In this document: piece after piece, positions 1-41,152 of the stretch | How the letters are laid out: every line of letters begins with the position of its first letter | How positions within the stretch are numbered: the first letter of the stretch is position 1 | Virus record (IMG/VR): IMGVR_UViG_3300009320_000045 | Coordinates: 1 to 41,152 of that record | Source: a virus | DNA length: 41,152 nucleotides | Reading direction: 5' to 3' (one strand) | Made by a program: the position numbers and the translations under genes | The notes under the pieces: model-generated | Told to the model about the DNA's origin: nothing | The model's database searches: none | The model's input: the letters and a program-made list of their open reading frames with translations, nothing else

Positions 1-119
1 GTAGATGCTGCCACGAACTTTGACTATGGGGCAAGGATTCGAGCTGTCCAGAACGGAGCTGCTTCAACTTATGTTCCTACTGACTTATTTCTCTACACCT
101 ACAGCGATGCTTCGATAAA
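1..119. repeat. terminal direct repeat, copy 1 (identical to 41034..41152); most likely the overlap of a circular or circularly permuted assembly
   Basis: Base-by-base comparison shows nt 1..119 equal nt 41034..41152. The repeat lies inside an uninterrupted fibre ORF. Confidence 0.9.
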
Positions 120-369
120 TACCAATCAGTTGGTGTTACATCACGATGGTGGTGTTGGTGTAGGCACTGCAACACCAGCCACAGCTTTAGAAGTAAATGG
201 CGCCATAACCTTCAGGGAGCTTTCTGCTGATCCTGCCAACCCTGATGAAGGTTCAGCAGTAATCTGGATGTCTGACGGTACAGGCTCCGGTTCAGATGGC
301 GATATACTTCTCAAGCGGACAGCGGGCGGCGTGACAAAAACATACGCTATTGTGATGTCGGAGATCTGA
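1..369 (+). CDS. tail fibre protein, C-terminal 122 aa (3' end of the ORF left open at 38733..41152; the gene spans the circular junction)
   Basis: Frame 1 is open from nt 1 to TGA 367..369. The frame of 38733..41152 maps onto frame 1 through the 119-nt identity, giving one 889-aa ORF. It contains the fibre-type motif GGVGVGTATPATALEVNG. Confidence 0.8.
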   Translation, partial: VDAATNFDYGARIRAVQNGAASTYVPTDLFLYTYSDASINTNQLVLHHDGGVGVGTATPATALEVNGAITFRELSADPANPDEGSAVIWMSDGTGSGSDGDILLKRTAGGVTKTYAIVMSEI

Positions 370-638
370 TGGCTAGTCAACCTATCTTAAAATGCGGTGT
401 CAAATCAGTAGGCGCGGGAGCTACCACCGTAACGATAACCTTTGCCTCTGATGAACTCTCTGGAGTTCCAGCTTCATTTCCAGCTGGCTACACCGTGGCA
501 GTAACAGGAACCCCCGACTGGGCGACAAGCGTCAGGATTTCAACCGCCCCGGATGTGGATGGAGTTACCTTCACTTTTGGAACCGCTGCCGATGCAGTGT
601 ACGGAGGAACGCTTTACTGGAACGCGATAGGGAGATGA
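369..638 (+). CDS. hypothetical small beta-rich protein (possible fibre accessory)
   Basis: ATG 369 overlaps the fibre stop (TGATG). The product is 89 aa and rich in T/G/A/V. No family recognised. Confidence 0.55.
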   Translation: MASQPILKCGVKSVGAGATTVTITFASDELSGVPASFPAGYTVAVTGTPDWATSVRISTAPDVDGVTFTFGTAADAVYGGTLYWNAIGR

Positions 639-639
639 C

Positions 640-1398
640 ATGATTACGTTAGCGACGCCGTTCGCAAACAAGCAATACTGCTTCGAGGATTACTACCGCG
701 GGATCTTGAATCTCGACTATCCCAAAGACGATATTCATTGCCTCTGGTATGACAACTCCAACGATAAGGATTTCCACAAACTGCTCGGGGAGAAGATCAA
801 GGTTTTCAAGCGTCACCAGATAGTAGTTGATGAAACCCCGCACATGACGATTGAAAACACTACGGATTACGGCAAGGTTTCTTACCGAGTAGCACAGATG
901 TATATGAACCTGGAAAAGTTCCTGCCAGAGAGCGACTACACCTTCATTGTGGAAGATGATGTTGAGATTCCGCCTGACACTCTCACCAAGTTACTTGAGA
1001 TATTCACCAGATACCCCAAGGTTGGCACCGCTGTCGGCTCAGTGAGTTCCCGACGCATGACCGACAGCTTGTTCAAGCGTCCGGTCGCCTGGTGGTTTGA
1101 GGAGCGCAGGGTCTTTCCGTTCCCTGACGACTGTAGAGAGATCCAGGTTGAGCATAAGCGCTATCAATCCGTACCGCCTTTCGGGATCAGGATAATTGGG
1201 ACAGCGCATACCGGATGCTGGCTCGCGCCAACGCACCTTATCAAGAAGCTCCACTTTGGATATGAGGAAGATGGCGTCAAACCAAATGACGCACGGTGGG
1301 GATGGGTCTTACAAAAGGCCGGCTACTACATGGTCATGGATTGGTCTGTTGTGTGCAAGCATTGGTGGATCTGCGACGGCGAGAAAGGTTATTACTGA
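640..1398 (+). CDS. glycosyltransferase, family-2-like (GT-A fold)
   Basis: 252 aa. The N-terminal ITLATPFANK, then LNLDYPKDDIHCLWYDNSND, then the acidic IVEDDVEIP (DxD-like) match the layout of GT2 enzymes. A GGAG RBS lies upstream of ATG 640. Assigned from motif recall only. Confidence 0.6.
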   Translation: MITLATPFANKQYCFEDYYRGILNLDYPKDDIHCLWYDNSNDKDFHKLLGEKIKVFKRHQIVVDETPHMTIENTTDYGKVSYRVAQMYMNLEKFLPESDYTFIVEDDVEIPPDTLTKLLEIFTRYPKVGTAVGSVSSRRMTDSLFKRPVAWWFEERRVFPFPDDCREIQVEHKRYQSVPPFGIRIIGTAHTGCWLAPTHLIKKLHFGYEEDGVKPNDARWGWVLQKAGYYMVMDWSVVCKHWWICDGEKGYY

Positions 1399-1415
1399 CA
1401 AGCAAGGAGAAAACA

Positions 1416-1694
1416 ATGGCATCTGAACAAAAGATCAACCGGGCATTCCTGTGGACCAAGGATCTTCTTATCCTGATGATAGCGGCGGGTGGAATCTTTG
1501 CGGCGGCTAGCAAGTTCTGGTTGCTGCCTACTGCCAATGCGGAGAAGATCGAGGTCAATGTCGTTCACATCAAAGAAACCAATGCGAAAGTTGATGATCT
1601 TGGTTTGAGTATGGTCAGACAGGAGGCGCACCAAGAGGATGTTATTCGGCGCCTGGATAGGATACAATTGAAGCTAAACGGAGGGAACCCATGA
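1416..1694 (+). CDS. small membrane-anchored coiled-coil protein
   Basis: AAGGAG lies 7 nt upstream of ATG 1416; the ORF-track start at 1296 falls inside the previous gene. One TM segment (LLILMIAAGGIFAAA) is followed by a heptad-like tail. The stop overlaps the next start (ATGA). Confidence 0.6.
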   Translation: MASEQKINRAFLWTKDLLILMIAAGGIFAAASKFWLLPTANAEKIEVNVVHIKETNAKVDDLGLSMVRQEAHQEDVIRRLDRIQLKLNGGNP

Positions 1695-3331
1695 GAAAGC
1701 TGATCGGCTTACTACTTGCCCTTGGCCTGTGCGCCTTCCCTGTAGAGGCAAGAGCGTCCGCCTTCACATGGGATTCGGGATACAAGGGTGATGTGCCGGA
1801 TGCAGAGGACATCGCCACCAGCACCACCAACTTCGGCGGGATCCTCTCCTCCAGCGATACCTACGTCCAAACCGCGCTCGACACCATTGACGACTTCTCC
1901 ACCACGCCCTCTTTCGCCACCAGCGTTACCGTAACCGGCAGCGCTCCACGCTACATCTTCACCCCTGATGCCGGCGATGCCTTCGAGATCGTGGCCACCG
2001 GATCCACCGCTTATCTGGTGGATACCACGGACGGCGTAATCGGGTGGCTCCTGGATGATGCCCTGCACCTGGGAGAGATCGGCTTCGAGCCAACCCACGT
2101 TGAGGTCCATGTGAGCCAGACCGGGGACACCAGTGTGCGGCTCGGGACCAACACCATCGGCATTGATGAGCTTGATGCTATTGATACGCCGGCGGACACG
2201 GAAGTATATACTTATGATGCCACCACTGGCCGAGGCGAATGGTCCTCGGCAGCAGCCGGGGACATCAGCGCAATCGGGGATGTGACCTCCGGCGCCGCAT
2301 TCGATGGCACCCAGGGAACCACACTCACCTTCAACAATGCCGGGGGCGATGCCACGCTTGATTATGACGGCACCGACATCGAATCCAGCACCATCCTAAA
2401 GGCAACCTCGCTCCTGGAAGGCGCCAACGCGGTCCCCAACGCCACAGATCACCTGGGCTTCTTTGCTGCCACAACCTCTGCTCAACTGGCAGGGGTCCTG
2501 AGTGATGAGACAGGCAGCGGGGGTGGGTTTGTCAGGGCAACGCTACCCACCATCGCCGGTATCGCTTGTACCGGGGACATCGACATTGATGCTGCCAATG
2601 CCAACATCACCATTCAGCACACCGGGGGCGATGAATTCCACTTCGGGACAGAGGCCGGCAGCATCGTCTACATCAGCGATGCTACTGATGGCGTCACCTA
2701 TTGGCTGGCCAACATCCTCCATGGCATCGAGTATGGGGATCCGAGCGTTACCTCTCATGTGTTCCGGGCATCGGCCACAGGGGATGCGGTGGTCCAGCTG
2801 CCGGGCAACTCCATTGGTGGCGGAGAAATGGTGGACGCCACAACCGCAGCGGCCGGGGACGTTGAGCTTGCCACCATCCTTGAAACCACTACAGGTACGG
2901 ACACCGCGAGGGCTGTAACACCTGATTCTCTGGCAGGGTCGGATTACGGCATCCAAACGGTGTCCATCCTGGTCTTTGATGATTCGACAGCAGCAGCGGT
3001 AGCGGATGGCGCCGGGGATGTATTCTGGAGGGTGCCTTCCACCCTTAACGGCTACAACCTGGTGACCGTAGCTGCTCATGTTCAGACCGCAGGGCAGAGC
3101 GGAGAAACGAATGTCCAGATCCACAACGTCACCCAATCCGCGGATATGCTCTCAACCATCATCACCATCGAGGGCAACGAGAAGGATTCGGCCACCGCCG
3201 GCACCCCCGCGGTGATCGATACCGCCAATGACGATGTGGCCACGGCTGATGAGATCCGGATCGATGTGGATGCGGTCAACACCACTGCCCCCCAAGGGCT
3301 TCTAGTGGAGCTTCAATTCCAGGCACCATGA
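1691..3331 (+). CDS. tail-fibre-like protein with Sec-type signal peptide (paralogue of the 38733 fibre)
   Basis: 546 aa. It starts MRKLIGLLLALGLCAFPVEARA|SAFTWDSGYKGDVP..QTALDTIDDF, which parallels the 38733 ORF. It also shares the block TGDIDIDAANANITIQHTGGDEF..TEAGSI. Composition is T/G/A/D-rich. Confidence 0.75.
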   Translation: MRKLIGLLLALGLCAFPVEARASAFTWDSGYKGDVPDAEDIATSTTNFGGILSSSDTYVQTALDTIDDFSTTPSFATSVTVTGSAPRYIFTPDAGDAFEIVATGSTAYLVDTTDGVIGWLLDDALHLGEIGFEPTHVEVHVSQTGDTSVRLGTNTIGIDELDAIDTPADTEVYTYDATTGRGEWSSAAAGDISAIGDVTSGAAFDGTQGTTLTFNNAGGDATLDYDGTDIESSTILKATSLLEGANAVPNATDHLGFFAATTSAQLAGVLSDETGSGGGFVRATLPTIAGIACTGDIDIDAANANITIQHTGGDEFHFGTEAGSIVYISDATDGVTYWLANILHGIEYGDPSVTSHVFRASATGDAVVQLPGNSIGGGEMVDATTAAAGDVELATILETTTGTDTARAVTPDSLAGSDYGIQTVSILVFDDSTAAAVADGAGDVFWRVPSTLNGYNLVTVAAHVQTAGQSGETNVQIHNVTQSADMLSTIITIEGNEKDSATAGTPAVIDTANDDVATADEIRIDVDAVNTTAPQGLLVELQFQAP

Positions 3332-4110
3332 GGAAGCTGATCGCTCTATTCATAGGGCTTGGTCTAGTTGTCCCGGCATGGGCTGGCAACATCATCTTTG
3401 TTCGCAGCGCAGCCAGGGTTACAGTCAGCGGTCATGCCACCCTGCCTACCTCTCTCGAATCCTATTGGGATCTTGAGGAAACATCCGGCACCAGGGTTGA
3501 CAACCCCGGAACGAATGACCTGACCGACAACAACACCGTTACTTATGTGACGGGCAAGCAGGGCAACGCCGCCCACTTTGAGGTAGACACCACTGAGTAC
3601 CTATCCATCACTGATAATGCTTCCATCTCCACAGGTGACATCGACTGGTCATTTGCTTGCTGGCTCAATGTGGAATCCTATGACAGCGGGAACAAATGCA
3701 TTGCTTCTCATGACGTCGCGGTGCGCAGCTATCAGTTTGAGCTTCAGGATCAAGGCAGTGGCAACTTCAGGGCTGACTTCCTTGTCTTAACTTTCGATGG
3801 GGGAAGCTCCGCCCGGGTGGGCGCCGACACCTTCGGCAACCTCTCAACCGGAGTCTGGTATTTCATCTATTGCTACCACGACGCATCGGGCAATGAGATC
3901 GGGATCTCGGTCAATGATGGCACGGTTGACACCACCGCCACCGGCGGGATTGCACCAGGTGACGCCGATGGCGCATTCCAAATGGGTGCGCGTGATGGAA
4001 GTAGGTGCATTGACGCCAGCATTGACGAGTTCGGGTTCTGGAAAAAGGTGCTGTCCTCAGCGGAGGTAACGGATCTCTACAACTCAGGGGATGGGATACC
4101 CTATGATTAG
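3328..4110 (+). CDS. LamG / concanavalin-A-like lectin domain protein with signal peptide
   Basis: ATGA coupling to the previous gene. Signal peptide MRKLIALFIGLGLVVPAWA|G. LESYWDLEETSGTRVDN, WSFACWLN, GVWYFIYCYHD and IDEFGFWKKVLSSAEVTDLYNSG form a Laminin_G_3-type signature. Confidence 0.75.
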   Translation: MRKLIALFIGLGLVVPAWAGNIIFVRSAARVTVSGHATLPTSLESYWDLEETSGTRVDNPGTNDLTDNNTVTYVTGKQGNAAHFEVDTTEYLSITDNASISTGDIDWSFACWLNVESYDSGNKCIASHDVAVRSYQFELQDQGSGNFRADFLVLTFDGGSSARVGADTFGNLSTGVWYFIYCYHDASGNEIGISVNDGTVDTTATGGIAPGDADGAFQMGARDGSRCIDASIDEFGFWKKVLSSAEVTDLYNSGDGIPYD

Positions 4111-4561
4111 AAATCGGTATGAGTATGGTCCTTTATTTCTAGTTGGGTTCTTTGCAGTTCTCGCGATGCTCGGGTGGTTGTTGGTTTTTGCGTGGTCGTC
4201 CTGCGGCCAGACGGTGGATCAAATCGAGGCGGCCGCGCAGGAGGTCTTTGACAGCATCACATGGGACCAGGAGGAATACAAGCGCAAGCATGGAAGATAC
4301 CGGCAAGGCAAAGCTGATGTTGATGGGATCCCAATTGACATTCACGTTTACGATGGACCCCATGGCGTCGGCTATGTGGTGGAGGCCGAGTGCATCCGCA
4401 ATGACAGGACCTTCAAGCGCTCCATCAATTATGGACCGGAGGAATGGAAAACAAGGAGTTGGCGTGATGTTACAGGGGATGCTGCTCCTGCTGTTTCTCC
4501 TGATGTCCTCACCCGCCCACGCCGCAGAGATCCGGGTTCACATACCCGACCATCTGATTGA
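4091..4561 (+). CDS. membrane-anchored hypothetical protein
   Basis: N-terminal TM segment PLFLVGFFAVLAMLGWLLVFAW. An alternative start is ATG 4103. The last 95 nt overlap the next gene in another frame, and that C-terminal tail looks low-complexity. Confidence 0.5.
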   Translation: MGYPMIRNRYEYGPLFLVGFFAVLAMLGWLLVFAWSSCGQTVDQIEAAAQEVFDSITWDQEEYKRKHGRYRQGKADVDGIPIDIHVYDGPHGVGYVVEAECIRNDRTFKRSINYGPEEWKTRSWRDVTGDAAPAVSPDVLTRPRRRDPGSHTRPSD

Positions 4562-4742
4562 GGAGGGCGCCAAGTGGCATCACTACTACAAGGAGCCACG
4601 GCAGGAGAGCAAAGAGCAGTTCGTGTTAGACCGCGTGATCGAGGACTCTGAGCAAGCATTGGACACCCTGGTCTACATCAGCACATGGGGCAGGGTATCA
4701 AGCTGCGAGGATGCCGGCATCACGTTTGAAGTGGTAGAATAG
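4467..4742 (+). CDS. small secreted protein
   Basis: AAGGAG at 4453..4458 precedes ATG 4467. Signal peptide MLQGMLLLLFLLMSSPAHA|AE. Only the 3' part of ORF-track 4143..4742 is accepted. Confidence 0.55.
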   Translation: MLQGMLLLLFLLMSSPAHAAEIRVHIPDHLIEEGAKWHHYYKEPRQESKEQFVLDRVIEDSEQALDTLVYISTWGRVSSCEDAGITFEVVE

Positions 4743-4760
4743 GAGAAAACGGAGGTAGTC

Positions 4761-5021
4761 ATGAAGAAGCTGATTGCATTGGTTTTGATCGGATCGCTGT
4801 TCGCGTTTGCTCCTGTGGCCTTTGCCGCAGAGGAGGCGCCCGAGCAGGGGTTCATTGAGAGAACCATTGAGGTTGCCCTGGTGGTGCCGCGCTTTGCCGG
4901 CCGGTTCGGTTGGGGCATTGTCAAGACCGTGGACCGCATTGGGATCCAAACGCTTGACAAGGCGTTTGAAACCATCGGCAAAGCTCTTGGGACGGAGCCA
5001 AACACTCCGCTGTGGGAATGA
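4761..5021 (+). CDS. small secreted protein
   Basis: GGAG-type RBS. Signal peptide MKKLIALVLIGSLFAFAPVAFA|AE, with the same M(R/K)KLI start as the 1691 and 3328 genes. Confidence 0.65.
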   Translation: MKKLIALVLIGSLFAFAPVAFAAEEAPEQGFIERTIEVALVVPRFAGRFGWGIVKTVDRIGIQTLDKAFETIGKALGTEPNTPLWE

Positions 5022-5275
5022 GCGACGAGCAGAAACCTGGTCTTTTAGCCAAGGTCGGGGAGGCGGTTGATAAAGGCCGCCTCCCTTCTGTTTTGACCTC
5101 AACCCTCTCGCTTGCTTTCTTTGTGTCGATCATCATGTATGGCGCAGGGTGGGCGTGGCTTACCTACCACAAGCTCTTGCCCGAGTTGATCGGTGAGCTT
5201 TTGGATCCGCTCTGGAAGCTGGTGCTGCTGGTTGGAACCCCATACCTGGCCGCGCGAGGAATGAAGAAAGCGTAA
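5018..5275 (+). CDS. putative holin (two TM segments, class II-like)
   Basis: ATG 5018 overlaps the previous stop (ATGA); the ORF-track start 5012 is a GTG. 85 aa with two hydrophobic segments (LSLAFFVSIIMYGAGWAWL and LWKLVLLVGTPYLAA) and a basic C-terminus RGMKKA. It sits directly upstream of the spanin pair. Confidence 0.45.
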   Translation: MSDEQKPGLLAKVGEAVDKGRLPSVLTSTLSLAFFVSIIMYGAGWAWLTYHKLLPELIGELLDPLWKLVLLVGTPYLAARGMKKA

Positions 5276-5283
5276 GGTGATTT

Positions 5284-5496
5284 ATGGGATTGCCGGGAAT
5301 ACCACAAATCCTGGGGATGGGCGCGGCGATCGTGTATCGCTGGCTGGATCCTCGGGCAAAGAAGGACAGGTTGCTTGATGCCAAAGAGAACATCACAAAT
5401 CTTAAAGCCAATCGTGACCGCGCTGATCGGCTTGCTGTTATTGATGCCGAGCTTATCAGGGTGCAGCGGGAGATCGACCGGAGAGCGGGAGATTAG
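5284..5496 (+). CDS. putative i-spanin (Rz-like), unusually short
   Basis: 70 aa. An N-terminal hydrophobic segment (GIPQILGMGAAIVY) is followed by a charged helical region. A lipoprotein ORF starts inside it in the +1 frame. Confidence 0.45.
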   Translation: MGLPGIPQILGMGAAIVYRWLDPRAKKDRLLDAKENITNLKANRDRADRLAVIDAELIRVQREIDRRAGD

Positions 5497-5614
5497 ACGC
5501 GTTTGGGGACCGCCCGGCGCCGATCTCAATAAAGAGTTCAAAGAGCAGACTGGACACGATACGCCGCCTTGGGATTGGATGCTCTTGCCTCTTGAGGATT
5601 ACAACGCGCGGTGA
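5378..5614 (+). CDS. putative o-spanin lipoprotein (Rz1-like), overlapped architecture
   Basis: ATG 5378; the ORF-track start 5375 is a TTG. Signal peptide plus lipobox: IVTALIGLLLLMPSLSG|C. The mature part is about 49 aa and contains several Pro. It starts within 5284..5496 in the +1 frame and runs 118 nt past its stop. Confidence 0.55.
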   Translation: MPKRTSQILKPIVTALIGLLLLMPSLSGCSGRSTGEREIRRVWGPPGADLNKEFKEQTGHDTPPWDWMLLPLEDYNAR

Positions 5615-6084
5615 CTGAGTTCGGAATCGGTACCATTGCCTCTGTCTCATTGATCGGCTTGGCGCTCGGGTGCTTTTTGTGGATGTGGGGTGGGAGGTCT
5701 GACAAATGGATACGAAGAATCCTCGGGTCACTAGTGATTGCCTCCACTGTGAATATCTCAGCAGTGATGATGGGCGTGTGGGGTTGGCAACTCACGCTAC
5801 TTTTTCCTGCTTTATTCACCGGGTCCTCTCAGGGATATGGAGGCGACACCACTTGGGAGAAGATTTGCCGAAGGACCTTGTTTGCGGCAGGAATGGTGGC
5901 TGCCGGTTTCATTTGCGTTTTAGTCCTTGGTCCTAAAGCGTGGATGGTGTTCGTTCCTCATGTCGGCATTGCAGCATGGAGTATCTGGCTTGGAACTAGG
6001 AACCCGCTCCACGCCGCAGCTGAGGAAGTGTTCGTTGCGCTCACGCTCTACGCAGGGCTGTTGATGTACCCTTTTCTCAAATAA
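5611..6084 (+). CDS. polytopic membrane protein (about 5 TM), function unknown
   Basis: GTG 5611 overlaps the o-spanin stop (GTGA). 157 aa with repeated hydrophobic stretches. It is the last gene before the terminator. Confidence 0.55.
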   Translation: MTEFGIGTIASVSLIGLALGCFLWMWGGRSDKWIRRILGSLVIASTVNISAVMMGVWGWQLTLLFPALFTGSSQGYGGDTTWEKICRRTLFAAGMVAAGFICVLVLGPKAWMVFVPHVGIAAWSIWLGTRNPLHAAAEEVFVALTLYAGLLMYPFLK

Positions 6085-6109
6085 CGGCCGGTCCTCCAAC
6101 GCCGGTCAA

Positions 6110-6173
6110 GGCGCGACTCACCTCCCGCGCCGCCAGGACCCCCAGGACCCATCCCCTGGGGGTTCCTTTTTTT
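6110..6173 (+). terminator. rho-independent terminator (two tandem GC hairpins plus a T-run) ending the late transcription unit
   Basis: Hairpin 1 is GGCGCG-N10-CGCGCC (6110..6131). Hairpin 2 is CCCCCAGG-N8-CCTGGGGG (6139..6162), followed by TTCCTTTTTTT (to 6173). Confidence 0.8.
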
Positions 6174-6201
6174 GTAGATCGGATTTTTTTTTCGATTACC
6201 C

Positions 6202-6229
6202 TTGACATTCCTATTACGATCCGTATACT
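6202..6229 (+). promoter_or_regulatory. sigma70-type early promoter
   Basis: TTGACA (6202..6207), a 16-nt spacer, then TATACT (6224..6229). A T-tract (GGATTTTTTTTTCGATT) lies just upstream in an UP-element-like position. The first early gene starts 21 nt downstream. Confidence 0.7.
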
Positions 6230-6249
6230 AAACGTTGGAGGGACAAAAA

Positions 6250-6645
6250 ATGGATGCAGCTACAGAGACAGAAACATTTGAAGATCGGATGGATCGAGAG
6301 AAGAAAGAGCGCCTTGCCAGAATCAAAAAAACAGAGGATGTATTCAGGCAGGTGTTCAAGTCGTTGGGTTATAAAGTGGTTGAGCCGCAGGAGCCGAACA
6401 CCTGGCGCCCAACGGCGGTGTGTAGGAACCTAGCCGCGGTCAAGGTTTTATTGCTTGGAACGAAATTGACAGACCCGGAGCGACAGGGGGGGGCCTTTGT
6501 GTTCTACCTGAACGGCGCCGGCATGGACGATACCGATGCAGCATATGGCACCGTAAGCGCAGGAAGGGACACTGTGAGGATGGAACTTCGGTCCCTGACC
6601 CTGGAGAAAGCAAAGAAAATCGCGGCAGTATTGAACGAAGAATAA
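6250..6645 (+). CDS. early protein, function unknown
   Basis: GGAGGG RBS 8 nt upstream of ATG 6250. 131 aa. It is the first gene after the early promoter. Confidence 0.65.
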   Translation: MDAATETETFEDRMDREKKERLARIKKTEDVFRQVFKSLGYKVVEPQEPNTWRPTAVCRNLAAVKVLLLGTKLTDPERQGGAFVFYLNGAGMDDTDAAYGTVSAGRDTVRMELRSLTLEKAKKIAAVLNEE

Positions 6646-6691
6646 TGTTCAGCCAACGTCCGATCCGTTGGGAAAATGGAGAAGGAATCCA

Positions 6692-6892
6692 ATGGGTAAA
6701 TCTGCTCAAGTAGAGGATGAGCAAGAGTGGTGCGAACACATCACCAGAACGCATGAAAACACTTGGATTTGGGAAGGCAGGGATGTGGGACATAGCAGGT
6801 GGTGTTTCGTACACCCGGATTGGAAGGTCTGTCCGGTTTGTAGTAAACCACGACCCCTGAAAGAAGAAGATAGGAGGTTGCTTGATGGCTAA
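6692..6892 (+). CDS. small Cys/His/Trp-rich protein (possible zinc ribbon)
   Basis: GGAGAAGGA RBS precedes ATG 6692; ORF-track 6668 is a TTG. Contains WCEH..WCFVHPDWKVCPVCSKP. Confidence 0.5.
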   Translation: MGKSAQVEDEQEWCEHITRTHENTWIWEGRDVGHSRWCFVHPDWKVCPVCSKPRPLKEEDRRLLDG

Positions 6893-7118
6893 ACTCAAAT
6901 CACAAGGCCGGGTAATCTTCCGGCTCAAGAAAGGAGATCACGAACTGGCAATCTGCCAACGGTCCACCCTGATTAAGATGGGACCGAAAGATCCCTGGAA
7001 GGTCTGGATCAAGATGTCGGCGCTGGATGCCAAGAAGCTAATCGCCCAGGGCTGGCAGGTCATTGAAATCAACGGACAGCCGTATGAGGCAGAAAGGGTG
7101 GAAACCAATGGAACCTGA
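6885..7118 (+). CDS. hypothetical early protein
   Basis: GGAGG RBS precedes ATG 6885. 77 aa. An 8-nt overlap with the previous gene. Confidence 0.55.
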   Translation: MAKLKSQGRVIFRLKKGDHELAICQRSTLIKMGPKDPWKVWIKMSALDAKKLIAQGWQVIEINGQPYEAERVETNGT

Positions 7119-7224
7119 CACCTGGTTAGAGGAGCGCGTGGATCTGGAGGAGATGTGGATCCCATACCACGAAAGGGCGGTGTTCGTCCCAAAGGGGGGG
7201 CGCTTTTTTGGGGAGGAGTGGTGA
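7108..7224 (+). CDS. micro-ORF, 38 aa (below the ORF-track cut-off)
   Basis: ATG 7108 overlaps the end of the previous gene. Its TGA (7222..7224) overlaps the next ATG (TGATG). It is part of an unbroken chain of coupled ORFs. Confidence 0.35.
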   Translation: MEPDTWLEERVDLEEMWIPYHERAVFVPKGGRFFGEEW

Positions 7225-7469
7225 TGGGTTGGTTCAGGTTGTCGGTTAAGGGTTGGCGCTGGTGGCATTCGTTCACCCCCCGGGGGCGGGCAATTCGGCG
7301 GTGGTTGCGTTACGCCCAAGACAAAATCGAAAAAAGTATCAATTTGGAGCAAATTCAGAAGTGCAACACAAACGTTTTGCTTTTTGGTCAATGCAATGGG
7401 GATTGTGGAGGGGATTGGCATAAACAAGGCAATGCGCGGATACTTAAACCGACGAGGAAGAAGCAATGA
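7224..7469 (+). CDS. small Trp/Arg-rich protein, 81 aa
   Basis: GGAGGAG lies 7 nt upstream of ATG 7224, an internal start of ORF-track 7155..7469. The stop overlaps the next ATG (ATGA). Confidence 0.4.
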   Translation: MGWFRLSVKGWRWWHSFTPRGRAIRRWLRYAQDKIEKSINLEQIQKCNTNVLLFGQCNGDCGGDWHKQGNARILKPTRKKQ

Positions 7470-7639
7470 ATAGCGGAAGCGGTTTTCCAACTCACCTTCA
7501 GCCCTACGTCAACCTCCTGCTAGAGGCTGGCGCAGAAATGCGATCTCTTGGGCGGGTTCCTTGGTTGGAAGTGGCAACAAGAGAGCCAATGAAAGCTCCT
7601 TCGCCAATCTGTTGCTTTGTTTTGAGGGCTGATTGCTAA
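7466..7639 (+). CDS. micro-ORF, 57 aa (below the ORF-track cut-off)
   Basis: ATG 7466 overlaps the previous stop. Its TAA (7637..7639) overlaps the next ATG (TAATG). Confidence 0.35.
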   Translation: MNSGSGFPTHLQPYVNLLLEAGAEMRSLGRVPWLEVATREPMKAPSPICCFVLRADC

Positions 7640-7818
7640 TGCGCCTCCTCTGCCTGTTCCGTCACCGGCTCACCATCAAGCACATCGAGCGCGCGCGCGG
7701 GATCCGCTATGTGATCCGCTGCCAGCGCTGCGGATGGGTTTGTGTCAAGCGTAATCCCCTTGACGCATGGGTTACGAAGCGGTATCTTAACGGAAAGAGG
7801 AAGGGGGTGAGCGCATGA
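7639..7818 (+). CDS. small basic Cys-containing protein (possible zinc ribbon)
   Basis: ATG 7639; ORF-track 7633 is a TTG. Contains C-x4-H..CQRCG. The stop overlaps the next ATG (ATGA). Confidence 0.45.
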   Translation: MRLLCLFRHRLTIKHIERARGIRYVIRCQRCGWVCVKRNPLDAWVTKRYLNGKRKGVSA

Positions 7819-8057
7819 GGTTGTCGAATGTGGGGCGGGAGATTCAGCGGCTACAAGATTTGGCTGGACTTTCCGATGCAGCACTCGCGGACGAGTTGGG
7901 CGTCCGGGAGAATACGGTCTATCGATGGAAGCGCGGGATTCATAAGATCAAGTGGATCTACCTGCGTCGCTTGCAGGAGTTGGCAAACCAAGGAGGGAAT
8001 CAGGATGGGACAGGAACCAGCAGTACCGAGCGCACATCAAGCAGCTTCCCCGGTTAA
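7815..8057 (+). CDS. XRE/Cro-type helix-turn-helix DNA-binding protein
   Basis: LSDAALADELGVRENTVYRWKRG is a classical HTH_3-type motif. 80 aa with a disordered tail that overlaps the RecT start. Confidence 0.7.
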   Translation: MRLSNVGREIQRLQDLAGLSDAALADELGVRENTVYRWKRGIHKIKWIYLRRLQELANQGGNQDGTGTSSTERTSSSFPG

Positions 8058-9018
8058 GAAATTCAGCCGGGATCAAATCGATTTAATCAAGCGCCAGATT
8101 ATTCCCGGCGCGGACGACGACGACATGAAAATGTTTTTGTACGTCTGCGCTCGGGCAGCGCTTGATCCATTCGCCAGGCAAATCTTCCCGGTGCCGCGCA
8201 ACGTCAAGGAAATCGGACCGGGTGGGAAAGCAATCTGGCGCAAGAAATACACCTACCAGACCTCAATCGACGGTCTGCGCCTGATCGCAGAAAGGAGCGG
8301 TGCCTACGCAGGATCCAGCGACCCGGAGTTTGGTCCGGATTCAACCGAGGAAACGCTCAACATCACAAAACCAATCAGCCACCCGGAGTGGGCGCGGGTA
8401 AGGGTTCAGAAGATGCTCCCTACCGGCGGGACCGTATCCTACACCGGCGTGGTCCGCTGGAGCGAATTCAGGCAGGTCAAGGAGATCAAGCACGAGGATC
8501 CCAAGACCAAGAAATGGGTTGGCTCGGGGGCGTATGAATACATGGGGCTGTGGGAAGATAAGCCCTACCATATGCTGGCCAAGTGCGCCGAAGCTCACGC
8601 GCTGCGCAAGGGGTTCCCCCAGGAAATGGCCGGCCTCTACACCAAAGACGAGCTTCCTGAACTTCGGGAGGCGGTGTCAGTGGCGGAGCCGGCGCGCAAG
8701 TCGGAGCAGATCGCGCAGCAGCCACCCAAGAATAAGGCACACAAGCACACCCCATGGCACGACAAGCTCTATGAGGCGGTCCTTGCCGCTGTAGATGGCA
8801 ACAAGGAGCAAGCGGCCTTTGAGCTTGAGCGCGCCACCACCTACCGGGACGATGCCGGCAACATCATCCCTGGTGAGCGGGACATCCAGAACGTGGATCC
8901 CACGGTGGCGGAGTGGGCGGTAAAGCGCCTGGAGGCCGAGAGCGCACCGCCGGCAGCAGCAGCAGAAGGGGAACCGTCAGATGCGGCGCCGAAGATCGAC
9001 AGCCCCTTCAAAGAATAA
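8005..9018 (+). CDS. recT: RecT/Bet-family single-strand annealing protein
   Basis: AAGGAGGG RBS precedes ATG 8005; the ORF-track N-terminal extension from 7828 is rejected. IDLIKRQI..DDDMKMFLYVCARAALDPFARQIF..YQTSIDGLRLIAERSGAY matches the RecT family core. Confidence 0.75.
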   Translation: MGQEPAVPSAHQAASPVKKFSRDQIDLIKRQIIPGADDDDMKMFLYVCARAALDPFARQIFPVPRNVKEIGPGGKAIWRKKYTYQTSIDGLRLIAERSGAYAGSSDPEFGPDSTEETLNITKPISHPEWARVRVQKMLPTGGTVSYTGVVRWSEFRQVKEIKHEDPKTKKWVGSGAYEYMGLWEDKPYHMLAKCAEAHALRKGFPQEMAGLYTKDELPELREAVSVAEPARKSEQIAQQPPKNKAHKHTPWHDKLYEAVLAAVDGNKEQAAFELERATTYRDDAGNIIPGERDIQNVDPTVAEWAVKRLEAESAPPAAAAEGEPSDAAPKIDSPFKE

Positions 9019-9574
9019 GCTCCGGATCGATCCGGACCATAGGTACTGGCTTGGGTCCAGGCGTTTCGTAGGGAATACAGAATGTCTGTGGATCTGCCGG
9101 CTCATCAACGACCAGCACTATAATGACTATGTGCGAAGTCGGGGGACGGCGGTACACAGAGCGTGTGAATACTACGACGATAACGACCTGGACCCAGGCA
9201 CCCTTGATCCGCGCATCGTGGGTTATGTCCAGGCATACTTGAGATTCCTCCGGGAATCCCGGTTCAAGGTCAGGGCAACGGAGAAGATGGTCTGCAACAA
9301 GGTCTATGGATTCGCCACCACCATTGACAGGCAGGGGCGCTTTCCCCAGGCCAAGCGAAAGGCAATCGTAGAGCTTAAGACAGGTCCGGTTGAGGACTGG
9401 ATGGGTCTGCAAACAGCCGGGCATGACATAGCGATGGGTGGAGGGCATGACCGTTACGTCCTCCAATTGATGAACAGCGGCTACTACCGGCTGCACTCCT
9501 TTAAGGATCCGGGGGACCACAAGATTTTCCTGGCAGCGGTGGCCGTAGCAAACTGGAGGTTAAATCACCAATGA
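8981..9574 (+). CDS. PD-(D/E)XK exonuclease (recombination partner of RecT)
   Basis: DPDHRYWLG..SRGTAVHRACE..TTIDRQG..AIVELKTG gives a D..ExK layout typical of RecB/YqaJ-like phage exonucleases. It sits directly after RecT. Confidence 0.6.
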   Translation: MRRRRSTAPSKNKLRIDPDHRYWLGSRRFVGNTECLWICRLINDQHYNDYVRSRGTAVHRACEYYDDNDLDPGTLDPRIVGYVQAYLRFLRESRFKVRATEKMVCNKVYGFATTIDRQGRFPQAKRKAIVELKTGPVEDWMGLQTAGHDIAMGGGHDRYVLQLMNSGYYRLHSFKDPGDHKIFLAAVAVANWRLNHQ

Positions 9575-10134
9575 AGAAATCAGGCAAGTTGGAGGTTGTG
9601 AAGAAGGAGGCCGCAACAGTATTGAGGCAAGCCCAGGCACTCGAGATCAAGGACAATCCCACCTGCGAGCGCGCCGGCGGGATGCTCAATCGGATCAAGG
9701 AGCTTCGCGCCATGATCGCTGAGTGGATCGACCCGGTGATCCGCAAGGCGCACGAAGCCCACCTGGAGGCGGTCAAGGCCAAGCGGCAGAAGGAAGCCCC
9801 GCTCATTGAGATCGAGCGGATCATCAAACCGAAGATTGCCGGCTACCTCAAGCTCCAGGAGGAGAGGGAAGCCAAGCAGCAAGCGGAGCTTCAAAAGAAA
9901 GCCGCCCGGGGGGTGCCGGTGGTGCTGCCGCAGGACGGTCCGAAGATGGAGAACATTTCCAAGCGGTCCCTCTGGCGCTTCAAGATCGTGGATCTCAACA
10001 AGATCCCGCGCCAGTACCTTGTCCCCGACCACCGGAAGATTCAGCAGGTAGTCCAAGCCCTCAAGGATCAGACCCCCATCCAGGGGATCGAGGTCTACGA
10101 GGAAACGGTTGTGGCCGCGGGAGTGGGGCGATGA
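9571..10134 (+). CDS. coiled-coil protein of unknown function (recombination or replication accessory?)
   Basis: ATGA coupling. 187 aa. A helical N-terminal half is followed by the C-terminal segment WRFKIVDLNKIPRQYLVPD..IQGIEVYEE. Family not recognised with confidence. Confidence 0.6.
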   Translation: MKKSGKLEVVKKEAATVLRQAQALEIKDNPTCERAGGMLNRIKELRAMIAEWIDPVIRKAHEAHLEAVKAKRQKEAPLIEIERIIKPKIAGYLKLQEEREAKQQAELQKKAARGVPVVLPQDGPKMENISKRSLWRFKIVDLNKIPRQYLVPDHRKIQQVVQALKDQTPIQGIEVYEETVVAAGVGR

Positions 10135-10361
10135 AAACAGTCCCCTGTAAGGGTTGTGGCAAACCTATCGTGTTTGCAAAGCTCAAAGATGGCTCATATG
10201 TTCCGCTGGATCCAAAGCCGCCTGTTTATGCGGTTGGGGATTTAGAGGGCATTGGTGGCCATGGCGTAGTTGCATCGCGCGTACCCGATACTCTCATGGT
10301 GACACATTTCGCTACCTGTCCCGAAGCCAACCGATTCAGCAAAGGGAGAAAAAAATCATGA
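10131..10361 (+). CDS. small zinc-binding-like protein
   Basis: ATGA coupling. Contains CKGCGKPIVF..HFATCPE, a four-ligand arrangement. Confidence 0.6.
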   Translation: MKTVPCKGCGKPIVFAKLKDGSYVPLDPKPPVYAVGDLEGIGGHGVVASRVPDTLMVTHFATCPEANRFSKGRKKS

Positions 10362-11050
10362 TGAAGCTCTCGCCGACTGCGCTCCAGCTTTTCGACAAAT
10401 GCCCCAGATGTTTCTACCTGGAGAAAGTCCTTAACGTCCCGCGCCCTCGCGGTATTTTCCCTTCGCTGCCCGGCGGGATGGACAAGGTTATCAAGGGAAT
10501 GTTTGACCAGTTTCGAGAAGGTGGTGGGATCCCCGACGGATTCCCAAAAGGCGTTTCTCTCTACGCGGACCAGCGGATGCTCAACCGGTGGAGGAATTGG
10601 CGCACTGGCCTGATCTTTGAAGAAGATGGCGTGGTTCTCTCTGGTGCGCTTGACGACTTGGCACTTGAAAAAGGCGGCGCCGTTTCTCCGGTTGACTACA
10701 AGACGCGCGGCTACCCTCTCAAAGACGATGCAAATCCGGCAGAATATTATCAGATCCAGTTGGATTCCTATGCTCTGATGGCACAGCGGGGCGCCAACTA
10801 TGCTCCGTCTGGTCGAGGATTTCTGGTTTACTTCTGGCCGCTATCCGGAGAGCTTCCGGAGATTCCAGACCTGGCCGTGTTCTGGAATTTTCCGTTTCAG
10901 GTGCGGGTCTATGAGATCGAGGTTAATCCGGATCGCGCCAGGGAGTTGCTTCACAAAGCACATGAATGTTTGAACCTAGCCACTGCGCCCGACAATCTTG
11001 AGGGATGCGAATACTGCCAATATCTGAGCGACGCCAAAACAATCGCTTGA
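10358..11050 (+). CDS. Cas4-like PD-(D/E)XK nuclease with a probable Fe-S cluster
   Basis: ATG 10358 overlaps the previous stop. N-terminal CPRC, then LDDLALE..VDYKTRG (D..DxK), then YQIQLDSY (QxxxY), then C-terminal HEC..GCEYC cysteines. Confidence 0.65.
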   Translation: MMKLSPTALQLFDKCPRCFYLEKVLNVPRPRGIFPSLPGGMDKVIKGMFDQFREGGGIPDGFPKGVSLYADQRMLNRWRNWRTGLIFEEDGVVLSGALDDLALEKGGAVSPVDYKTRGYPLKDDANPAEYYQIQLDSYALMAQRGANYAPSGRGFLVYFWPLSGELPEIPDLAVFWNFPFQVRVYEIEVNPDRARELLHKAHECLNLATAPDNLEGCEYCQYLSDAKTIA

Positions 11051-11056
11051 TGAATC

Positions 11057-11443
11057 ATGGCGCAAGGAAAGCGAACATACATCGTCGGCCTCAGAACCGG
11101 CATTTTGGATCCGAAGCACGTCAATGGGATCGGTCCTGCGATATGGGAGTTCATGTGGTGCGTGGACCGGACCACGAAAGAGGAAAACCATGATGGGGCG
11201 TTGTGGGGCAAGGTCCTGGGTGGCAAGGTGGTGACTTGCGAGAAGATCCGCGCGGACCTGGGGACCAGCGAAAGAACGGTGCGCCGGCACATGGATCGGC
11301 TGGAAAAGAAGCGGTACATCCGGACCAAAAGGACCCTCCATGGCATCACCATTGAGGTCCGAAACTCTCAGCGGAACTTCGATGCCCACAGCGCAAAGAG
11401 AACTCTGAGGCGCATGGCAAGCCGAATTGGGAGCAAGCGTTAA
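11057..11443 (+). CDS. winged-helix DNA-binding protein, candidate replication initiator / iteron binder
   Basis: IRADLGTSERTVRRHMDRLEKKRYIRTKRT..GITIEV is a wHTH signature. The gene ends 17 nt before the DnaA-box/iteron cluster. Confidence 0.55.
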   Translation: MAQGKRTYIVGLRTGILDPKHVNGIGPAIWEFMWCVDRTTKEENHDGALWGKVLGGKVVTCEKIRADLGTSERTVRRHMDRLEKKRYIRTKRTLHGITIEVRNSQRNFDAHSAKRTLRRMASRIGSKR

Positions 11444-11459
11444 TGGTAACGCCAAAAAC

Positions 11460-11529
11460 GAGTTATCCACAGGATAAACCATTGGGGCGCAAAGGGAAAC
11501 TGAGTTATCCACAGGGAGTTATCAACAGG
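11460..11529. promoter_or_regulatory. DnaA-box cluster (three boxes)
   Basis: GAGTTATCCACAGG occurs at 11460..11473 and 11502..11515; GAGTTATCAACAGG occurs at 11516..11529. The cores are TTATCCACA (twice, perfect consensus) and TTATCAACA. Confidence 0.75.
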
Positions 11530-11540
11530 TGCTTCATTCC

Positions 11541-11606
11541 GGACAAAAGTGGCCGGAATGACGGACAAAAGTGGCCGGAATGACGGACAAAAGTGGCCGG
11601 AATGAC
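11541..11606. repeat. three perfect tandem 22-bp iterons
   Basis: GGACAAAAGTGGCCGGAATGAC occurs three times at 11541..11562, 11563..11584 and 11585..11606. The first copy sits within the inverted repeat CATTCCGG-N10-CCGGAATG. Confidence 0.85.
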
Positions 11607-11683
11607 TTTTGTAATTGCCCTGATTGCAATGGGTTGCAAAAGCGTGTCCGGGGCATTTGACCGAAGCAATATAGACCGAACAG

Positions 11684-11755
11684 AAGTCAAGATTTTACAA
11701 AAGAGTTTAGAAAGTGAAACCTTAAAGATTTTCCAAATCAGGAGATGATGAAATA
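11684..11755. other. AT-rich segment with two 13-mers (candidate DNA unwinding element)
   Basis: AAGATTTTACAAA (11689..11701) and AAGATTTTCCAAA (11725..11737) lie in the most AT-rich stretch of the window, directly after the iterons. Confidence 0.5.
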
Positions 11756-12286
11756 ATGGCAGACCTGACTAGAGTATATCTTCATGTTGAATGCGAAATA
11801 TGTGGAGAAATCTATGCACAGCAGGAGAGGGTACACCAAAAAGCGAAATGGAAAAATCGGTGCAGGTCACACCGGAGAGCGGTCAATTTATGCCGCGGAT
11901 GCGGAAAAGAGATTTATAGGACATCAAAGAAATGTAAAAGCTGCGCCCAAATAATAAGAAAGCCCAAGGTATGCCTTTGTTGTGGAACGCCAATATCCTA
12001 TAAAGCAAAAATTTGTCTCCGCTGCCACAACAGATTTCAAGATCGCGGGAAGTCAAGGGAGCGCACAAAATTCCAAAACTCAAGACCCTGGATGGAGGTA
12101 CGAGAACGATGCTTCGAGAGAGACAGATACCAATGTCAGCGGTGTGGCAGGAGCCGAGGCGGAGTAGTGCTAAACGCACACCACATCAAACCGTGGAAAT
12201 CGCACAAAGACGGCAGGTTAAAGCTCGAGAACCTCATCACTTTATGCAAGCCGTGTCACTACTCTGTGCATTGGGGTTGCTTATAA
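11756..12286 (+). CDS. HNH endonuclease with N-terminal multi-CxxC zinc ribbons
   Basis: CQRCG..LNAHHIKPW..NLITLCKPCHYSVH is an HNH motif. Five additional CxxC pairs lie upstream. The 5' half is visibly AT-richer than its neighbours. Confidence 0.8.
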   Translation: MADLTRVYLHVECEICGEIYAQQERVHQKAKWKNRCRSHRRAVNLCRGCGKEIYRTSKKCKSCAQIIRKPKVCLCCGTPISYKAKICLRCHNRFQDRGKSRERTKFQNSRPWMEVRERCFERDRYQCQRCGRSRGGVVLNAHHIKPWKSHKDGRLKLENLITLCKPCHYSVHWGCL

Positions 12287-12606
12287 GCGCGCCGGCTCAT
12301 GCAGCGACTGCCTCCTGGTTCAGCCGCGAAAGTTGCCTCCGGGAGGGGACATCCGGGATTATGGCAAACGGCATGAAGCTAGAAGATGATTACCTGATCT
12401 GCGCCTCATGGGATTACCCGCTCGGGACATGGCTGCGAGTCCGGGCGAACGGCAAAGAAGTGATCGTGATTGTCGCAGACCGGGGACCGAACCGAGCGCT
12501 CTACCGGCAAGGCAGGGTGTTGGATCTGAGCGCGAGAGCGTTTAAGCGATTATCTCCCCTGTCTGCTGGCTTGGTGGAACTTGATAGCGTGGAGGTATTA
12601 TCGTGA
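12244..12606 (+). CDS. secreted RlpA-like double-psi beta-barrel protein (candidate lytic transglycosylase / endolysin)
   Basis: Internal ATG 12244 of ORF-track 12013..12606. Signal peptide MQAVSLLCALGLLISAPAHA|AT. ASWFS..TSGIMANGMKL..ICASWDYPLGTWLRVRANGKEVIVIVADRGP matches the RlpA/DPBB core. Confidence 0.6.
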   Translation: MQAVSLLCALGLLISAPAHAATASWFSRESCLREGTSGIMANGMKLEDDYLICASWDYPLGTWLRVRANGKEVIVIVADRGPNRALYRQGRVLDLSARAFKRLSPLSAGLVELDSVEVLS

Positions 12607-12730
12607 CAAGCTGCCCGGGTCCGGGCTTAGCTGTGGAGCATCTGTAGTGACAGCTTTCATCTATCCAAAAGCTGCGATTGAAGCTATGGCAGATCCTCGT
12701 GTTCGGGAGTTGTTGAGAAAGGAACGGTCT

Positions 12731-12976
12731 ATGAACAGGCAGATTAAGTTTAGGGCGTGGGATGGGGAAAAACTTTACTATTCAGATCAAGCAGGTTTAG
12801 AGGAATTTTTCTCTAATGGGTTCGATAATGTCATGCAATTCACCGGACTCAAGGACAAGAATGGGGCTGGTCCTGTGTTTTCTCTTTCTTGTCTTGCTCG
12901 TCAAGGTCGAACTTTATGTTTTTGGTTGGCTCAGGGACGTGAATCGGGTAAGACGCACTGCCCTTACGATGGATAA
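12731..12976 (+). CDS. YopX-like N-terminal domain protein, apparently truncated
   Basis: AAAGGA RBS 7 nt upstream of ATG 12731. MNRQIKFRAWDGEKLYY..MQFTGLKDKNG matches the YopX N-terminus, but the expected continuation is absent in every frame. Confidence 0.45.
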   Translation: MNRQIKFRAWDGEKLYYSDQAGLEEFFSNGFDNVMQFTGLKDKNGAGPVFSLSCLARQGRTLCFWLAQGRESGKTHCPYDG

Positions 12977-13088
12977 CACTCTCGAGCTTTATCAATTCAA
13001 TTTAGTCAATGGCAGCAAACTCTTTACCGAGGATGGCCGGGAGCTTTCGTTTATTGCTTTCGTAAAGAAGGAGCAAGCAGATGAGTGA
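12969..13088 (+). CDS. micro-ORF, 39 aa
   Basis: ATG 12969 overlaps the previous stop by 8 nt, and its own stop overlaps ATG 13081 by 8 nt, so it bridges an otherwise 104-nt gap. Confidence 0.3.
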   Translation: MDNTLELYQFNLVNGSKLFTEDGRELSFIAFVKKEQADE

Positions 13089-13497
13089 GCAACCAGAAGC
13101 ACAGCAGAGGGCGAGGGAGGAGGCGGAGAAGTTCCACGACACTTACGAACGACTTGCCCCATCCTTCGGATACGAAACCAGGAAAGACACCAAGCGCTTT
13201 GATCCAGAAAGCTCCAATGGGAAACTGATGGTTGCTGTCTGCCAAGAAATCCTCCAACCGTTGTATGAGGAGGTTGGGCGGTTGAGAAAGCTACACTCTC
13301 ATGCCCTCAAAGCTATGAGGCTTGGGAATGAAGCAGCGGTTGATTACGAACAAGCCATCAGCATCTTGGTGGGGGCGTTGGAACTTATCAGAAATTACCC
13401 ACACATTAAAGAAAAAATCGGATCAGAACTAACAGATTTAACTGACCAAGCCCTCCAGAATCCCACCGTGCAGAGTGTGAGGGGGAAGGGGGAATGA
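13081..13497 (+). CDS. hypothetical protein
   Basis: GGAG RBS. 138 aa. Contains AEKFHDTYERLAPSFGYETRKDT. No family recognised. Confidence 0.65.
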   Translation: MSEQPEAQQRAREEAEKFHDTYERLAPSFGYETRKDTKRFDPESSNGKLMVAVCQEILQPLYEEVGRLRKLHSHALKAMRLGNEAAVDYEQAISILVGALELIRNYPHIKEKIGSELTDLTDQALQNPTVQSVRGKGE

Positions 13498-14018
13498 GAT
13501 TCATAAAAATTGACGAGCAGATCCAGCGCGAAGCCGAAGAAGCTGCCGGCAAGATTCTGTCCAGGAGAAAGATCAAGCGCAAGCCCAACTACACCGGCCT
13601 GTCCCACCCGGACCGCTTCCTGACCGGATACCTCGGGGAGTTTTGCTTCAAGAAGATTTTGGAGCAGGAGAAGATCCGGCACCTGTACCGGATCTGTACC
13701 AGCGGCAAAAGCCAGCGCAGCGAGTTCATTCTTTTTTCGCAAGGATGCTCAGTCACCACGGATGTCAAGACAGCATCCAAGCCGCACCATACCAACCTGA
13801 TGATGCCGGTGACGCAATTCGCTGCACACGACACCACCGGCATTTTTGTGGCGGCTAGGATCGTCAACGGATTCTGTGAGTTTCATGGATTCGCGGACCG
13901 CATCATGATGATGCAGGTGCGGGAGAAAAGTTTTGGCTATGTTCCAACCCTGGCGGTTCCGTTTTACCGGCTCAGAACAATGGACGACCTTTTCCGGTTT
14001 GCAGACCATGAACCGTAG
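13494..14018 (+). CDS. hypothetical protein, possible PD-(D/E)XK-like nuclease
   Basis: ATGA coupling. GYLGEFCFKKIL followed by SEFILF..TTDVKT resembles an E..DxK nuclease core. Tentative. Confidence 0.6.
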   Translation: MRFIKIDEQIQREAEEAAGKILSRRKIKRKPNYTGLSHPDRFLTGYLGEFCFKKILEQEKIRHLYRICTSGKSQRSEFILFSQGCSVTTDVKTASKPHHTNLMMPVTQFAAHDTTGIFVAARIVNGFCEFHGFADRIMMMQVREKSFGYVPTLAVPFYRLRTMDDLFRFADHEP

Positions 14019-14136
14019 AAAAACTTGCTGGACTTATCCGGCGCTCCTATTGATCCTGCTGTTCGGCGCGGGGTTCACTTTGCGCCCCCAACAGTGGGGT
14101 GAGGTTAAATTAAACAAAGGAGGAAACGATGAGTGA
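14008..14136 (+). CDS. small membrane protein, 42 aa
   Basis: Internal ATG of ORF-track 13933..14136. Basic N-terminus plus a TM segment (YPALLLILLFGAGFTL). It bridges two genes with short overlaps. Confidence 0.35.
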   Translation: MNRRKTCWTYPALLLILLFGAGFTLRPQQWGEVKLNKGGNDE

Positions 14137-14410
14137 TTCAATTGGTAAACCAGTGTTGGTTACTACCGAGTTTCGAGGTGTGTTCTTTGGGTATCTTAAG
14201 GAGCAGGATGGGAGAGAATCTTTAACTCTTACCAAAGCAAGGAACTGTATCTACTGGTCGTCTGACGTGGGTGGGTTCTTAGGATTGGCGTCTAAGGGGC
14301 CATCTGATAGTTGTAAAATTGGGACGTTGGTGGATGAACTAACAATCTACAAGATTACCAGTATTACCCCTGTCTCTAAAGAGGCGGCAGCAAAATGGCT
14401 CAACGCATAG
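14129..14410 (+). CDS. conserved-looking hypothetical protein
   Basis: AAAGGAGGA RBS. 93 aa. Contains VLVTTEFRGVFFGYL..ARNCIYWSSDVGGFLGLASKGP. Confidence 0.7.
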   Translation: MSDSIGKPVLVTTEFRGVFFGYLKEQDGRESLTLTKARNCIYWSSDVGGFLGLASKGPSDSCKIGTLVDELTIYKITSITPVSKEAAAKWLNA

Positions 14411-14415
14411 AGGTT

Positions 14416-14880
14416 ATGACGAAAGAGCTGGTGCTTCGTACCGTCCTGTTCGGTGCCTGTCGAGATCGAATCCCTGATGTTGGAACACCCATAAGTAGGC
14501 TTTCCCAAAGTGATCTAATTTGGGGGGAACGGATCTTGACCAAGAAAGAGAGAGCATCACTTGTAATTCCGGTTTGGTGCTCCGGCGACGGCTACGGCTA
14601 CGGCTCCGGCTCCGGCTACGGCTCCGGCTACGGCTCCGGCTCCGGCTACGGCGACGGCTCCGGCGACGGCTCCGGCTACGGCTACGGCTCCGGCGACGGC
14701 TACGGCGACGGCTACGGCGACGGCTACGGCTCCGGCTACGGCTACGGCTCCGGCTACGGCGACGGCTACGGCTCCGGCTACGGCTACGGCTACGGCTACG
14801 GCTACGGCTACGGCTACGGCTCCGGCAATAGCGCTATAGAAAAAACATTAGGTAAACTCTTTGGTAAGAAGAAACCTTGA
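14416..14880 (+). CDS. Gly-Tyr-Ser-Asp low-complexity repeat protein
   Basis: ATG 14416 lies just after the previous stop, with AGAGG upstream; an alternative start is 14395. A 55-aa N-terminal domain is followed by 41 X-Gly dipeptides and then a basic tail, NSAIEKTLGKLFGKKKP. Confidence 0.7.
   Translation: MTKELVLRTVLFGACRDRIPDVGTPISRLSQSDLIWGERILTKKERASLVIPVWCSGDGYGYGSGSGYGSGYGSGSGYGDGSGDGSGYGYGSGDGYGDGYGDGYGSGYGYGSGYGDGYGSGYGYGYGYGYGYGYGSGNSAIEKTLGKLFGKKKP
14581..14826 (+). repeat. 41 tandem hexanucleotide units NNC-GGC (TAC, TCC or GAC followed by GGC)
   Basis: Read directly: 21 TACGGC, 13 TCCGGC and 7 GACGGC units, uninterrupted, with no synonymous codon variation. Confidence 0.95.
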
Positions 14881-15343
14881 GATTTTTACTGCCGCAGTTT
14901 TTCTCTGCATGGCAGTAAATGCTTTCGCTTTACGCCCTCTTAATTGGGCAGAGGTCGGTCTGGAGGAAACCCAGGCGGAGACAGCAGCTCAGTTCACAGA
15001 GTGGTTGAGCAGAGAGCATAACGTGCAGTGGATCAGCATTAGCTTGGACGACAGAAAGCGTAACATCCACCTGCACGTTGGGATCTCTGAACCGTTTGGA
15101 GGTCTGAAAATAAGTGAGATATTCTATGAGTTGTTCAAGCGCTGGCATGTCCATGAGGCATTCAGGCATCTTTGGCTTCACCCAAGAGCTTCTACTGTTG
15201 AGCCGACAGGCCAGCTTCTCTATGATCGTAAGGCAGGGCAGAGACCGGAGTGGGATTCTTACTTGAAGTGGCTGGAGCCGTTGCTGGGGATGGGTGCGGA
15301 GGCGGGGTTGGAGGAACCGAGCTATAGTTTGAGGGATTTTTGA
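14861..15343 (+). CDS. hypothetical protein, probably exported
   Basis: The TTG start at 14861 gives MVRRNLEIFTAAVFLCMAVNAFA|LRP, a signal-peptide-like N-terminus. An alternative start is ATG 14909. Confidence 0.5.
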   Translation: MVRRNLEIFTAAVFLCMAVNAFALRPLNWAEVGLEETQAETAAQFTEWLSREHNVQWISISLDDRKRNIHLHVGISEPFGGLKISEIFYELFKRWHVHEAFRHLWLHPRASTVEPTGQLLYDRKAGQRPEWDSYLKWLEPLLGMGAEAGLEEPSYSLRDF

Positions 15344-15570
15344 TGAAGTTCTCAATCGAGTGCGAGATGAAGGATCGGTGGGTACCACACTTCCTAGCCA
15401 TGCTGAAGTATATGCAGGTACTAGGCAATTTTGGTGGCAGCAGAATGATAAGTTTCTACTCAGATGGAGATGGTGATTTCAACCCGAAGTTTTCTTGGGA
15501 TGAGTGGCTACCATCTGATGCAGAACCTATCTCTGATAGGGACGGGGACAGAACATACGATGCAGGATGA
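15343..15570 (+). CDS. hypothetical protein
   Basis: ATG 15343 overlaps the previous stop (TGATG). 75 aa. Contains KFSIECEMKDRWVPHFLAMLKYMQVLGNFG. Confidence 0.65.
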   Translation: MKFSIECEMKDRWVPHFLAMLKYMQVLGNFGGSRMISFYSDGDGDFNPKFSWDEWLPSDAEPISDRDGDRTYDAG

Positions 15571-15596
15571 GGGATTTCTAACAAAGGAGAAGAAAA

Positions 15597-15722
15597 ATGA
15601 ACAGATTTCTTTGGTACAGAATATTTCGGCAACGCTTCTATTGTGGGAATAATCTACATAACACACTACCTCGATGGATTAGCAACTTAGTGGGCTGCGA
15701 TTGTCCAGGGCTGTATTCATGA
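15597..15722 (+). CDS. micro-ORF, 41 aa, Cys/aromatic-rich (below the ORF-track cut-off)
   Basis: AAAGGAGAAG RBS 4 nt upstream of ATG 15597. The stop overlaps the next ATG (ATGA at 15719). Confidence 0.45.
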   Translation: MNRFLWYRIFRQRFYCGNNLHNTLPRWISNLVGCDCPGLYS

Positions 15723-15967
15723 CCCCAACTAAAGAAGCGGTGGAGAAGGCGAGGGAGATCGTTACACAATACCCACCAGTAGGGCAGCATGAGTTTGTCA
15801 GAGAAGGTTGTTATGTCCGGGTAACACAAGAGGGCATTACCAAAGCCGTCGCCCTCGCCCTCACCGAATCCCACGAAGCTGGACGGAGGGATGAACAGGA
15901 GAAGTGGCAGTACACCCTTGCCTACTTGACAGATGAGGACATGGCTACACCAGAAGGGTGGATGTGA
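15719..15967 (+). CDS. hypothetical protein
   Basis: ATG 15719 is an internal start of ORF-track 15701..15967, coupled to the upstream micro-ORF. 82 aa. Confidence 0.55.
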   Translation: MTPTKEAVEKAREIVTQYPPVGQHEFVREGCYVRVTQEGITKAVALALTESHEAGRRDEQEKWQYTLAYLTDEDMATPEGWM

Positions 15968-16006
15968 TCGTAAGAGACAGGGTGCCGAATTTTAGTTGGG
16001 GCAAAA

Positions 16007-16189
16007 ATGAATAGACCACGATGCGATACCCAAGAGAGCAAGCGCATTGCCAAGACCATCCTATTCGCAGCAATAGTATTTTTGCTTGGGTTTTATTTGG
16101 CGAATAGCATCATCACCGTTAAGTGGATCGGGCAGGGGCGCTGCCCGGAATGTGGCAGACCATATCAATCACAGGAGCAAACAAAATGA
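16007..16189 (+). CDS. small membrane protein with a C-terminal CxxC
   Basis: 60 aa. TM segment ILFAAIVFLLGFYLANSII, then CPECG. Confidence 0.5.
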   Translation: MNRPRCDTQESKRIAKTILFAAIVFLLGFYLANSIITVKWIGQGRCPECGRPYQSQEQTK

Positions 16190-16434
16190 CAGAGAAGCAG
16201 CAGACGATGAAGGGAATCGACACCCCAATTGCCAAAGCGTGCGACGCTTATCTGGATCTCACCGGGCAGGTTGAGGGCTTGAAGAATCAACAGCTAGAGA
16301 TCCAGCAGAGAATCATCGAACACTTAAAAGCTGGCGGGAGGAGGTCAGTAATCCACCAGGGGTACAGATTCTGCGTCAAGGATATTGAGGCCAAGACGTT
16401 GCTCTCGGTCAAGGAGGCGCCGGCCGCTGAATGA
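16186..16434 (+). CDS. hypothetical protein
   Basis: ATG 16186 overlaps the previous stop (ATGA). 82 aa. Confidence 0.6.
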   Translation: MTEKQQTMKGIDTPIAKACDAYLDLTGQVEGLKNQQLEIQQRIIEHLKAGGRRSVIHQGYRFCVKDIEAKTLLSVKEAPAAE

Positions 16435-16775
16435 GCGAAACCGATCTAGTCAACGCTTGTCTTTTCCTGCTGCGGACCCTGGATATTGAAGCGTGGCGGC
16501 AGCAAGCAGGAGGTATACTTGTTAAGGGGAGCCAGGGAAGGCATTGGGTCCGGCTCGGTCCGGCCGGGGTGTCCGACATCACCGGCATCCTTCCCGATGG
16601 GCGCCGGCTGGAAGTTGAGTGCAAGCGGCCGGGCAATCGTCTGACTAAAGATCAGATGGAGTTTCAGCAGATGATCCAACGCAACAACGGAGTGGCCATT
16701 ACTGTCTATAATGCAAAACAGCTTGGGGTACTTCTTACTCAACTATCTGGAGGGGAAAAATGCGAATCAGCATAA
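16431..16775 (+). CDS. VRR-NUC domain nuclease
   Basis: GVSDITGILPDGRRLEVECKRPGNRLTKDQMEFQQMIQRNNGVAITV gives the D..ExK..Q layout of VRR-NUC. ATGA coupling. Confidence 0.7.
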   Translation: MSETDLVNACLFLLRTLDIEAWRQQAGGILVKGSQGRHWVRLGPAGVSDITGILPDGRRLEVECKRPGNRLTKDQMEFQQMIQRNNGVAITVYNAKQLGVLLTQLSGGEKCESA

Positions 16776-17017
16776 TTGCAATTGCCTTGGCGCTTCTCAT
16801 GTGCGCGCCGGCATATGCGCAACCAAAGACCGAAGGCGAAATACTTAAAAACCTTCGCGAGTCAAAGAGCCGGATTGAACAGGTACTTGCAGAACTCAAC
16901 CAACAGCGTATAAAATATCAGAGGGATTATCTCAAGGTGCTTGGCGCAATCGAGGTCCTTGAATCGCTGCGCCGGCAGGAGATTGAGAAAGCCATTGAGG
17001 AAAAAAGTGGCGAATAG
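16760..17017 (+). CDS. small secreted coiled-coil protein
   Basis: GGAGGGG RBS. Signal peptide MRISIIAIALALLMCAPAYA|QP. The remainder is heptad-like. Confidence 0.65.
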   Translation: MRISIIAIALALLMCAPAYAQPKTEGEILKNLRESKSRIEQVLAELNQQRIKYQRDYLKVLGAIEVLESLRRQEIEKAIEEKSGE

Positions 17018-17507
17018 AAAACCCCACAAAAAACATAAAAAGCATGAGTATAAGCGCAAGAATGCGCACGGCAAAAATGACGTAGGCCGCAAGATCATCT
17101 ACACCCGCAAGTATGTCCTGGATGAATTACAGCTTGTCCTTACTCGCCTCCTTGCCGATAAGCCCGAGGCCACCCTGAATGGTCCCAAGCGGAGTATCTA
17201 TTTCATATCCGCCCTTTTTGAGGACCGCCCCTATTCCTCGGATATGTTCAACAGATGGCCGAAGATGTTTAAGGGTGACGAGGAGATCGAAAACCTCATC
17301 GCCAAAGTTAAGGACATTCTTGCGGGGCGCGCTTGGAACGACGGCATTCGCGGAATCCTCAGTACCGGAATGTGTAAGTTCCACCTCATCAATAATTGCG
17401 GCGCCCGGGAGATTGAAAGGGTAGATGTGTCTGGCCGCCTGGATCACTTCGGCTTCATGCGCGAGGTTATCCAGAAGGCAAAAGGCGATCCGGAAGCCGG
17501 AGATTAA
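17007..17507 (+). CDS. basic DNA-binding protein, possible terminase small subunit
   Basis: GTG 17007 with GAGG 6 nt upstream. Lys/His-rich N-terminus. GRKIIYTRKY and the C-terminal MCKFHLINNCGAREIER loosely resemble HTH-type TerS proteins (GRPxxY..FWLKNRxxxxWRD). The similarity is weak. Confidence 0.4.
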   Translation: MANRKPHKKHKKHEYKRKNAHGKNDVGRKIIYTRKYVLDELQLVLTRLLADKPEATLNGPKRSIYFISALFEDRPYSSDMFNRWPKMFKGDEEIENLIAKVKDILAGRAWNDGIRGILSTGMCKFHLINNCGAREIERVDVSGRLDHFGFMREVIQKAKGDPEAGD

Positions 17508-17513
17508 ATTGGC

Positions 17514-17542
17514 TTGACTTCTCCAGATTGTGATAGGATATT
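17514..17542 (+). promoter_or_regulatory. possible sigma70-type promoter
   Basis: TTGACT (17514..17519), a 17-nt spacer, then GATATT (17537..17542), in the 98-nt gap in front of the secreted-protein/Wzy_C gene pair. Confidence 0.35.
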
Positions 17543-17573
17543 TCCACAGCACAGCAACAAGGAGAACTTGGGG

Positions 17574-17609
17574 ATGTTTCACACTTCAATAGGCAGGAGG
17601 AAGCTATGA
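17574..17609 (+). CDS. 11-codon upstream ORF (leader peptide MFHTSIGRRKL)
   Basis: AAGGAG lies 9 nt upstream of ATG 17574. Its TGA overlaps ATG 17606 (ATGA). The AGGAGG RBS of the downstream gene lies inside it. Confidence 0.3.
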   Translation: MFHTSIGRRKL

Positions 17610-18331
17610 AGCGTTGGCTATTACTTACAGCTCTGATCCTCGGTCTTGCAGCTAGTCCGGCTGCCGCCGTTGTGAATGTTCAAGAAAGCGGTGTGGATCA
17701 AGGTGATGCTGTTCACCTTAATTTCAGCGAAAACTTTGATGTCACAGGCGACTATTCTACTAAGGAAGTTGCCTTTTCCAGCACCGATGCAAGCCGGATT
17801 ATCACATGGGCGCCGGATGAGTTCATGCTGGCTACCCACCCAACCGATAACGCCGGTGAGTGTCGCCGCTACACAGCACTTTCCACTTCTACGACACCTG
17901 GATTTGAGATCACCACATCCGGCACGACCCATGTGACCGGTTTTATTTCATGGTCTGACGGTGAAGATAGTCCGGTCCAAAAGAAGTTCCGCGTTCCCGC
18001 TGATTACCGATCTGGCGGTGCCTTCCGCGTACTGGTTGGAAGAAACAATACCGATGCCGGCAACAACCCGCCAGCAATCGATTACGCAGTATATGTTGAC
18101 CAAACCAATACCGCCCTCGACACCACCGCAACCAATCAAACCGCCTCTGCTCTTTCGGCAGCTAACTCAGATGGATCGCCGGAGGAAAAGACGCTCAGTG
18201 TTTCTACCGACTTCGCGTCACTGGCAGCGGGTGACTATGTTACCGTCGAGTTTTGGCGAGATGATGTCAACACTAGCACGGATGACCTGCGTTTGTATTA
18301 CGCAGAATTCTATTATTCAGCTAACGAGTAA
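17606..18331 (+). CDS. secreted beta-rich protein of unknown function
   Basis: AGGAGG RBS. Signal peptide MKRWLLLTALILGLAASPAAA|VV. 241 aa, rich in T/S/D/N. Confidence 0.7.
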   Translation: MKRWLLLTALILGLAASPAAAVVNVQESGVDQGDAVHLNFSENFDVTGDYSTKEVAFSSTDASRIITWAPDEFMLATHPTDNAGECRRYTALSTSTTPGFEITTSGTTHVTGFISWSDGEDSPVQKKFRVPADYRSGGAFRVLVGRNNTDAGNNPPAIDYAVYVDQTNTALDTTATNQTASALSAANSDGSPEEKTLSVSTDFASLAAGDYVTVEFWRDDVNTSTDDLRLYYAEFYYSANE

Positions 18332-18345
18332 TTCTTCCTGCTAAG

Positions 18346-19542
18346 GTGGCTCCCCGACGGCACCGAGGGATGGCAACTTTCCTCGGTGCCGTTCTCCTTT
18401 TAGGAGTCATTGGTTTTGTTCCAGAAGCTCAGATCCCCATCCGTTCCGGCAAGCAAGCCCTTGTCGATCTTGGCCTAGTGTTTGGTCTTGGATTCCTACT
18501 CCCTTCTCGCTGGCTCAAACTTTTTTATTGGTGGTCATTGCTGGTGCTTTGCAAAAGGTTCACCCCGCATTCCCTCCTGGTTTTCTATACCCTCTCCATT
18601 TACCTTTTCGTTTTCTCCTTCGCGGTCCGCAAGGTTACGGAGGACCACTTAAATCTCATTGCTCGATGGATCCGCGGAATCACCATCTTCCAGTTGCTTT
18701 GGATGGGTCTGCAATTTTTCAACATGGATCCCATTTTTGTTGATGTCATGCCACCGGGAATGGACCCGCAGTATTGGGATCCAACCCGCCCCACCATCAC
18801 AGGTTTCTTGGATAACAGCATGTTGGCCGGATCCTACCTAGCGGTTGTCTCTCCCTTCTTTTTGCAGGGGCGGTGGAAATGGTTTTTGCCGGTTGTCTTG
18901 GGTGGGATTCTGATGGCCGGCTCAGAGGGGGCATTCCTCACAGCTATATTGATCCTTGCCTGGACCTGCTGGAGAATGTTCCGGCTGTCCGAAAAGCTAA
19001 AGACCTTGATGATGTACGGCACAATCTTCATCTGCACAGGGGTCCTCTACTACGAATGGGCGCACTGGCTTGTCGTTCAGGAGAACTCCAGGTTTTTCAT
19101 TTGGGAGAAAACAAAGGACCTCATCATGCTGGACAAGTTCATGCTGTGGACAGGATGGGGGTGGGGGCAATTCAGCGTTGCCTTCCCGGGGCTAGTCAGG
19201 CATTGGGAGATCGCGCCCTCGCACCTAAGCTGGACCCATACCCACAACGATTTCTTGCAGCTGTGGTTTGAGGCCGGCCTGATCGGGCTTGTCCTTGCCT
19301 GTGGCTTCATCGTTCAGACACTCCGGCCGGCGCTGAGGCGCATGGATCCCATCTGCACCGCTTGGACCGGATCCCTCCTGGGCTGGCTGCTGATAGCCGT
19401 CTGGTCATTTCCGGCGCAGACCGCCGGGCTGAATGTGGTAGGATTGATATTGTGGATCGGGGTTTTTGTTTTGGGGAAAGGAGAATGCCATGCCTGTAAC
19501 AGTTCGCAAGGGCAGCGGGGAGCGCCCCTGGAAGATAGTTGA
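18346..19542 (+). CDS. Wzy_C-domain membrane protein (O-antigen ligase / polymerase / O-oligosaccharyltransferase family)
   Basis: About 10 hydrophobic segments. WTHTHNDFLQLWFEAGLIGLVL matches the Wzy_C signature (HxHN-x-[FY]Lq..e.G..G). The start is uncertain: GTG 18346 or ATG 18370. Confidence 0.7.
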   Translation: MAPRRHRGMATFLGAVLLLGVIGFVPEAQIPIRSGKQALVDLGLVFGLGFLLPSRWLKLFYWWSLLVLCKRFTPHSLLVFYTLSIYLFVFSFAVRKVTEDHLNLIARWIRGITIFQLLWMGLQFFNMDPIFVDVMPPGMDPQYWDPTRPTITGFLDNSMLAGSYLAVVSPFFLQGRWKWFLPVVLGGILMAGSEGAFLTAILILAWTCWRMFRLSEKLKTLMMYGTIFICTGVLYYEWAHWLVVQENSRFFIWEKTKDLIMLDKFMLWTGWGWGQFSVAFPGLVRHWEIAPSHLSWTHTHNDFLQLWFEAGLIGLVLACGFIVQTLRPALRRMDPICTAWTGSLLGWLLIAVWSFPAQTAGLNVVGLILWIGVFVLGKGECHACNSSQGQRGAPLEDS

Positions 19543-19648
19543 GGTAGCGTCAGGCAAGGTAGTTGGATCTTCAACGAGTAAAGCAGATGCCGAAGCAAGT
19601 GCTAGAGCGAGGAACGCCGCCCACAGGGAAAAGACGTTGCTATCTTGA
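19490..19648 (+). CDS. small basic protein, 52 aa
   Basis: AAAGGAG RBS precedes ATG 19490. MPVTVRKGSGERPWKIVEVASGKVVGSSTSKADAEASARARNAAH. It overlaps the 3' end of the Wzy_C gene. Confidence 0.55.
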   Translation: MPVTVRKGSGERPWKIVEVASGKVVGSSTSKADAEASARARNAAHREKTLLS

Positions 19649-19650
19649 CA

Positions 19651-21144
19651 ATGGTTGAATCCGAGTTGACCGAAGTTGAGAAGCGTCAGCTTATTCGCAT
19701 TGTCCGGCGCGCGCGCGGGAATCTAGTCCACTACCGCAAACACCTACTGACCAACGAGGAGGCCGACGAATTACCCTCGGCTCCCTTCCACAAGCCCCTT
19801 TCGGATATCCTTCTCCTTGAGCAAGACAATTTCGCAATCGAAGCGTTCCGAGAATCCGCCAAGACCACCTACGCTATCCGGACCTACTGCATCCACGCGC
19901 TTCAATTCCCGCGACCGGAATCCGACTATATCGTAATCATCAAGAAAAATACCTCACAGGCCAGGAAACGCCTCAAGCAGATTGAGCGGGAATATCTTAC
20001 CAACCGGATCGTGTCCGGCAATCTCCATTCTATCGTTGAGCAATCGGGTGACGCCTTCGAGATCAAGGCATGGGATGAAAACGGAGAGCTTCACAGCGTC
20101 CGCATCGAGGCATACGGCAAGGGGGCATCCATCCGGGGTTTGGCGGACCGAGAGCGCCGCCCCAAAATTGTTATTCTTGATGACGTTCAGGACAAGGAGG
20201 ATGCCCAATCTGAAACGGTGCAGGAAACCGATTGGGATTGGTTCCTCTCAGATGTTAAGTTCCTCGGCAAGCGAAGCAGGATCTTCCTGATCGGTAACAA
20301 CCTCGGAGAGAAATCCATCATCGAGCGGGTAATCTCTCAGGACATCGACTTGCGCTTTCGGAAGATGAAGATCCCCATCGTCAATGATGATGGTAGCTCG
20401 GCGTGGCCGGAATATATGGACAAGGAGGAAATTGCCGAGGAGAAGGAATCGTACCGCAAGCTCGGCAAGCTCGACATCTGGTTCTTGGAGCGGATGTGCG
20501 AAGCAATCAGCGATGAAACGCGGGAGTTCCGCCGAGAGGATTTCCGGTACTACGGATCCATCCAGAAAGCTCCGGAACTGTCCAGGCAGGGCAACGTCTA
20601 CGTCCGCACGGACCTTGCGATTTCAGAAAAGAAGAAAGCCGACTACTCTGTGATTGAAGCCTTTGTGGTGACGCCGGAAAACCACTGGTTCATTCTCGAT
20701 GTCCTCTATGGCCATTGGGATCCCTACACCATGCTGGACTTGCTCTTTCAGGTAGTCACACGATGGACCCAATCCAGCGGCAGACAGATCTGCAATGTGG
20801 GATTCCCGCAGGTGGCCTATGAGAAAGCGTTTACCGCAATGGTTGAACATGAGAAAAAACGTCGCAACGTCTTTTTTAATACCATGGCACAGAAGCAGGA
20901 GCTTCAAAAGGAGCTACGGATTAAAGCGCTCCAGCCGCGCTTCCGCGCGCACACCATCTTTTTTCCTGATGAGGCTCCCTGGCTGGCCGAATTGGAGAGC
21001 GAGCTTTTAATGTTTCCCAAGGGTCTGCGTGATGATATTATTGACACAATGGCGAACAATGACCAGGAGATCCAGGTACCCATTGGGCAAGTAGCAGAGG
21101 CGAACCTGCCACGCTACGGCATATCGGATGCGGCATTGATTTGA
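19651..21144 (+). CDS. terL: terminase large subunit
   Basis: ATG 19651; ORF-track 19645 is a TTG. Walker-A-like FRESAKTT, Walker-B KIVILDDVQD and a C-terminal nuclease-like region (DLAISEKKKADYSVIE). Size and position fit TerL. Confidence 0.8.
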   Translation: MVESELTEVEKRQLIRIVRRARGNLVHYRKHLLTNEEADELPSAPFHKPLSDILLLEQDNFAIEAFRESAKTTYAIRTYCIHALQFPRPESDYIVIIKKNTSQARKRLKQIEREYLTNRIVSGNLHSIVEQSGDAFEIKAWDENGELHSVRIEAYGKGASIRGLADRERRPKIVILDDVQDKEDAQSETVQETDWDWFLSDVKFLGKRSRIFLIGNNLGEKSIIERVISQDIDLRFRKMKIPIVNDDGSSAWPEYMDKEEIAEEKESYRKLGKLDIWFLERMCEAISDETREFRREDFRYYGSIQKAPELSRQGNVYVRTDLAISEKKKADYSVIEAFVVTPENHWFILDVLYGHWDPYTMLDLLFQVVTRWTQSSGRQICNVGFPQVAYEKAFTAMVEHEKKRRNVFFNTMAQKQELQKELRIKALQPRFRAHTIFFPDEAPWLAELESELLMFPKGLRDDIIDTMANNDQEIQVPIGQVAEANLPRYGISDAALI

Positions 21145-21153
21145 GGAACCAAT

Positions 21154-21435
21154 ATGTGTACCGGCATTGAAATTGCACTGATAACTGCTACTGTTGCAGC
21201 AACCACTACAAGCGTCATTGCTGCCACGAAAAAACCCCCCTCCTTTGAACCTGCCTCCATTTCAGCGCAGCTGCCACAAGCCGAGCCGGTGGTTCCAGAG
21301 CCGGCAAAGATCATGGAGGACGCGCGGGAGGAAGCCAGAAAGCGATTAAGGGCAAGGACAAAAACGATTCTGACATCTCCGGTTGGCTTGGTGGCAGAAC
21401 CGGATATTAGCAGAAAAACGCTCCTGGGAGAATGA
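21154..21435 (+). CDS. small protein, MC-start / KTLLG-end paralogue 1
   Basis: 93 aa. MCTGIEIALITATVAATTTSVIAA (hydrophobic), then RKRLRARTKTILTSPVGL..RKTLLGE. Confidence 0.6.
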   Translation: MCTGIEIALITATVAATTTSVIAATKKPPSFEPASISAQLPQAEPVVPEPAKIMEDAREEARKRLRARTKTILTSPVGLVAEPDISRKTLLGE

Positions 21436-21884
21436 GGGTACGCCCACTTGAAAGAGGAGATATTGAAGGGACCATTGATCTCGCAGAGGAGATGTGGAAG
21501 GAATCCCCGCGTTACCAGAACCGGGACTTTTCCAGAGACAAGCTCTATAAGTTCGGGGAATCAATACTCCGCAACCCTCTATTGTGTGGGTTCGTTGCCG
21601 TCAACGGTGACAAGCTCGAGGGATTCTTTATCGGAGCTATTACAGAGTATTTTTTTGGATGCGAGAGAATCGCATCTGATTTTGCTCTTTTTGTGCCTCA
21701 TAGCCGGCGTGGAGGAATCGCTGCGATCATGCTGATTAAAGCGTATGAATCATGGGCGCGTTCCCACCACGTTGCTGAAATCAGTTTGGGGACCACAACG
21801 GCAGTTGACGAAGAAAGAACGGTGTCGTTATACAAAATGCTTGGATTCAATCCGGTTGGTACTGTCTGCAAGAAGATAGCTTGA
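21432..21884 (+). CDS. GNAT-family N-acetyltransferase
   Basis: ATGA coupling. 150 aa. FVPHSRRGGIAAIMLIKAYESWA (acetyl-CoA R/Q-x-x-G-x-G/A region) and LYKMLGFNPVG are typical GNAT motifs. Confidence 0.7.
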   Translation: MRVRPLERGDIEGTIDLAEEMWKESPRYQNRDFSRDKLYKFGESILRNPLLCGFVAVNGDKLEGFFIGAITEYFFGCERIASDFALFVPHSRRGGIAAIMLIKAYESWARSHHVAEISLGTTTAVDEERTVSLYKMLGFNPVGTVCKKIA

Positions 21885-21896
21885 AAGGAGATCACC

Positions 21897-22124
21897 ATGT
21901 GTGGAGGAGGGGGAACTGATCCTAGCCGGAGCGTACCAAGGCCTCCGGTTACTGTGCCAGCAGCGCAGCAACGGCAACTTCCAGCGGAAAAAAAGAAACC
22001 TACCGCAGCAGAAGAAGAAACCCGACGGAGAGCAAGAGGGCGCCGGGCAGGGACGCTTCTGACCGGAGGAAGCGGCCTTTCTAAAGAGCCGGCAACAAAG
22101 GGGAAAACTCTCCTGGGAGCATAA
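21897..22124 (+). CDS. small protein, MC-start / KTLLG-end paralogue 2
   Basis: AAAGGAG RBS. 75 aa. MCGGGG, then RRRARGRRAGTLLTGGSGL..KGKTLLGA. Confidence 0.6.
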   Translation: MCGGGGTDPSRSVPRPPVTVPAAQQRQLPAEKKKPTAAEEETRRRARGRRAGTLLTGGSGLSKEPATKGKTLLGA

Positions 22125-22127
22125 TCC

Positions 22128-23741
22128 ATGGCACTTACAGCGAAAGAAATCGTTGACCGCGTCCGCCAACTCAAGGACGAGCGGAGTAATTGGGAAAGCT
22201 GGTGGCAGGATATTGCCAAGTTCTGTATCCCGCGCAAGGCCGAGATTACTGAACGCAAAGCAGCCGGCACCAAGTTTGATGCAGACAATTACGATTCCAC
22301 CGCCAGGGATTCTCTCAAGATTTTTGCGGCCGGCTTGATGGGGTATCTGACCAACCCCGCTACCAAATGGCTGAATCTGCGGTCCTCAAATCCCCGACTG
22401 ATGCAAAGCCAGAAGGTCAAGATGTTTTTTGAGGAGTCCAGCAATCAGATTCTACAGACATTTAGCAAATCCAATTTTTACCAGCAGCTTCATGAGTTCT
22501 ACTTGGATATGCCGAGCTTCGGCACAGCGGCTTTTTACTCTGAGGAGGACGTGCAAGATCGCGTCCGGTATTACGCCAGGAACGTCCGGGAGATTCTGTT
22601 TGAGGAAGATGATCGGGGGCGCGTCAAGACCATCTATCGGGTTTTTGAGCTTACCATCCGCCAGGCGTATGATCGGTGGGGAGAAAACGCCGGCAAGTCC
22701 GTCACGGAGCGATACGCGAAAAAGCAGTATGGAACCAAGGTTGAGTACGTTCAATGCGTGGGTCCCAGGGAAAAATATGATCCTACCAAGCGCGGTAAGC
22801 TCAACAAGCCCTTCCACTCAATTTGGGTGAATGTTCCGGATCAAAAGAAAGTGGATGAAGGCGGCTTTGAAGAAATGCCGTTTAACGTGACGCGCTTCAC
22901 CAAAGTTTCCCACGAAATCTACGGCCACTCGGCCGCCATGGATGTTTTCCCCGACATCAAATCCACCAACAAAATGATGTATTACATCCTGCGCGCCTCA
23001 GCAAAGGCAGTGGATCCACCGATTGTCCTGCCTCACAAAAACTACCTACTGCCTTTCAATTTCAATCCGTCGGGAGTTAATTACCAGACCCAAAAAACAA
23101 GCTCTGCCAGCGAGGAGAAAATCCAGTTTCTGGACCACAAGGGTAATTTCGCGGTAGGCAGAGACATTCTGATTGACCTGCGGGAGATCATCCGCAGAGG
23201 GTTCCATGTCGATCTGTTCCTGATGCTGACCGACATGAAAAACATGACCGCCACCGAGGTTGTCGAACGCATCCAGGAAAAGATGCTGATCCTGGGTCCG
23301 GTGATCGGCCGGTTGCAAACGGAACTCTTGCAGCCCATTGTGATTCGCACTTTTAACATTTTGGCAAGGAACGGTTACATCCCCCCCATACCGCAAGAAT
23401 TAGAAAATGCTGAGTATGAGGTTGAGTATGTTTCTGTCCTTGCCCAAGCTCAGAAGTTTTCCGCTGTCCGGACTATTCAGCAGTTTATAGCCATGATTGA
23501 GCAGATGGCCGCCATAGATCCGACAGTAGTGGATAAGTTTGATTCGGACAAAGCCGCTGATGTTATTGCAGACACTATGGGCATCACCCCCAAGATCATG
23601 CGCGAGGAGCGCGAATTGCAAGCAAAGCGCGAAGCCAGAGCGAAGCAGGAGGAAGCGGCCGCGAAGATTGCATTGACAAAAGAGGGGGCGGAAGCGGCTA
23701 AAACAGGAGCGGAGGCGGTAGCCACCGCTGCCGCCGCATAA
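22128..23741 (+). CDS. portal (head-to-tail connector) protein, podovirus type
   Basis: 537 aa. The N-terminus LTAKEIVDRVRQLKDERSNWESWWQDIAKFCIPRKAE resembles podoviral connector proteins. It is positioned after TerL. Confidence 0.75.
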   Translation: MALTAKEIVDRVRQLKDERSNWESWWQDIAKFCIPRKAEITERKAAGTKFDADNYDSTARDSLKIFAAGLMGYLTNPATKWLNLRSSNPRLMQSQKVKMFFEESSNQILQTFSKSNFYQQLHEFYLDMPSFGTAAFYSEEDVQDRVRYYARNVREILFEEDDRGRVKTIYRVFELTIRQAYDRWGENAGKSVTERYAKKQYGTKVEYVQCVGPREKYDPTKRGKLNKPFHSIWVNVPDQKKVDEGGFEEMPFNVTRFTKVSHEIYGHSAAMDVFPDIKSTNKMMYYILRASAKAVDPPIVLPHKNYLLPFNFNPSGVNYQTQKTSSASEEKIQFLDHKGNFAVGRDILIDLREIIRRGFHVDLFLMLTDMKNMTATEVVERIQEKMLILGPVIGRLQTELLQPIVIRTFNILARNGYIPPIPQELENAEYEVEYVSVLAQAQKFSAVRTIQQFIAMIEQMAAIDPTVVDKFDSDKAADVIADTMGITPKIMREERELQAKREARAKQEEAAAKIALTKEGAEAAKTGAEAVATAAAA

Positions 23742-23751
23742 GGAGGCAATT

Positions 23752-24090
23752 ATGGTAGCGCTAGAAATTGATGTGCATGAGCCGCAGCAGTATCAGACCA
23801 AACCAATTCATGTAACCGCTGTGCAGTGGGAACCTGCGATGGGTGCTGTGCATGGCGTCAGCATCCGGCCGAAAAAGCATCCGGCCAATCCAGATGATTT
23901 TTATGTGCGCGACCGCTTCGGTGCAGAATCAAAGGTTGAACCTGGGGATTGGGTTTTGACAAGTTCCGACGGCTCCCATCAGATTGTCAAAAACGGTGCT
24001 TTCCAAGCCCTCTATGATCCTATTGCAACCATGAAGGTTGCTGCGGGTACCGGCGAAACCGCCAAGCCGAGGAGAAAGAAAGGTGAGTAA
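23752..24090 (+). CDS. hypothetical protein
   Basis: AAGGAGG RBS. 112 aa. Confidence 0.65.
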   Translation: MVALEIDVHEPQQYQTKPIHVTAVQWEPAMGAVHGVSIRPKKHPANPDDFYVRDRFGAESKVEPGDWVLTSSDGSHQIVKNGAFQALYDPIATMKVAAGTGETAKPRRKKGE

Positions 24091-24382
24091 CGGCACCGGA
24101 AAGTCCCAGGAGGAAGTCGCCGAGGATCAGCAGCGGGAAATCGAGAAGATCGAACTCGCCTACCAAAGAGTTTTTTCGTCGAAAGACGGTAAGATAGTTT
24201 TACAGGATTTGGCAGAGATATGTCGCATCACACAGACGACCTTTGTACCCGGTGACGCCCAGGCGATTTACATCAACGAAGGGTGCAGGGCGGTCTTTCT
24301 TGCGATTGCTCAGAAGATCAATATGGAAATGACCGAGCTGTATCTCAAAAAGAAAGAGGGCAAGCTTGCCCCTCAATCCTGA
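24083..24382 (+). CDS. hypothetical head-module protein (Bbp19-like?)
   Basis: GTG 24083 with GGAGAAAG upstream. RVFSSKDGKIVLQDLAEIC..FVPGD..YINEGCRAVFLAI recalls the Bbp19-type phage domain. This is an unverified recollection. Confidence 0.5.
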   Translation: MSNGTGKSQEEVAEDQQREIEKIELAYQRVFSSKDGKIVLQDLAEICRITQTTFVPGDAQAIYINEGCRAVFLAIAQKINMEMTELYLKKKEGKLAPQS

Positions 24383-24415
24383 TGAATCCGAAAGGACAAC
24401 TCAAAGGAGATGTCA

Positions 24416-25294
24416 ATGTTTGAATTGCTGAAAAAGTTTTTGCCGTTTGCGTTCCTGAGTTTTGGCGAAGGCGATCCGCCCCCGACCGACCCCCCCGCAG
24501 ATCCACCAACAGATCCTCCGGCCGATCCCCCTGGAGATTGGAGAGCATCCCTTCCGCCAGAGATCCGAGATCACCCGAGCATGGCCAATCTCAAGACCCC
24601 GGGAGATGTATCTAAATCCTGGGTCAATGCTCAGAAGCTCCTGGGCGAAGATAAGATCCCGGTCCCCAAAGGTCCCGACGATCCAAACCTTGAGGTAATT
24701 CTTGGCAAACTTGGCCGACCGGAAAAAGCCGACGGTTATCAATTGCCGACGATAGAGAACCTGCCGGCAGGGTTTACGATTGAGGCCGAAAACGTCAAGG
24801 GTTACACCGAGCTTGCACACAAGGTTGGATTGACCAACACCCAGGCATCTGAGTTGTTCAAGTATTATATCGAGCGCAATGCTGGCCTTCACCAGCAAGC
24901 AGTTACAGGCGCCGAAGAAACAAGAGCAGCTACCGAGAAGCAATTGAGATTAGAATGGGGCATCGGCTACGATGCTCAGATTGCTTTAGCAAAGAAAACT
25001 TTGTCTTATGCCGCAGGGGATTCTACCGAAGCTTTGGCCGAGAAATATGGAAACGATCCGGTATTCCTCAAGGCGCTCGCCAAGCTCGGCAATGATTTGG
25101 GTGAGGACATCTTGGGCAAAGGCGGTCCGATGCCAGGAGAGCTTACGCGCGAATCCGCTCAGAAAGAGCTTGATGAGATTCAAGGCAACCCTGAGCATCC
25201 CTACCATGTCAAGGAAAAAGCAGGGCATGAGGCGGCCGTAGCTCGGGTGCATCAGCTTTATCAGATCCTTTACCCTGGAGAGACACCGCAGTAA
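24416..25294 (+). CDS. scaffolding protein
   Basis: ATG 24416, the second ATG, with better spacing to AAAGGAG. A Pro/Asp repeat (DPPPTDPPADPPTDPPADPP) is followed by WRASLPPEIRDHPSMANLKTPGDVSKSWVNAQKLLG and a long helical region. It lies immediately upstream of the capsid gene. Confidence 0.65.
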   Translation: MFELLKKFLPFAFLSFGEGDPPPTDPPADPPTDPPADPPGDWRASLPPEIRDHPSMANLKTPGDVSKSWVNAQKLLGEDKIPVPKGPDDPNLEVILGKLGRPEKADGYQLPTIENLPAGFTIEAENVKGYTELAHKVGLTNTQASELFKYYIERNAGLHQQAVTGAEETRAATEKQLRLEWGIGYDAQIALAKKTLSYAAGDSTEALAEKYGNDPVFLKALAKLGNDLGEDILGKGGPMPGELTRESAQKELDEIQGNPEHPYHVKEKAGHEAAVARVHQLYQILYPGETPQ

Positions 25295-25332
25295 AAATAA
25301 ACTTGCAGAATCACCAGCGAGAGGGTATGCTT

Positions 25333-25466
25333 TCGTAAGAAGGGCAATCCCGCAAGGGATCCTTCAAAACCAGTAACGCCGTAAGCGGACAATCCCGAAA
25401 GGGATCCGGACCAAACCCCGCGCGCCGTTATCGGATCCGAAAGGACAATCCGATTCCGCCGGAATT
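25333..25466 (+). promoter_or_regulatory. cluster of small hairpins, two with GNRA tetraloops, in the scaffold-capsid intergenic region
   Basis: ATCCC-GCAA-GGGAT (25347..25360). ATCCC-GAAA-GGGAT (25392..25405). CGGAT-N11-ATCCG (25432..25452). GATTC-N5-GAATT (25452..25466). The first two hairpins lie in an imperfect direct repeat of about 30 nt that begins CGTAAG. Confidence 0.5.
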
Positions 25467-25507
25467 AGATTGTTTGAACGGTTCATGAGAACCAGGAGGA
25501 TTCGATA

Positions 25508-26377
25508 ATGGCAAATGCTAATCCTGTTTCAACAGCTTTTGTTAAGCAGTTCGGCACGAACATTATGCACTTGGTTCAGCAGAAAGGTTCGCGCCTCCGC
25601 GGTTCCGTCATGCTCGAAACAGGCGTCAAGGGTGAGGAAGTATACGTTGAGCAACTAGGCGCCTCTACTGCATCACAGAGAACTACCCGCCACGCTGATA
25701 CCCCCATCACTGAGGCCGCCCACGAAAGGCGGAGAGTAACCATGTTTGACTTCGAGGTTGCTCACCTTTTTGATAACCAGGATCAGCTTAAGATGTTGGT
25801 GGATCCCACCTCGCGGTACGTCCAGGCCGCCTCTTTTGCACTTGGCCGGTCAATGGATGATTCGGTTCTCGATAACGCCACCGGTACCGCCTATTCAGGC
25901 AAGGCCGGCGGGACCAGCGAAACCGTACCCTCTGGCCAGCAAGTTGCCCACGCATCCACAGGATTGACCCTGGCGAAGTTGCTTTCTGCCAAGGAAATCC
26001 TCGATGGCAACGAAGCTGATCCGGAGGAGCCGCGGTTCTGTGTTTTGACCGCAGGACAGGTGACGGACCTCTTGAACACTACAGAGGTCAAGAACGCGGA
26101 TTATAACTCAGTGAGGGCGTTGGTCAATGGCGCCGTTGACACCTTCCTTGGGTTTAAGTTTATCCGCACGCAGAGGTGCAACACCGATTCCGACGGCAAC
26201 CGCCAGGTCCTCTGTTACAACAAATCGGCTTTGGTCCTCGCCATCGCTCAGGACATTAAAACCGACATTGGTATTCGTCGGGATAAGTCCAACGCCGTCC
26301 AGGTATATGCTTCCCTGGGGATCGGCTCGACGCGGCTGGAGGAGGAGAAGCTGGTAGAGATTGCTTGCACAGAGTAA
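25508..26377 (+). CDS. major capsid protein
   Basis: AGGAGGA RBS. 289 aa. It lies between the scaffold and decoration genes and upstream of a strong terminator. The N-terminus ANANPVSTAFVKQFGTNIMHLVQQKGSRLR resembles capsid proteins of BPP-1-like podophages (recollection). Confidence 0.75.
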   Translation: MANANPVSTAFVKQFGTNIMHLVQQKGSRLRGSVMLETGVKGEEVYVEQLGASTASQRTTRHADTPITEAAHERRRVTMFDFEVAHLFDNQDQLKMLVDPTSRYVQAASFALGRSMDDSVLDNATGTAYSGKAGGTSETVPSGQQVAHASTGLTLAKLLSAKEILDGNEADPEEPRFCVLTAGQVTDLLNTTEVKNADYNSVRALVNGAVDTFLGFKFIRTQRCNTDSDGNRQVLCYNKSALVLAIAQDIKTDIGIRRDKSNAVQVYASLGIGSTRLEEEKLVEIACTE

Positions 26378-26401
26378 CCGATAACGTAAGGAGGACTTGA
26401 G

Positions 26402-26842
26402 ATGGCGACATACAAAGGTGTGAACAAAACGATCATCGATGCAGCCACCGCAGCTCACACAGTTGATCCTGGGTTGGCTGGTGGCAACGTCAAGGTGATG
26501 GTGGATACCTACGAGGCATCCGCCCTTGCCGTTGCTGACATCGTCGAAATGGGCAAGGACTTACCGATTAACTCTCGGGTCCTTGCAGTGTTGCTGGAGT
26601 TTGACGCTTTGGGTGGATCCATCACCCTTGATGTTGGTGATGCTGAGGATCCCAATCGCTATCTAAACGCGGTTGATGCTTCTTCGGCAGGAAGCCAATT
26701 GTCAAATCTGGTAGACGGAGTTGAGTACCATGTGGATAACACCACTGCCTCCACTCCCGATACTCAGGTTAATGTCACCATTGGCGGATCCGGCACAGCA
26801 ACCGGTACGATCAAATTAGTGGTGCTTTATACCCACGAGTAA
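26402..26842 (+). CDS. putative head decoration / cement protein
   Basis: AAGGAGGA RBS. 146 aa and beta-rich. It follows the capsid gene directly and precedes the terminator. Confidence 0.5.
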   Translation: MATYKGVNKTIIDAATAAHTVDPGLAGGNVKVMVDTYEASALAVADIVEMGKDLPINSRVLAVLLEFDALGGSITLDVGDAEDPNRYLNAVDASSAGSQLSNLVDGVEYHVDNTTASTPDTQVNVTIGGSGTATGTIKLVVLYTHE

Positions 26843-26884
26843 AGAGGCCGGTAGGGATCTGACCGGGGAGCAAACGGAGAGCGC

Positions 26885-26920
26885 GCGGGCCGGCCGTAGC
26901 AGGAGCCGGCCCGCCTTTTT
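26885..26920 (+). terminator. rho-independent terminator / attenuator after the capsid genes
   Basis: GCGGGCCGGC-N10-GCCGGCCCGC (26885..26914), a perfect 10-bp GC stem, followed by CTTTTT. Confidence 0.8.
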
Positions 26921-26932
26921 GTGGAGGTCACT

Positions 26933-27775
26933 ATGGCCGTCAGCAGCAAAGAAGCAATCGTTAATTTAGCGCTCCGGCGGATCGGTCAAAAAAAGATCAG
27001 TGACATCGATGACGCCGATGACACTGTAGCAGTAAAAGCCAATGACGTTTATGATATCCTTCGACAAGCGCTCCTGCGCGCATACCCATGGAACTTCTCA
27101 AAGAAATCCGCCATCCTTGGCCGTGTTGTAGATTCCGAAACCACCATCACAGGAGCCACCGCAGCTGACCCTGTTGTTATCACTGCTGCCAGCCACGGCT
27201 TATCCGATGACGATACTGTCTCAATCCGCGGCGTGGGCGGCATGATCGAGCTTAATGGCAAAACCTACACGGTAGCCAACGCCACCACCGACACCCTTGA
27301 GCTTGAGGATATTGATGGCGGGGATTATACGGCTTTCACTTCCGGCGGCACCATCGGCAAAGTCAGCGTTGTCGGGGATGAGGTAAATTGGGATAACCGG
27401 TATTATTTGCCATCCGACTATCTCAACATCTGGAGGATCAACGGCGAGCCGGAGAGCAGGATTAAATTTGCCATAGAAAATCCAAGCGGGTCCCGCAGAG
27501 AGCTTTTGACCGACGAGGATACCTGCCACATCAAATACATCTTCGATGTGGAGGATTACGAACTATTCGATGAAACCTTCGTAAAGCTCTTTGCGTTGCT
27601 GCTGGCCTCCAATCTGGCCTTTACCGTCAGCCAGTCCCGGACACTGGCAGAGGATCTGCAAGGGGAATATGAGATTGAGTTTGCGAAAGCCATGTTCGTA
27701 GATTCCTCCGAGGCGGGTACGCCAACAGATCCGATGCCGGATGAATCGTCCCCCATCATATCGGAGAGATCCTAA
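26933..27775 (+). CDS. tail tubular protein A / adaptor-like protein with an inserted beta module
   Basis: GGAGG lies 5 nt upstream of ATG 26933. SKEAIVNLALRRIGQKKISD..LLRAYPWNFSKKSAIL is typical of podoviral gp11-like proteins. The insert is ITGATAADPVVITAASHGLSDDDTVSIRGVGGMIELNGKTYTVAN. Confidence 0.6.
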   Translation: MAVSSKEAIVNLALRRIGQKKISDIDDADDTVAVKANDVYDILRQALLRAYPWNFSKKSAILGRVVDSETTITGATAADPVVITAASHGLSDDDTVSIRGVGGMIELNGKTYTVANATTDTLELEDIDGGDYTAFTSGGTIGKVSVVGDEVNWDNRYYLPSDYLNIWRINGEPESRIKFAIENPSGSRRELLTDEDTCHIKYIFDVEDYELFDETFVKLFALLLASNLAFTVSQSRTLAEDLQGEYEIEFAKAMFVDSSEAGTPTDPMPDESSPIISERS

Positions 27776-29980
27776 TTGCCAAAAGCCAGCCATATCCAGA
27801 CGAATTTAACTGCTGGCGAAATCTCGGAGAAAATATTTGGCCGGGTTGATGTCACAAAGTACGAGAACGGCGCCGAGCAGATTCAGAACTGGATAGTCAC
27901 TCCCCCCGGTGGGGCGCAACGCACGCCTGGGACGTACTATGTCGGTCAGACCAGGGAAGCCACCGGGACCGGCCGCCTCATCCCCTTCCAGTTTTCCACC
28001 AGCCAGACCTACATGATGGAGTTCAGCGACGGCAAGATCCGCTTCTACCGGAATCAGGGGCGTATTGTCGAAACGGCTGTCAGCATTACCGGCATTACAA
28101 AAGCCAGCCCGGGCGTAGTTACCGCAGCTGCCCATGGGTACTCCAACGGCGATAGCGTTGTGCTTTCCGACATCGGAGGCATGACGGAGCTTAATGGGCG
28201 GGAGTTCAAAGTGGCCAACGTCGCGGCCAACACCTTTGAACTTACTGATATGCAGACCGATGCCGACATTGATACCTCCGGTTTCACCACTTATACGTCT
28301 GGCGGGGACTCAGAAAAAATCTACGAGATTACGCAGCCCTATGCGGACGCGGATCTGAATGATCTCCATTACGCGCAGACCGCTGATGTCATGTATATCG
28401 TCCATCAGGATTACTCACCCAGGAAGCTGACCCGCACCGGCCACACCGCATGGACGTTGACACAGTTGGAACCCAAGGACTTCACAAACGGACCCTATCT
28501 GCCCGATAACATCACTGCAATCACCATGGAGCCGGGAGCAACCACAGGCAACACAACTCTTACGGCTTCGGCTGCTTTCTTTACAGAGGACATGGTGGGA
28601 TCTCTATTTAACCTCAATAGCGGATATTGCTATGTGACAGCGTACACTTCGACTACAGTGGTTGATATTACTGTCCTGTCCGATTTCGCAGACACCGTTG
28701 CAAGAACTGACTGGCTTGAGGGTGCCTGGTCTGATGAGAATGGATGGCCGCGCTGCGTGCAATTCTATGAGCAGCGCTTGGCCTTTGCCGGCACCACAGA
28801 AGAACCGCAGACCGCCTGGCTCTCTCAACCGGAGGAATACGAAAACTTTGAGGAGGGTAGCTCCGACGACGATGCCATCACCTACACCATCGCCACAGAG
28901 CAGGTCAATGCCGTCCGGTGGCTCTCTGCCGAGAAAGTTTTGCTTATGGGAACCTCCGGCGGCGTTTTCTCAGTTTCCTCCGGTACTGATGAGGTCCCGC
29001 TGACCCCAACGAATGTATTGGTCAAGCGCCAGACAACCTACGGTTGCCATACCATTGCGCCCAAAAAGATCGGTACCTTCAACTACTACATTCAGCGTGA
29101 TACCCTAACCATGCGGGAGCTTGCTTTCAACTTAGAGAAGGATTCCTACGAGGCGGGGGATATTACTATTCTATCCGATCACATCACCGGTCCGGGCGAA
29201 GGCATTATCGCCATGGACTACCAGCAATCCCCTTACAATATCCTCTGGTGTGTGCGCGATGACGGAAAGCTGGCCACCCTGACGCGACAGATTGAGCAGG
29301 AGGTTGCCGGCTGGACTGAGCAGACCACTGACGGAACCTATAATAGTGTTGCGGTCATTCCAGCGCAAACCGCCACCGAAGGGGATGAGGTCTGGTTCAT
29401 TGTCCAGCGCACCGTCGATGGCGTCACGCGCGGGTATGTGGAATATCTCAAGCCCTTCTATTGGGGTACCGACGACGATGACGCATTTCATGTCCATTCG
29501 GGTCTGACCTATTCCGGAGCAGCTGCTTCCACTCTAACCGGCCTCAGTCACCTGGAGGGTGAAACGGTTGATGTGTATGGTGATGGCGCCGCACTCGACC
29601 AAGCGGTGGTTTCCGATGGAGCAATCACCGTTAAGGATGGAGGAACCACAACAACAGTCACTAAAGCCCAGGTCGGTTTGCCTTACACTTCCACAATCAA
29701 GACGTTGCGCCTGGAAGCCGGCAGCGCCATCGGGACCGCGCAGGGGATGTTTAAGCGGGTCAACAATGTCATTGTCCGCGTCAAAGACACGCTGGCACTT
29801 AAGGTGGGTGACACGGATAGTCAGCACGCTCAGAGCATTTCCAGCGTCACCACCGGGGATATTGAGGCGCATCTGGATTCAGGGTGGGACACCAAGGGTC
29901 AAGTCATCGTAAAATGCGACAGTCCGGTGCCGTGTCATGTGCTGGCAATCATTAAACAGCTAATCACAGAGGATAGGTGA
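27776..29980 (+). CDS. tail tubular protein B / nozzle-like protein
   Basis: TTG 27776 lies directly after the previous TAA; no ATG or GTG follows in frame for about 80 codons. The N-terminus QTNLTAGEISEKIFGRVDVTKYENGAEQIQNWIVTPPGGAQRTPGTYYV is typical of this family. 734 aa. Confidence 0.6.
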   Translation: MPKASHIQTNLTAGEISEKIFGRVDVTKYENGAEQIQNWIVTPPGGAQRTPGTYYVGQTREATGTGRLIPFQFSTSQTYMMEFSDGKIRFYRNQGRIVETAVSITGITKASPGVVTAAAHGYSNGDSVVLSDIGGMTELNGREFKVANVAANTFELTDMQTDADIDTSGFTTYTSGGDSEKIYEITQPYADADLNDLHYAQTADVMYIVHQDYSPRKLTRTGHTAWTLTQLEPKDFTNGPYLPDNITAITMEPGATTGNTTLTASAAFFTEDMVGSLFNLNSGYCYVTAYTSTTVVDITVLSDFADTVARTDWLEGAWSDENGWPRCVQFYEQRLAFAGTTEEPQTAWLSQPEEYENFEEGSSDDDAITYTIATEQVNAVRWLSAEKVLLMGTSGGVFSVSSGTDEVPLTPTNVLVKRQTTYGCHTIAPKKIGTFNYYIQRDTLTMRELAFNLEKDSYEAGDITILSDHITGPGEGIIAMDYQQSPYNILWCVRDDGKLATLTRQIEQEVAGWTEQTTDGTYNSVAVIPAQTATEGDEVWFIVQRTVDGVTRGYVEYLKPFYWGTDDDDAFHVHSGLTYSGAAASTLTGLSHLEGETVDVYGDGAALDQAVVSDGAITVKDGGTTTTVTKAQVGLPYTSTIKTLRLEAGSAIGTAQGMFKRVNNVIVRVKDTLALKVGDTDSQHAQSISSVTTGDIEAHLDSGWDTKGQVIVKCDSPVPCHVLAIIKQLITEDR

Positions 29981-30537
29981 TGGATCCAGCTACACTTATG
30001 CTTTTGATGTCAACGGTTACGCAAGCGGCGGGAACTGCCACCCAAATCATCGGGCAGCGCCGCAAGTATGAATATTCAAAACAAATCGCTGACTACAACT
30101 CTCAGATTGCCCTCCAAAACGCCAAGCTCATCATGCAGGGAGCGGACCTACAGAAAGAGCGAGGCAGGAAATACAAAGAAACTTTCACCTCAAAGCAGCG
30201 CGCTCTCTACGCTAAAGCCGGGGTCAGAAGCACCGGCAGCGCTTTCGATGTCATGGTGAATACCGCCGCAGAGATTGAGTTGGATCTCCAAATTGATTAC
30301 TTCAATTCTCAAATTGCAGCAAGGCGCGAAGTGGTGCAAGCAGGGATTGATAAATCGCAAGCGGATATGTTCAAGTATCTTAAATTCGTTGAACCATTGT
30401 CTACCGGGATCCAGGGGATGGGTAAAATGTTCCAATCAGGCTTACTTGCTACAAGAAACGTAAATCAACCAACAGCCACAAGGACTCAAGCGGAAGGTGC
30501 GTTTTCAACACTCGACCAACCCTGGGCTAATCCATAA
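29980..30537 (+). CDS. internal virion / ejection protein A-like (gp14 position)
   Basis: ATG 29980 overlaps the previous TGA. 185 aa with a hydrophobic N-terminus. Assigned by position after the tubular proteins. Confidence 0.5.
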   Translation: MDPATLMLLMSTVTQAAGTATQIIGQRRKYEYSKQIADYNSQIALQNAKLIMQGADLQKERGRKYKETFTSKQRALYAKAGVRSTGSAFDVMVNTAAEIELDLQIDYFNSQIAARREVVQAGIDKSQADMFKYLKFVEPLSTGIQGMGKMFQSGLLATRNVNQPTATRTQAEGAFSTLDQPWANP

Positions 30538-32063
30538 TGCCTAAAATCCCACAATATCAAGGTGAAAAGAAAATAGCGCCTCAACGGATTGCTCCTCGCG
30601 TGCCTCCTGGGTTGATGTCAGGATACGGTCAAGCCATAGAAAAAGTAGGGGATGCGCTCCTGGCGGTAGAGGAGCAAACCCGGAAGGTTCGTACCGTCCA
30701 TGAAGTAACGCGCTCTACTGTAGAAGCCAACAAGCAGATCATGCAGATCCAGACCGAAGCCCTCCAGGACCCTGATCTGGACCGAACCCTCCCGGAGTAC
30801 CAAGCGCGGATTCGCCAGGTGGCCAACGAATCCGGCAACATGATCTCAGATCCGATGGCGCGCTTGCAGTTTAATGCCAGGATGTCCACCGACATCACCG
30901 CCTTGGATTTCAAGCTCGGCGCGGAGGCCAGGAAAACACTCAGCGTCAAAGCGAAGGCAGCCCTTGAGGACAGCATCGAGATTGCGAAGGAGCGCTATCA
31001 TCAGGCGCCCAATCAGAAGCTCAAGGAGCAAATCGAGCAGCAGGTAAACATGGAAATCCTGGAGCATGTTGAGAGCAAGGCAATAAATCCGCTTGAGGGT
31101 AAGAAACTCCTGGAATCCCTTGGTGATGATTTCAGGATCTCAGACATTGAGAAGCGGATCAGTGCCGATCCAGAAAGCGCCAGGCAGATTCTACGAGCCG
31201 GGCAGCATGGCATTGATGATCCCAAGAAGGTACAGGAGCTTCTGAAAAAGGCGGATGCCGCTTTTCACAAACAGATCAAGGCCGGAGAGAAGCTCCTGTC
31301 GGATATGCACGACCGCAACGAAATGGACATGATGAACCTGCTCATGGATGACAAACTCTCCCTCGAACTGGTGGAATCGATGGCCAACACCAGTGATGTC
31401 ACTCCGGATTTTGCTGCCGCCCTGGAAGAAAATCTGCTGTCCGATAAACGCTATGTGGAGGTGTCCGATAAACGAATTGAGAATGAACTCCATAAGCAGG
31501 TTTACTCGGATAAGGGGCGAACCAGCAAGGACACCCGCGAACTCATGCTCGATCTTATAAAAGCCAACACCCGCGGGGAGTTGACCGTTGAGGACATGAG
31601 AGCAATGGCGGGGGTCATTGATTCCGAGTTTCAGGATGCTTCGCTCAAGGCCAGGAATAACCTTTTTGGGCGGTACTGGCGCATGATCGAAAAGTGGGTC
31701 AACACCATCGGTGACGGCCATCCAGAAACCATCCTGCGGATGTCCAAGAAGGCCATCGAGAAGTTCCAAAAGGGCGACATCGATGAGAAGGAGATGAGCC
31801 AGGAGGTCAAGGGTCTGATCCAGGAGGAGATCCGGCGCCAGCGGCCGGAACTCTTGGCCGTAGAGGGCGAGGTTGATGCCATCGCAGATGAAGGCGGGAT
31901 CAGCCAGCTGACAGATACCGAGGTTCCAGCGGAGATCGAAGAAGCCAAAAAGAAGGCAGAGGCAGCCGGTAAGATCCTAGTCCGCCAGAAGTCTGATGGG
32001 GTTTTTGGCACCATTACGCCAAAGGAGTACGAAGAAGCCAAGGAGCAATTCGATAAGTTCTGA
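30537..32063 (+). CDS. internal virion / ejection protein B-like (gp15 position)
   Basis: TAATG coupling. 508 aa, largely helical. Positional assignment. Confidence 0.5.
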   Translation: MPKIPQYQGEKKIAPQRIAPRVPPGLMSGYGQAIEKVGDALLAVEEQTRKVRTVHEVTRSTVEANKQIMQIQTEALQDPDLDRTLPEYQARIRQVANESGNMISDPMARLQFNARMSTDITALDFKLGAEARKTLSVKAKAALEDSIEIAKERYHQAPNQKLKEQIEQQVNMEILEHVESKAINPLEGKKLLESLGDDFRISDIEKRISADPESARQILRAGQHGIDDPKKVQELLKKADAAFHKQIKAGEKLLSDMHDRNEMDMMNLLMDDKLSLELVESMANTSDVTPDFAAALEENLLSDKRYVEVSDKRIENELHKQVYSDKGRTSKDTRELMLDLIKANTRGELTVEDMRAMAGVIDSEFQDASLKARNNLFGRYWRMIEKWVNTIGDGHPETILRMSKKAIEKFQKGDIDEKEMSQEVKGLIQEEIRRQRPELLAVEGEVDAIADEGGISQLTDTEVPAEIEEAKKKAEAAGKILVRQKSDGVFGTITPKEYEEAKEQFDKF

Positions 32064-35000
32064 TGCCATTTGAAGCCCTTGAAAAACAGCCCCTTTGGAA
32101 GCCCAACGGATCAGAGGTAAAAGAAGGTCCCGCTACTGGGTTTGAACCGCTCGAGAAGCAGCCGGGGGGCGCTGAACAGGCCACTATGCGGATCCTTGTA
32201 GCTGACAGGGGAGAAGTCGCTGAGATCCCTCGATCTGCCACCAGGGACCAGGTTGAGGATGCTCTGGCCGGCTTCTATGCTGAGGACCCTTCTGAGGTTC
32301 CTGGCCTGTTTCCTGAGCATGAGGAGCAGTGGAAAGGGCAAGGTTCCATCGGTGTTCATGAGCTTGCCAAGCGCCGGGACCTCCTGGAGCTATCGCAGCT
32401 TGTCCCGGTCTATGGAACCGTCGAGGATGCCATTGATTCCGTTTCCCTGCTGGCTACCGTCAACCGCTTGAAGGCCAACACTTACGGCGCCGATGCCGAC
32501 ACCAAGCAGAAGGATGTCCAGCGCGTAGTCCAGTTCCTTCTCTTATCCGAGGAGGAGCGGGTGCGCGGGTACACCATAGGCGGCCGGATCATGAGTGGCG
32601 CCTCCCATGTGCCGGCATTTATCGGGGAGTTCCTTCTTACTGGCGGTCTTGCCTCAATCGGCAAGGAAGCCTTCAAGAGGTCCGTAGCTCAGATTGCAAA
32701 AGGCATCATCAAATCCAGCGCCGATGACATCACCAAGGCATTTGTAAAAAGCCAGGTAGCGCGGGGGGCAACAAAAGTCGGGGCAGCCATGGCAGGATCA
32801 GCTACCCGATTCCCGGCCTTCACGCAATACGCGGTCAACAAGTATGCTCAGGACCGGGTGCAGGGATCCATCGAAATGACCGAAAAGGGCGAGGTCCTGC
32901 TGAAAGACATGGAGGAGAAGCCCTACACGACGTTCATGCGCGCGGCCGCAGACACCTACATCGAAATCTTGAGCGAGGTAGCAGGACCCGGAATCAAGGC
33001 TGTTGGCGCCAAGGCGCTTCGCCCCATAGGGGGCATGATCCCCAAGAAGATCGCTACTCGACTTGCCCCTATCATGCGCCGGATGAATCCAGGCAAGAAG
33101 GCCGAGAATCTGTTTACGCGCGCGGGGGTCAGCGGCTTCCTGGAGGAGTACGGAGAGGAGCGCCTGGGGGGTTTCCTGCGCGCCACCTTCAACGTCAACG
33201 ACTTCGGGACCGGAGAGGGCGCCAACGTCTTTGACCGGATCGTGGCCTCTTGGCCACAGGGAGAGGATGCCCTGGTAGAGATCGGGGTGCTGGCCTTCCC
33301 GCAGGGAGCGCGCCTTGGGGTTTCTGAGGGTTTCAACTTCGTGGCGAGGCGCAAGGAGGCCAAAGCAGCCGAAGTAGAAAAAAAGGCCGCTGAGAAGGCC
33401 AAAATTGAAGAAAAGCCCCCCATCCCGCCCACTGAGGCACCGGTCCCCCCAACCGCACCAGAAGCCCCCGCAGTAGCCGAACCTACGCCCCCTGTGGTGG
33501 AGGAGCCGGAGGCCAAGGTATTGCGGGAGCGAGAGGAGGAGATCGAAAAGGAAGCCCCCGAAACCGAAGCCGAGGCCGAAGCCCGGATTGCCCAGGAAGA
33601 TTTGATTGAGGACGAATACCTCACCGAAGAAATCAAGCGAATCGGCAAATTCCGAAAGACCAAGGATATCCAGGAGGAGCAGCGCGCGATCCCCCGCATT
33701 TTCATCACCACCGACCCCAACGCAAAGACAATGGATGAGGTGGCCACCGATCTGAAAATGACCCAAAACGAGCTTCTGGAGCGGGTCAAGCAAATCGGGG
33801 AACAACTCAAGGGCAGAAAAGCGCGGGTCAGCGCAGCCAAGCAGACGGTCAAGCAATTCGAGAAAGTTGAGCGCCTACGCCAGAAGCGCGCAGCCATCAG
33901 GGAAAAGGCCAAGCAGAAGAAGGCAGACATTGAGCAGATCAAGCGGGACCTGATCGAATACATCACCAAGAACCTTCGCCTTGAGGAGCGCGGCCGCAAG
34001 GAGCTTTTCCAGAAGGTCAAAAACGTCAAGAATCAGGAACAGCTTACCAAGGCGCTTGACCGGGTGGATGAATTGGCCGAGCTTCAAGCGCAGCGCTTCC
34101 TCATTGGCAGAATCAAGAAGGAACTGGACACCGCCAAGATCCGCAAGGTGTCCGGCCGGCCGGTAGGCAAGTTCACCGCCAAGACGCAGCAGCTTCTTGA
34201 CCTCTCCCGCCAAGCGTTCAAAATGACGCCGGAGCAAGCGGCAGAGGCCATCCAAAAGAATGTTGAGCAGTACGCTGACCAGATCCCCCCTTCTGAGATT
34301 GCCCTCCAGAACAAGGTCCTCTCCACCATGGCCAGAGCCAGAACCATGACCAGTGTTGAGCTTGCTAAGGTGCTTAGTGTAATCCGGTCCTTCAAGGAGG
34401 GTGGCCGCAAGGCGAGGCAAGAGCAACTTCTCCGCGAGGAAGCAGACCTGGACGCCAAGCGCGAGATCGCCAGGCACGTCATTGAATCGGCAATACCGGC
34501 AGAGCGGATCCCCACATCCCGAGGCGAGAACGCAGACGACAAGCTCTTTGGGTGGTGGAACCGCATGACCGCCCACTTCTTAGGATGGGACAACTTGATG
34601 AACCGGCTCTCCTCCGGGGACCGCACCACCACCACCAACCAGTCGGATCTTTCCAAGATTGCGAAAGTATCTCCGACTGAAACTGCGGAGAAAAAAGGTG
34701 TCCGATTACAGACCGAAAAATTCCTCAAAATGTTTGATGCTGCTTTCGGCACTAAGACCAGCAACCAACGCAGAAAGAAATGGGCGAAGGATGCCAAACG
34801 CAAAGAGCTTGGCACCTTTAAGAACGAAAAGGGACAGAAGATCAAGCTGGAACTCTCCGTGGCGGAAGCGCGAAAGCGGGTCATGGAGTTTCGGGATCCA
34901 ACGCTGATCGACACCTTTACTGACGTGCGCGGTATGGCCTATACCTCTGAAATGATGAAGGCCATCGAGGGGATGTTGAGCAAGCAAGATCAGGCATTTG

Positions 35001-36514
35001 TGGACGCGCAGATGGATTTCTACCGAGATTACTACGTCGAGTTCAATATCCCCTATTCCGAAGCGTATGGTGTCAACCTGCCGCAGAACAGGTATTACAG
35101 CCCCATCGCCAGGAAGTCTGCCAAGAAGGAAGCACTGGTCGGTGAGTTCATGGATGAGATCCAGTTGCGTCGCTCGATAGTGCCAGGCGCTGCAAAGCTC
35201 CGGGTCCGTACCCTGGCAGAGATCCGGCAGCAGAACGATGTTGATGTCTTTATCAAGCACATCACCCAGGTTGAGCATTTCAAGGCGTGGAGGAAAACTA
35301 TCCGGATGCTCAATTCCATCTTCGGGGATGCTGAGATCCGGGATGCCATCAGGGAAACCCGCGGCGCCGTTACCCTACGGATCATTGATAGGTATATCGG
35401 GCGCTTCACGCGAGGCAACCGCAATCTTGAGGAAACCTGGCTGGATCATGTTATCAACACCATCAAGAATAACTATACGATCTCGGTGCTGGCCATCAAG
35501 GAGGCTATCCAAATCAAGCAGCTTGTATCCTTCCCGGCTTATGCTGATGCCATTCCGGTTGTGGATTTTGTGGAAGGGCTGCTTGACTTTGCAAAAACTC
35601 CCTCAAGCGCAATAGAAAAAACAAAGTTGCTTGCTCAATCTGAGGTCATGCAAGCGCGCGGCCTGGGCTTTACTCCTGAGCTTCAGGAAGCCCTGCGGGA
35701 TAAATCATTCTCTCTCTTTAAGCGAAGTCCCACATGGGCAAGCAGAGCATTGATCCTCACTCGAATCGGGGACCGCGGGGCGATCTACTTCGGCGGCTGG
35801 AGCATCTACCGCTACCACCGCAAGCTCGGCAAAAGCCATGAAGAAGCAATGCGAATGTTCGAGGATGTCACCAGCGAAACTCAGCAATCCGCTGACCTCT
35901 CTCAGCTTTCAGAGTTCCAATCCGGCAACTCATTCCAGCGCCTCTTTGCCGTATTCCTCTCAGCGCCTAACCAGTATTTCAGGAAGGAACTCACCGCCTA
36001 TGAGGATCTGATCGCTGGCCGGATGCCGGTCAAGCAGTTCGCCAAGCGCATCATGATCTACCACTTCATCCTGCCGATGCTGTTTCAATTCATAGTAGAT
36101 GGCCTGAAATGGAAAGAGGATGAGCAGAAACGCGCAGCGATTCTTGGATCCCTGAATGGCTTTTTTGTTATTGGTCAACTTCTCGATGGACTCATCCGGG
36201 CAGCACTCAGGATGAAACCTTGGCGGGTTGGAACGGTGCTGGACAGTCTGATTGAGGACAGTATCCGGATGATGTCGAAACTGACAGCAGACGATCTCAC
36301 CGATCAGGATTTTTGGGAAGCGGTCGAAGATGGCGTTTCGCTTGCCGGAAAGGGTACTGGTGTTCCAGCTCAACAGGTCATGAACATGAAAAAGGGGTTT
36401 GATCTGATCGCTGACGGTGAGGTTGAGAAGGGTGTTAAGCTGATCGCCGGCTGGTCCGAGTATATTCTGGACGGACCGGAGAATCGCAAGGGTGGCCGTA
36501 GATTCAGAAAGTGA
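32063..36514 (+). CDS. large internal virion / ejection protein (gp16 position), 1483 aa
   Basis: TGATG coupling. It is the largest ORF in the window. A Pro/Glu/Ala-rich linker (KPPIPPTEAPVPPTAPEAPAVAEPTPPVVEEPE) is followed by long charged helices. No muralytic motif was recognised by eye. Confidence 0.6.
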   Translation: MPFEALEKQPLWKPNGSEVKEGPATGFEPLEKQPGGAEQATMRILVADRGEVAEIPRSATRDQVEDALAGFYAEDPSEVPGLFPEHEEQWKGQGSIGVHELAKRRDLLELSQLVPVYGTVEDAIDSVSLLATVNRLKANTYGADADTKQKDVQRVVQFLLLSEEERVRGYTIGGRIMSGASHVPAFIGEFLLTGGLASIGKEAFKRSVAQIAKGIIKSSADDITKAFVKSQVARGATKVGAAMAGSATRFPAFTQYAVNKYAQDRVQGSIEMTEKGEVLLKDMEEKPYTTFMRAAADTYIEILSEVAGPGIKAVGAKALRPIGGMIPKKIATRLAPIMRRMNPGKKAENLFTRAGVSGFLEEYGEERLGGFLRATFNVNDFGTGEGANVFDRIVASWPQGEDALVEIGVLAFPQGARLGVSEGFNFVARRKEAKAAEVEKKAAEKAKIEEKPPIPPTEAPVPPTAPEAPAVAEPTPPVVEEPEAKVLREREEEIEKEAPETEAEAEARIAQEDLIEDEYLTEEIKRIGKFRKTKDIQEEQRAIPRIFITTDPNAKTMDEVATDLKMTQNELLERVKQIGEQLKGRKARVSAAKQTVKQFEKVERLRQKRAAIREKAKQKKADIEQIKRDLIEYITKNLRLEERGRKELFQKVKNVKNQEQLTKALDRVDELAELQAQRFLIGRIKKELDTAKIRKVSGRPVGKFTAKTQQLLDLSRQAFKMTPEQAAEAIQKNVEQYADQIPPSEIALQNKVLSTMARARTMTSVELAKVLSVIRSFKEGGRKARQEQLLREEADLDAKREIARHVIESAIPAERIPTSRGENADDKLFGWWNRMTAHFLGWDNLMNRLSSGDRTTTTNQSDLSKIAKVSPTETAEKKGVRLQTEKFLKMFDAAFGTKTSNQRRKKWAKDAKRKELGTFKNEKGQKIKLELSVAEARKRVMEFRDPTLIDTFTDVRGMAYTSEMMKAIEGMLSKQDQAFVDAQMDFYRDYYVEFNIPYSEAYGVNLPQNRYYSPIARKSAKKEALVGEFMDEIQLRRSIVPGAAKLRVRTLAEIRQQNDVDVFIKHITQVEHFKAWRKTIRMLNSIFGDAEIRDAIRETRGAVTLRIIDRYIGRFTRGNRNLEETWLDHVINTIKNNYTISVLAIKEAIQIKQLVSFPAYADAIPVVDFVEGLLDFAKTPSSAIEKTKLLAQSEVMQARGLGFTPELQEALRDKSFSLFKRSPTWASRALILTRIGDRGAIYFGGWSIYRYHRKLGKSHEEAMRMFEDVTSETQQSADLSQLSEFQSGNSFQRLFAVFLSAPNQYFRKELTAYEDLIAGRMPVKQFAKRIMIYHFILPMLFQFIVDGLKWKEDEQKRAAILGSLNGFFVIGQLLDGLIRAALRMKPWRVGTVLDSLIEDSIRMMSKLTADDLTDQDFWEAVEDGVSLAGKGTGVPAQQVMNMKKGFDLIADGEVEKGVKLIAGWSEYILDGPENRKGGRRFRK

Positions 36515-36546
36515 TGTTAAAATGCTCTTGATAGGAGGAATTCATC

Positions 36547-37452
36547 ATGACTACAGAAGTAAAGCCGAGTATTCGCAAACAAATGGCGGAGGACGCCAGA
36601 GTGGATAAGATCGACGATTATGAGAAGCGGATTTCAAAGCTGCGCCAAGAGTACCTGTCCTATGAGAAGGCAATCTTTGAGGCCAAGAAAACGCTTGCGG
36701 ATGTCAACAAGCAAATAGCGGATGCCAAGCAAGCCGCAACGCAGGAAAAGCAGAGTGAGCTAGGTCCGCTTGAGAGTGACAAGAATAACCTTGAGAGCGA
36801 CATCAGGCGGCTCACCGCGCGCAAGGATACCCTCAAAAGAGAGGTCCAGCAGATTGAGGAGCAGCTTTCCAGGGACCGGGAAACCCTACGGACCTTGATG
36901 GCTGGTGTCGAGGAGGAGAAACGCGACGCTGCCGGCAAGCTGGCCGAAGCGGAGAAAACACGCACAGAAGCCCACCAAAGATTAAAAGAGGTCAACGCTC
37001 GGGAAGCAGAGCTTACCAGGATCGTTGAGCAGAACGAGGGTGTCCTGGCCAGCATCAAACAGGCCACCCAGGACCAGGAGCAGAAGAAAGCTCAGGTCAA
37101 CGCTCTGCTGGAGGAGATCAAGTCAAATCGCTTGGCAGAGGGCAAAGCCAAAGAGGAGGCAGAGGCAGCCAAGGCCGCAGCCGAACAAGCCAGGCAGAAG
37201 CTCCTGATTGCCGAGCGCGAGAAGGCAGAGTTGGCGGCCAAGCAAAAGGAAGCTGAGGACAGGTATCAAGCTGCCAAGGATCTCCATGAGGCCGCGGAAG
37301 TTCTCAAGAACGAGAACGTGACCAAGGAACTTGCGCTGCGTGATGTGGAGGATAGGTTGAATCGAGGGACCGCACAGCTTCGACAAGCGCAAGCGAAATT
37401 CGCTGAAGAAGTAGAAACGCACCGCAGAAACACAGGAGGCGACAATGGCTAA
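36547..37452 (+). CDS. long coiled-coil protein 1
   Basis: AGGAGGA RBS. 301 aa of almost continuous heptad-like, E/K/A/Q-rich sequence. Confidence 0.7.
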   Translation: MTTEVKPSIRKQMAEDARVDKIDDYEKRISKLRQEYLSYEKAIFEAKKTLADVNKQIADAKQAATQEKQSELGPLESDKNNLESDIRRLTARKDTLKREVQQIEEQLSRDRETLRTLMAGVEEEKRDAAGKLAEAEKTRTEAHQRLKEVNAREAELTRIVEQNEGVLASIKQATQDQEQKKAQVNALLEEIKSNRLAEGKAKEEAEAAKAAAEQARQKLLIAEREKAELAAKQKEAEDRYQAAKDLHEAAEVLKNENVTKELALRDVEDRLNRGTAQLRQAQAKFAEEVETHRRNTGGDNG

Positions 37453-37849
37453 TCCACAAACTCATGTTGTAACACTGGATCTAATTGACCTAGAGACAGG
37501 GGACGAACTTGCTGTGGCCAGCACCGCCACCGCATATTCAAAATCCTTTCTCTGGCCGCGGGGGTCCAGCTTTTCGCTTGAGTACCAATTCACATCTGAT
37601 GGTTCGGTTGATGTGAAGGTGGAGATTGAATCCGGGACATCAGCGCCAACCACAGAGGGATCAGCAGACACCGATAACTATGCCGTTGGCAATACCATCA
37701 GCAGCGGGATTACTGACGAGGTGACGCATTTCACTGCGCCATCCCCGACGGTATCTCAATTCTGCCGGCTGAAATTGACCGGGCAGGGGTCCAACGCCGC
37801 ATCGACGGTACTGAGCAAACTTAAACTCCACTACGTCCCGGCTGATTAG
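37445..37849 (+). CDS. beta-rich protein of unknown function
   Basis: GGAGG RBS and an 8-nt overlap. 134 aa, T/S/G-rich. Confidence 0.65.
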   Translation: MANPQTHVVTLDLIDLETGDELAVASTATAYSKSFLWPRGSSFSLEYQFTSDGSVDVKVEIESGTSAPTTEGSADTDNYAVGNTISSGITDEVTHFTAPSPTVSQFCRLKLTGQGSNAASTVLSKLKLHYVPAD

Positions 37850-37860
37850 AAGGAGGCACC

Positions 37861-38736
37861 ATGAGCGGCTACAAAGGAGCCGAACCTCCGGTGAAAACTG
37901 TCTCTCAGGAGAGTATGTCAAAGACAGCTAAAGAGCATCTTCATCGGGAACTTGCCGCCACCCAGCGCAAGATCCGGCAAGCCAATGGGCAGCTTGCCAA
38001 GCTGGAGGAAACCGAGAAAGCCCGCGTCTTGGCATCCAACCTGGACATCGCTACCAAGAAGGAACTCGTCGCTAAGCTCAACAAAGAGCTTGCGGACCTC
38101 CGCAACCGCATCGCCTCCGAAACCAAGTATTACGATGAGAGGAAGGCCGAATGGGAGCGGGAGATCCAGACGGCCATCGAAAGAAAACAGGGCATTGAGG
38201 CAGATACAGAGAAGGAGAAGCTAGACCTCTCGGACCAGTTTTCAGAGGTGGGGGCGCAGCGGCATGAGAACGAAAGCACCCGGACCGCGCTTGCTGCTCA
38301 AACCGCTCAGATCAAGGAGCGCTGGAAGGAGATTGCCAGATCAGAATCCCACCTCAAGGACCTACAAGAGAGCTGCACCAAGCTGGAAGCCAACCTGGAA
38401 TACCGCAAGGCCAATCTTGAGGATCTGATAAAAGAAAACCAGCGCTTGATTGAGGAATCCAAAAAAGCGAAGGCAGAGGCACAGGTAGTCATCCAGGGCG
38501 CAGAGGCCAAGCTCAAAGAGCTTCAAATCGCTACCGAGGAACGCCAGAAGTTTGACACGGCAGTTAAAGCCAACGATGAGCGCAGCGCTGCCTTAGACGC
38601 AGAGGCCGCGCGGCTTCAAGAGGAAGAAAACCGCCTCTCTACCTGGAACCGCTCTCTCCAGCAATTTAATGCCACGCTCACGCATCGAGAGAGAGCGATC
38701 AAGCAAGCAGAGAAAGGCATTGCAGAAGAAGATTGA
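37861..38736 (+). CDS. long coiled-coil protein 2
   Basis: AGGAGG RBS. 291 aa, heptad-like. The stop overlaps the TTG start of the fibre gene. Confidence 0.7.
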   Translation: MSGYKGAEPPVKTVSQESMSKTAKEHLHRELAATQRKIRQANGQLAKLEETEKARVLASNLDIATKKELVAKLNKELADLRNRIASETKYYDERKAEWEREIQTAIERKQGIEADTEKEKLDLSDQFSEVGAQRHENESTRTALAAQTAQIKERWKEIARSESHLKDLQESCTKLEANLEYRKANLEDLIKENQRLIEESKKAKAEAQVVIQGAEAKLKELQIATEERQKFDTAVKANDERSAALDAEAARLQEEENRLSTWNRSLQQFNATLTHRERAIKQAEKGIAEED

Positions 38737-41152
38737 AGCGCCTAGCAATTGCCATAGGGCTGATTCTGGCACTGGCCGGCTATGCTCATGCGGACGGCTA
38801 CACATGGGATTCCGGTTATAAAGGAGATGTCCCCCCCGCTTCTGCAATCGAAGTAGACACCACCCTTTTCGACAACAACCTCTCGGTTACTGATGAGGAT
38901 GTTCAAACTGCCCTCGAAACCATCGATGATCTCACCCTTCATGATGCCGTCACCGTCACCGACACCACCACCATAGACCTCACCCTCACTGGTCAGGACA
39001 TCAAAGCAGACGGCCTCTACACCGCAGGGGATGCCCTTACCCTCACCGGAGCAGACTTCGACTTTGATGGTGGTGCTACCCCAGGAGGTGACTTAAGCAA
39101 TACTTGGGCTGATCCACAGGTAGACGATGATTCTCATAACCATACCTCCACTACCATTTCTGGTCTAGACATCTCAGACGACACCAACCTTGCCGTAACC
39201 TCTCCTGTTGTCCTGACAGATGATACCCTCTCGCTCAACCAAGACGCTGGTACGGATGTTACCGCTGACCTAGAGGAAGAAACCCACGCTTCCGAACACG
39301 CTGTGGGTGGAGCTGATACTGTATTCCCCGCTGACCCCAACGCAGACAAGTTCCTGAAATGGAATGACACGGGTGGTGCGATTGAGTGGGCGGATGACAA
39401 CAATACTCAGCTTACGGAGGAGCAGGTTGAGGACTTCGTGGGTGGTATGCTTGGCGGTACAGAAACGCTTATCTCAGTGGATTACCAGGATGCAACCAAC
39501 GACATAGACTTCGTGGTGAACGATGATCTCTCCCTGTATGACAACGCAACCTCTGGTTTTATTACAACTACCCTAACTCAAGAGGAAGTAGAGGACTACG
39601 CTGGTGCTTTGATGGCCAATGCCACAGGTACCCACACAGGCATATCCGTCACCTACCAAGATGCCACAGGTGACATGGATCTTGTGGTGGATCATGATGC
39701 TGCCTCTAACTTTGTTGCCGCTGAACATGTGGATTGGGCCGCTGCTTCTGCTGGAACAATCCATACCGACAACTATATAGAAAATGCCACGCATACCGGA
39801 GAGGTAACTGGTTCTGGTGCGTTGACTATTGCCGATAGCGTAACGGTAACAGGTTGGGTCATGGGTGCTTCCACCGCTACTACTCCTGCTGCCGATGACA
39901 ACGATACCTCCTTAGCTACCACCGCCTGGTGCGAAACTACCCAGGATTACCTCAAGACCTCCGAGCTTTCGGGAGCGGAGACCGACCCTATCTACTCTGC
40001 CAATTCCTACGCCGTAGGCATGGATCAGGATGTAGATACCACTGCTACTCCTACCTTTGCTGGTCTTGCTTCTACGGGGGATATAGACGTAGATGCTGCC
40101 AATGGGAACATTACTCTACAGCATCCAGGTGGAGATGAGTTTGGTTGGCATACAGAAGCTGGCTCCATTATGTATTTGAAGAACAACACCGACCGCAAGG
40201 GCTATCTCCTAGCCGATGCTGACCACCGTCTCTACCTGGGTACTCAGGACGGCGTAACAGGTGACATCCTCTCCCTAATCGTCCGTACAGATGGTACAGG
40301 GGATACTGAGGTACAGCTTCCCAGCGACTCCATCGGCAATACGGAGTTAGATGAGAGCCAATCCTATTCTATGGCTGGCTTAACCATGTCAGGTAATATC
40401 GCGATGGCAGATGACACCTGGATAGGGATTGGTTCTCCCAACAATGCCAGACTAGAGTTTGATGCTACGCCATCTCCCGATACCATAGATGTCTGCGATG
40501 CAGAGCTGAGGATTAGCGGTAACACATCCTTTTACATTGGTGGCGCTGATGGGACTGCTGAGATTGGCAGATTATACAACAGCGCGGGTGACTTAACCTT
40601 CGAAGGAGATGGGAACCGAGATGTGGCCTTCGGTTCGGAGAACCATCCTAAGGTGCTTTTTGTAAATGGGCTTTATGAGATGGTTGGTATAAATGACACT
40701 TCTCCCGACAAAGCGTTAGAGGTTATAGACGACTCTGGTACGCAGTTAAGGTTAACACATACGGATACCGTTGATCACTGTGATTTCGGAGTAGATGGCG
40801 ACGGTTATCTTGGCATAATGCCTTCGGGTGGTAGGGTAGGTATTGGAACAACGAGTCCAGGTGGCAAACTCCACCTCGCCTCAAGCAATGCTGATTTGGA
40901 AGCTATATTTGATACCTATGATAACGGAGTAAAAGAAGGCACTTTTAGAATAAGGAAGTCCGACACCGACACTATCGGCACAGCGGCTTCAACTGACGAC
41001 ACCGATGGTTTAGGGCAGGTTGTTTGGCAGGGTGTAGATGCTGCCACGAACTTTGACTATGGGGCAAGGATTCGAGCTGTCCAGAACGGAGCTGCTTCAA
41101 CTTATGTTCCTACTGACTTATTTCTCTACACCTACAGCGATGCTTCGATAAA
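38733..41152 (+). CDS. tail fibre protein with Sec-type signal peptide (5' part; continues at 1..369 across the circular junction)
   Basis: TTG 38733 is the first start codon after the in-frame TAA at 38667, and it overlaps the upstream TGA. The ORF is open to the window end, so it is absent from the ORF track. N-terminus KRLAIAIGLILALAGYAHA|DGYTWDSGYKGDVP. Tandem EEQVEDFVGG..DYQDATNDIDFVV / QEEVEDYAGA..TYQDATGDMDLVV units. GRVGIGTTSPGGKLHL motif. Confidence 0.8.
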   Translation, partial: MKRLAIAIGLILALAGYAHADGYTWDSGYKGDVPPASAIEVDTTLFDNNLSVTDEDVQTALETIDDLTLHDAVTVTDTTTIDLTLTGQDIKADGLYTAGDALTLTGADFDFDGGATPGGDLSNTWADPQVDDDSHNHTSTTISGLDISDDTNLAVTSPVVLTDDTLSLNQDAGTDVTADLEEETHASEHAVGGADTVFPADPNADKFLKWNDTGGAIEWADDNNTQLTEEQVEDFVGGMLGGTETLISVDYQDATNDIDFVVNDDLSLYDNATSGFITTTLTQEEVEDYAGALMANATGTHTGISVTYQDATGDMDLVVDHDAASNFVAAEHVDWAAASAGTIHTDNYIENATHTGEVTGSGALTIADSVTVTGWVMGASTATTPAADDNDTSLATTAWCETTQDYLKTSELSGAETDPIYSANSYAVGMDQDVDTTATPTFAGLASTGDIDVDAANGNITLQHPGGDEFGWHTEAGSIMYLKNNTDRKGYLLADADHRLYLGTQDGVTGDILSLIVRTDGTGDTEVQLPSDSIGNTELDESQSYSMAGLTMSGNIAMADDTWIGIGSPNNARLEFDATPSPDTIDVCDAELRISGNTSFYIGGADGTAEIGRLYNSAGDLTFEGDGNRDVAFGSENHPKVLFVNGLYEMVGINDTSPDKALEVIDDSGTQLRLTHTDTVDHCDFGVDGDGYLGIMPSGGRVGIGTTSPGGKLHLASSNADLEAIFDTYDNGVKEGTFRIRKSDTDTIGTAASTDDTDGLGQVVWQGVDAATNFDYGARIRAVQNGAASTYVPTDLFLYTYSDASI
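41034..41152. repeat. terminal direct repeat, copy 2 (identical to 1..119)
   Basis: Exact 119-nt identity with the window start. Confidence 0.9.

Follow-up and report, generated by a model that had tools for sequence, protein, structure and literature searches.

A small gene in the 41,152-nucleotide stretch of viral DNA analyzed here (henceforth the window), which encodes 41 consecutive X-Gly dipeptides, is a member of a widespread two-gene cassette, because it overlaps a neighboring gene for a DUF6948 protein with a predicted Sm-like fold. As judged from gene order and homology, this cassette is a two-gene module that recurs across hundreds of phage contigs. The DUF6948 neighbor is the most informative fact about the array gene, and it had been missed in the original prediction. 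We favor, with moderate confidence, the explanation that the array gene is the predicted-translated second gene of an Sm-like/X-Gly cassette, whose array would be selected as a peptide and would serve as a partner of the Sm-like protein. The relevant features, in order along the window, are:

14129..14410, plus strand: DUF6948 gene, 93 aa, predicted Sm/LSm-like small beta-barrel (Pfam, AlphaFold2, Foldseek)
14380..14384, plus strand: Shine-Dalgarno-like AGAGG within the end of the DUF6948 gene (read from the sequence)
14395..14880, plus strand: whole array-protein ORF, 161 aa (ORF list, homologue layout, sister-contig gene calls)
14395..14580, plus strand: N-terminal helical domain, 62 aa (HMMER, profile search, alignments, AlphaFold2)
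14581..14826, plus strand: (X-Gly)41 array (hexamer count, TRF, AlphaFold2, codon tally)
14827..14880, plus strand: C-terminal tail NSAIEKTLGKLFGKKKP and stop codon (AlphaFold2 helix, homologue tails)

The product of the first gene matches Pfam PF22253 (DUF6948) with an E-value of 1.4e-22 and has at least 841 homologous clusters; Pfam gives no function for the family, and the literature searched makes no mention of it. Its AlphaFold2 (AF2) model has a mean pLDDT of 93.1, and when the PDB was searched with this model using Foldseek, all of the top 50 matches (50/50) were Sm/LSm proteins (E ~6e-4, probability 1.0; TM 0.55 by query and 0.75 by target). As modeled, DUF6948 is an Sm fold, namely a strongly bent five-stranded barrel. 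Its likeness to the LSM and Hfq families lies in this predicted fold, without detectable sequence similarity: Pfam reports DUF6948 alone, with no match to LSM or Hfq, and the DUF6948 profile found no match among PDB sequences even at E<=10. Other small proteins with Sm-like barrels function in RNA metabolism or transcription termination, such as the T4 GoF family in phages (PMC12152347) and the Rho inhibitor Rof/YaeO in bacteria (PMC11018626); in contrast to DUF6948, neither has been reported with an X-Gly neighbor gene, and we found no sequence relationship between them and DUF6948. Both the Sm-like fold of DUF6948 and its link to X-Gly arrays were worked out in the present analysis.

In the window, its sister contigs and the related loci L122-L124, the DUF6948 gene adjoins and overlaps the array gene. 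More generally, the cassette consists of a DUF6948-superfamily gene on the same strand as the array gene, usually upstream of and overlapping it, with the start of the array gene typically at -4, -13 or -17 nt. This association is seen in both directions of search. In the forward direction, 78 arrays of at least 15 units were fetched only by the DNA pattern (TAYGGN)6. A first-pass DUF6948 profile placed the gene upstream of 45 of these 78, and an iterative HMM (Z = 1e5) run on the 1,797 neighboring ORFs settled on 72 ORFs from 71 loci (a single one in 70 loci and two in L073), each of which adjoins an array gene. A DUF6948-superfamily gene thus appears, from such profile evidence, to adjoin nearly all long pattern-fetched arrays. 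In the reverse direction, 80 viral loci were fetched by DUF6948 homology alone: at least 6 X-Gly units lie within 1 kb downstream in 71 of the 80, and at least 10 in 68, while in most of those lacking an array the contig ends less than 200 nt past DUF6948. The iterative search also suggests that DUF6948 proper is homologous to the partner of the tiny array proteins, a relationship for which a single profile-profile comparison returned a probability of 24%; the distant partner subfamily has not kept the two invariant cysteines of DUF6948 proper.

Across phages, the array and its Sm-like partner are constant, whereas the globular domain joined to the array can be exchanged or missing, with a leader of merely 5-20 aa in many cases. 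The X residues family-wide are Tyr (42%), Ser (29%) and Asp (22%); Asn-rich arrays are present at other loci. Fusions are also found: a single ORF in L083 combines an array, a Zn-ribbon-like segment and DUF6948, and the protein P0025 joins DUF6948 to the N-terminal domain (N-domain) described below. Hence, we infer from the synteny, the overlapping genes and these rare fusions that the array protein interacts with DUF6948. Cultured carriers of the cassette include the Pectobacterium phages Ymer, Taid, Abuela and others, the Ralstonia phage NK-7 and the Iodobacter phage PhiPLPE. The DUF6948 gene and the array gene are CDS0033 and CDS0032 in Ymer, XCO36016 and XCO36015 in NK-7, and gp84 and an ORF downstream of it that lacks annotation in PhiPLPE. 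A search for hosts via genomes returned only 7 MAG contigs of mixed taxa, which are probably mis-binned phage.

The array-protein ORF comprises an N-terminal domain, the (X-Gly)41 array, a basic amphipathic tail and the stop codon, and the three-part layout is common to its homologues. Its start is more likely the ATG at 14395 than that at 14416: the AGAGG at 14380-14384 stands 10 nt 5' of the former, whereas a GAGG stands merely 2 nt 5' of the latter; the homologues have 4-8 residues ahead of the conserved [IV]TKE; and gene calls on the sister contigs begin at the equivalent overlapping ATG. With this start the ORF overlaps the DUF6948 gene by 16 nt, and the same choice was made by gene callers in L122 and L125. 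It makes the unique N-terminal part 62 aa long and the protein 161 aa. The flanks originally predicted, a unique N-terminal domain and a basic tail, both stand, with the length of 55 aa for the former being superseded. In the tail NSAIEKTLGKLFGKKKP, a short amphipathic helix leads into a basic end, with a net charge of +4; AF2 places the helix at residues 146-156 (pLDDT 60-72), and comparable tails in homologues include KKILELVA, GIISEMIEKLL, KAINKLVIE, DDIGKKILAIV and GKKDLGKIVLAIFTSK. Exact-sequence look-ups of the 161-aa product, the 154-aa product and the phrog_10928 protein found none on record. No close DNA relatives of positions 12000-17000 were recovered among GenBank phages, a promoter and terminator scan of 13000-15600 yielded nothing informative near the cassette, and Rfam and tRNA scans of the window found nothing.

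The N-domain defines a family of its own, characterized by the motif [IV]TKE..A.RA.LFGAC..P.VG......SQSDLIWAE...PLW, with T9, C22, L41 and W43 invariant in the alignments. A HMMER search against 1.84e9 representatives recovered 32 proteins at E<=1e-3 (best non-self match E = 9.5e-13), and a profile search recovered 46 clusters; the similarity of the window protein to the family spans the whole ~60-aa domain, with the X-Gly array coming after. In almost every member an (X-Gly)n array, varying in length, comes after the N-domain, often with a short amphipathic tail behind it. The search for this domain that the original prediction had called for finds it in further contigs of uncultured phages, and the number of repeats differs in each. 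AF2 models it as three helices (pLDDT 80-89). It has no match in Pfam, PDB sequences or PDB/BFVD folds, and tblastn found none in GenBank phages. Its resemblance to the 'V..VL.AGAC.DGV' N-domain of other array proteins is confined to a 'VT...GAC' motif, and homology between them is not established at an hhalign probability of 9.7%. We also considered and dropped a reading of LFGAC as a lipobox, which would make the protein a lipoprotein: an Arg lies inside the would-be hydrophobic core, in the AF2 model the segment belongs to a confidently predicted helical domain, and the Cys is invariant and internal to a domain that looks soluble.

This layout of a small domain ahead of a repetitive core is like the leader and core of a processed precursor, in which the array would be the substrate of RiPP-like Tyr-Gly chemistry, Tyr cross-linking, or Tyr/Ser phosphorylation or nucleotidylation, with the N-domain as leader or recognition element. 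The invariant Cys of the N-domain and the two in DUF6948 proper speak for such a scheme, as does XYG, a motif used by the spliceotide radical-SAM enzymes. We nevertheless regard it as very unlikely. Unlike the precursors of spliceotides or those with microcin B17-type cores, the array has no dedicated maturase gene in the window; no radical SAM, YcaO, kinase or peptidase gene is found there or conserved near the cassette; the leader of many arrays, as noted above, is just 5-20 aa; and the sole conserved neighbor is a 90-aa beta-barrel whose Cys residues are not kept in the distant subfamily.

The array at 14581-14826 is an uninterrupted run of 41 hexamers, TACGGC (n=21), TCCGGC (n=13) and GACGGC (n=7), as the hexamer count confirms exactly for the composition and coordinates first predicted; they encode Tyr-Gly, Ser-Gly and Asp-Gly units, respectively, in the order SDYYSSYSYSSYDSDSYYSDYDYDYSYYSYDYSYYYYYYYS. 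TRF gives a period of 6 with 41.3 copies. The codon tally likewise bears out the claim of one codon per residue: every Gly is GGC, Tyr TAC, Ser TCC and Asp GAC, against 34%, 56%, 28% and 43%, respectively, in the other long ORFs of the window, a uniformity with a chance probability of ~6e-35 if independence is assumed. The array shares its frame with the unique N-terminal domain and the tail. Only the plus-strand frames 1 (X-Gly) and 3 (Arg-Leu) are open across it, and the repeat itself accounts for the frame 3 ORF as an artefact. Nowhere else in the window is the array repeated. The order of units is indistinguishable from a permutation (p = 0.68 for the longest repeated unit string and p = 0.11 for the Tyr run), so that a higher-order block structure was rejected. 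A weak Pfam match of the array to TrAA12, which scores 18 bits where the cut-off is 30.9, was set aside as compositional.

One codon per residue within an array is the rule in about 200 arrays, with the codon sets differing from array to array: GGC, GGG, GGT or GGA for Gly, TAC or TAT for Tyr, and TCC, TCT or AGC for Ser. Since the same Tyr/Ser/Asp(Asn)-Gly peptide is elsewhere encoded by TATGGC, TACGGG, TACGGT or TATGGA, and with AGC for Ser, the peptide composition is what appears to be selected. These observations also bear on the possibility that the hexamer RNA or DNA is the functional entity and translation is incidental, for instance as a reiterated cis-autoregulatory binding site for the Sm-like protein, which would form rings, as Hfq binds (ARN)n, or as a G-quadruplex tract. 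Such a role might explain why codons are uniform within an array, with variation confined to the first two bases of the hexamer, and why GGC persists even in the arrays of phages with 37-40% GC; moreover, arrays with GGG for Gly, (TACGGG)n among them, conform to the canonical G4 motif (G3N3)n, and the fold of the partner is that of an RNA-binding family. It is, however, quite unlikely. The units vary (NNCGGC, NNTGGC, NNCGGG, NNCGGT, NNTGGA) at constant peptide composition; every array is in frame and has a start codon and conserved N- or C-terminal domains; X is limited to Tyr, Ser, Asp and Asn, with Leu, Pro and Arg avoided even though their NNC codons are equally reachable; and the array RNA is less structured than each of 200 shuffles (200/200, z = +4.0), on which account we rejected RNA secondary structure in the array. 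The earlier suggestions of a constraint acting on the DNA itself and of a DNA-level role are thus unlikely to hold; the window also has neither a template copy nor a reverse transcriptase. On account of the same two absences (no template repeat, and no reverse transcriptase among the annotated ORFs of the window) we rejected a diversity-generating retroelement (DGR), an idea raised by hexamers that vary only at their first two bases, as in AAC-to-NNC mutagenesis.

The uniformity of the array DNA most likely reflects in-frame slippage or recombination, as the original prediction had proposed on the basis of codon identity; this fits both the within-array uniformity of the ~200 arrays and the unit differences between assemblies of the same phage. 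Other assemblies depart from the window in both the number and the order of units: five have S(Y)9S at the 3' end of the array where the window has S(Y)7S, one has 15 units rather than 41, and one carries a Phe-Gly unit. The phage is present in the JGI samples 3300009314, 3300009431, 3300013118, 3300013119, 3300009373 and 3300007510, in the ENA SUTE22-1 assemblies ERZ23498639, ERZ23498983 and ERZ23498660, and in SRR8062346. Across 32 arrays, identical units are mildly over-represented at lags 2-3 and under-represented at lag 1. Of the proposal of a length-variable contingency locus, the polymorphism in unit number is upheld, as seen between assemblies rather than reads; the classical on/off switch is not, because 6-nt steps inside the ORF keep the frame.

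We weighed against this the possibility that the array, or its length, is a product of short-read mis-assembly. Many contigs of the window phage and its relatives do break within the array, with five short contigs breaking inside it and several of ~41 kb beginning or ending there, and the assembly with 15 units could be taken in the same sense; likewise, in 28 of the 80 DUF6948 loci the contig stops within 700 nt downstream. Yet the order of units is reproduced by independent assemblies from other samples over 18 (L129) and 31 units (L126), as are both unique junctions, the same kind of array occurs in cultured, finished phage genomes, and arrays are always in frame. This makes an artefact the least probable of all the alternatives considered. 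For the length, independent contigs support the first 31 of the 41 units, and the full length comes from the window contig alone. A practical lesson is that X-Gly arrays break short-read assemblies, and that gene callers miss them or pick the wrong frame.

The claim that the array lies in a phage is borne out by RecT, VRR-NUC, terminase, portal, major head and tail genes in the window. The structural module begins with the terminase at 19645 and the array gene lies outside it, the cassette being placed in an early or accessory region among recombination and nuclease genes. Such a setting would suit an anti-defense or host-takeover decoy, with the array mimicking nucleic acid and titrating a DNA- or RNA-binding defense or housekeeping protein of the host; an extended (X-Gly)n would hold the X side chains on one face ~7 A apart, and the Sm-like protein would be a chaperone or co-factor. 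In keeping with this, the array has a net charge of -7 and no basic residues, its rapid turnover in length and composition suits an arms race, and the cassette neighbors in relatives include a DNA methylase (L123) and a gene of the Tad6 anti-Thoeris family (L122). On the other side, these anti-defense neighbors vary across loci instead of being conserved, the whole 161-aa protein has no match in the PADLOC (defense-system) and NCBIfam libraries, and the known DNA mimics Ocr and ArdA are folded. We therefore consider a decoy unlikely.

The position of the gene bears equally on a silk-like protein forming beta-sheet or polyglycine-II fibers, for instance as a virion or adhesion component. The crystalline repeats of fibroin have a Gly-X period, as does the array, and both the array and the fibroin heavy chain include Ser and Tyr as X; the NK-7 homologue (XCO36015.1) is labeled 'fibroin heavy chain-like protein' in GenBank; and short runs of (Gly-Tyr)n are found in large, unrelated tail-fiber-like proteins of other viral contigs. 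The label, however, is a matter of compositional similarity only, and the tail-fiber-like proteins lack a DUF6948 neighbor. Unlike silk, the array has Tyr, Asp or Ser but never Ala as X, is devoid of the Ala-dominated GAGAGS/GAGAGY blocks, is predicted to be disordered with no structure in the AF2 model, and belongs to a tiny protein of only 161 aa encoded outside the structural module. We accordingly rate a silk-like fiber as a shade less probable even than a processed precursor. The array is not collagen-like either: its period is 2 residues (6 nt), whereas collagen-like Gly-X-Y sequences have Gly at every third residue. A viral parallel is the Gly-Ala repeat of EBV EBNA1, which likewise combines viral Gly-X dipeptides, biased repetitive G-rich coding and a length that varies between isolates; in EBNA1, by contrast, X is Ala, the virus is eukaryotic, and the repeat limits proteasomal processing and its own translation.

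The composition of the array also invites comparison with FUS-family and other prion-like domains, with which it shares many GYG motifs, a Gly/Ser/Tyr-rich sequence predicted to be disordered and a multivalent aromatic 'sticker-spacer' composition. FUS-type assembly is driven by [G/S]Y[G/S] motifs, of which the array has 21, all of the GYG type, and AF2 assigns pLDDT < 50 to residues 68-143; these motifs, together with the predicted disorder, are compatible with phase separation. In contrast to the Gln/Asn-rich, near-uncharged FUS-type domains, the array has a strict two-residue period, Asp in place of Gln/Asn and its net negative charge, and its coding sequence is a perfect hexanucleotide microsatellite; it is of phage origin and always paired with a separate Sm-like protein. 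Because it is more acidic than the classical prion-like domains (7 Asp, no Gln or Asn), it may fail to self-associate. Sm-family proteins offer a further comparison: they are ring-forming and frequently function together with low-complexity tails, as seen in the prion-like or RGG tail of Lsm4 in P-bodies, the Arg-Gly dipeptides of SmD1/SmD3 and the disordered C-terminus of Hfq. The cassette similarly combines a small Sm barrel with a low-complexity dipeptide segment, and in L083 the two are fused; it differs in that the repeat usually resides on a separate, putatively translationally coupled protein and is Tyr/Ser/Asp-Gly rather than Arg-Gly.

Taking these together, we propose the following for the preferred reading, that of a cassette of an Sm-like protein and its array partner. 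The ORF at 14395-14880 would be a genuine phage gene, predicted to be translated as the second in a conserved two-gene cassette. Gene 1 (14129-14410) would supply the small DUF6948 protein with its predicted Sm/LSm-like beta-barrel, and gene 2 a predicted intrinsically disordered, acidic (Tyr/Ser/Asp-Gly) array between the 62-aa helical domain and the basic amphipathic helix. Selection would act on the peptide, keeping Gly at every second position with Tyr, and then Ser, Asp or Asn, between, and keeping basic residues absent and aliphatic ones almost so. Units of 6, 12 and 18 nt are most likely continually gained, lost and shuffled in frame by slippage or unequal recombination, which would generate alleles differing in the number and type of units between populations of the window phage. 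Functionally, the array would be a flexible multivalent partner of the Sm-like protein, and the two probably build a higher-order assembly early or midway in infection, which might be a scaffold resembling an RNP or a condensate, or else serve to display many GYG/GSG/GDG motifs on a tether. More tentatively, and doubtful as this more specific form is, many phage lineages might possess a minimal two-component system in which an oligomeric Sm-like protein and a translationally coupled (Gly-Tyr/Ser/Asp)n protein, through multivalent interaction, form a condensate- or RNP-like compartment inside the infected bacterium, with its valency rapidly tuned by in-frame slippage.

According to a survey, aromatic residues are strongly under-represented in the low-complexity regions of prokaryotic and phage proteomes (PMC6821194), so that it is unexpected to find Tyr-rich dipeptide arrays, 80-160 residues long, recurring across hundreds of phage contigs. 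What raises the finding beyond a curiosity is the highly conserved, seemingly obligatory Sm-fold partner, the retention of the peptide while codons differ, and the difference in unit number between populations. No description of the cassette was found in the literature searched, and in that literature and the annotation libraries searched this compact module is undescribed; as it is carried by cultured Pectobacterium, Ralstonia and Iodobacter phages, it is experimentally accessible. The array offers a natural case of microsatellite-tuned protein valency, and the module a possible route to phage-driven intracellular organization or host takeover. If the two-component system were indeed to operate as tentatively proposed above, it would be a viral, bacterial-world counterpart of the LSm/P-body-type assemblies.

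The X-Gly array of the window belongs to a two-gene cassette that is widespread in phages, in which the array gene adjoins one for a DUF6948 (Pfam PF22253) protein. The window is a phage genome, combining structural genes (large terminase, portal, protease-like protein, major head protein and tail proteins) with those for a RecT-like annealing protein and PD-(D/E)XK, HNH and VRR-NUC nucleases. A perfect 119-bp direct repeat joins its ends (1-119 and 41034-41152), representing terminal repeats or the overlap of a circular assembly, and the genome is probably complete at ~41.0 kb (41,033 bp). The array gene is found among the non-structural genes, ~5 kb 5' of the terminase:

14129-14410, plus strand: DUF6948 gene, directly 5' of the array gene
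14395-14880, plus strand: array gene, encoding 161 aa from the start at 14395 (N-terminal part, 62 aa; array, 82 aa; tail, 17 aa)
14581-14826, plus strand: the array, (X-Gly)41

Elsewhere in the genome, three perfect tandem copies of a 22-bp unit (CGGACAAAAGTGGCCGGAATGA) at 11540-11606, in the intergenic stretch between ORF 11057-11443 and the HNH gene 11756-12286, look like iterons or operator sites. Directly 5' of the large terminase, 18346-19542 encodes a 398-aa protein with a Wzy_C/O-antigen ligase domain (PF04932, E 3.4e-9), an unusual membrane enzyme for a phage of this size, perhaps one that alters the surface of the host. Two segments of the 546-aa gene 1691-3331 (1754-1797 and 2546-2637) recur near the opposite genome end (38790-38833 and 40050-40141, respectively) at 74-77% identity and are possibly paralogous modules for receptor binding or tail fibres; the gene that follows 1691-3331, at 3328-4110, encodes a Laminin_G_3 lectin domain.

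Direct reading of the array gives 41 uninterrupted hexamers (21 TACGGC, 13 TCCGGC and 7 GACGGC), exactly as in the original prediction, and Tandem Repeats Finder returns period 6 with 41.3 copies. The only other open frame across it, Arg-Leu on the plus strand, is a by-product of the repeat. Because the window's other long ORFs use mixed codons (Gly is GGC in 34% of cases, Tyr is TAC in 56%, Ser is TCC in 28% and Asp is GAC in 43%), such uniformity in the array lies far above ordinary codon bias, with a chance of ~6e-35 assuming independent codons. The gene more likely begins at ATG 14395 than at the 14416 first proposed: AGAGG sits 10 nt 5' of this ATG, the resulting 16-nt overlap with the upstream gene is the same in sister contigs, and in homologues a few residues precede the conserved [IV]TKE. 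From this start, the N-terminal part measures 62 aa rather than the predicted 55.

An identical DUF6948 protein occurs on 18 contigs from several samples. Among these populations, a 40,996-bp contig has 15 units, the 156-nt shortfall being its entire size gap from the window; five assemblies end the array in S(Y)9S as against S(Y)7S in the window, a difference of 12 nt that falls within read length; and one further assembly has a Phe-Gly unit. These assemblies indicate, at the sequence level, that unit number and type differ between populations of this phage, the exact count of 41 being that of the assembly. That the array is an assembly artefact, the last-ranked of five rival explanations, might be suggested by the several ~41-kb contigs that begin or end inside it and the many short contigs broken there; against this, two independent assemblies agree with the window in unit order over 18 and 31 units, until the contigs end. 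Across 32 arrays, adjacent units are slightly more unlike than chance, with a mild excess of identity at lags 2-3, a pattern compatible with steps of 12-18 nt, with counter-selection of homopolymeric runs, or with the two combined; for the window array by itself, unit order is indistinguishable from permutation. In a short ENA contig (L001, 1890-1915) the array gives way after 6 units to unrelated sequence (GGATAAGGCTACTGATCAAGAGACT), probably a chimeric or low-quality end.

A scan of IMG/VR for (TAYGGN)6 returned at least 120 stretches; among the matches listed, most fall in long (X-Gly)n arrays, in which X is Tyr, Ser, Asp or Asn and rarely His, Phe, Cys, Ala or Thr. By tblastn, a DUF6948 gene lies directly 5' of the array gene in at least 20 of these loci, and a first-pass profile placed one there for 45 of the 78 long arrays among the matches listed. 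Tiny array proteins are preceded by a ~100-aa protein of different look (RAVVVVDRGWIFAGDV...). An iterative profile search of the neighbours, run with a deliberately large database size and converging in three rounds, recovered 72 of 1,797 ORFs (a single ORF at each of 70 loci, and a pair at L073), all of which adjoin an array gene. Since a single, suggestive profile-profile comparison of DUF6948 proper with the distant partner extreme gave only 24%, we regard it as likely, rather than proven, that DUF6948 proper and the partner of the tiny array proteins form one superfamily. In the reverse test, 71 of 80 viral loci fetched by DUF6948 homology alone have 6 or more X-Gly units on the same strand in the first 1 kb that follows (10 or more in 68), the exceptions being mostly contigs ending within 200 nt. 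Measured from the DUF6948 stop, the start of the array gene is usually found at -4, -13 or -17 nt. One locus (L083) has array, Cys-rich segment and DUF6948 in one ORF, and the database protein P0025 joins a DUF6948 N-terminus to an N-domain of the window type.

Modelling with AlphaFold2 (mean pLDDT 93) shows a predicted Sm/LSm-like fold for DUF6948: Sm/LSm proteins of archaea or eukaryotes make up all 50 of its best Foldseek matches in the PDB (probability 1.0, E ~6e-4, TM 0.55/0.75), while its sequence matched neither solved structures nor LSM/Hfq profiles. Among the pattern-anchored loci, Ser exceeds Asn in 26 arrays with DUF6948 proper (reverse in 8), and in 3 with the distant RAVVVVDRGWIFAGD-type partner (reverse in 10); this tracking of partner subfamily by array composition could be co-evolution or shared ancestry. 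Straight after the array gene of a close homologue (L122, 631-1017) lies a gene matching Pfam Tad6 (PF25188), a Thoeris anti-defence family, and in L123 Band_7, DNA methylase and radical SAM genes lie downstream; no such match was found among the window's genes downstream of the array.

With the N-terminal 66 aa, the sole match in a word-index search was this protein in truncated form, from a contig broken inside the array. Whether this domain recurs beyond the window, a question attached to the original prediction, was answered by searching 1.84 billion representatives exhaustively with HMMER: 32 proteins passed E<=1e-3 and have in common the motif [IV]TKE..A.RA.LFGAC..P.VG......SQSDLIWAE......PLW, with T9, C22, L41 and W43 invariant. 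In nearly all, an X-Gly array of varying length and composition follows, and many complete members end in a short amphipathic tail. A profile search yielded 46 clusters; no name, Pfam family, solved relative or fold match was found for the family. On its alignment, AlphaFold2 predicts a three-helix N-domain (pLDDT 80-89), no structure for array residues 68-143 (pLDDT below 50) and a tail helix at residues 146-156 (pLDDT 60-72). Among the matches listed, arrays are flanked by at least five kinds of sequence, the window N-domain being one more:

next to nothing, in tiny proteins whose end is basic
a C-terminal domain of ~150 aa
a C-terminal domain of ~117 aa
an N-domain of the DUF7666 family
an N-domain of the 'AGAC' type

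The ~150-aa domain (L011, L018, L026, L031, L039, L079, L081, L085, L133; IKS.NG..IY.VD.VPTII...CYIAK...HG.TL.EA...LTGSC..GR..F) and the ~117-aa domain (L012, L071, L104, L155, L197 and others; KEYWLA...FWRS...PSNGGG...) look like undescribed phage domain families; one example of each found no match in Pfam. DUF7666 (PF24703, E 2.5e-30) is fused to the array in L049, where the DUF6948-like gene is 3' of the array gene, not 5', and in L107, where an ORF matching the DUF6948 profile overlaps the array region. Tandem array genes or a second array occur in L028 (9-591), L073 (5106-5872), L014, L108 and L112, where in some cases the second array is visible as a run of Arg-Leu/Arg-Gln when that stretch is read in a different frame. 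A separate class of large tail-fibre-like proteins (350-990 aa; L009, L019, L027, L029, L035, L036, L048, L051, L052, L063, L065, L066, L070, L076, L091, L097, L110, L117) has only short (Gly-Tyr)6-12 patches in mixed codons, a conserved ...ARYFFN.GG...GKGF.DL... and no DUF6948 neighbour in its loci; it is unrelated to the array proteins and uses Gly-Tyr runs differently.

Among cultured phages, the cassette is carried by Ralstonia phage NK-7, Iodobacter phage PhiPLPE and Chlorobiaceae phage CV-1-33 and verified in Pectobacterium phage Ymer; candidate carriers, on the strength of a DUF6948-like gene, are six further Pectobacterium phages, Dickeya phage Setonix and Vibrio phage IKEMa6-1. The NK-7 array protein is labelled 'fibroin heavy chain-like protein', and a silk-like fibre ranks fourth among the rival explanations. 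Gene callers mishandle such arrays: in Iodobacter phage PhiPLPE the array ORF (MSRLVNNKNGDGSGYGDGYG...; L230, ~1190-1460) is left unannotated, and in Chlorobiaceae phage CV-1-33 gene25 (L232, 1786-2031) it is called in the wrong frame, as MAMAMALAMA...

Most long arrays use a single codon per residue: 73 of 128 arrays of the pattern set (matches listed, short patches included) and 53 of 71 in the DUF6948 set. The codons themselves differ: Gly is most commonly GGC, GGG in many arrays, GGT in L141 (43/43) and GGA in others; Tyr is TAC or TAT; and Ser is TCC, TCT or AGC. Yet the composition of X in the unbiased set stays constant while codon sets change (Tyr ~42%, Ser 29%, Asp 22%). The first-ranked rival is that the array acts as an acidic nucleic-acid mimic or decoy against host proteins. 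Without exception, arrays are read in frame, with a start codon and flanking domains that are conserved; X avoids Leu, Pro and Arg, even though NNC codons would reach these just as easily. The window array RNA folds worse than 200/200 dinucleotide shuffles. A diversity-generating retroelement is ruled out, as the window holds no second, template copy of the array and no reverse transcriptase among its annotated ORFs. The best reading is therefore selection on the peptide, with the DNA homogenised by frequent in-frame unit turnover. Of the original alternatives, slippage or recombination is thus favoured in this in-frame form over a constraint on the DNA, to which the differing codon sets and poor RNA folding are adverse. 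A nucleic-acid-level element, ranked second, draws on arrays with Gly as GGG, (TACGGG/TCCGGG/GACGGG)n, in L155, L147, L135, L160 and other DUF6948-anchored loci, which are canonical (G3N3)n G-quadruplex motifs in coding strand and mRNA; the window's GGC array allows two-tetrad quadruplexes at most, and the steadiness of peptide composition across codon sets counts against such a role.

We hold with considerable confidence the structural and evolutionary part of the peptide-level reading, namely the gene pair, the partner's predicted fold, the predicted disorder of the array, selection on the peptide and rapid in-frame length change. More tentatively, and with the odds against it, we propose that the DUF6948 and array proteins act together: the array, with 21 GYG motifs in the window, would supply many weak repeated contact sites, the Sm-like partner, if oligomeric, would make the system multivalent and capable of larger-scale assembly, perhaps involving RNA, and the variable globular domains may serve as adaptors. 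A modified substrate or precursor is the third-ranked rival to such an assembly. Some Sm-family proteins work with low-complexity tails, and the proposed pair may be a parallel to these. In prokaryotic and phage low-complexity regions, a survey found aromatic residues strongly under-represented (PMC6821194). We found no mention of DUF6948 or phage Gly-Tyr arrays in the literature searched, and no description of the two-gene cassette there or in the annotation libraries searched. The pairing of an aromatic low-complexity repeat protein with one of Sm fold is thus apparently a hitherto undescribed phage module, and the array is real and more than an isolated oddity: it belongs to a widespread cassette with an unusual mode of evolution that is open to test.

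Follow-up and report, generated by a model that had tools for sequence, protein, structure and literature searches.

Dedicated O-oligosaccharyltransferases (O-OTases) are all encoded immediately downstream of a single acceptor (PMC9829042), and they have an active-site layout in common with WaaL (PMC12800693). The characterised O-OTases are 420-600 aa long and carry added periplasmic domains, and assignment to the O-OTase family is impossible from sequence (PMC9829042). The phage Wzy_C enzymes characterised so far are all polysaccharide polymerases (PMC4815439, PMC13228068). In this study, a 41,152-nt stretch of uncultivated-phage DNA (IMG/VR record IMGVR_UViG_3300009320_000045), here called the window, was analysed around a two-gene cassette at 17606-19542 that encodes an exported protein, SP241, and a membrane enzyme. 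A unit of acceptor and O-oligosaccharyltransferase has, to our knowledge, not been described for any phage. Our favoured explanation, which we consider possible though short of likely, is that SP241 and the enzyme form such a pair, laid out like pilin-TfpO.

The gene pair and its genomic setting

The original prediction placed the pair inside the packaging module, as an insertion between a TerS-like gene and TerL. The 3′ neighbour at 19645-21144 is indeed TerL (phrog_38, E 1.2e-70). The upstream gene at 16941-17507 has as its sole match phrog_37580, a PHROG of unknown function, and matched nothing in Pfam, NCBIfam or PDB, and its identification as TerS was therefore dropped. The term "inserted" is not supported, because the pair occupies this position in the closest relatives too. 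The location before TerL holds for the window, but the pair is a conserved unit that belongs to the head-tail module in other relatives. The cassette thus occupies either of two genome positions, before TerL or between the head-decoration and tail-adaptor genes, and its order is kept across both positions and at least two capsid types.

Pairing was counted for SP241-homologue loci with at least 1100 nt downstream. In 40 of 44 such related metagenomic loci the SP241 homologue is directly followed by an enzyme homologue, and in all 40 paired loci the cassette lies within a phage late operon. The possibility raised beforehand that the pair would be absent from syntenic relatives has thus turned out the opposite way, as the pair is strictly conserved. 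Wider gaps of 720-760 nt separate the genes in L011 and L029, each with an HNH homing endonuclease on the other strand; a third component was considered for these two loci and rejected on account of the endonuclease in each gap. The remote SP241 homologues in L045 and L046 have neither a signal peptide nor an enzyme partner, in keeping with a link between the enzyme and export of SP241.

The converse test was based on three enzyme homologues plus locus L001. The upstream gene belongs to the SP241 family in 3/3, whereas in L001 the enzyme gene is preceded by that of a 178-aa secreted protein whose C-terminal domain differs, which counts against the acceptor model. Homology between this protein and the SP241 family is not detectable beyond the signal peptide. 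By eye, an N-terminal "V-x-V...G-x-A...F" stretch is in common with some SP241 members.

A word-indexed search for enzyme homologues returned only the enzyme itself and one relative, and the family was assembled by exhaustive search, with 74 enzyme clusters at E up to 1e-10. Searches of 185,579 species genomes with SP241 and the enzyme gave only two matches. The gene surroundings of P0206, a distant cellular relative, are uninformative, and P0227 is located in an ordinary polysaccharide cluster. Many uncultivated phages have conserved the cassette, and neither protein has a match in any of 50,697 deposited phage genomes; it therefore represents a recurrent late function of environmental podoviruses that is wholly uncharacterised.

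The 98-nt gap 5′ of the cassette contains two elements that had been pointed out as possibly relevant. The sigma-70-like match TTGACT-17-GATATT (17514-17542, + strand) is present and agrees at 9 of 12 positions, but such sites are no more frequent than expected by chance (6 versus 4.2 ± 2.2 in shuffled sequence, 6 kb), and TTGAC is the only promoter part common to the relatives L003 and L005. An 11-codon uORF, MFHTSIGRRKL (17574-17609, + strand), is likewise present, with AAGGAG 8 nt upstream and a TGA overlapping the ATG of the next gene. It has no ATG in L003 and does not align in L005; because of this lack of conservation a regulatory role was rejected, and judged from the sequence the uORF is probably fortuitous.

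The membrane enzyme

The second gene (18346-19542, + strand) encodes a 398-aa, 12-helix membrane enzyme of the Wzy_C/WaaL fold, and its product carries WTHTHNDFLQLWFEAGLIGL. The assignment to Wzy_C, named beforehand as a refutation test, is borne out by the Pfam profile (PF04932, residues 184-318, 37.1 bits versus a gathering cut-off of 31.7, E 3.4e-9), as well as by the fold and the conserved catalytic residues. PF04932 is present in every enzyme homologue that has a precomputed Pfam entry. Pfam families other than Wzy_C were not matched at E up to 0.1, and in NCBIfam no ligase or polymerase model, and no model at all, was matched at E up to 1.

The AlphaFold model (pLDDT 91, pTM 0.88) has 12 membrane helices, correcting the earlier count of about ten. 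The fold is of the polytopic GT-C_B type and, among PDB structures, is closest to WaaL (7tpg_B, E 1.5e-4, TM 0.58), and the family profile matches the WaaL sequence with an E of 2e-10. The lipid II polymerases RodA and FtsW are the second-best fold matches, with a TM-score of ~0.4. The distribution of Lys and Arg over the short loops is consistent with the N terminus inside and the large loop outside. This periplasmic loop (residues 245-301, 19078-19248, + strand) lies before the last three helices and holds R249 (19090-19092) and H300-N301 (19243-19248). Alignments of 43 and 75 sequences show each of R249, H300, N301, E309, G311, and G314 to be either invariant or conserved to at least 90%. 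R249 and H300 align with R265 and H313 of C. metallidurans WaaL, respectively, and H300 also aligns with H338 of E. coli WaaL. The enzymes of the family are ~340-412 aa long, and the chain stops shortly past helix 12.

The start codon of the enzyme is probably GTG 18346; L003 has a GTG at the equivalent position and lacks the ATG found at codon 9. Within codons 4-16, at the gene junction, a 15-bp GC-rich hairpin is followed by CTCCTTTTAG (18356-18393, + strand) and was terminator-like in the scan. The 90-nt junction region folds with -40.1 kcal/mol (z -4.3), and the hairpin recurs in L003, where two of its base pairs differ by compensatory changes. Of 34 distinct loci, 27 have a junction hairpin that exceeds in strength at least 95% of windows taken at random from the same locus, and it is often terminator-like across loci. 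A strong hairpin after the first gene in so many loci suggests that much secreted protein and little enzyme is made, and it is from this that we infer the expression ratio of SP241 to enzyme.

The exported protein SP241

The first gene (17606-18331, + strand) encodes a 241-aa exported protein in which a signal peptide (residues 1-21) is followed by a variable linker (residues ~22-60) and a conserved beta-sandwich (residues ~61-241). As originally predicted, the N terminus, MKRWLLLTALILGLAASPAAA and then VV, is a canonical Sec-type signal peptide. When 84 distinct family members were examined with a rule of our own (not SignalP), 79 had a signal-peptide-like N terminus; each of the remaining five is either cut short N-terminally or misses only the Lys or Arg demanded by the rule. 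Pilin features are absent from SP241; its signal peptide is of the Sec type, with AXA, and its fold is a beta-sandwich.

The SP241 family has no sequence match in Pfam, PHROG, NCBIfam, PADLOC or PDB, and none of 52 homologues contains a Pfam domain. It also shows no detectable homology to the 546-aa fibre-like protein of the window or to the 134-aa protein at 37445-37849. The AlphaFold model (pLDDT 84) was compared by Foldseek, which returned the jelly rolls CBM15, CBM6, CBM27, and MAM together with C-terminal portions of phage tail-fibre and collagen-repeat proteins. Some members of the family have long Ser/Thr-rich, fibre-like stalks. On the basis of the model, the lectin-like fold would suit a glycan-binding helper as well as an acceptor.

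A hydroxyl-rich loop, L-[TS]-x-[ST]-[TS]-[AT]-P-G-L-E (residues 92-101, LSTSTTPGFE in the window, 17879-17908, + strand), is conserved and is a candidate glycosylation site. The frequency of Ser/Thr at residues 93-96 is 0.87, 0.49, 0.73, and 0.86, respectively, and 82 of 84 members have Pro98. Both signal-peptide homologues that are without an enzyme partner show the motif in weaker form or not at all. On the other hand, the model predicts a highly ordered loop (pLDDT ~96), whereas PglL prefers disordered regions, which counts against the loop as an acceptor site. The PglL glycotag WPAAASAP has an S-A-P core, which the S/T-A/T-P of the SP241 loop resembles (PMC12645811).

Proposed function and alternative explanations

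An acceptor-like gene stands directly 5′ of the enzyme, as in the dedicated O-oligosaccharyltransferases, and the adjacent 241-aa protein is therefore the candidate acceptor. The idea of a phage-encoded periplasmic O-glycosylation route is thereby supported by gene order in modified form: the candidate is the neighbouring SP241 and not the fibre-like proteins at 1691-4110, which bear signal peptides and are distant from the cassette. The enzyme probably puts host sugar chains on some periplasmic target, and SP241 is possibly this target. Within the infected cell, the two genes would act in the periplasm as one functional unit. The first gene would yield a Sec-exported protein in large amounts, with a variable, sometimes fibre-like stalk and a conserved lectin-like beta-sandwich, and the weak GTG start and the terminator-like hairpin would keep expression of the second gene low. 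On the outer side of the inner membrane, the compact WaaL/Wzy_C-fold enzyme would bind a host undecaprenyl-pyrophosphate (Und-PP)-linked chain, with Arg residues holding the pyrophosphate and His300 serving as the base, and would move the chain to an acceptor, the best candidate being SP241 itself. The modified site may be a Ser/Thr of the LTxSTAPG loop or lie near the C-terminal Y-T-A-S/T tail. Both the donor and the acceptor are inferred. Still more tentative is the wider proposal of a self-contained phage system for protein O-glycosylation, in which a WaaL-fold oligosaccharyltransferase of ~340-400 aa, the smallest known, loads host Und-PP-linked glycans onto its own abundantly exported fibre- or lectin-like partner, and in which, in the boldest form, the glycoprotein joins the capsid after lysis.

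This leads to the question whether the conserved pair can be explained otherwise. The enzyme could be an alternative ligase or polymerase that remodels host O-antigen, capsule or exopolysaccharide, and SP241 a helper that binds the glycan or an inhibitor that blocks the host's own polymerase or ligase, with the outcome that the cell is protected from superinfection or that progeny escape being trapped on cell debris. In favour of this reading, the enzyme is closest, among solved and characterised proteins, to the lipid A-core ligase WaaL, its length of ~400 aa is usual for WaaL and Wzy enzymes, SP241 is folded like a carbohydrate-binding module, and the same phage has many other envelope-targeted genes. 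Moreover, the studied phage Wzy_C enzymes all serve seroconversion, and phage D3 encodes a dedicated inhibitor of the host enzyme, Iap, alongside Wzy-beta (PMC4815439). However, D3 iap comprises 31 codons on the opposite side of the acetylase gene and is not a 22-kDa secreted protein encoded directly upstream. Comparison of the enzyme family with D3 Wzy-beta by hhalign was very weak (probability 3%, E 0.015, 109 columns including the HN motif), the single-sequence template giving low sensitivity, and the lack of any match to an NCBIfam ligase or polymerase model also speaks against this role. Among the scanned ORFs of the 41-kb genome there was neither an integrase nor a lysogeny module, and the cassette lies in late structural and packaging operons, not in a conversion region. 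A polymerase, furthermore, would not need strict pairing with a highly expressed partner. We regard surface remodelling as rather unlikely, but as the main rival of the acceptor model.

The glycosylated protein might alternatively be a virion part, with SP241 as a head fibre or decoration protein that receives its glycans in the periplasm and is added to capsids once lysis mixes the compartments. Many relatives have the gene directly after the capsid and decoration genes; in L039, L040, and L045 the homologue directly follows the major capsid gene, the L045 copy being without a signal peptide, and in L007, L014, and L032 the strongest gene-end hairpin of the stretch stands downstream of the SP241 homologue. 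The long Ser/Thr-rich stalks of some members and the resemblance of the SP241 fold to tail-fibre tips point the same way. In the window, however, a long distance separates the gene from those of the capsid, and the capsid unit has its terminator-like hairpin 3′ of the decoration gene instead. Assembly of a virion protein from the periplasm is, moreover, not known to us for any tailed phage, and we judge this explanation improbable. Least probable is that the enzyme acts late in infection by draining or cleaving Und-PP-linked intermediates so as to weaken the envelope, interfering with the supply of envelope precursors or with lysis, with SP241 as an unrelated neighbour. The cassette is located in late operons, in T7 lysis genes lie between those for the small and the large terminase subunit, and the enzyme fold is related also to RodA and FtsW. 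Yet unrelated neighbours would not be paired anywhere near so strictly, the residues for WaaL-type transfer are conserved, and separate lysis candidates are present in the window, namely a secreted RlpA-like protein (12013-12606) and a lipoprotein with membrane proteins (4091-6084).

If SP241 and the enzyme are an acceptor and its transferase, no protein glycosylation system of the oligosaccharyltransferase type would have been found in a phage before, and glycoconjugate engineering would gain very compact enzymes that bring their own acceptor domain; in the boldest form, a step of tailed-phage assembly would take place outside the cytoplasm. If surface remodelling is true instead, seroconversion-like chemistry would be expressed late in phages of virulent appearance, with a bearing on how phages avoid superinfection and keep their progeny from being lost to cell debris.

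Comparison with known systems

The pairs of SEDS proteins and class B PBPs (RodA-PBP2, FtsW-FtsI) likewise combine a glycosyltransferase of related fold with a dedicated periplasmic partner and use an Und-PP-linked substrate. SEDS proteins are, however, a different family (TM-score ~0.4), and class B PBPs are membrane-anchored with a transpeptidase fold, whereas SP241 has a cleavable signal peptide and no such fold. WaaL (C. metallidurans 7TPG/7TPJ; E. coli) is the best match in both sequence and fold, with 12 helices and aligned loop Arg and His residues, and the enzyme fits the motif H-[NSQ]-X9-G-X-X-[GTY]. Unlike WaaL, the phage enzyme is encoded outside any LPS-core (waa) gene cluster, matches no NCBIfam ligase model, has a short periplasmic loop of ~57 residues, and has an obligate secreted partner. 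The Pfam domains PglL_A and Wzy_C_2, which accompany Wzy_C in PglL, were not found in the phage enzyme (Pfam, E up to 0.1).

The seroconversion modules (D3 iap/O-acetylase/wzy-beta, epsilon15, and the A. baumannii prophage Wzy) are similar in that phage-borne Wzy_C-family enzymes act on host Und-PP-linked units (PMC4815439; PMC13228068). These modules are from temperate phages and adjoin an integrase, whereas none was found in the scanned ORFs here; their enzymes are polymerases with marginal similarity to the cassette enzyme family, and they are without a conserved 22-kDa secreted partner directly upstream.

The dedicated O-OTase pairs differ from the cassette in that their acceptors are type IV pilins and not a Sec-exported beta-sandwich, and in that their enzymes have 420-600 aa with an extra periplasmic domain, compared with 340-412 aa and no such domain in the phage family. 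Both differences count against the acceptor model, as does the polymerase activity of the phage Wzy_C enzymes known so far. Unlike the O-OTase pairs, the cassette is phage-borne and located in late operons. Nevertheless, PilA-TfpO (PilO), ComP-PglS, and pilin-TfpM likewise have a Wzy_C-type inner-membrane enzyme with a catalytic His encoded directly 3′ of one exported partner, and SP241, like their acceptors, has candidate Ser/Thr sites in a conserved loop and near the C terminus. The periplasmic active site and the Und-PP-glycan donors of these pairs (PMC9829042, PMC12800693) are the same as those proposed here for the phage enzyme.

The membrane protein resembles the O-antigen ligase WaaL

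Both open reading frames of the original prediction, at 17606-18331 and 18346-19542 on the plus strand, are present. The 241-residue product of the first (hereafter the partner) starts with a classical Sec-type signal peptide, MKRWLLLTALILGLAASPAAA followed by VV, and the 398-residue product of the second (the enzyme) carries the expected Wzy_C domain, scoring 37.1 bits in Pfam against a gathering score of 31.7. An exhaustive search with the enzyme yielded 508 cluster representatives at E ≤0.001, 74 of them at E ≤1e-10, and nearly all of the 150 relatives listed are about 340-420 residues long. Two alignments, one with 43 members and one with 75, show residues R249, H300, N301, E309, G311, and G314 to be either invariant or conserved in 90% or more of the sequences. 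The family profile matches the sequence of C. metallidurans WaaL, an O-antigen ligase of solved structure (7TPG), with E 2e-10, pairing R249 with R265 and H300 with H313; the counterpart of H300 in E. coli WaaL is H338.

A confident AlphaFold model of the enzyme (pLDDT 91, pTM 0.88) has 12 helices. Its top match in the PDB is WaaL (E 1.5e-4, TM 0.58), followed by RodA and FtsW (TM about 0.4). The lysine and arginine residues sit in short loops on the predicted cytoplasmic side, and the 57-residue loop bearing R249 and H300 is predicted to be periplasmic. The match to the Wzy-beta polymerase of the temperate seroconverting phage D3 is marginal (probability 3%), and the enzyme appears nearer to ligase-type enzymes than to that polymerase. 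Conserved residues, profile and fold matches to WaaL, and topology suggest that the enzyme is probably an active member of the Wzy_C/WaaL superfamily; with no match to any NCBIfam model, it lies outside every curated subfamily.

The partner is an exported beta-sandwich protein

None of the 52 partner homologues contains a Pfam domain. All share a common plan of signal peptide, variable region, and conserved C-terminal domain of about 150-180 residues; the variable region of some members is long, rich in Ser/Thr, and fibre-like. By a rule-based check (not SignalP), 79 of 84 distinct family members have a signal-peptide-like N terminus; the other five are truncated N-terminally or lack only the Lys/Arg that the rule demands. 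The partner model (pLDDT 84) forms a beta-sandwich from about residue 61. Similar PDB structures are carbohydrate-binding modules and jelly rolls of the MAM/ephrin type; in a viral library, the similarity is to phage tail-fibre and collagen-repeat proteins, in their C-terminal parts. Strong conservation was found in a hydroxyl-rich loop at residues 92-101, L-[TS]-x-[ST]-[TS]-[AT]-P-G-L-E, and likewise in the Y-[TS]-A-[ST] tail.

The two genes form one unit

Loci gathered via the partner protein comprised 40 viral contigs, two from metagenome-assembled genomes, and several other contigs. An enzyme-family gene lies directly 3' of the partner homologue in 40 of the 44 loci whose downstream DNA extends for 1100 nt or more, often with overlapping reading frames. 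In the reverse direction, the gene upstream of three enzyme homologues belonged to the partner family in every case. The partner and enzyme genes thus constitute one unit. Apparent gaps in the related loci L011 (6642-7211) and L029 (5061-5594) are each one minus-strand HNH homing endonuclease gene placed exactly between the two. Among the four exceptions, L039 and L040 are of another capsid type, and the DNA available past the partner homologue is just 1.1-1.8 kb. The other two, L045 (4205-6220) and L046 (207-2631), are high-G+C actinophage-like contigs with remote homologues of the partner C-terminal half, which have neither signal peptide nor enzyme partner. In both, a large protein follows whose N terminus appears LamG-like by eye; another part of the window (3328-4110) codes for a secreted Laminin_G_3 protein. 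In L001, a different secreted protein precedes the enzyme.

The unit was predicted to lie between a TerS-like gene and TerL. The large terminase (TerL, 19645-21144) was confirmed (phrog_38, E 1.2e-70), but the sole match of the upstream gene is a PHROG with unknown function. As a general description the placement was rejected, with a P22-type small terminase gene found downstream of the unit in L006 and a second recurrent position. The unit precedes TerL in the window and in L002-L004, and occupies the gap between decoration-like and tail adaptor genes in L001, L007, L011, L014, L025, L029, and L032; it is also present in L051, a phage whose capsid belongs to another family. No match to partner or enzyme was found in 50,697 deposited phage genomes, and among 185,579 species genomes the partner occurred in only two contigs. 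In the related phage contig L005/L006, positions 3464-3730 code for an 88-residue protein whose PEP-CTERM sorting signal (TIGR02595, 25.7 bits, cut-off 16) suggests that the host may have an exosortase and exopolysaccharide system.

A hairpin follows the partner gene

Upstream of the unit, the predicted promoter-like element TTGACT-17-GATATT exists, but such sites are about equally common in shuffled sequence (6 against 4.2 ± 2.2); the 11-codon upstream reading frame is also present, but is absent from the closest sequence-divergent relative. Just past the partner stop codon, within enzyme codons 4-16, a GC-rich hairpin of 15 bp precedes a T-rich stretch (18356-18393). The 90-nt junction region folds with -40.1 kcal/mol (z -4.3), and the same hairpin recurs in L003 with two compensatory pair changes. 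The enzyme likely starts at GTG 18346, because L003 has a GTG at the equivalent position and no ATG at codon 9.

In 27 of 34 distinct loci, a hairpin at most 100 nt past the partner stop beats 95% or more of the windows drawn at random from that locus (median -24.1 kcal/mol, against a background of -11.8). The hairpin sequences are unrelated across loci, and T-tracts follow many of them. In L007, L014, and L032, whose cassette lies in the capsid-to-adaptor stretch, the strongest hairpin after any gene end there is the one after the partner gene, whereas in the window, with the unit elsewhere, a canonical terminator-like hairpin, GCGGGCCGGCC...GGCCGGCCCGCC then TTTTTG (26842-26920, about -26 kcal/mol), comes right after the 146-residue decoration-like gene. 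The junction hairpin may act by attenuation, leaving the partner plentiful and the enzyme scarce.

The window phage and its exported products

The 41,152-base window (G+C 53%) ends in a 119-bp exact direct repeat (1-119 and 41034-41152), which marks it as a phage genome that is complete or was assembled as a circle, the repeat being either true terminal redundancy or overlap from circular-genome assembly. Its late genes are podovirus-like. TerL is followed by a GNAT acetyltransferase gene (21432-21884), kept at this position in L003, in L014, and, by a weak Pfam match only, probably also in L001, and a T7-type portal gene (22128-23741; PF12236, E 4.5e-134). Scaffold, capsid, decoration-like, tail adaptor (26921-27775), and nozzle (27776-29980) genes come next, the last two with inserted domains matching E1_FCCH (PF16190; E 2.6e-9 and 4.8e-13), a domain also recorded in the L001 nozzle gene. 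Judged by the portal, HTVC010P-type Pelagibacter podoviruses are the closest isolates (37% identity). The early region encodes RecT, PD-(D/E)XK nucleases, an HNH endonuclease, and a VRR-NUC nuclease; neither a polymerase nor, in agreement with the original prediction, an integrase was found among the scanned reading frames. A long low-complexity (GYGS/GDGY)n frame at 14395-14880 overlaps an (RL)n frame.

The number of proteins exported by this phage is unusual. A row of envelope-targeted genes (640-6084) comprises a sub-threshold GT2-like frame (640-1398, E 0.006), a single-helix membrane protein (1296-1694), a 546-residue Ser/Thr/Gly/Asp-rich fibre-like protein with signal peptide (1691-3331), the Laminin_G_3 protein with its signal peptide, a signal-anchor protein (4091-4561), an 86-residue secreted protein (4761-5021), a 79-residue lipoprotein with an LSGC lipobox (5375-5614), and a 157-residue multi-helix protein (5611-6084). 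A candidate secreted endolysin is encoded at 12013-12606, with the internal signal-peptide-like stretch MQAVSLLCALGLLISAPAHA ahead of an RlpA/DPBB lytic-transglycosylase-like domain (PF03330, E 2.3e-10). An 85-residue protein with signal peptide and coiled coil (16760-17017), overlapping the start of the supposed TerS-like frame, is possibly spanin-like.

A possible acceptor-transferase pair and its alternatives

All known Wzy_C enzymes work at the periplasmic face, where a glycan carried on undecaprenyl pyrophosphate is handed to an acceptor. WaaL uses lipid A-core, Wzy uses another lipid-linked unit, and the O-oligosaccharyltransferases (O-OTases) TfpO, PglL, PglS, and TfpM use a protein Ser/Thr (PMC9829042, PMC12800693). 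For a donor, a phage lacking a complete set of genes for a lipid-linked glycan would depend on its host; in the window phage, the sole glycan-building candidate is the sub-threshold GT2-like frame.

What the acceptor would be divides the readings. The main rival, a rather doubtful one, is remodelling of the host surface glycan with a lectin-like partner as helper or inhibitor; in its favour are the WaaL affinity of the enzyme, the CBM-like fold of the partner, and what is known from D3 and phages like it (PMC4815439, PMC13228068). A bolder sub-case makes the partner a head fibre or decoration protein glycosylated outside the cytoplasm. The partner gene recurrently adjoins capsid genes, and in one relative it directly follows the capsid gene and lacks a signal peptide, but this sub-case is improbable.

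Ranked first, if tentatively, is an acceptor-transferase pair, in which the enzyme would glycosylate the partner, because the layout fits that of dedicated O-OTases, whose genes always lie immediately 3' of the gene for their one acceptor (PMC9829042). The fit lies in the strict pairing, the order of exported protein before enzyme, the association of a signal peptide with an enzyme neighbour, and the presumed imbalance in expression; in addition, the S/T-A/T-P loop conserved in the partner is reminiscent of the PglL glycotag with its S-A-P core (PMC12645811). Full-text literature searches turned up no description of a phage-borne transferase that has a secreted partner. The enzyme belongs to the Wzy_C superfamily by score, by fold, and by its catalytic residues; no comparable placement was obtained in WaaL proper, the Wzy-beta-type phage polymerases, the TfpO/PglS/TfpM class, or PglL.
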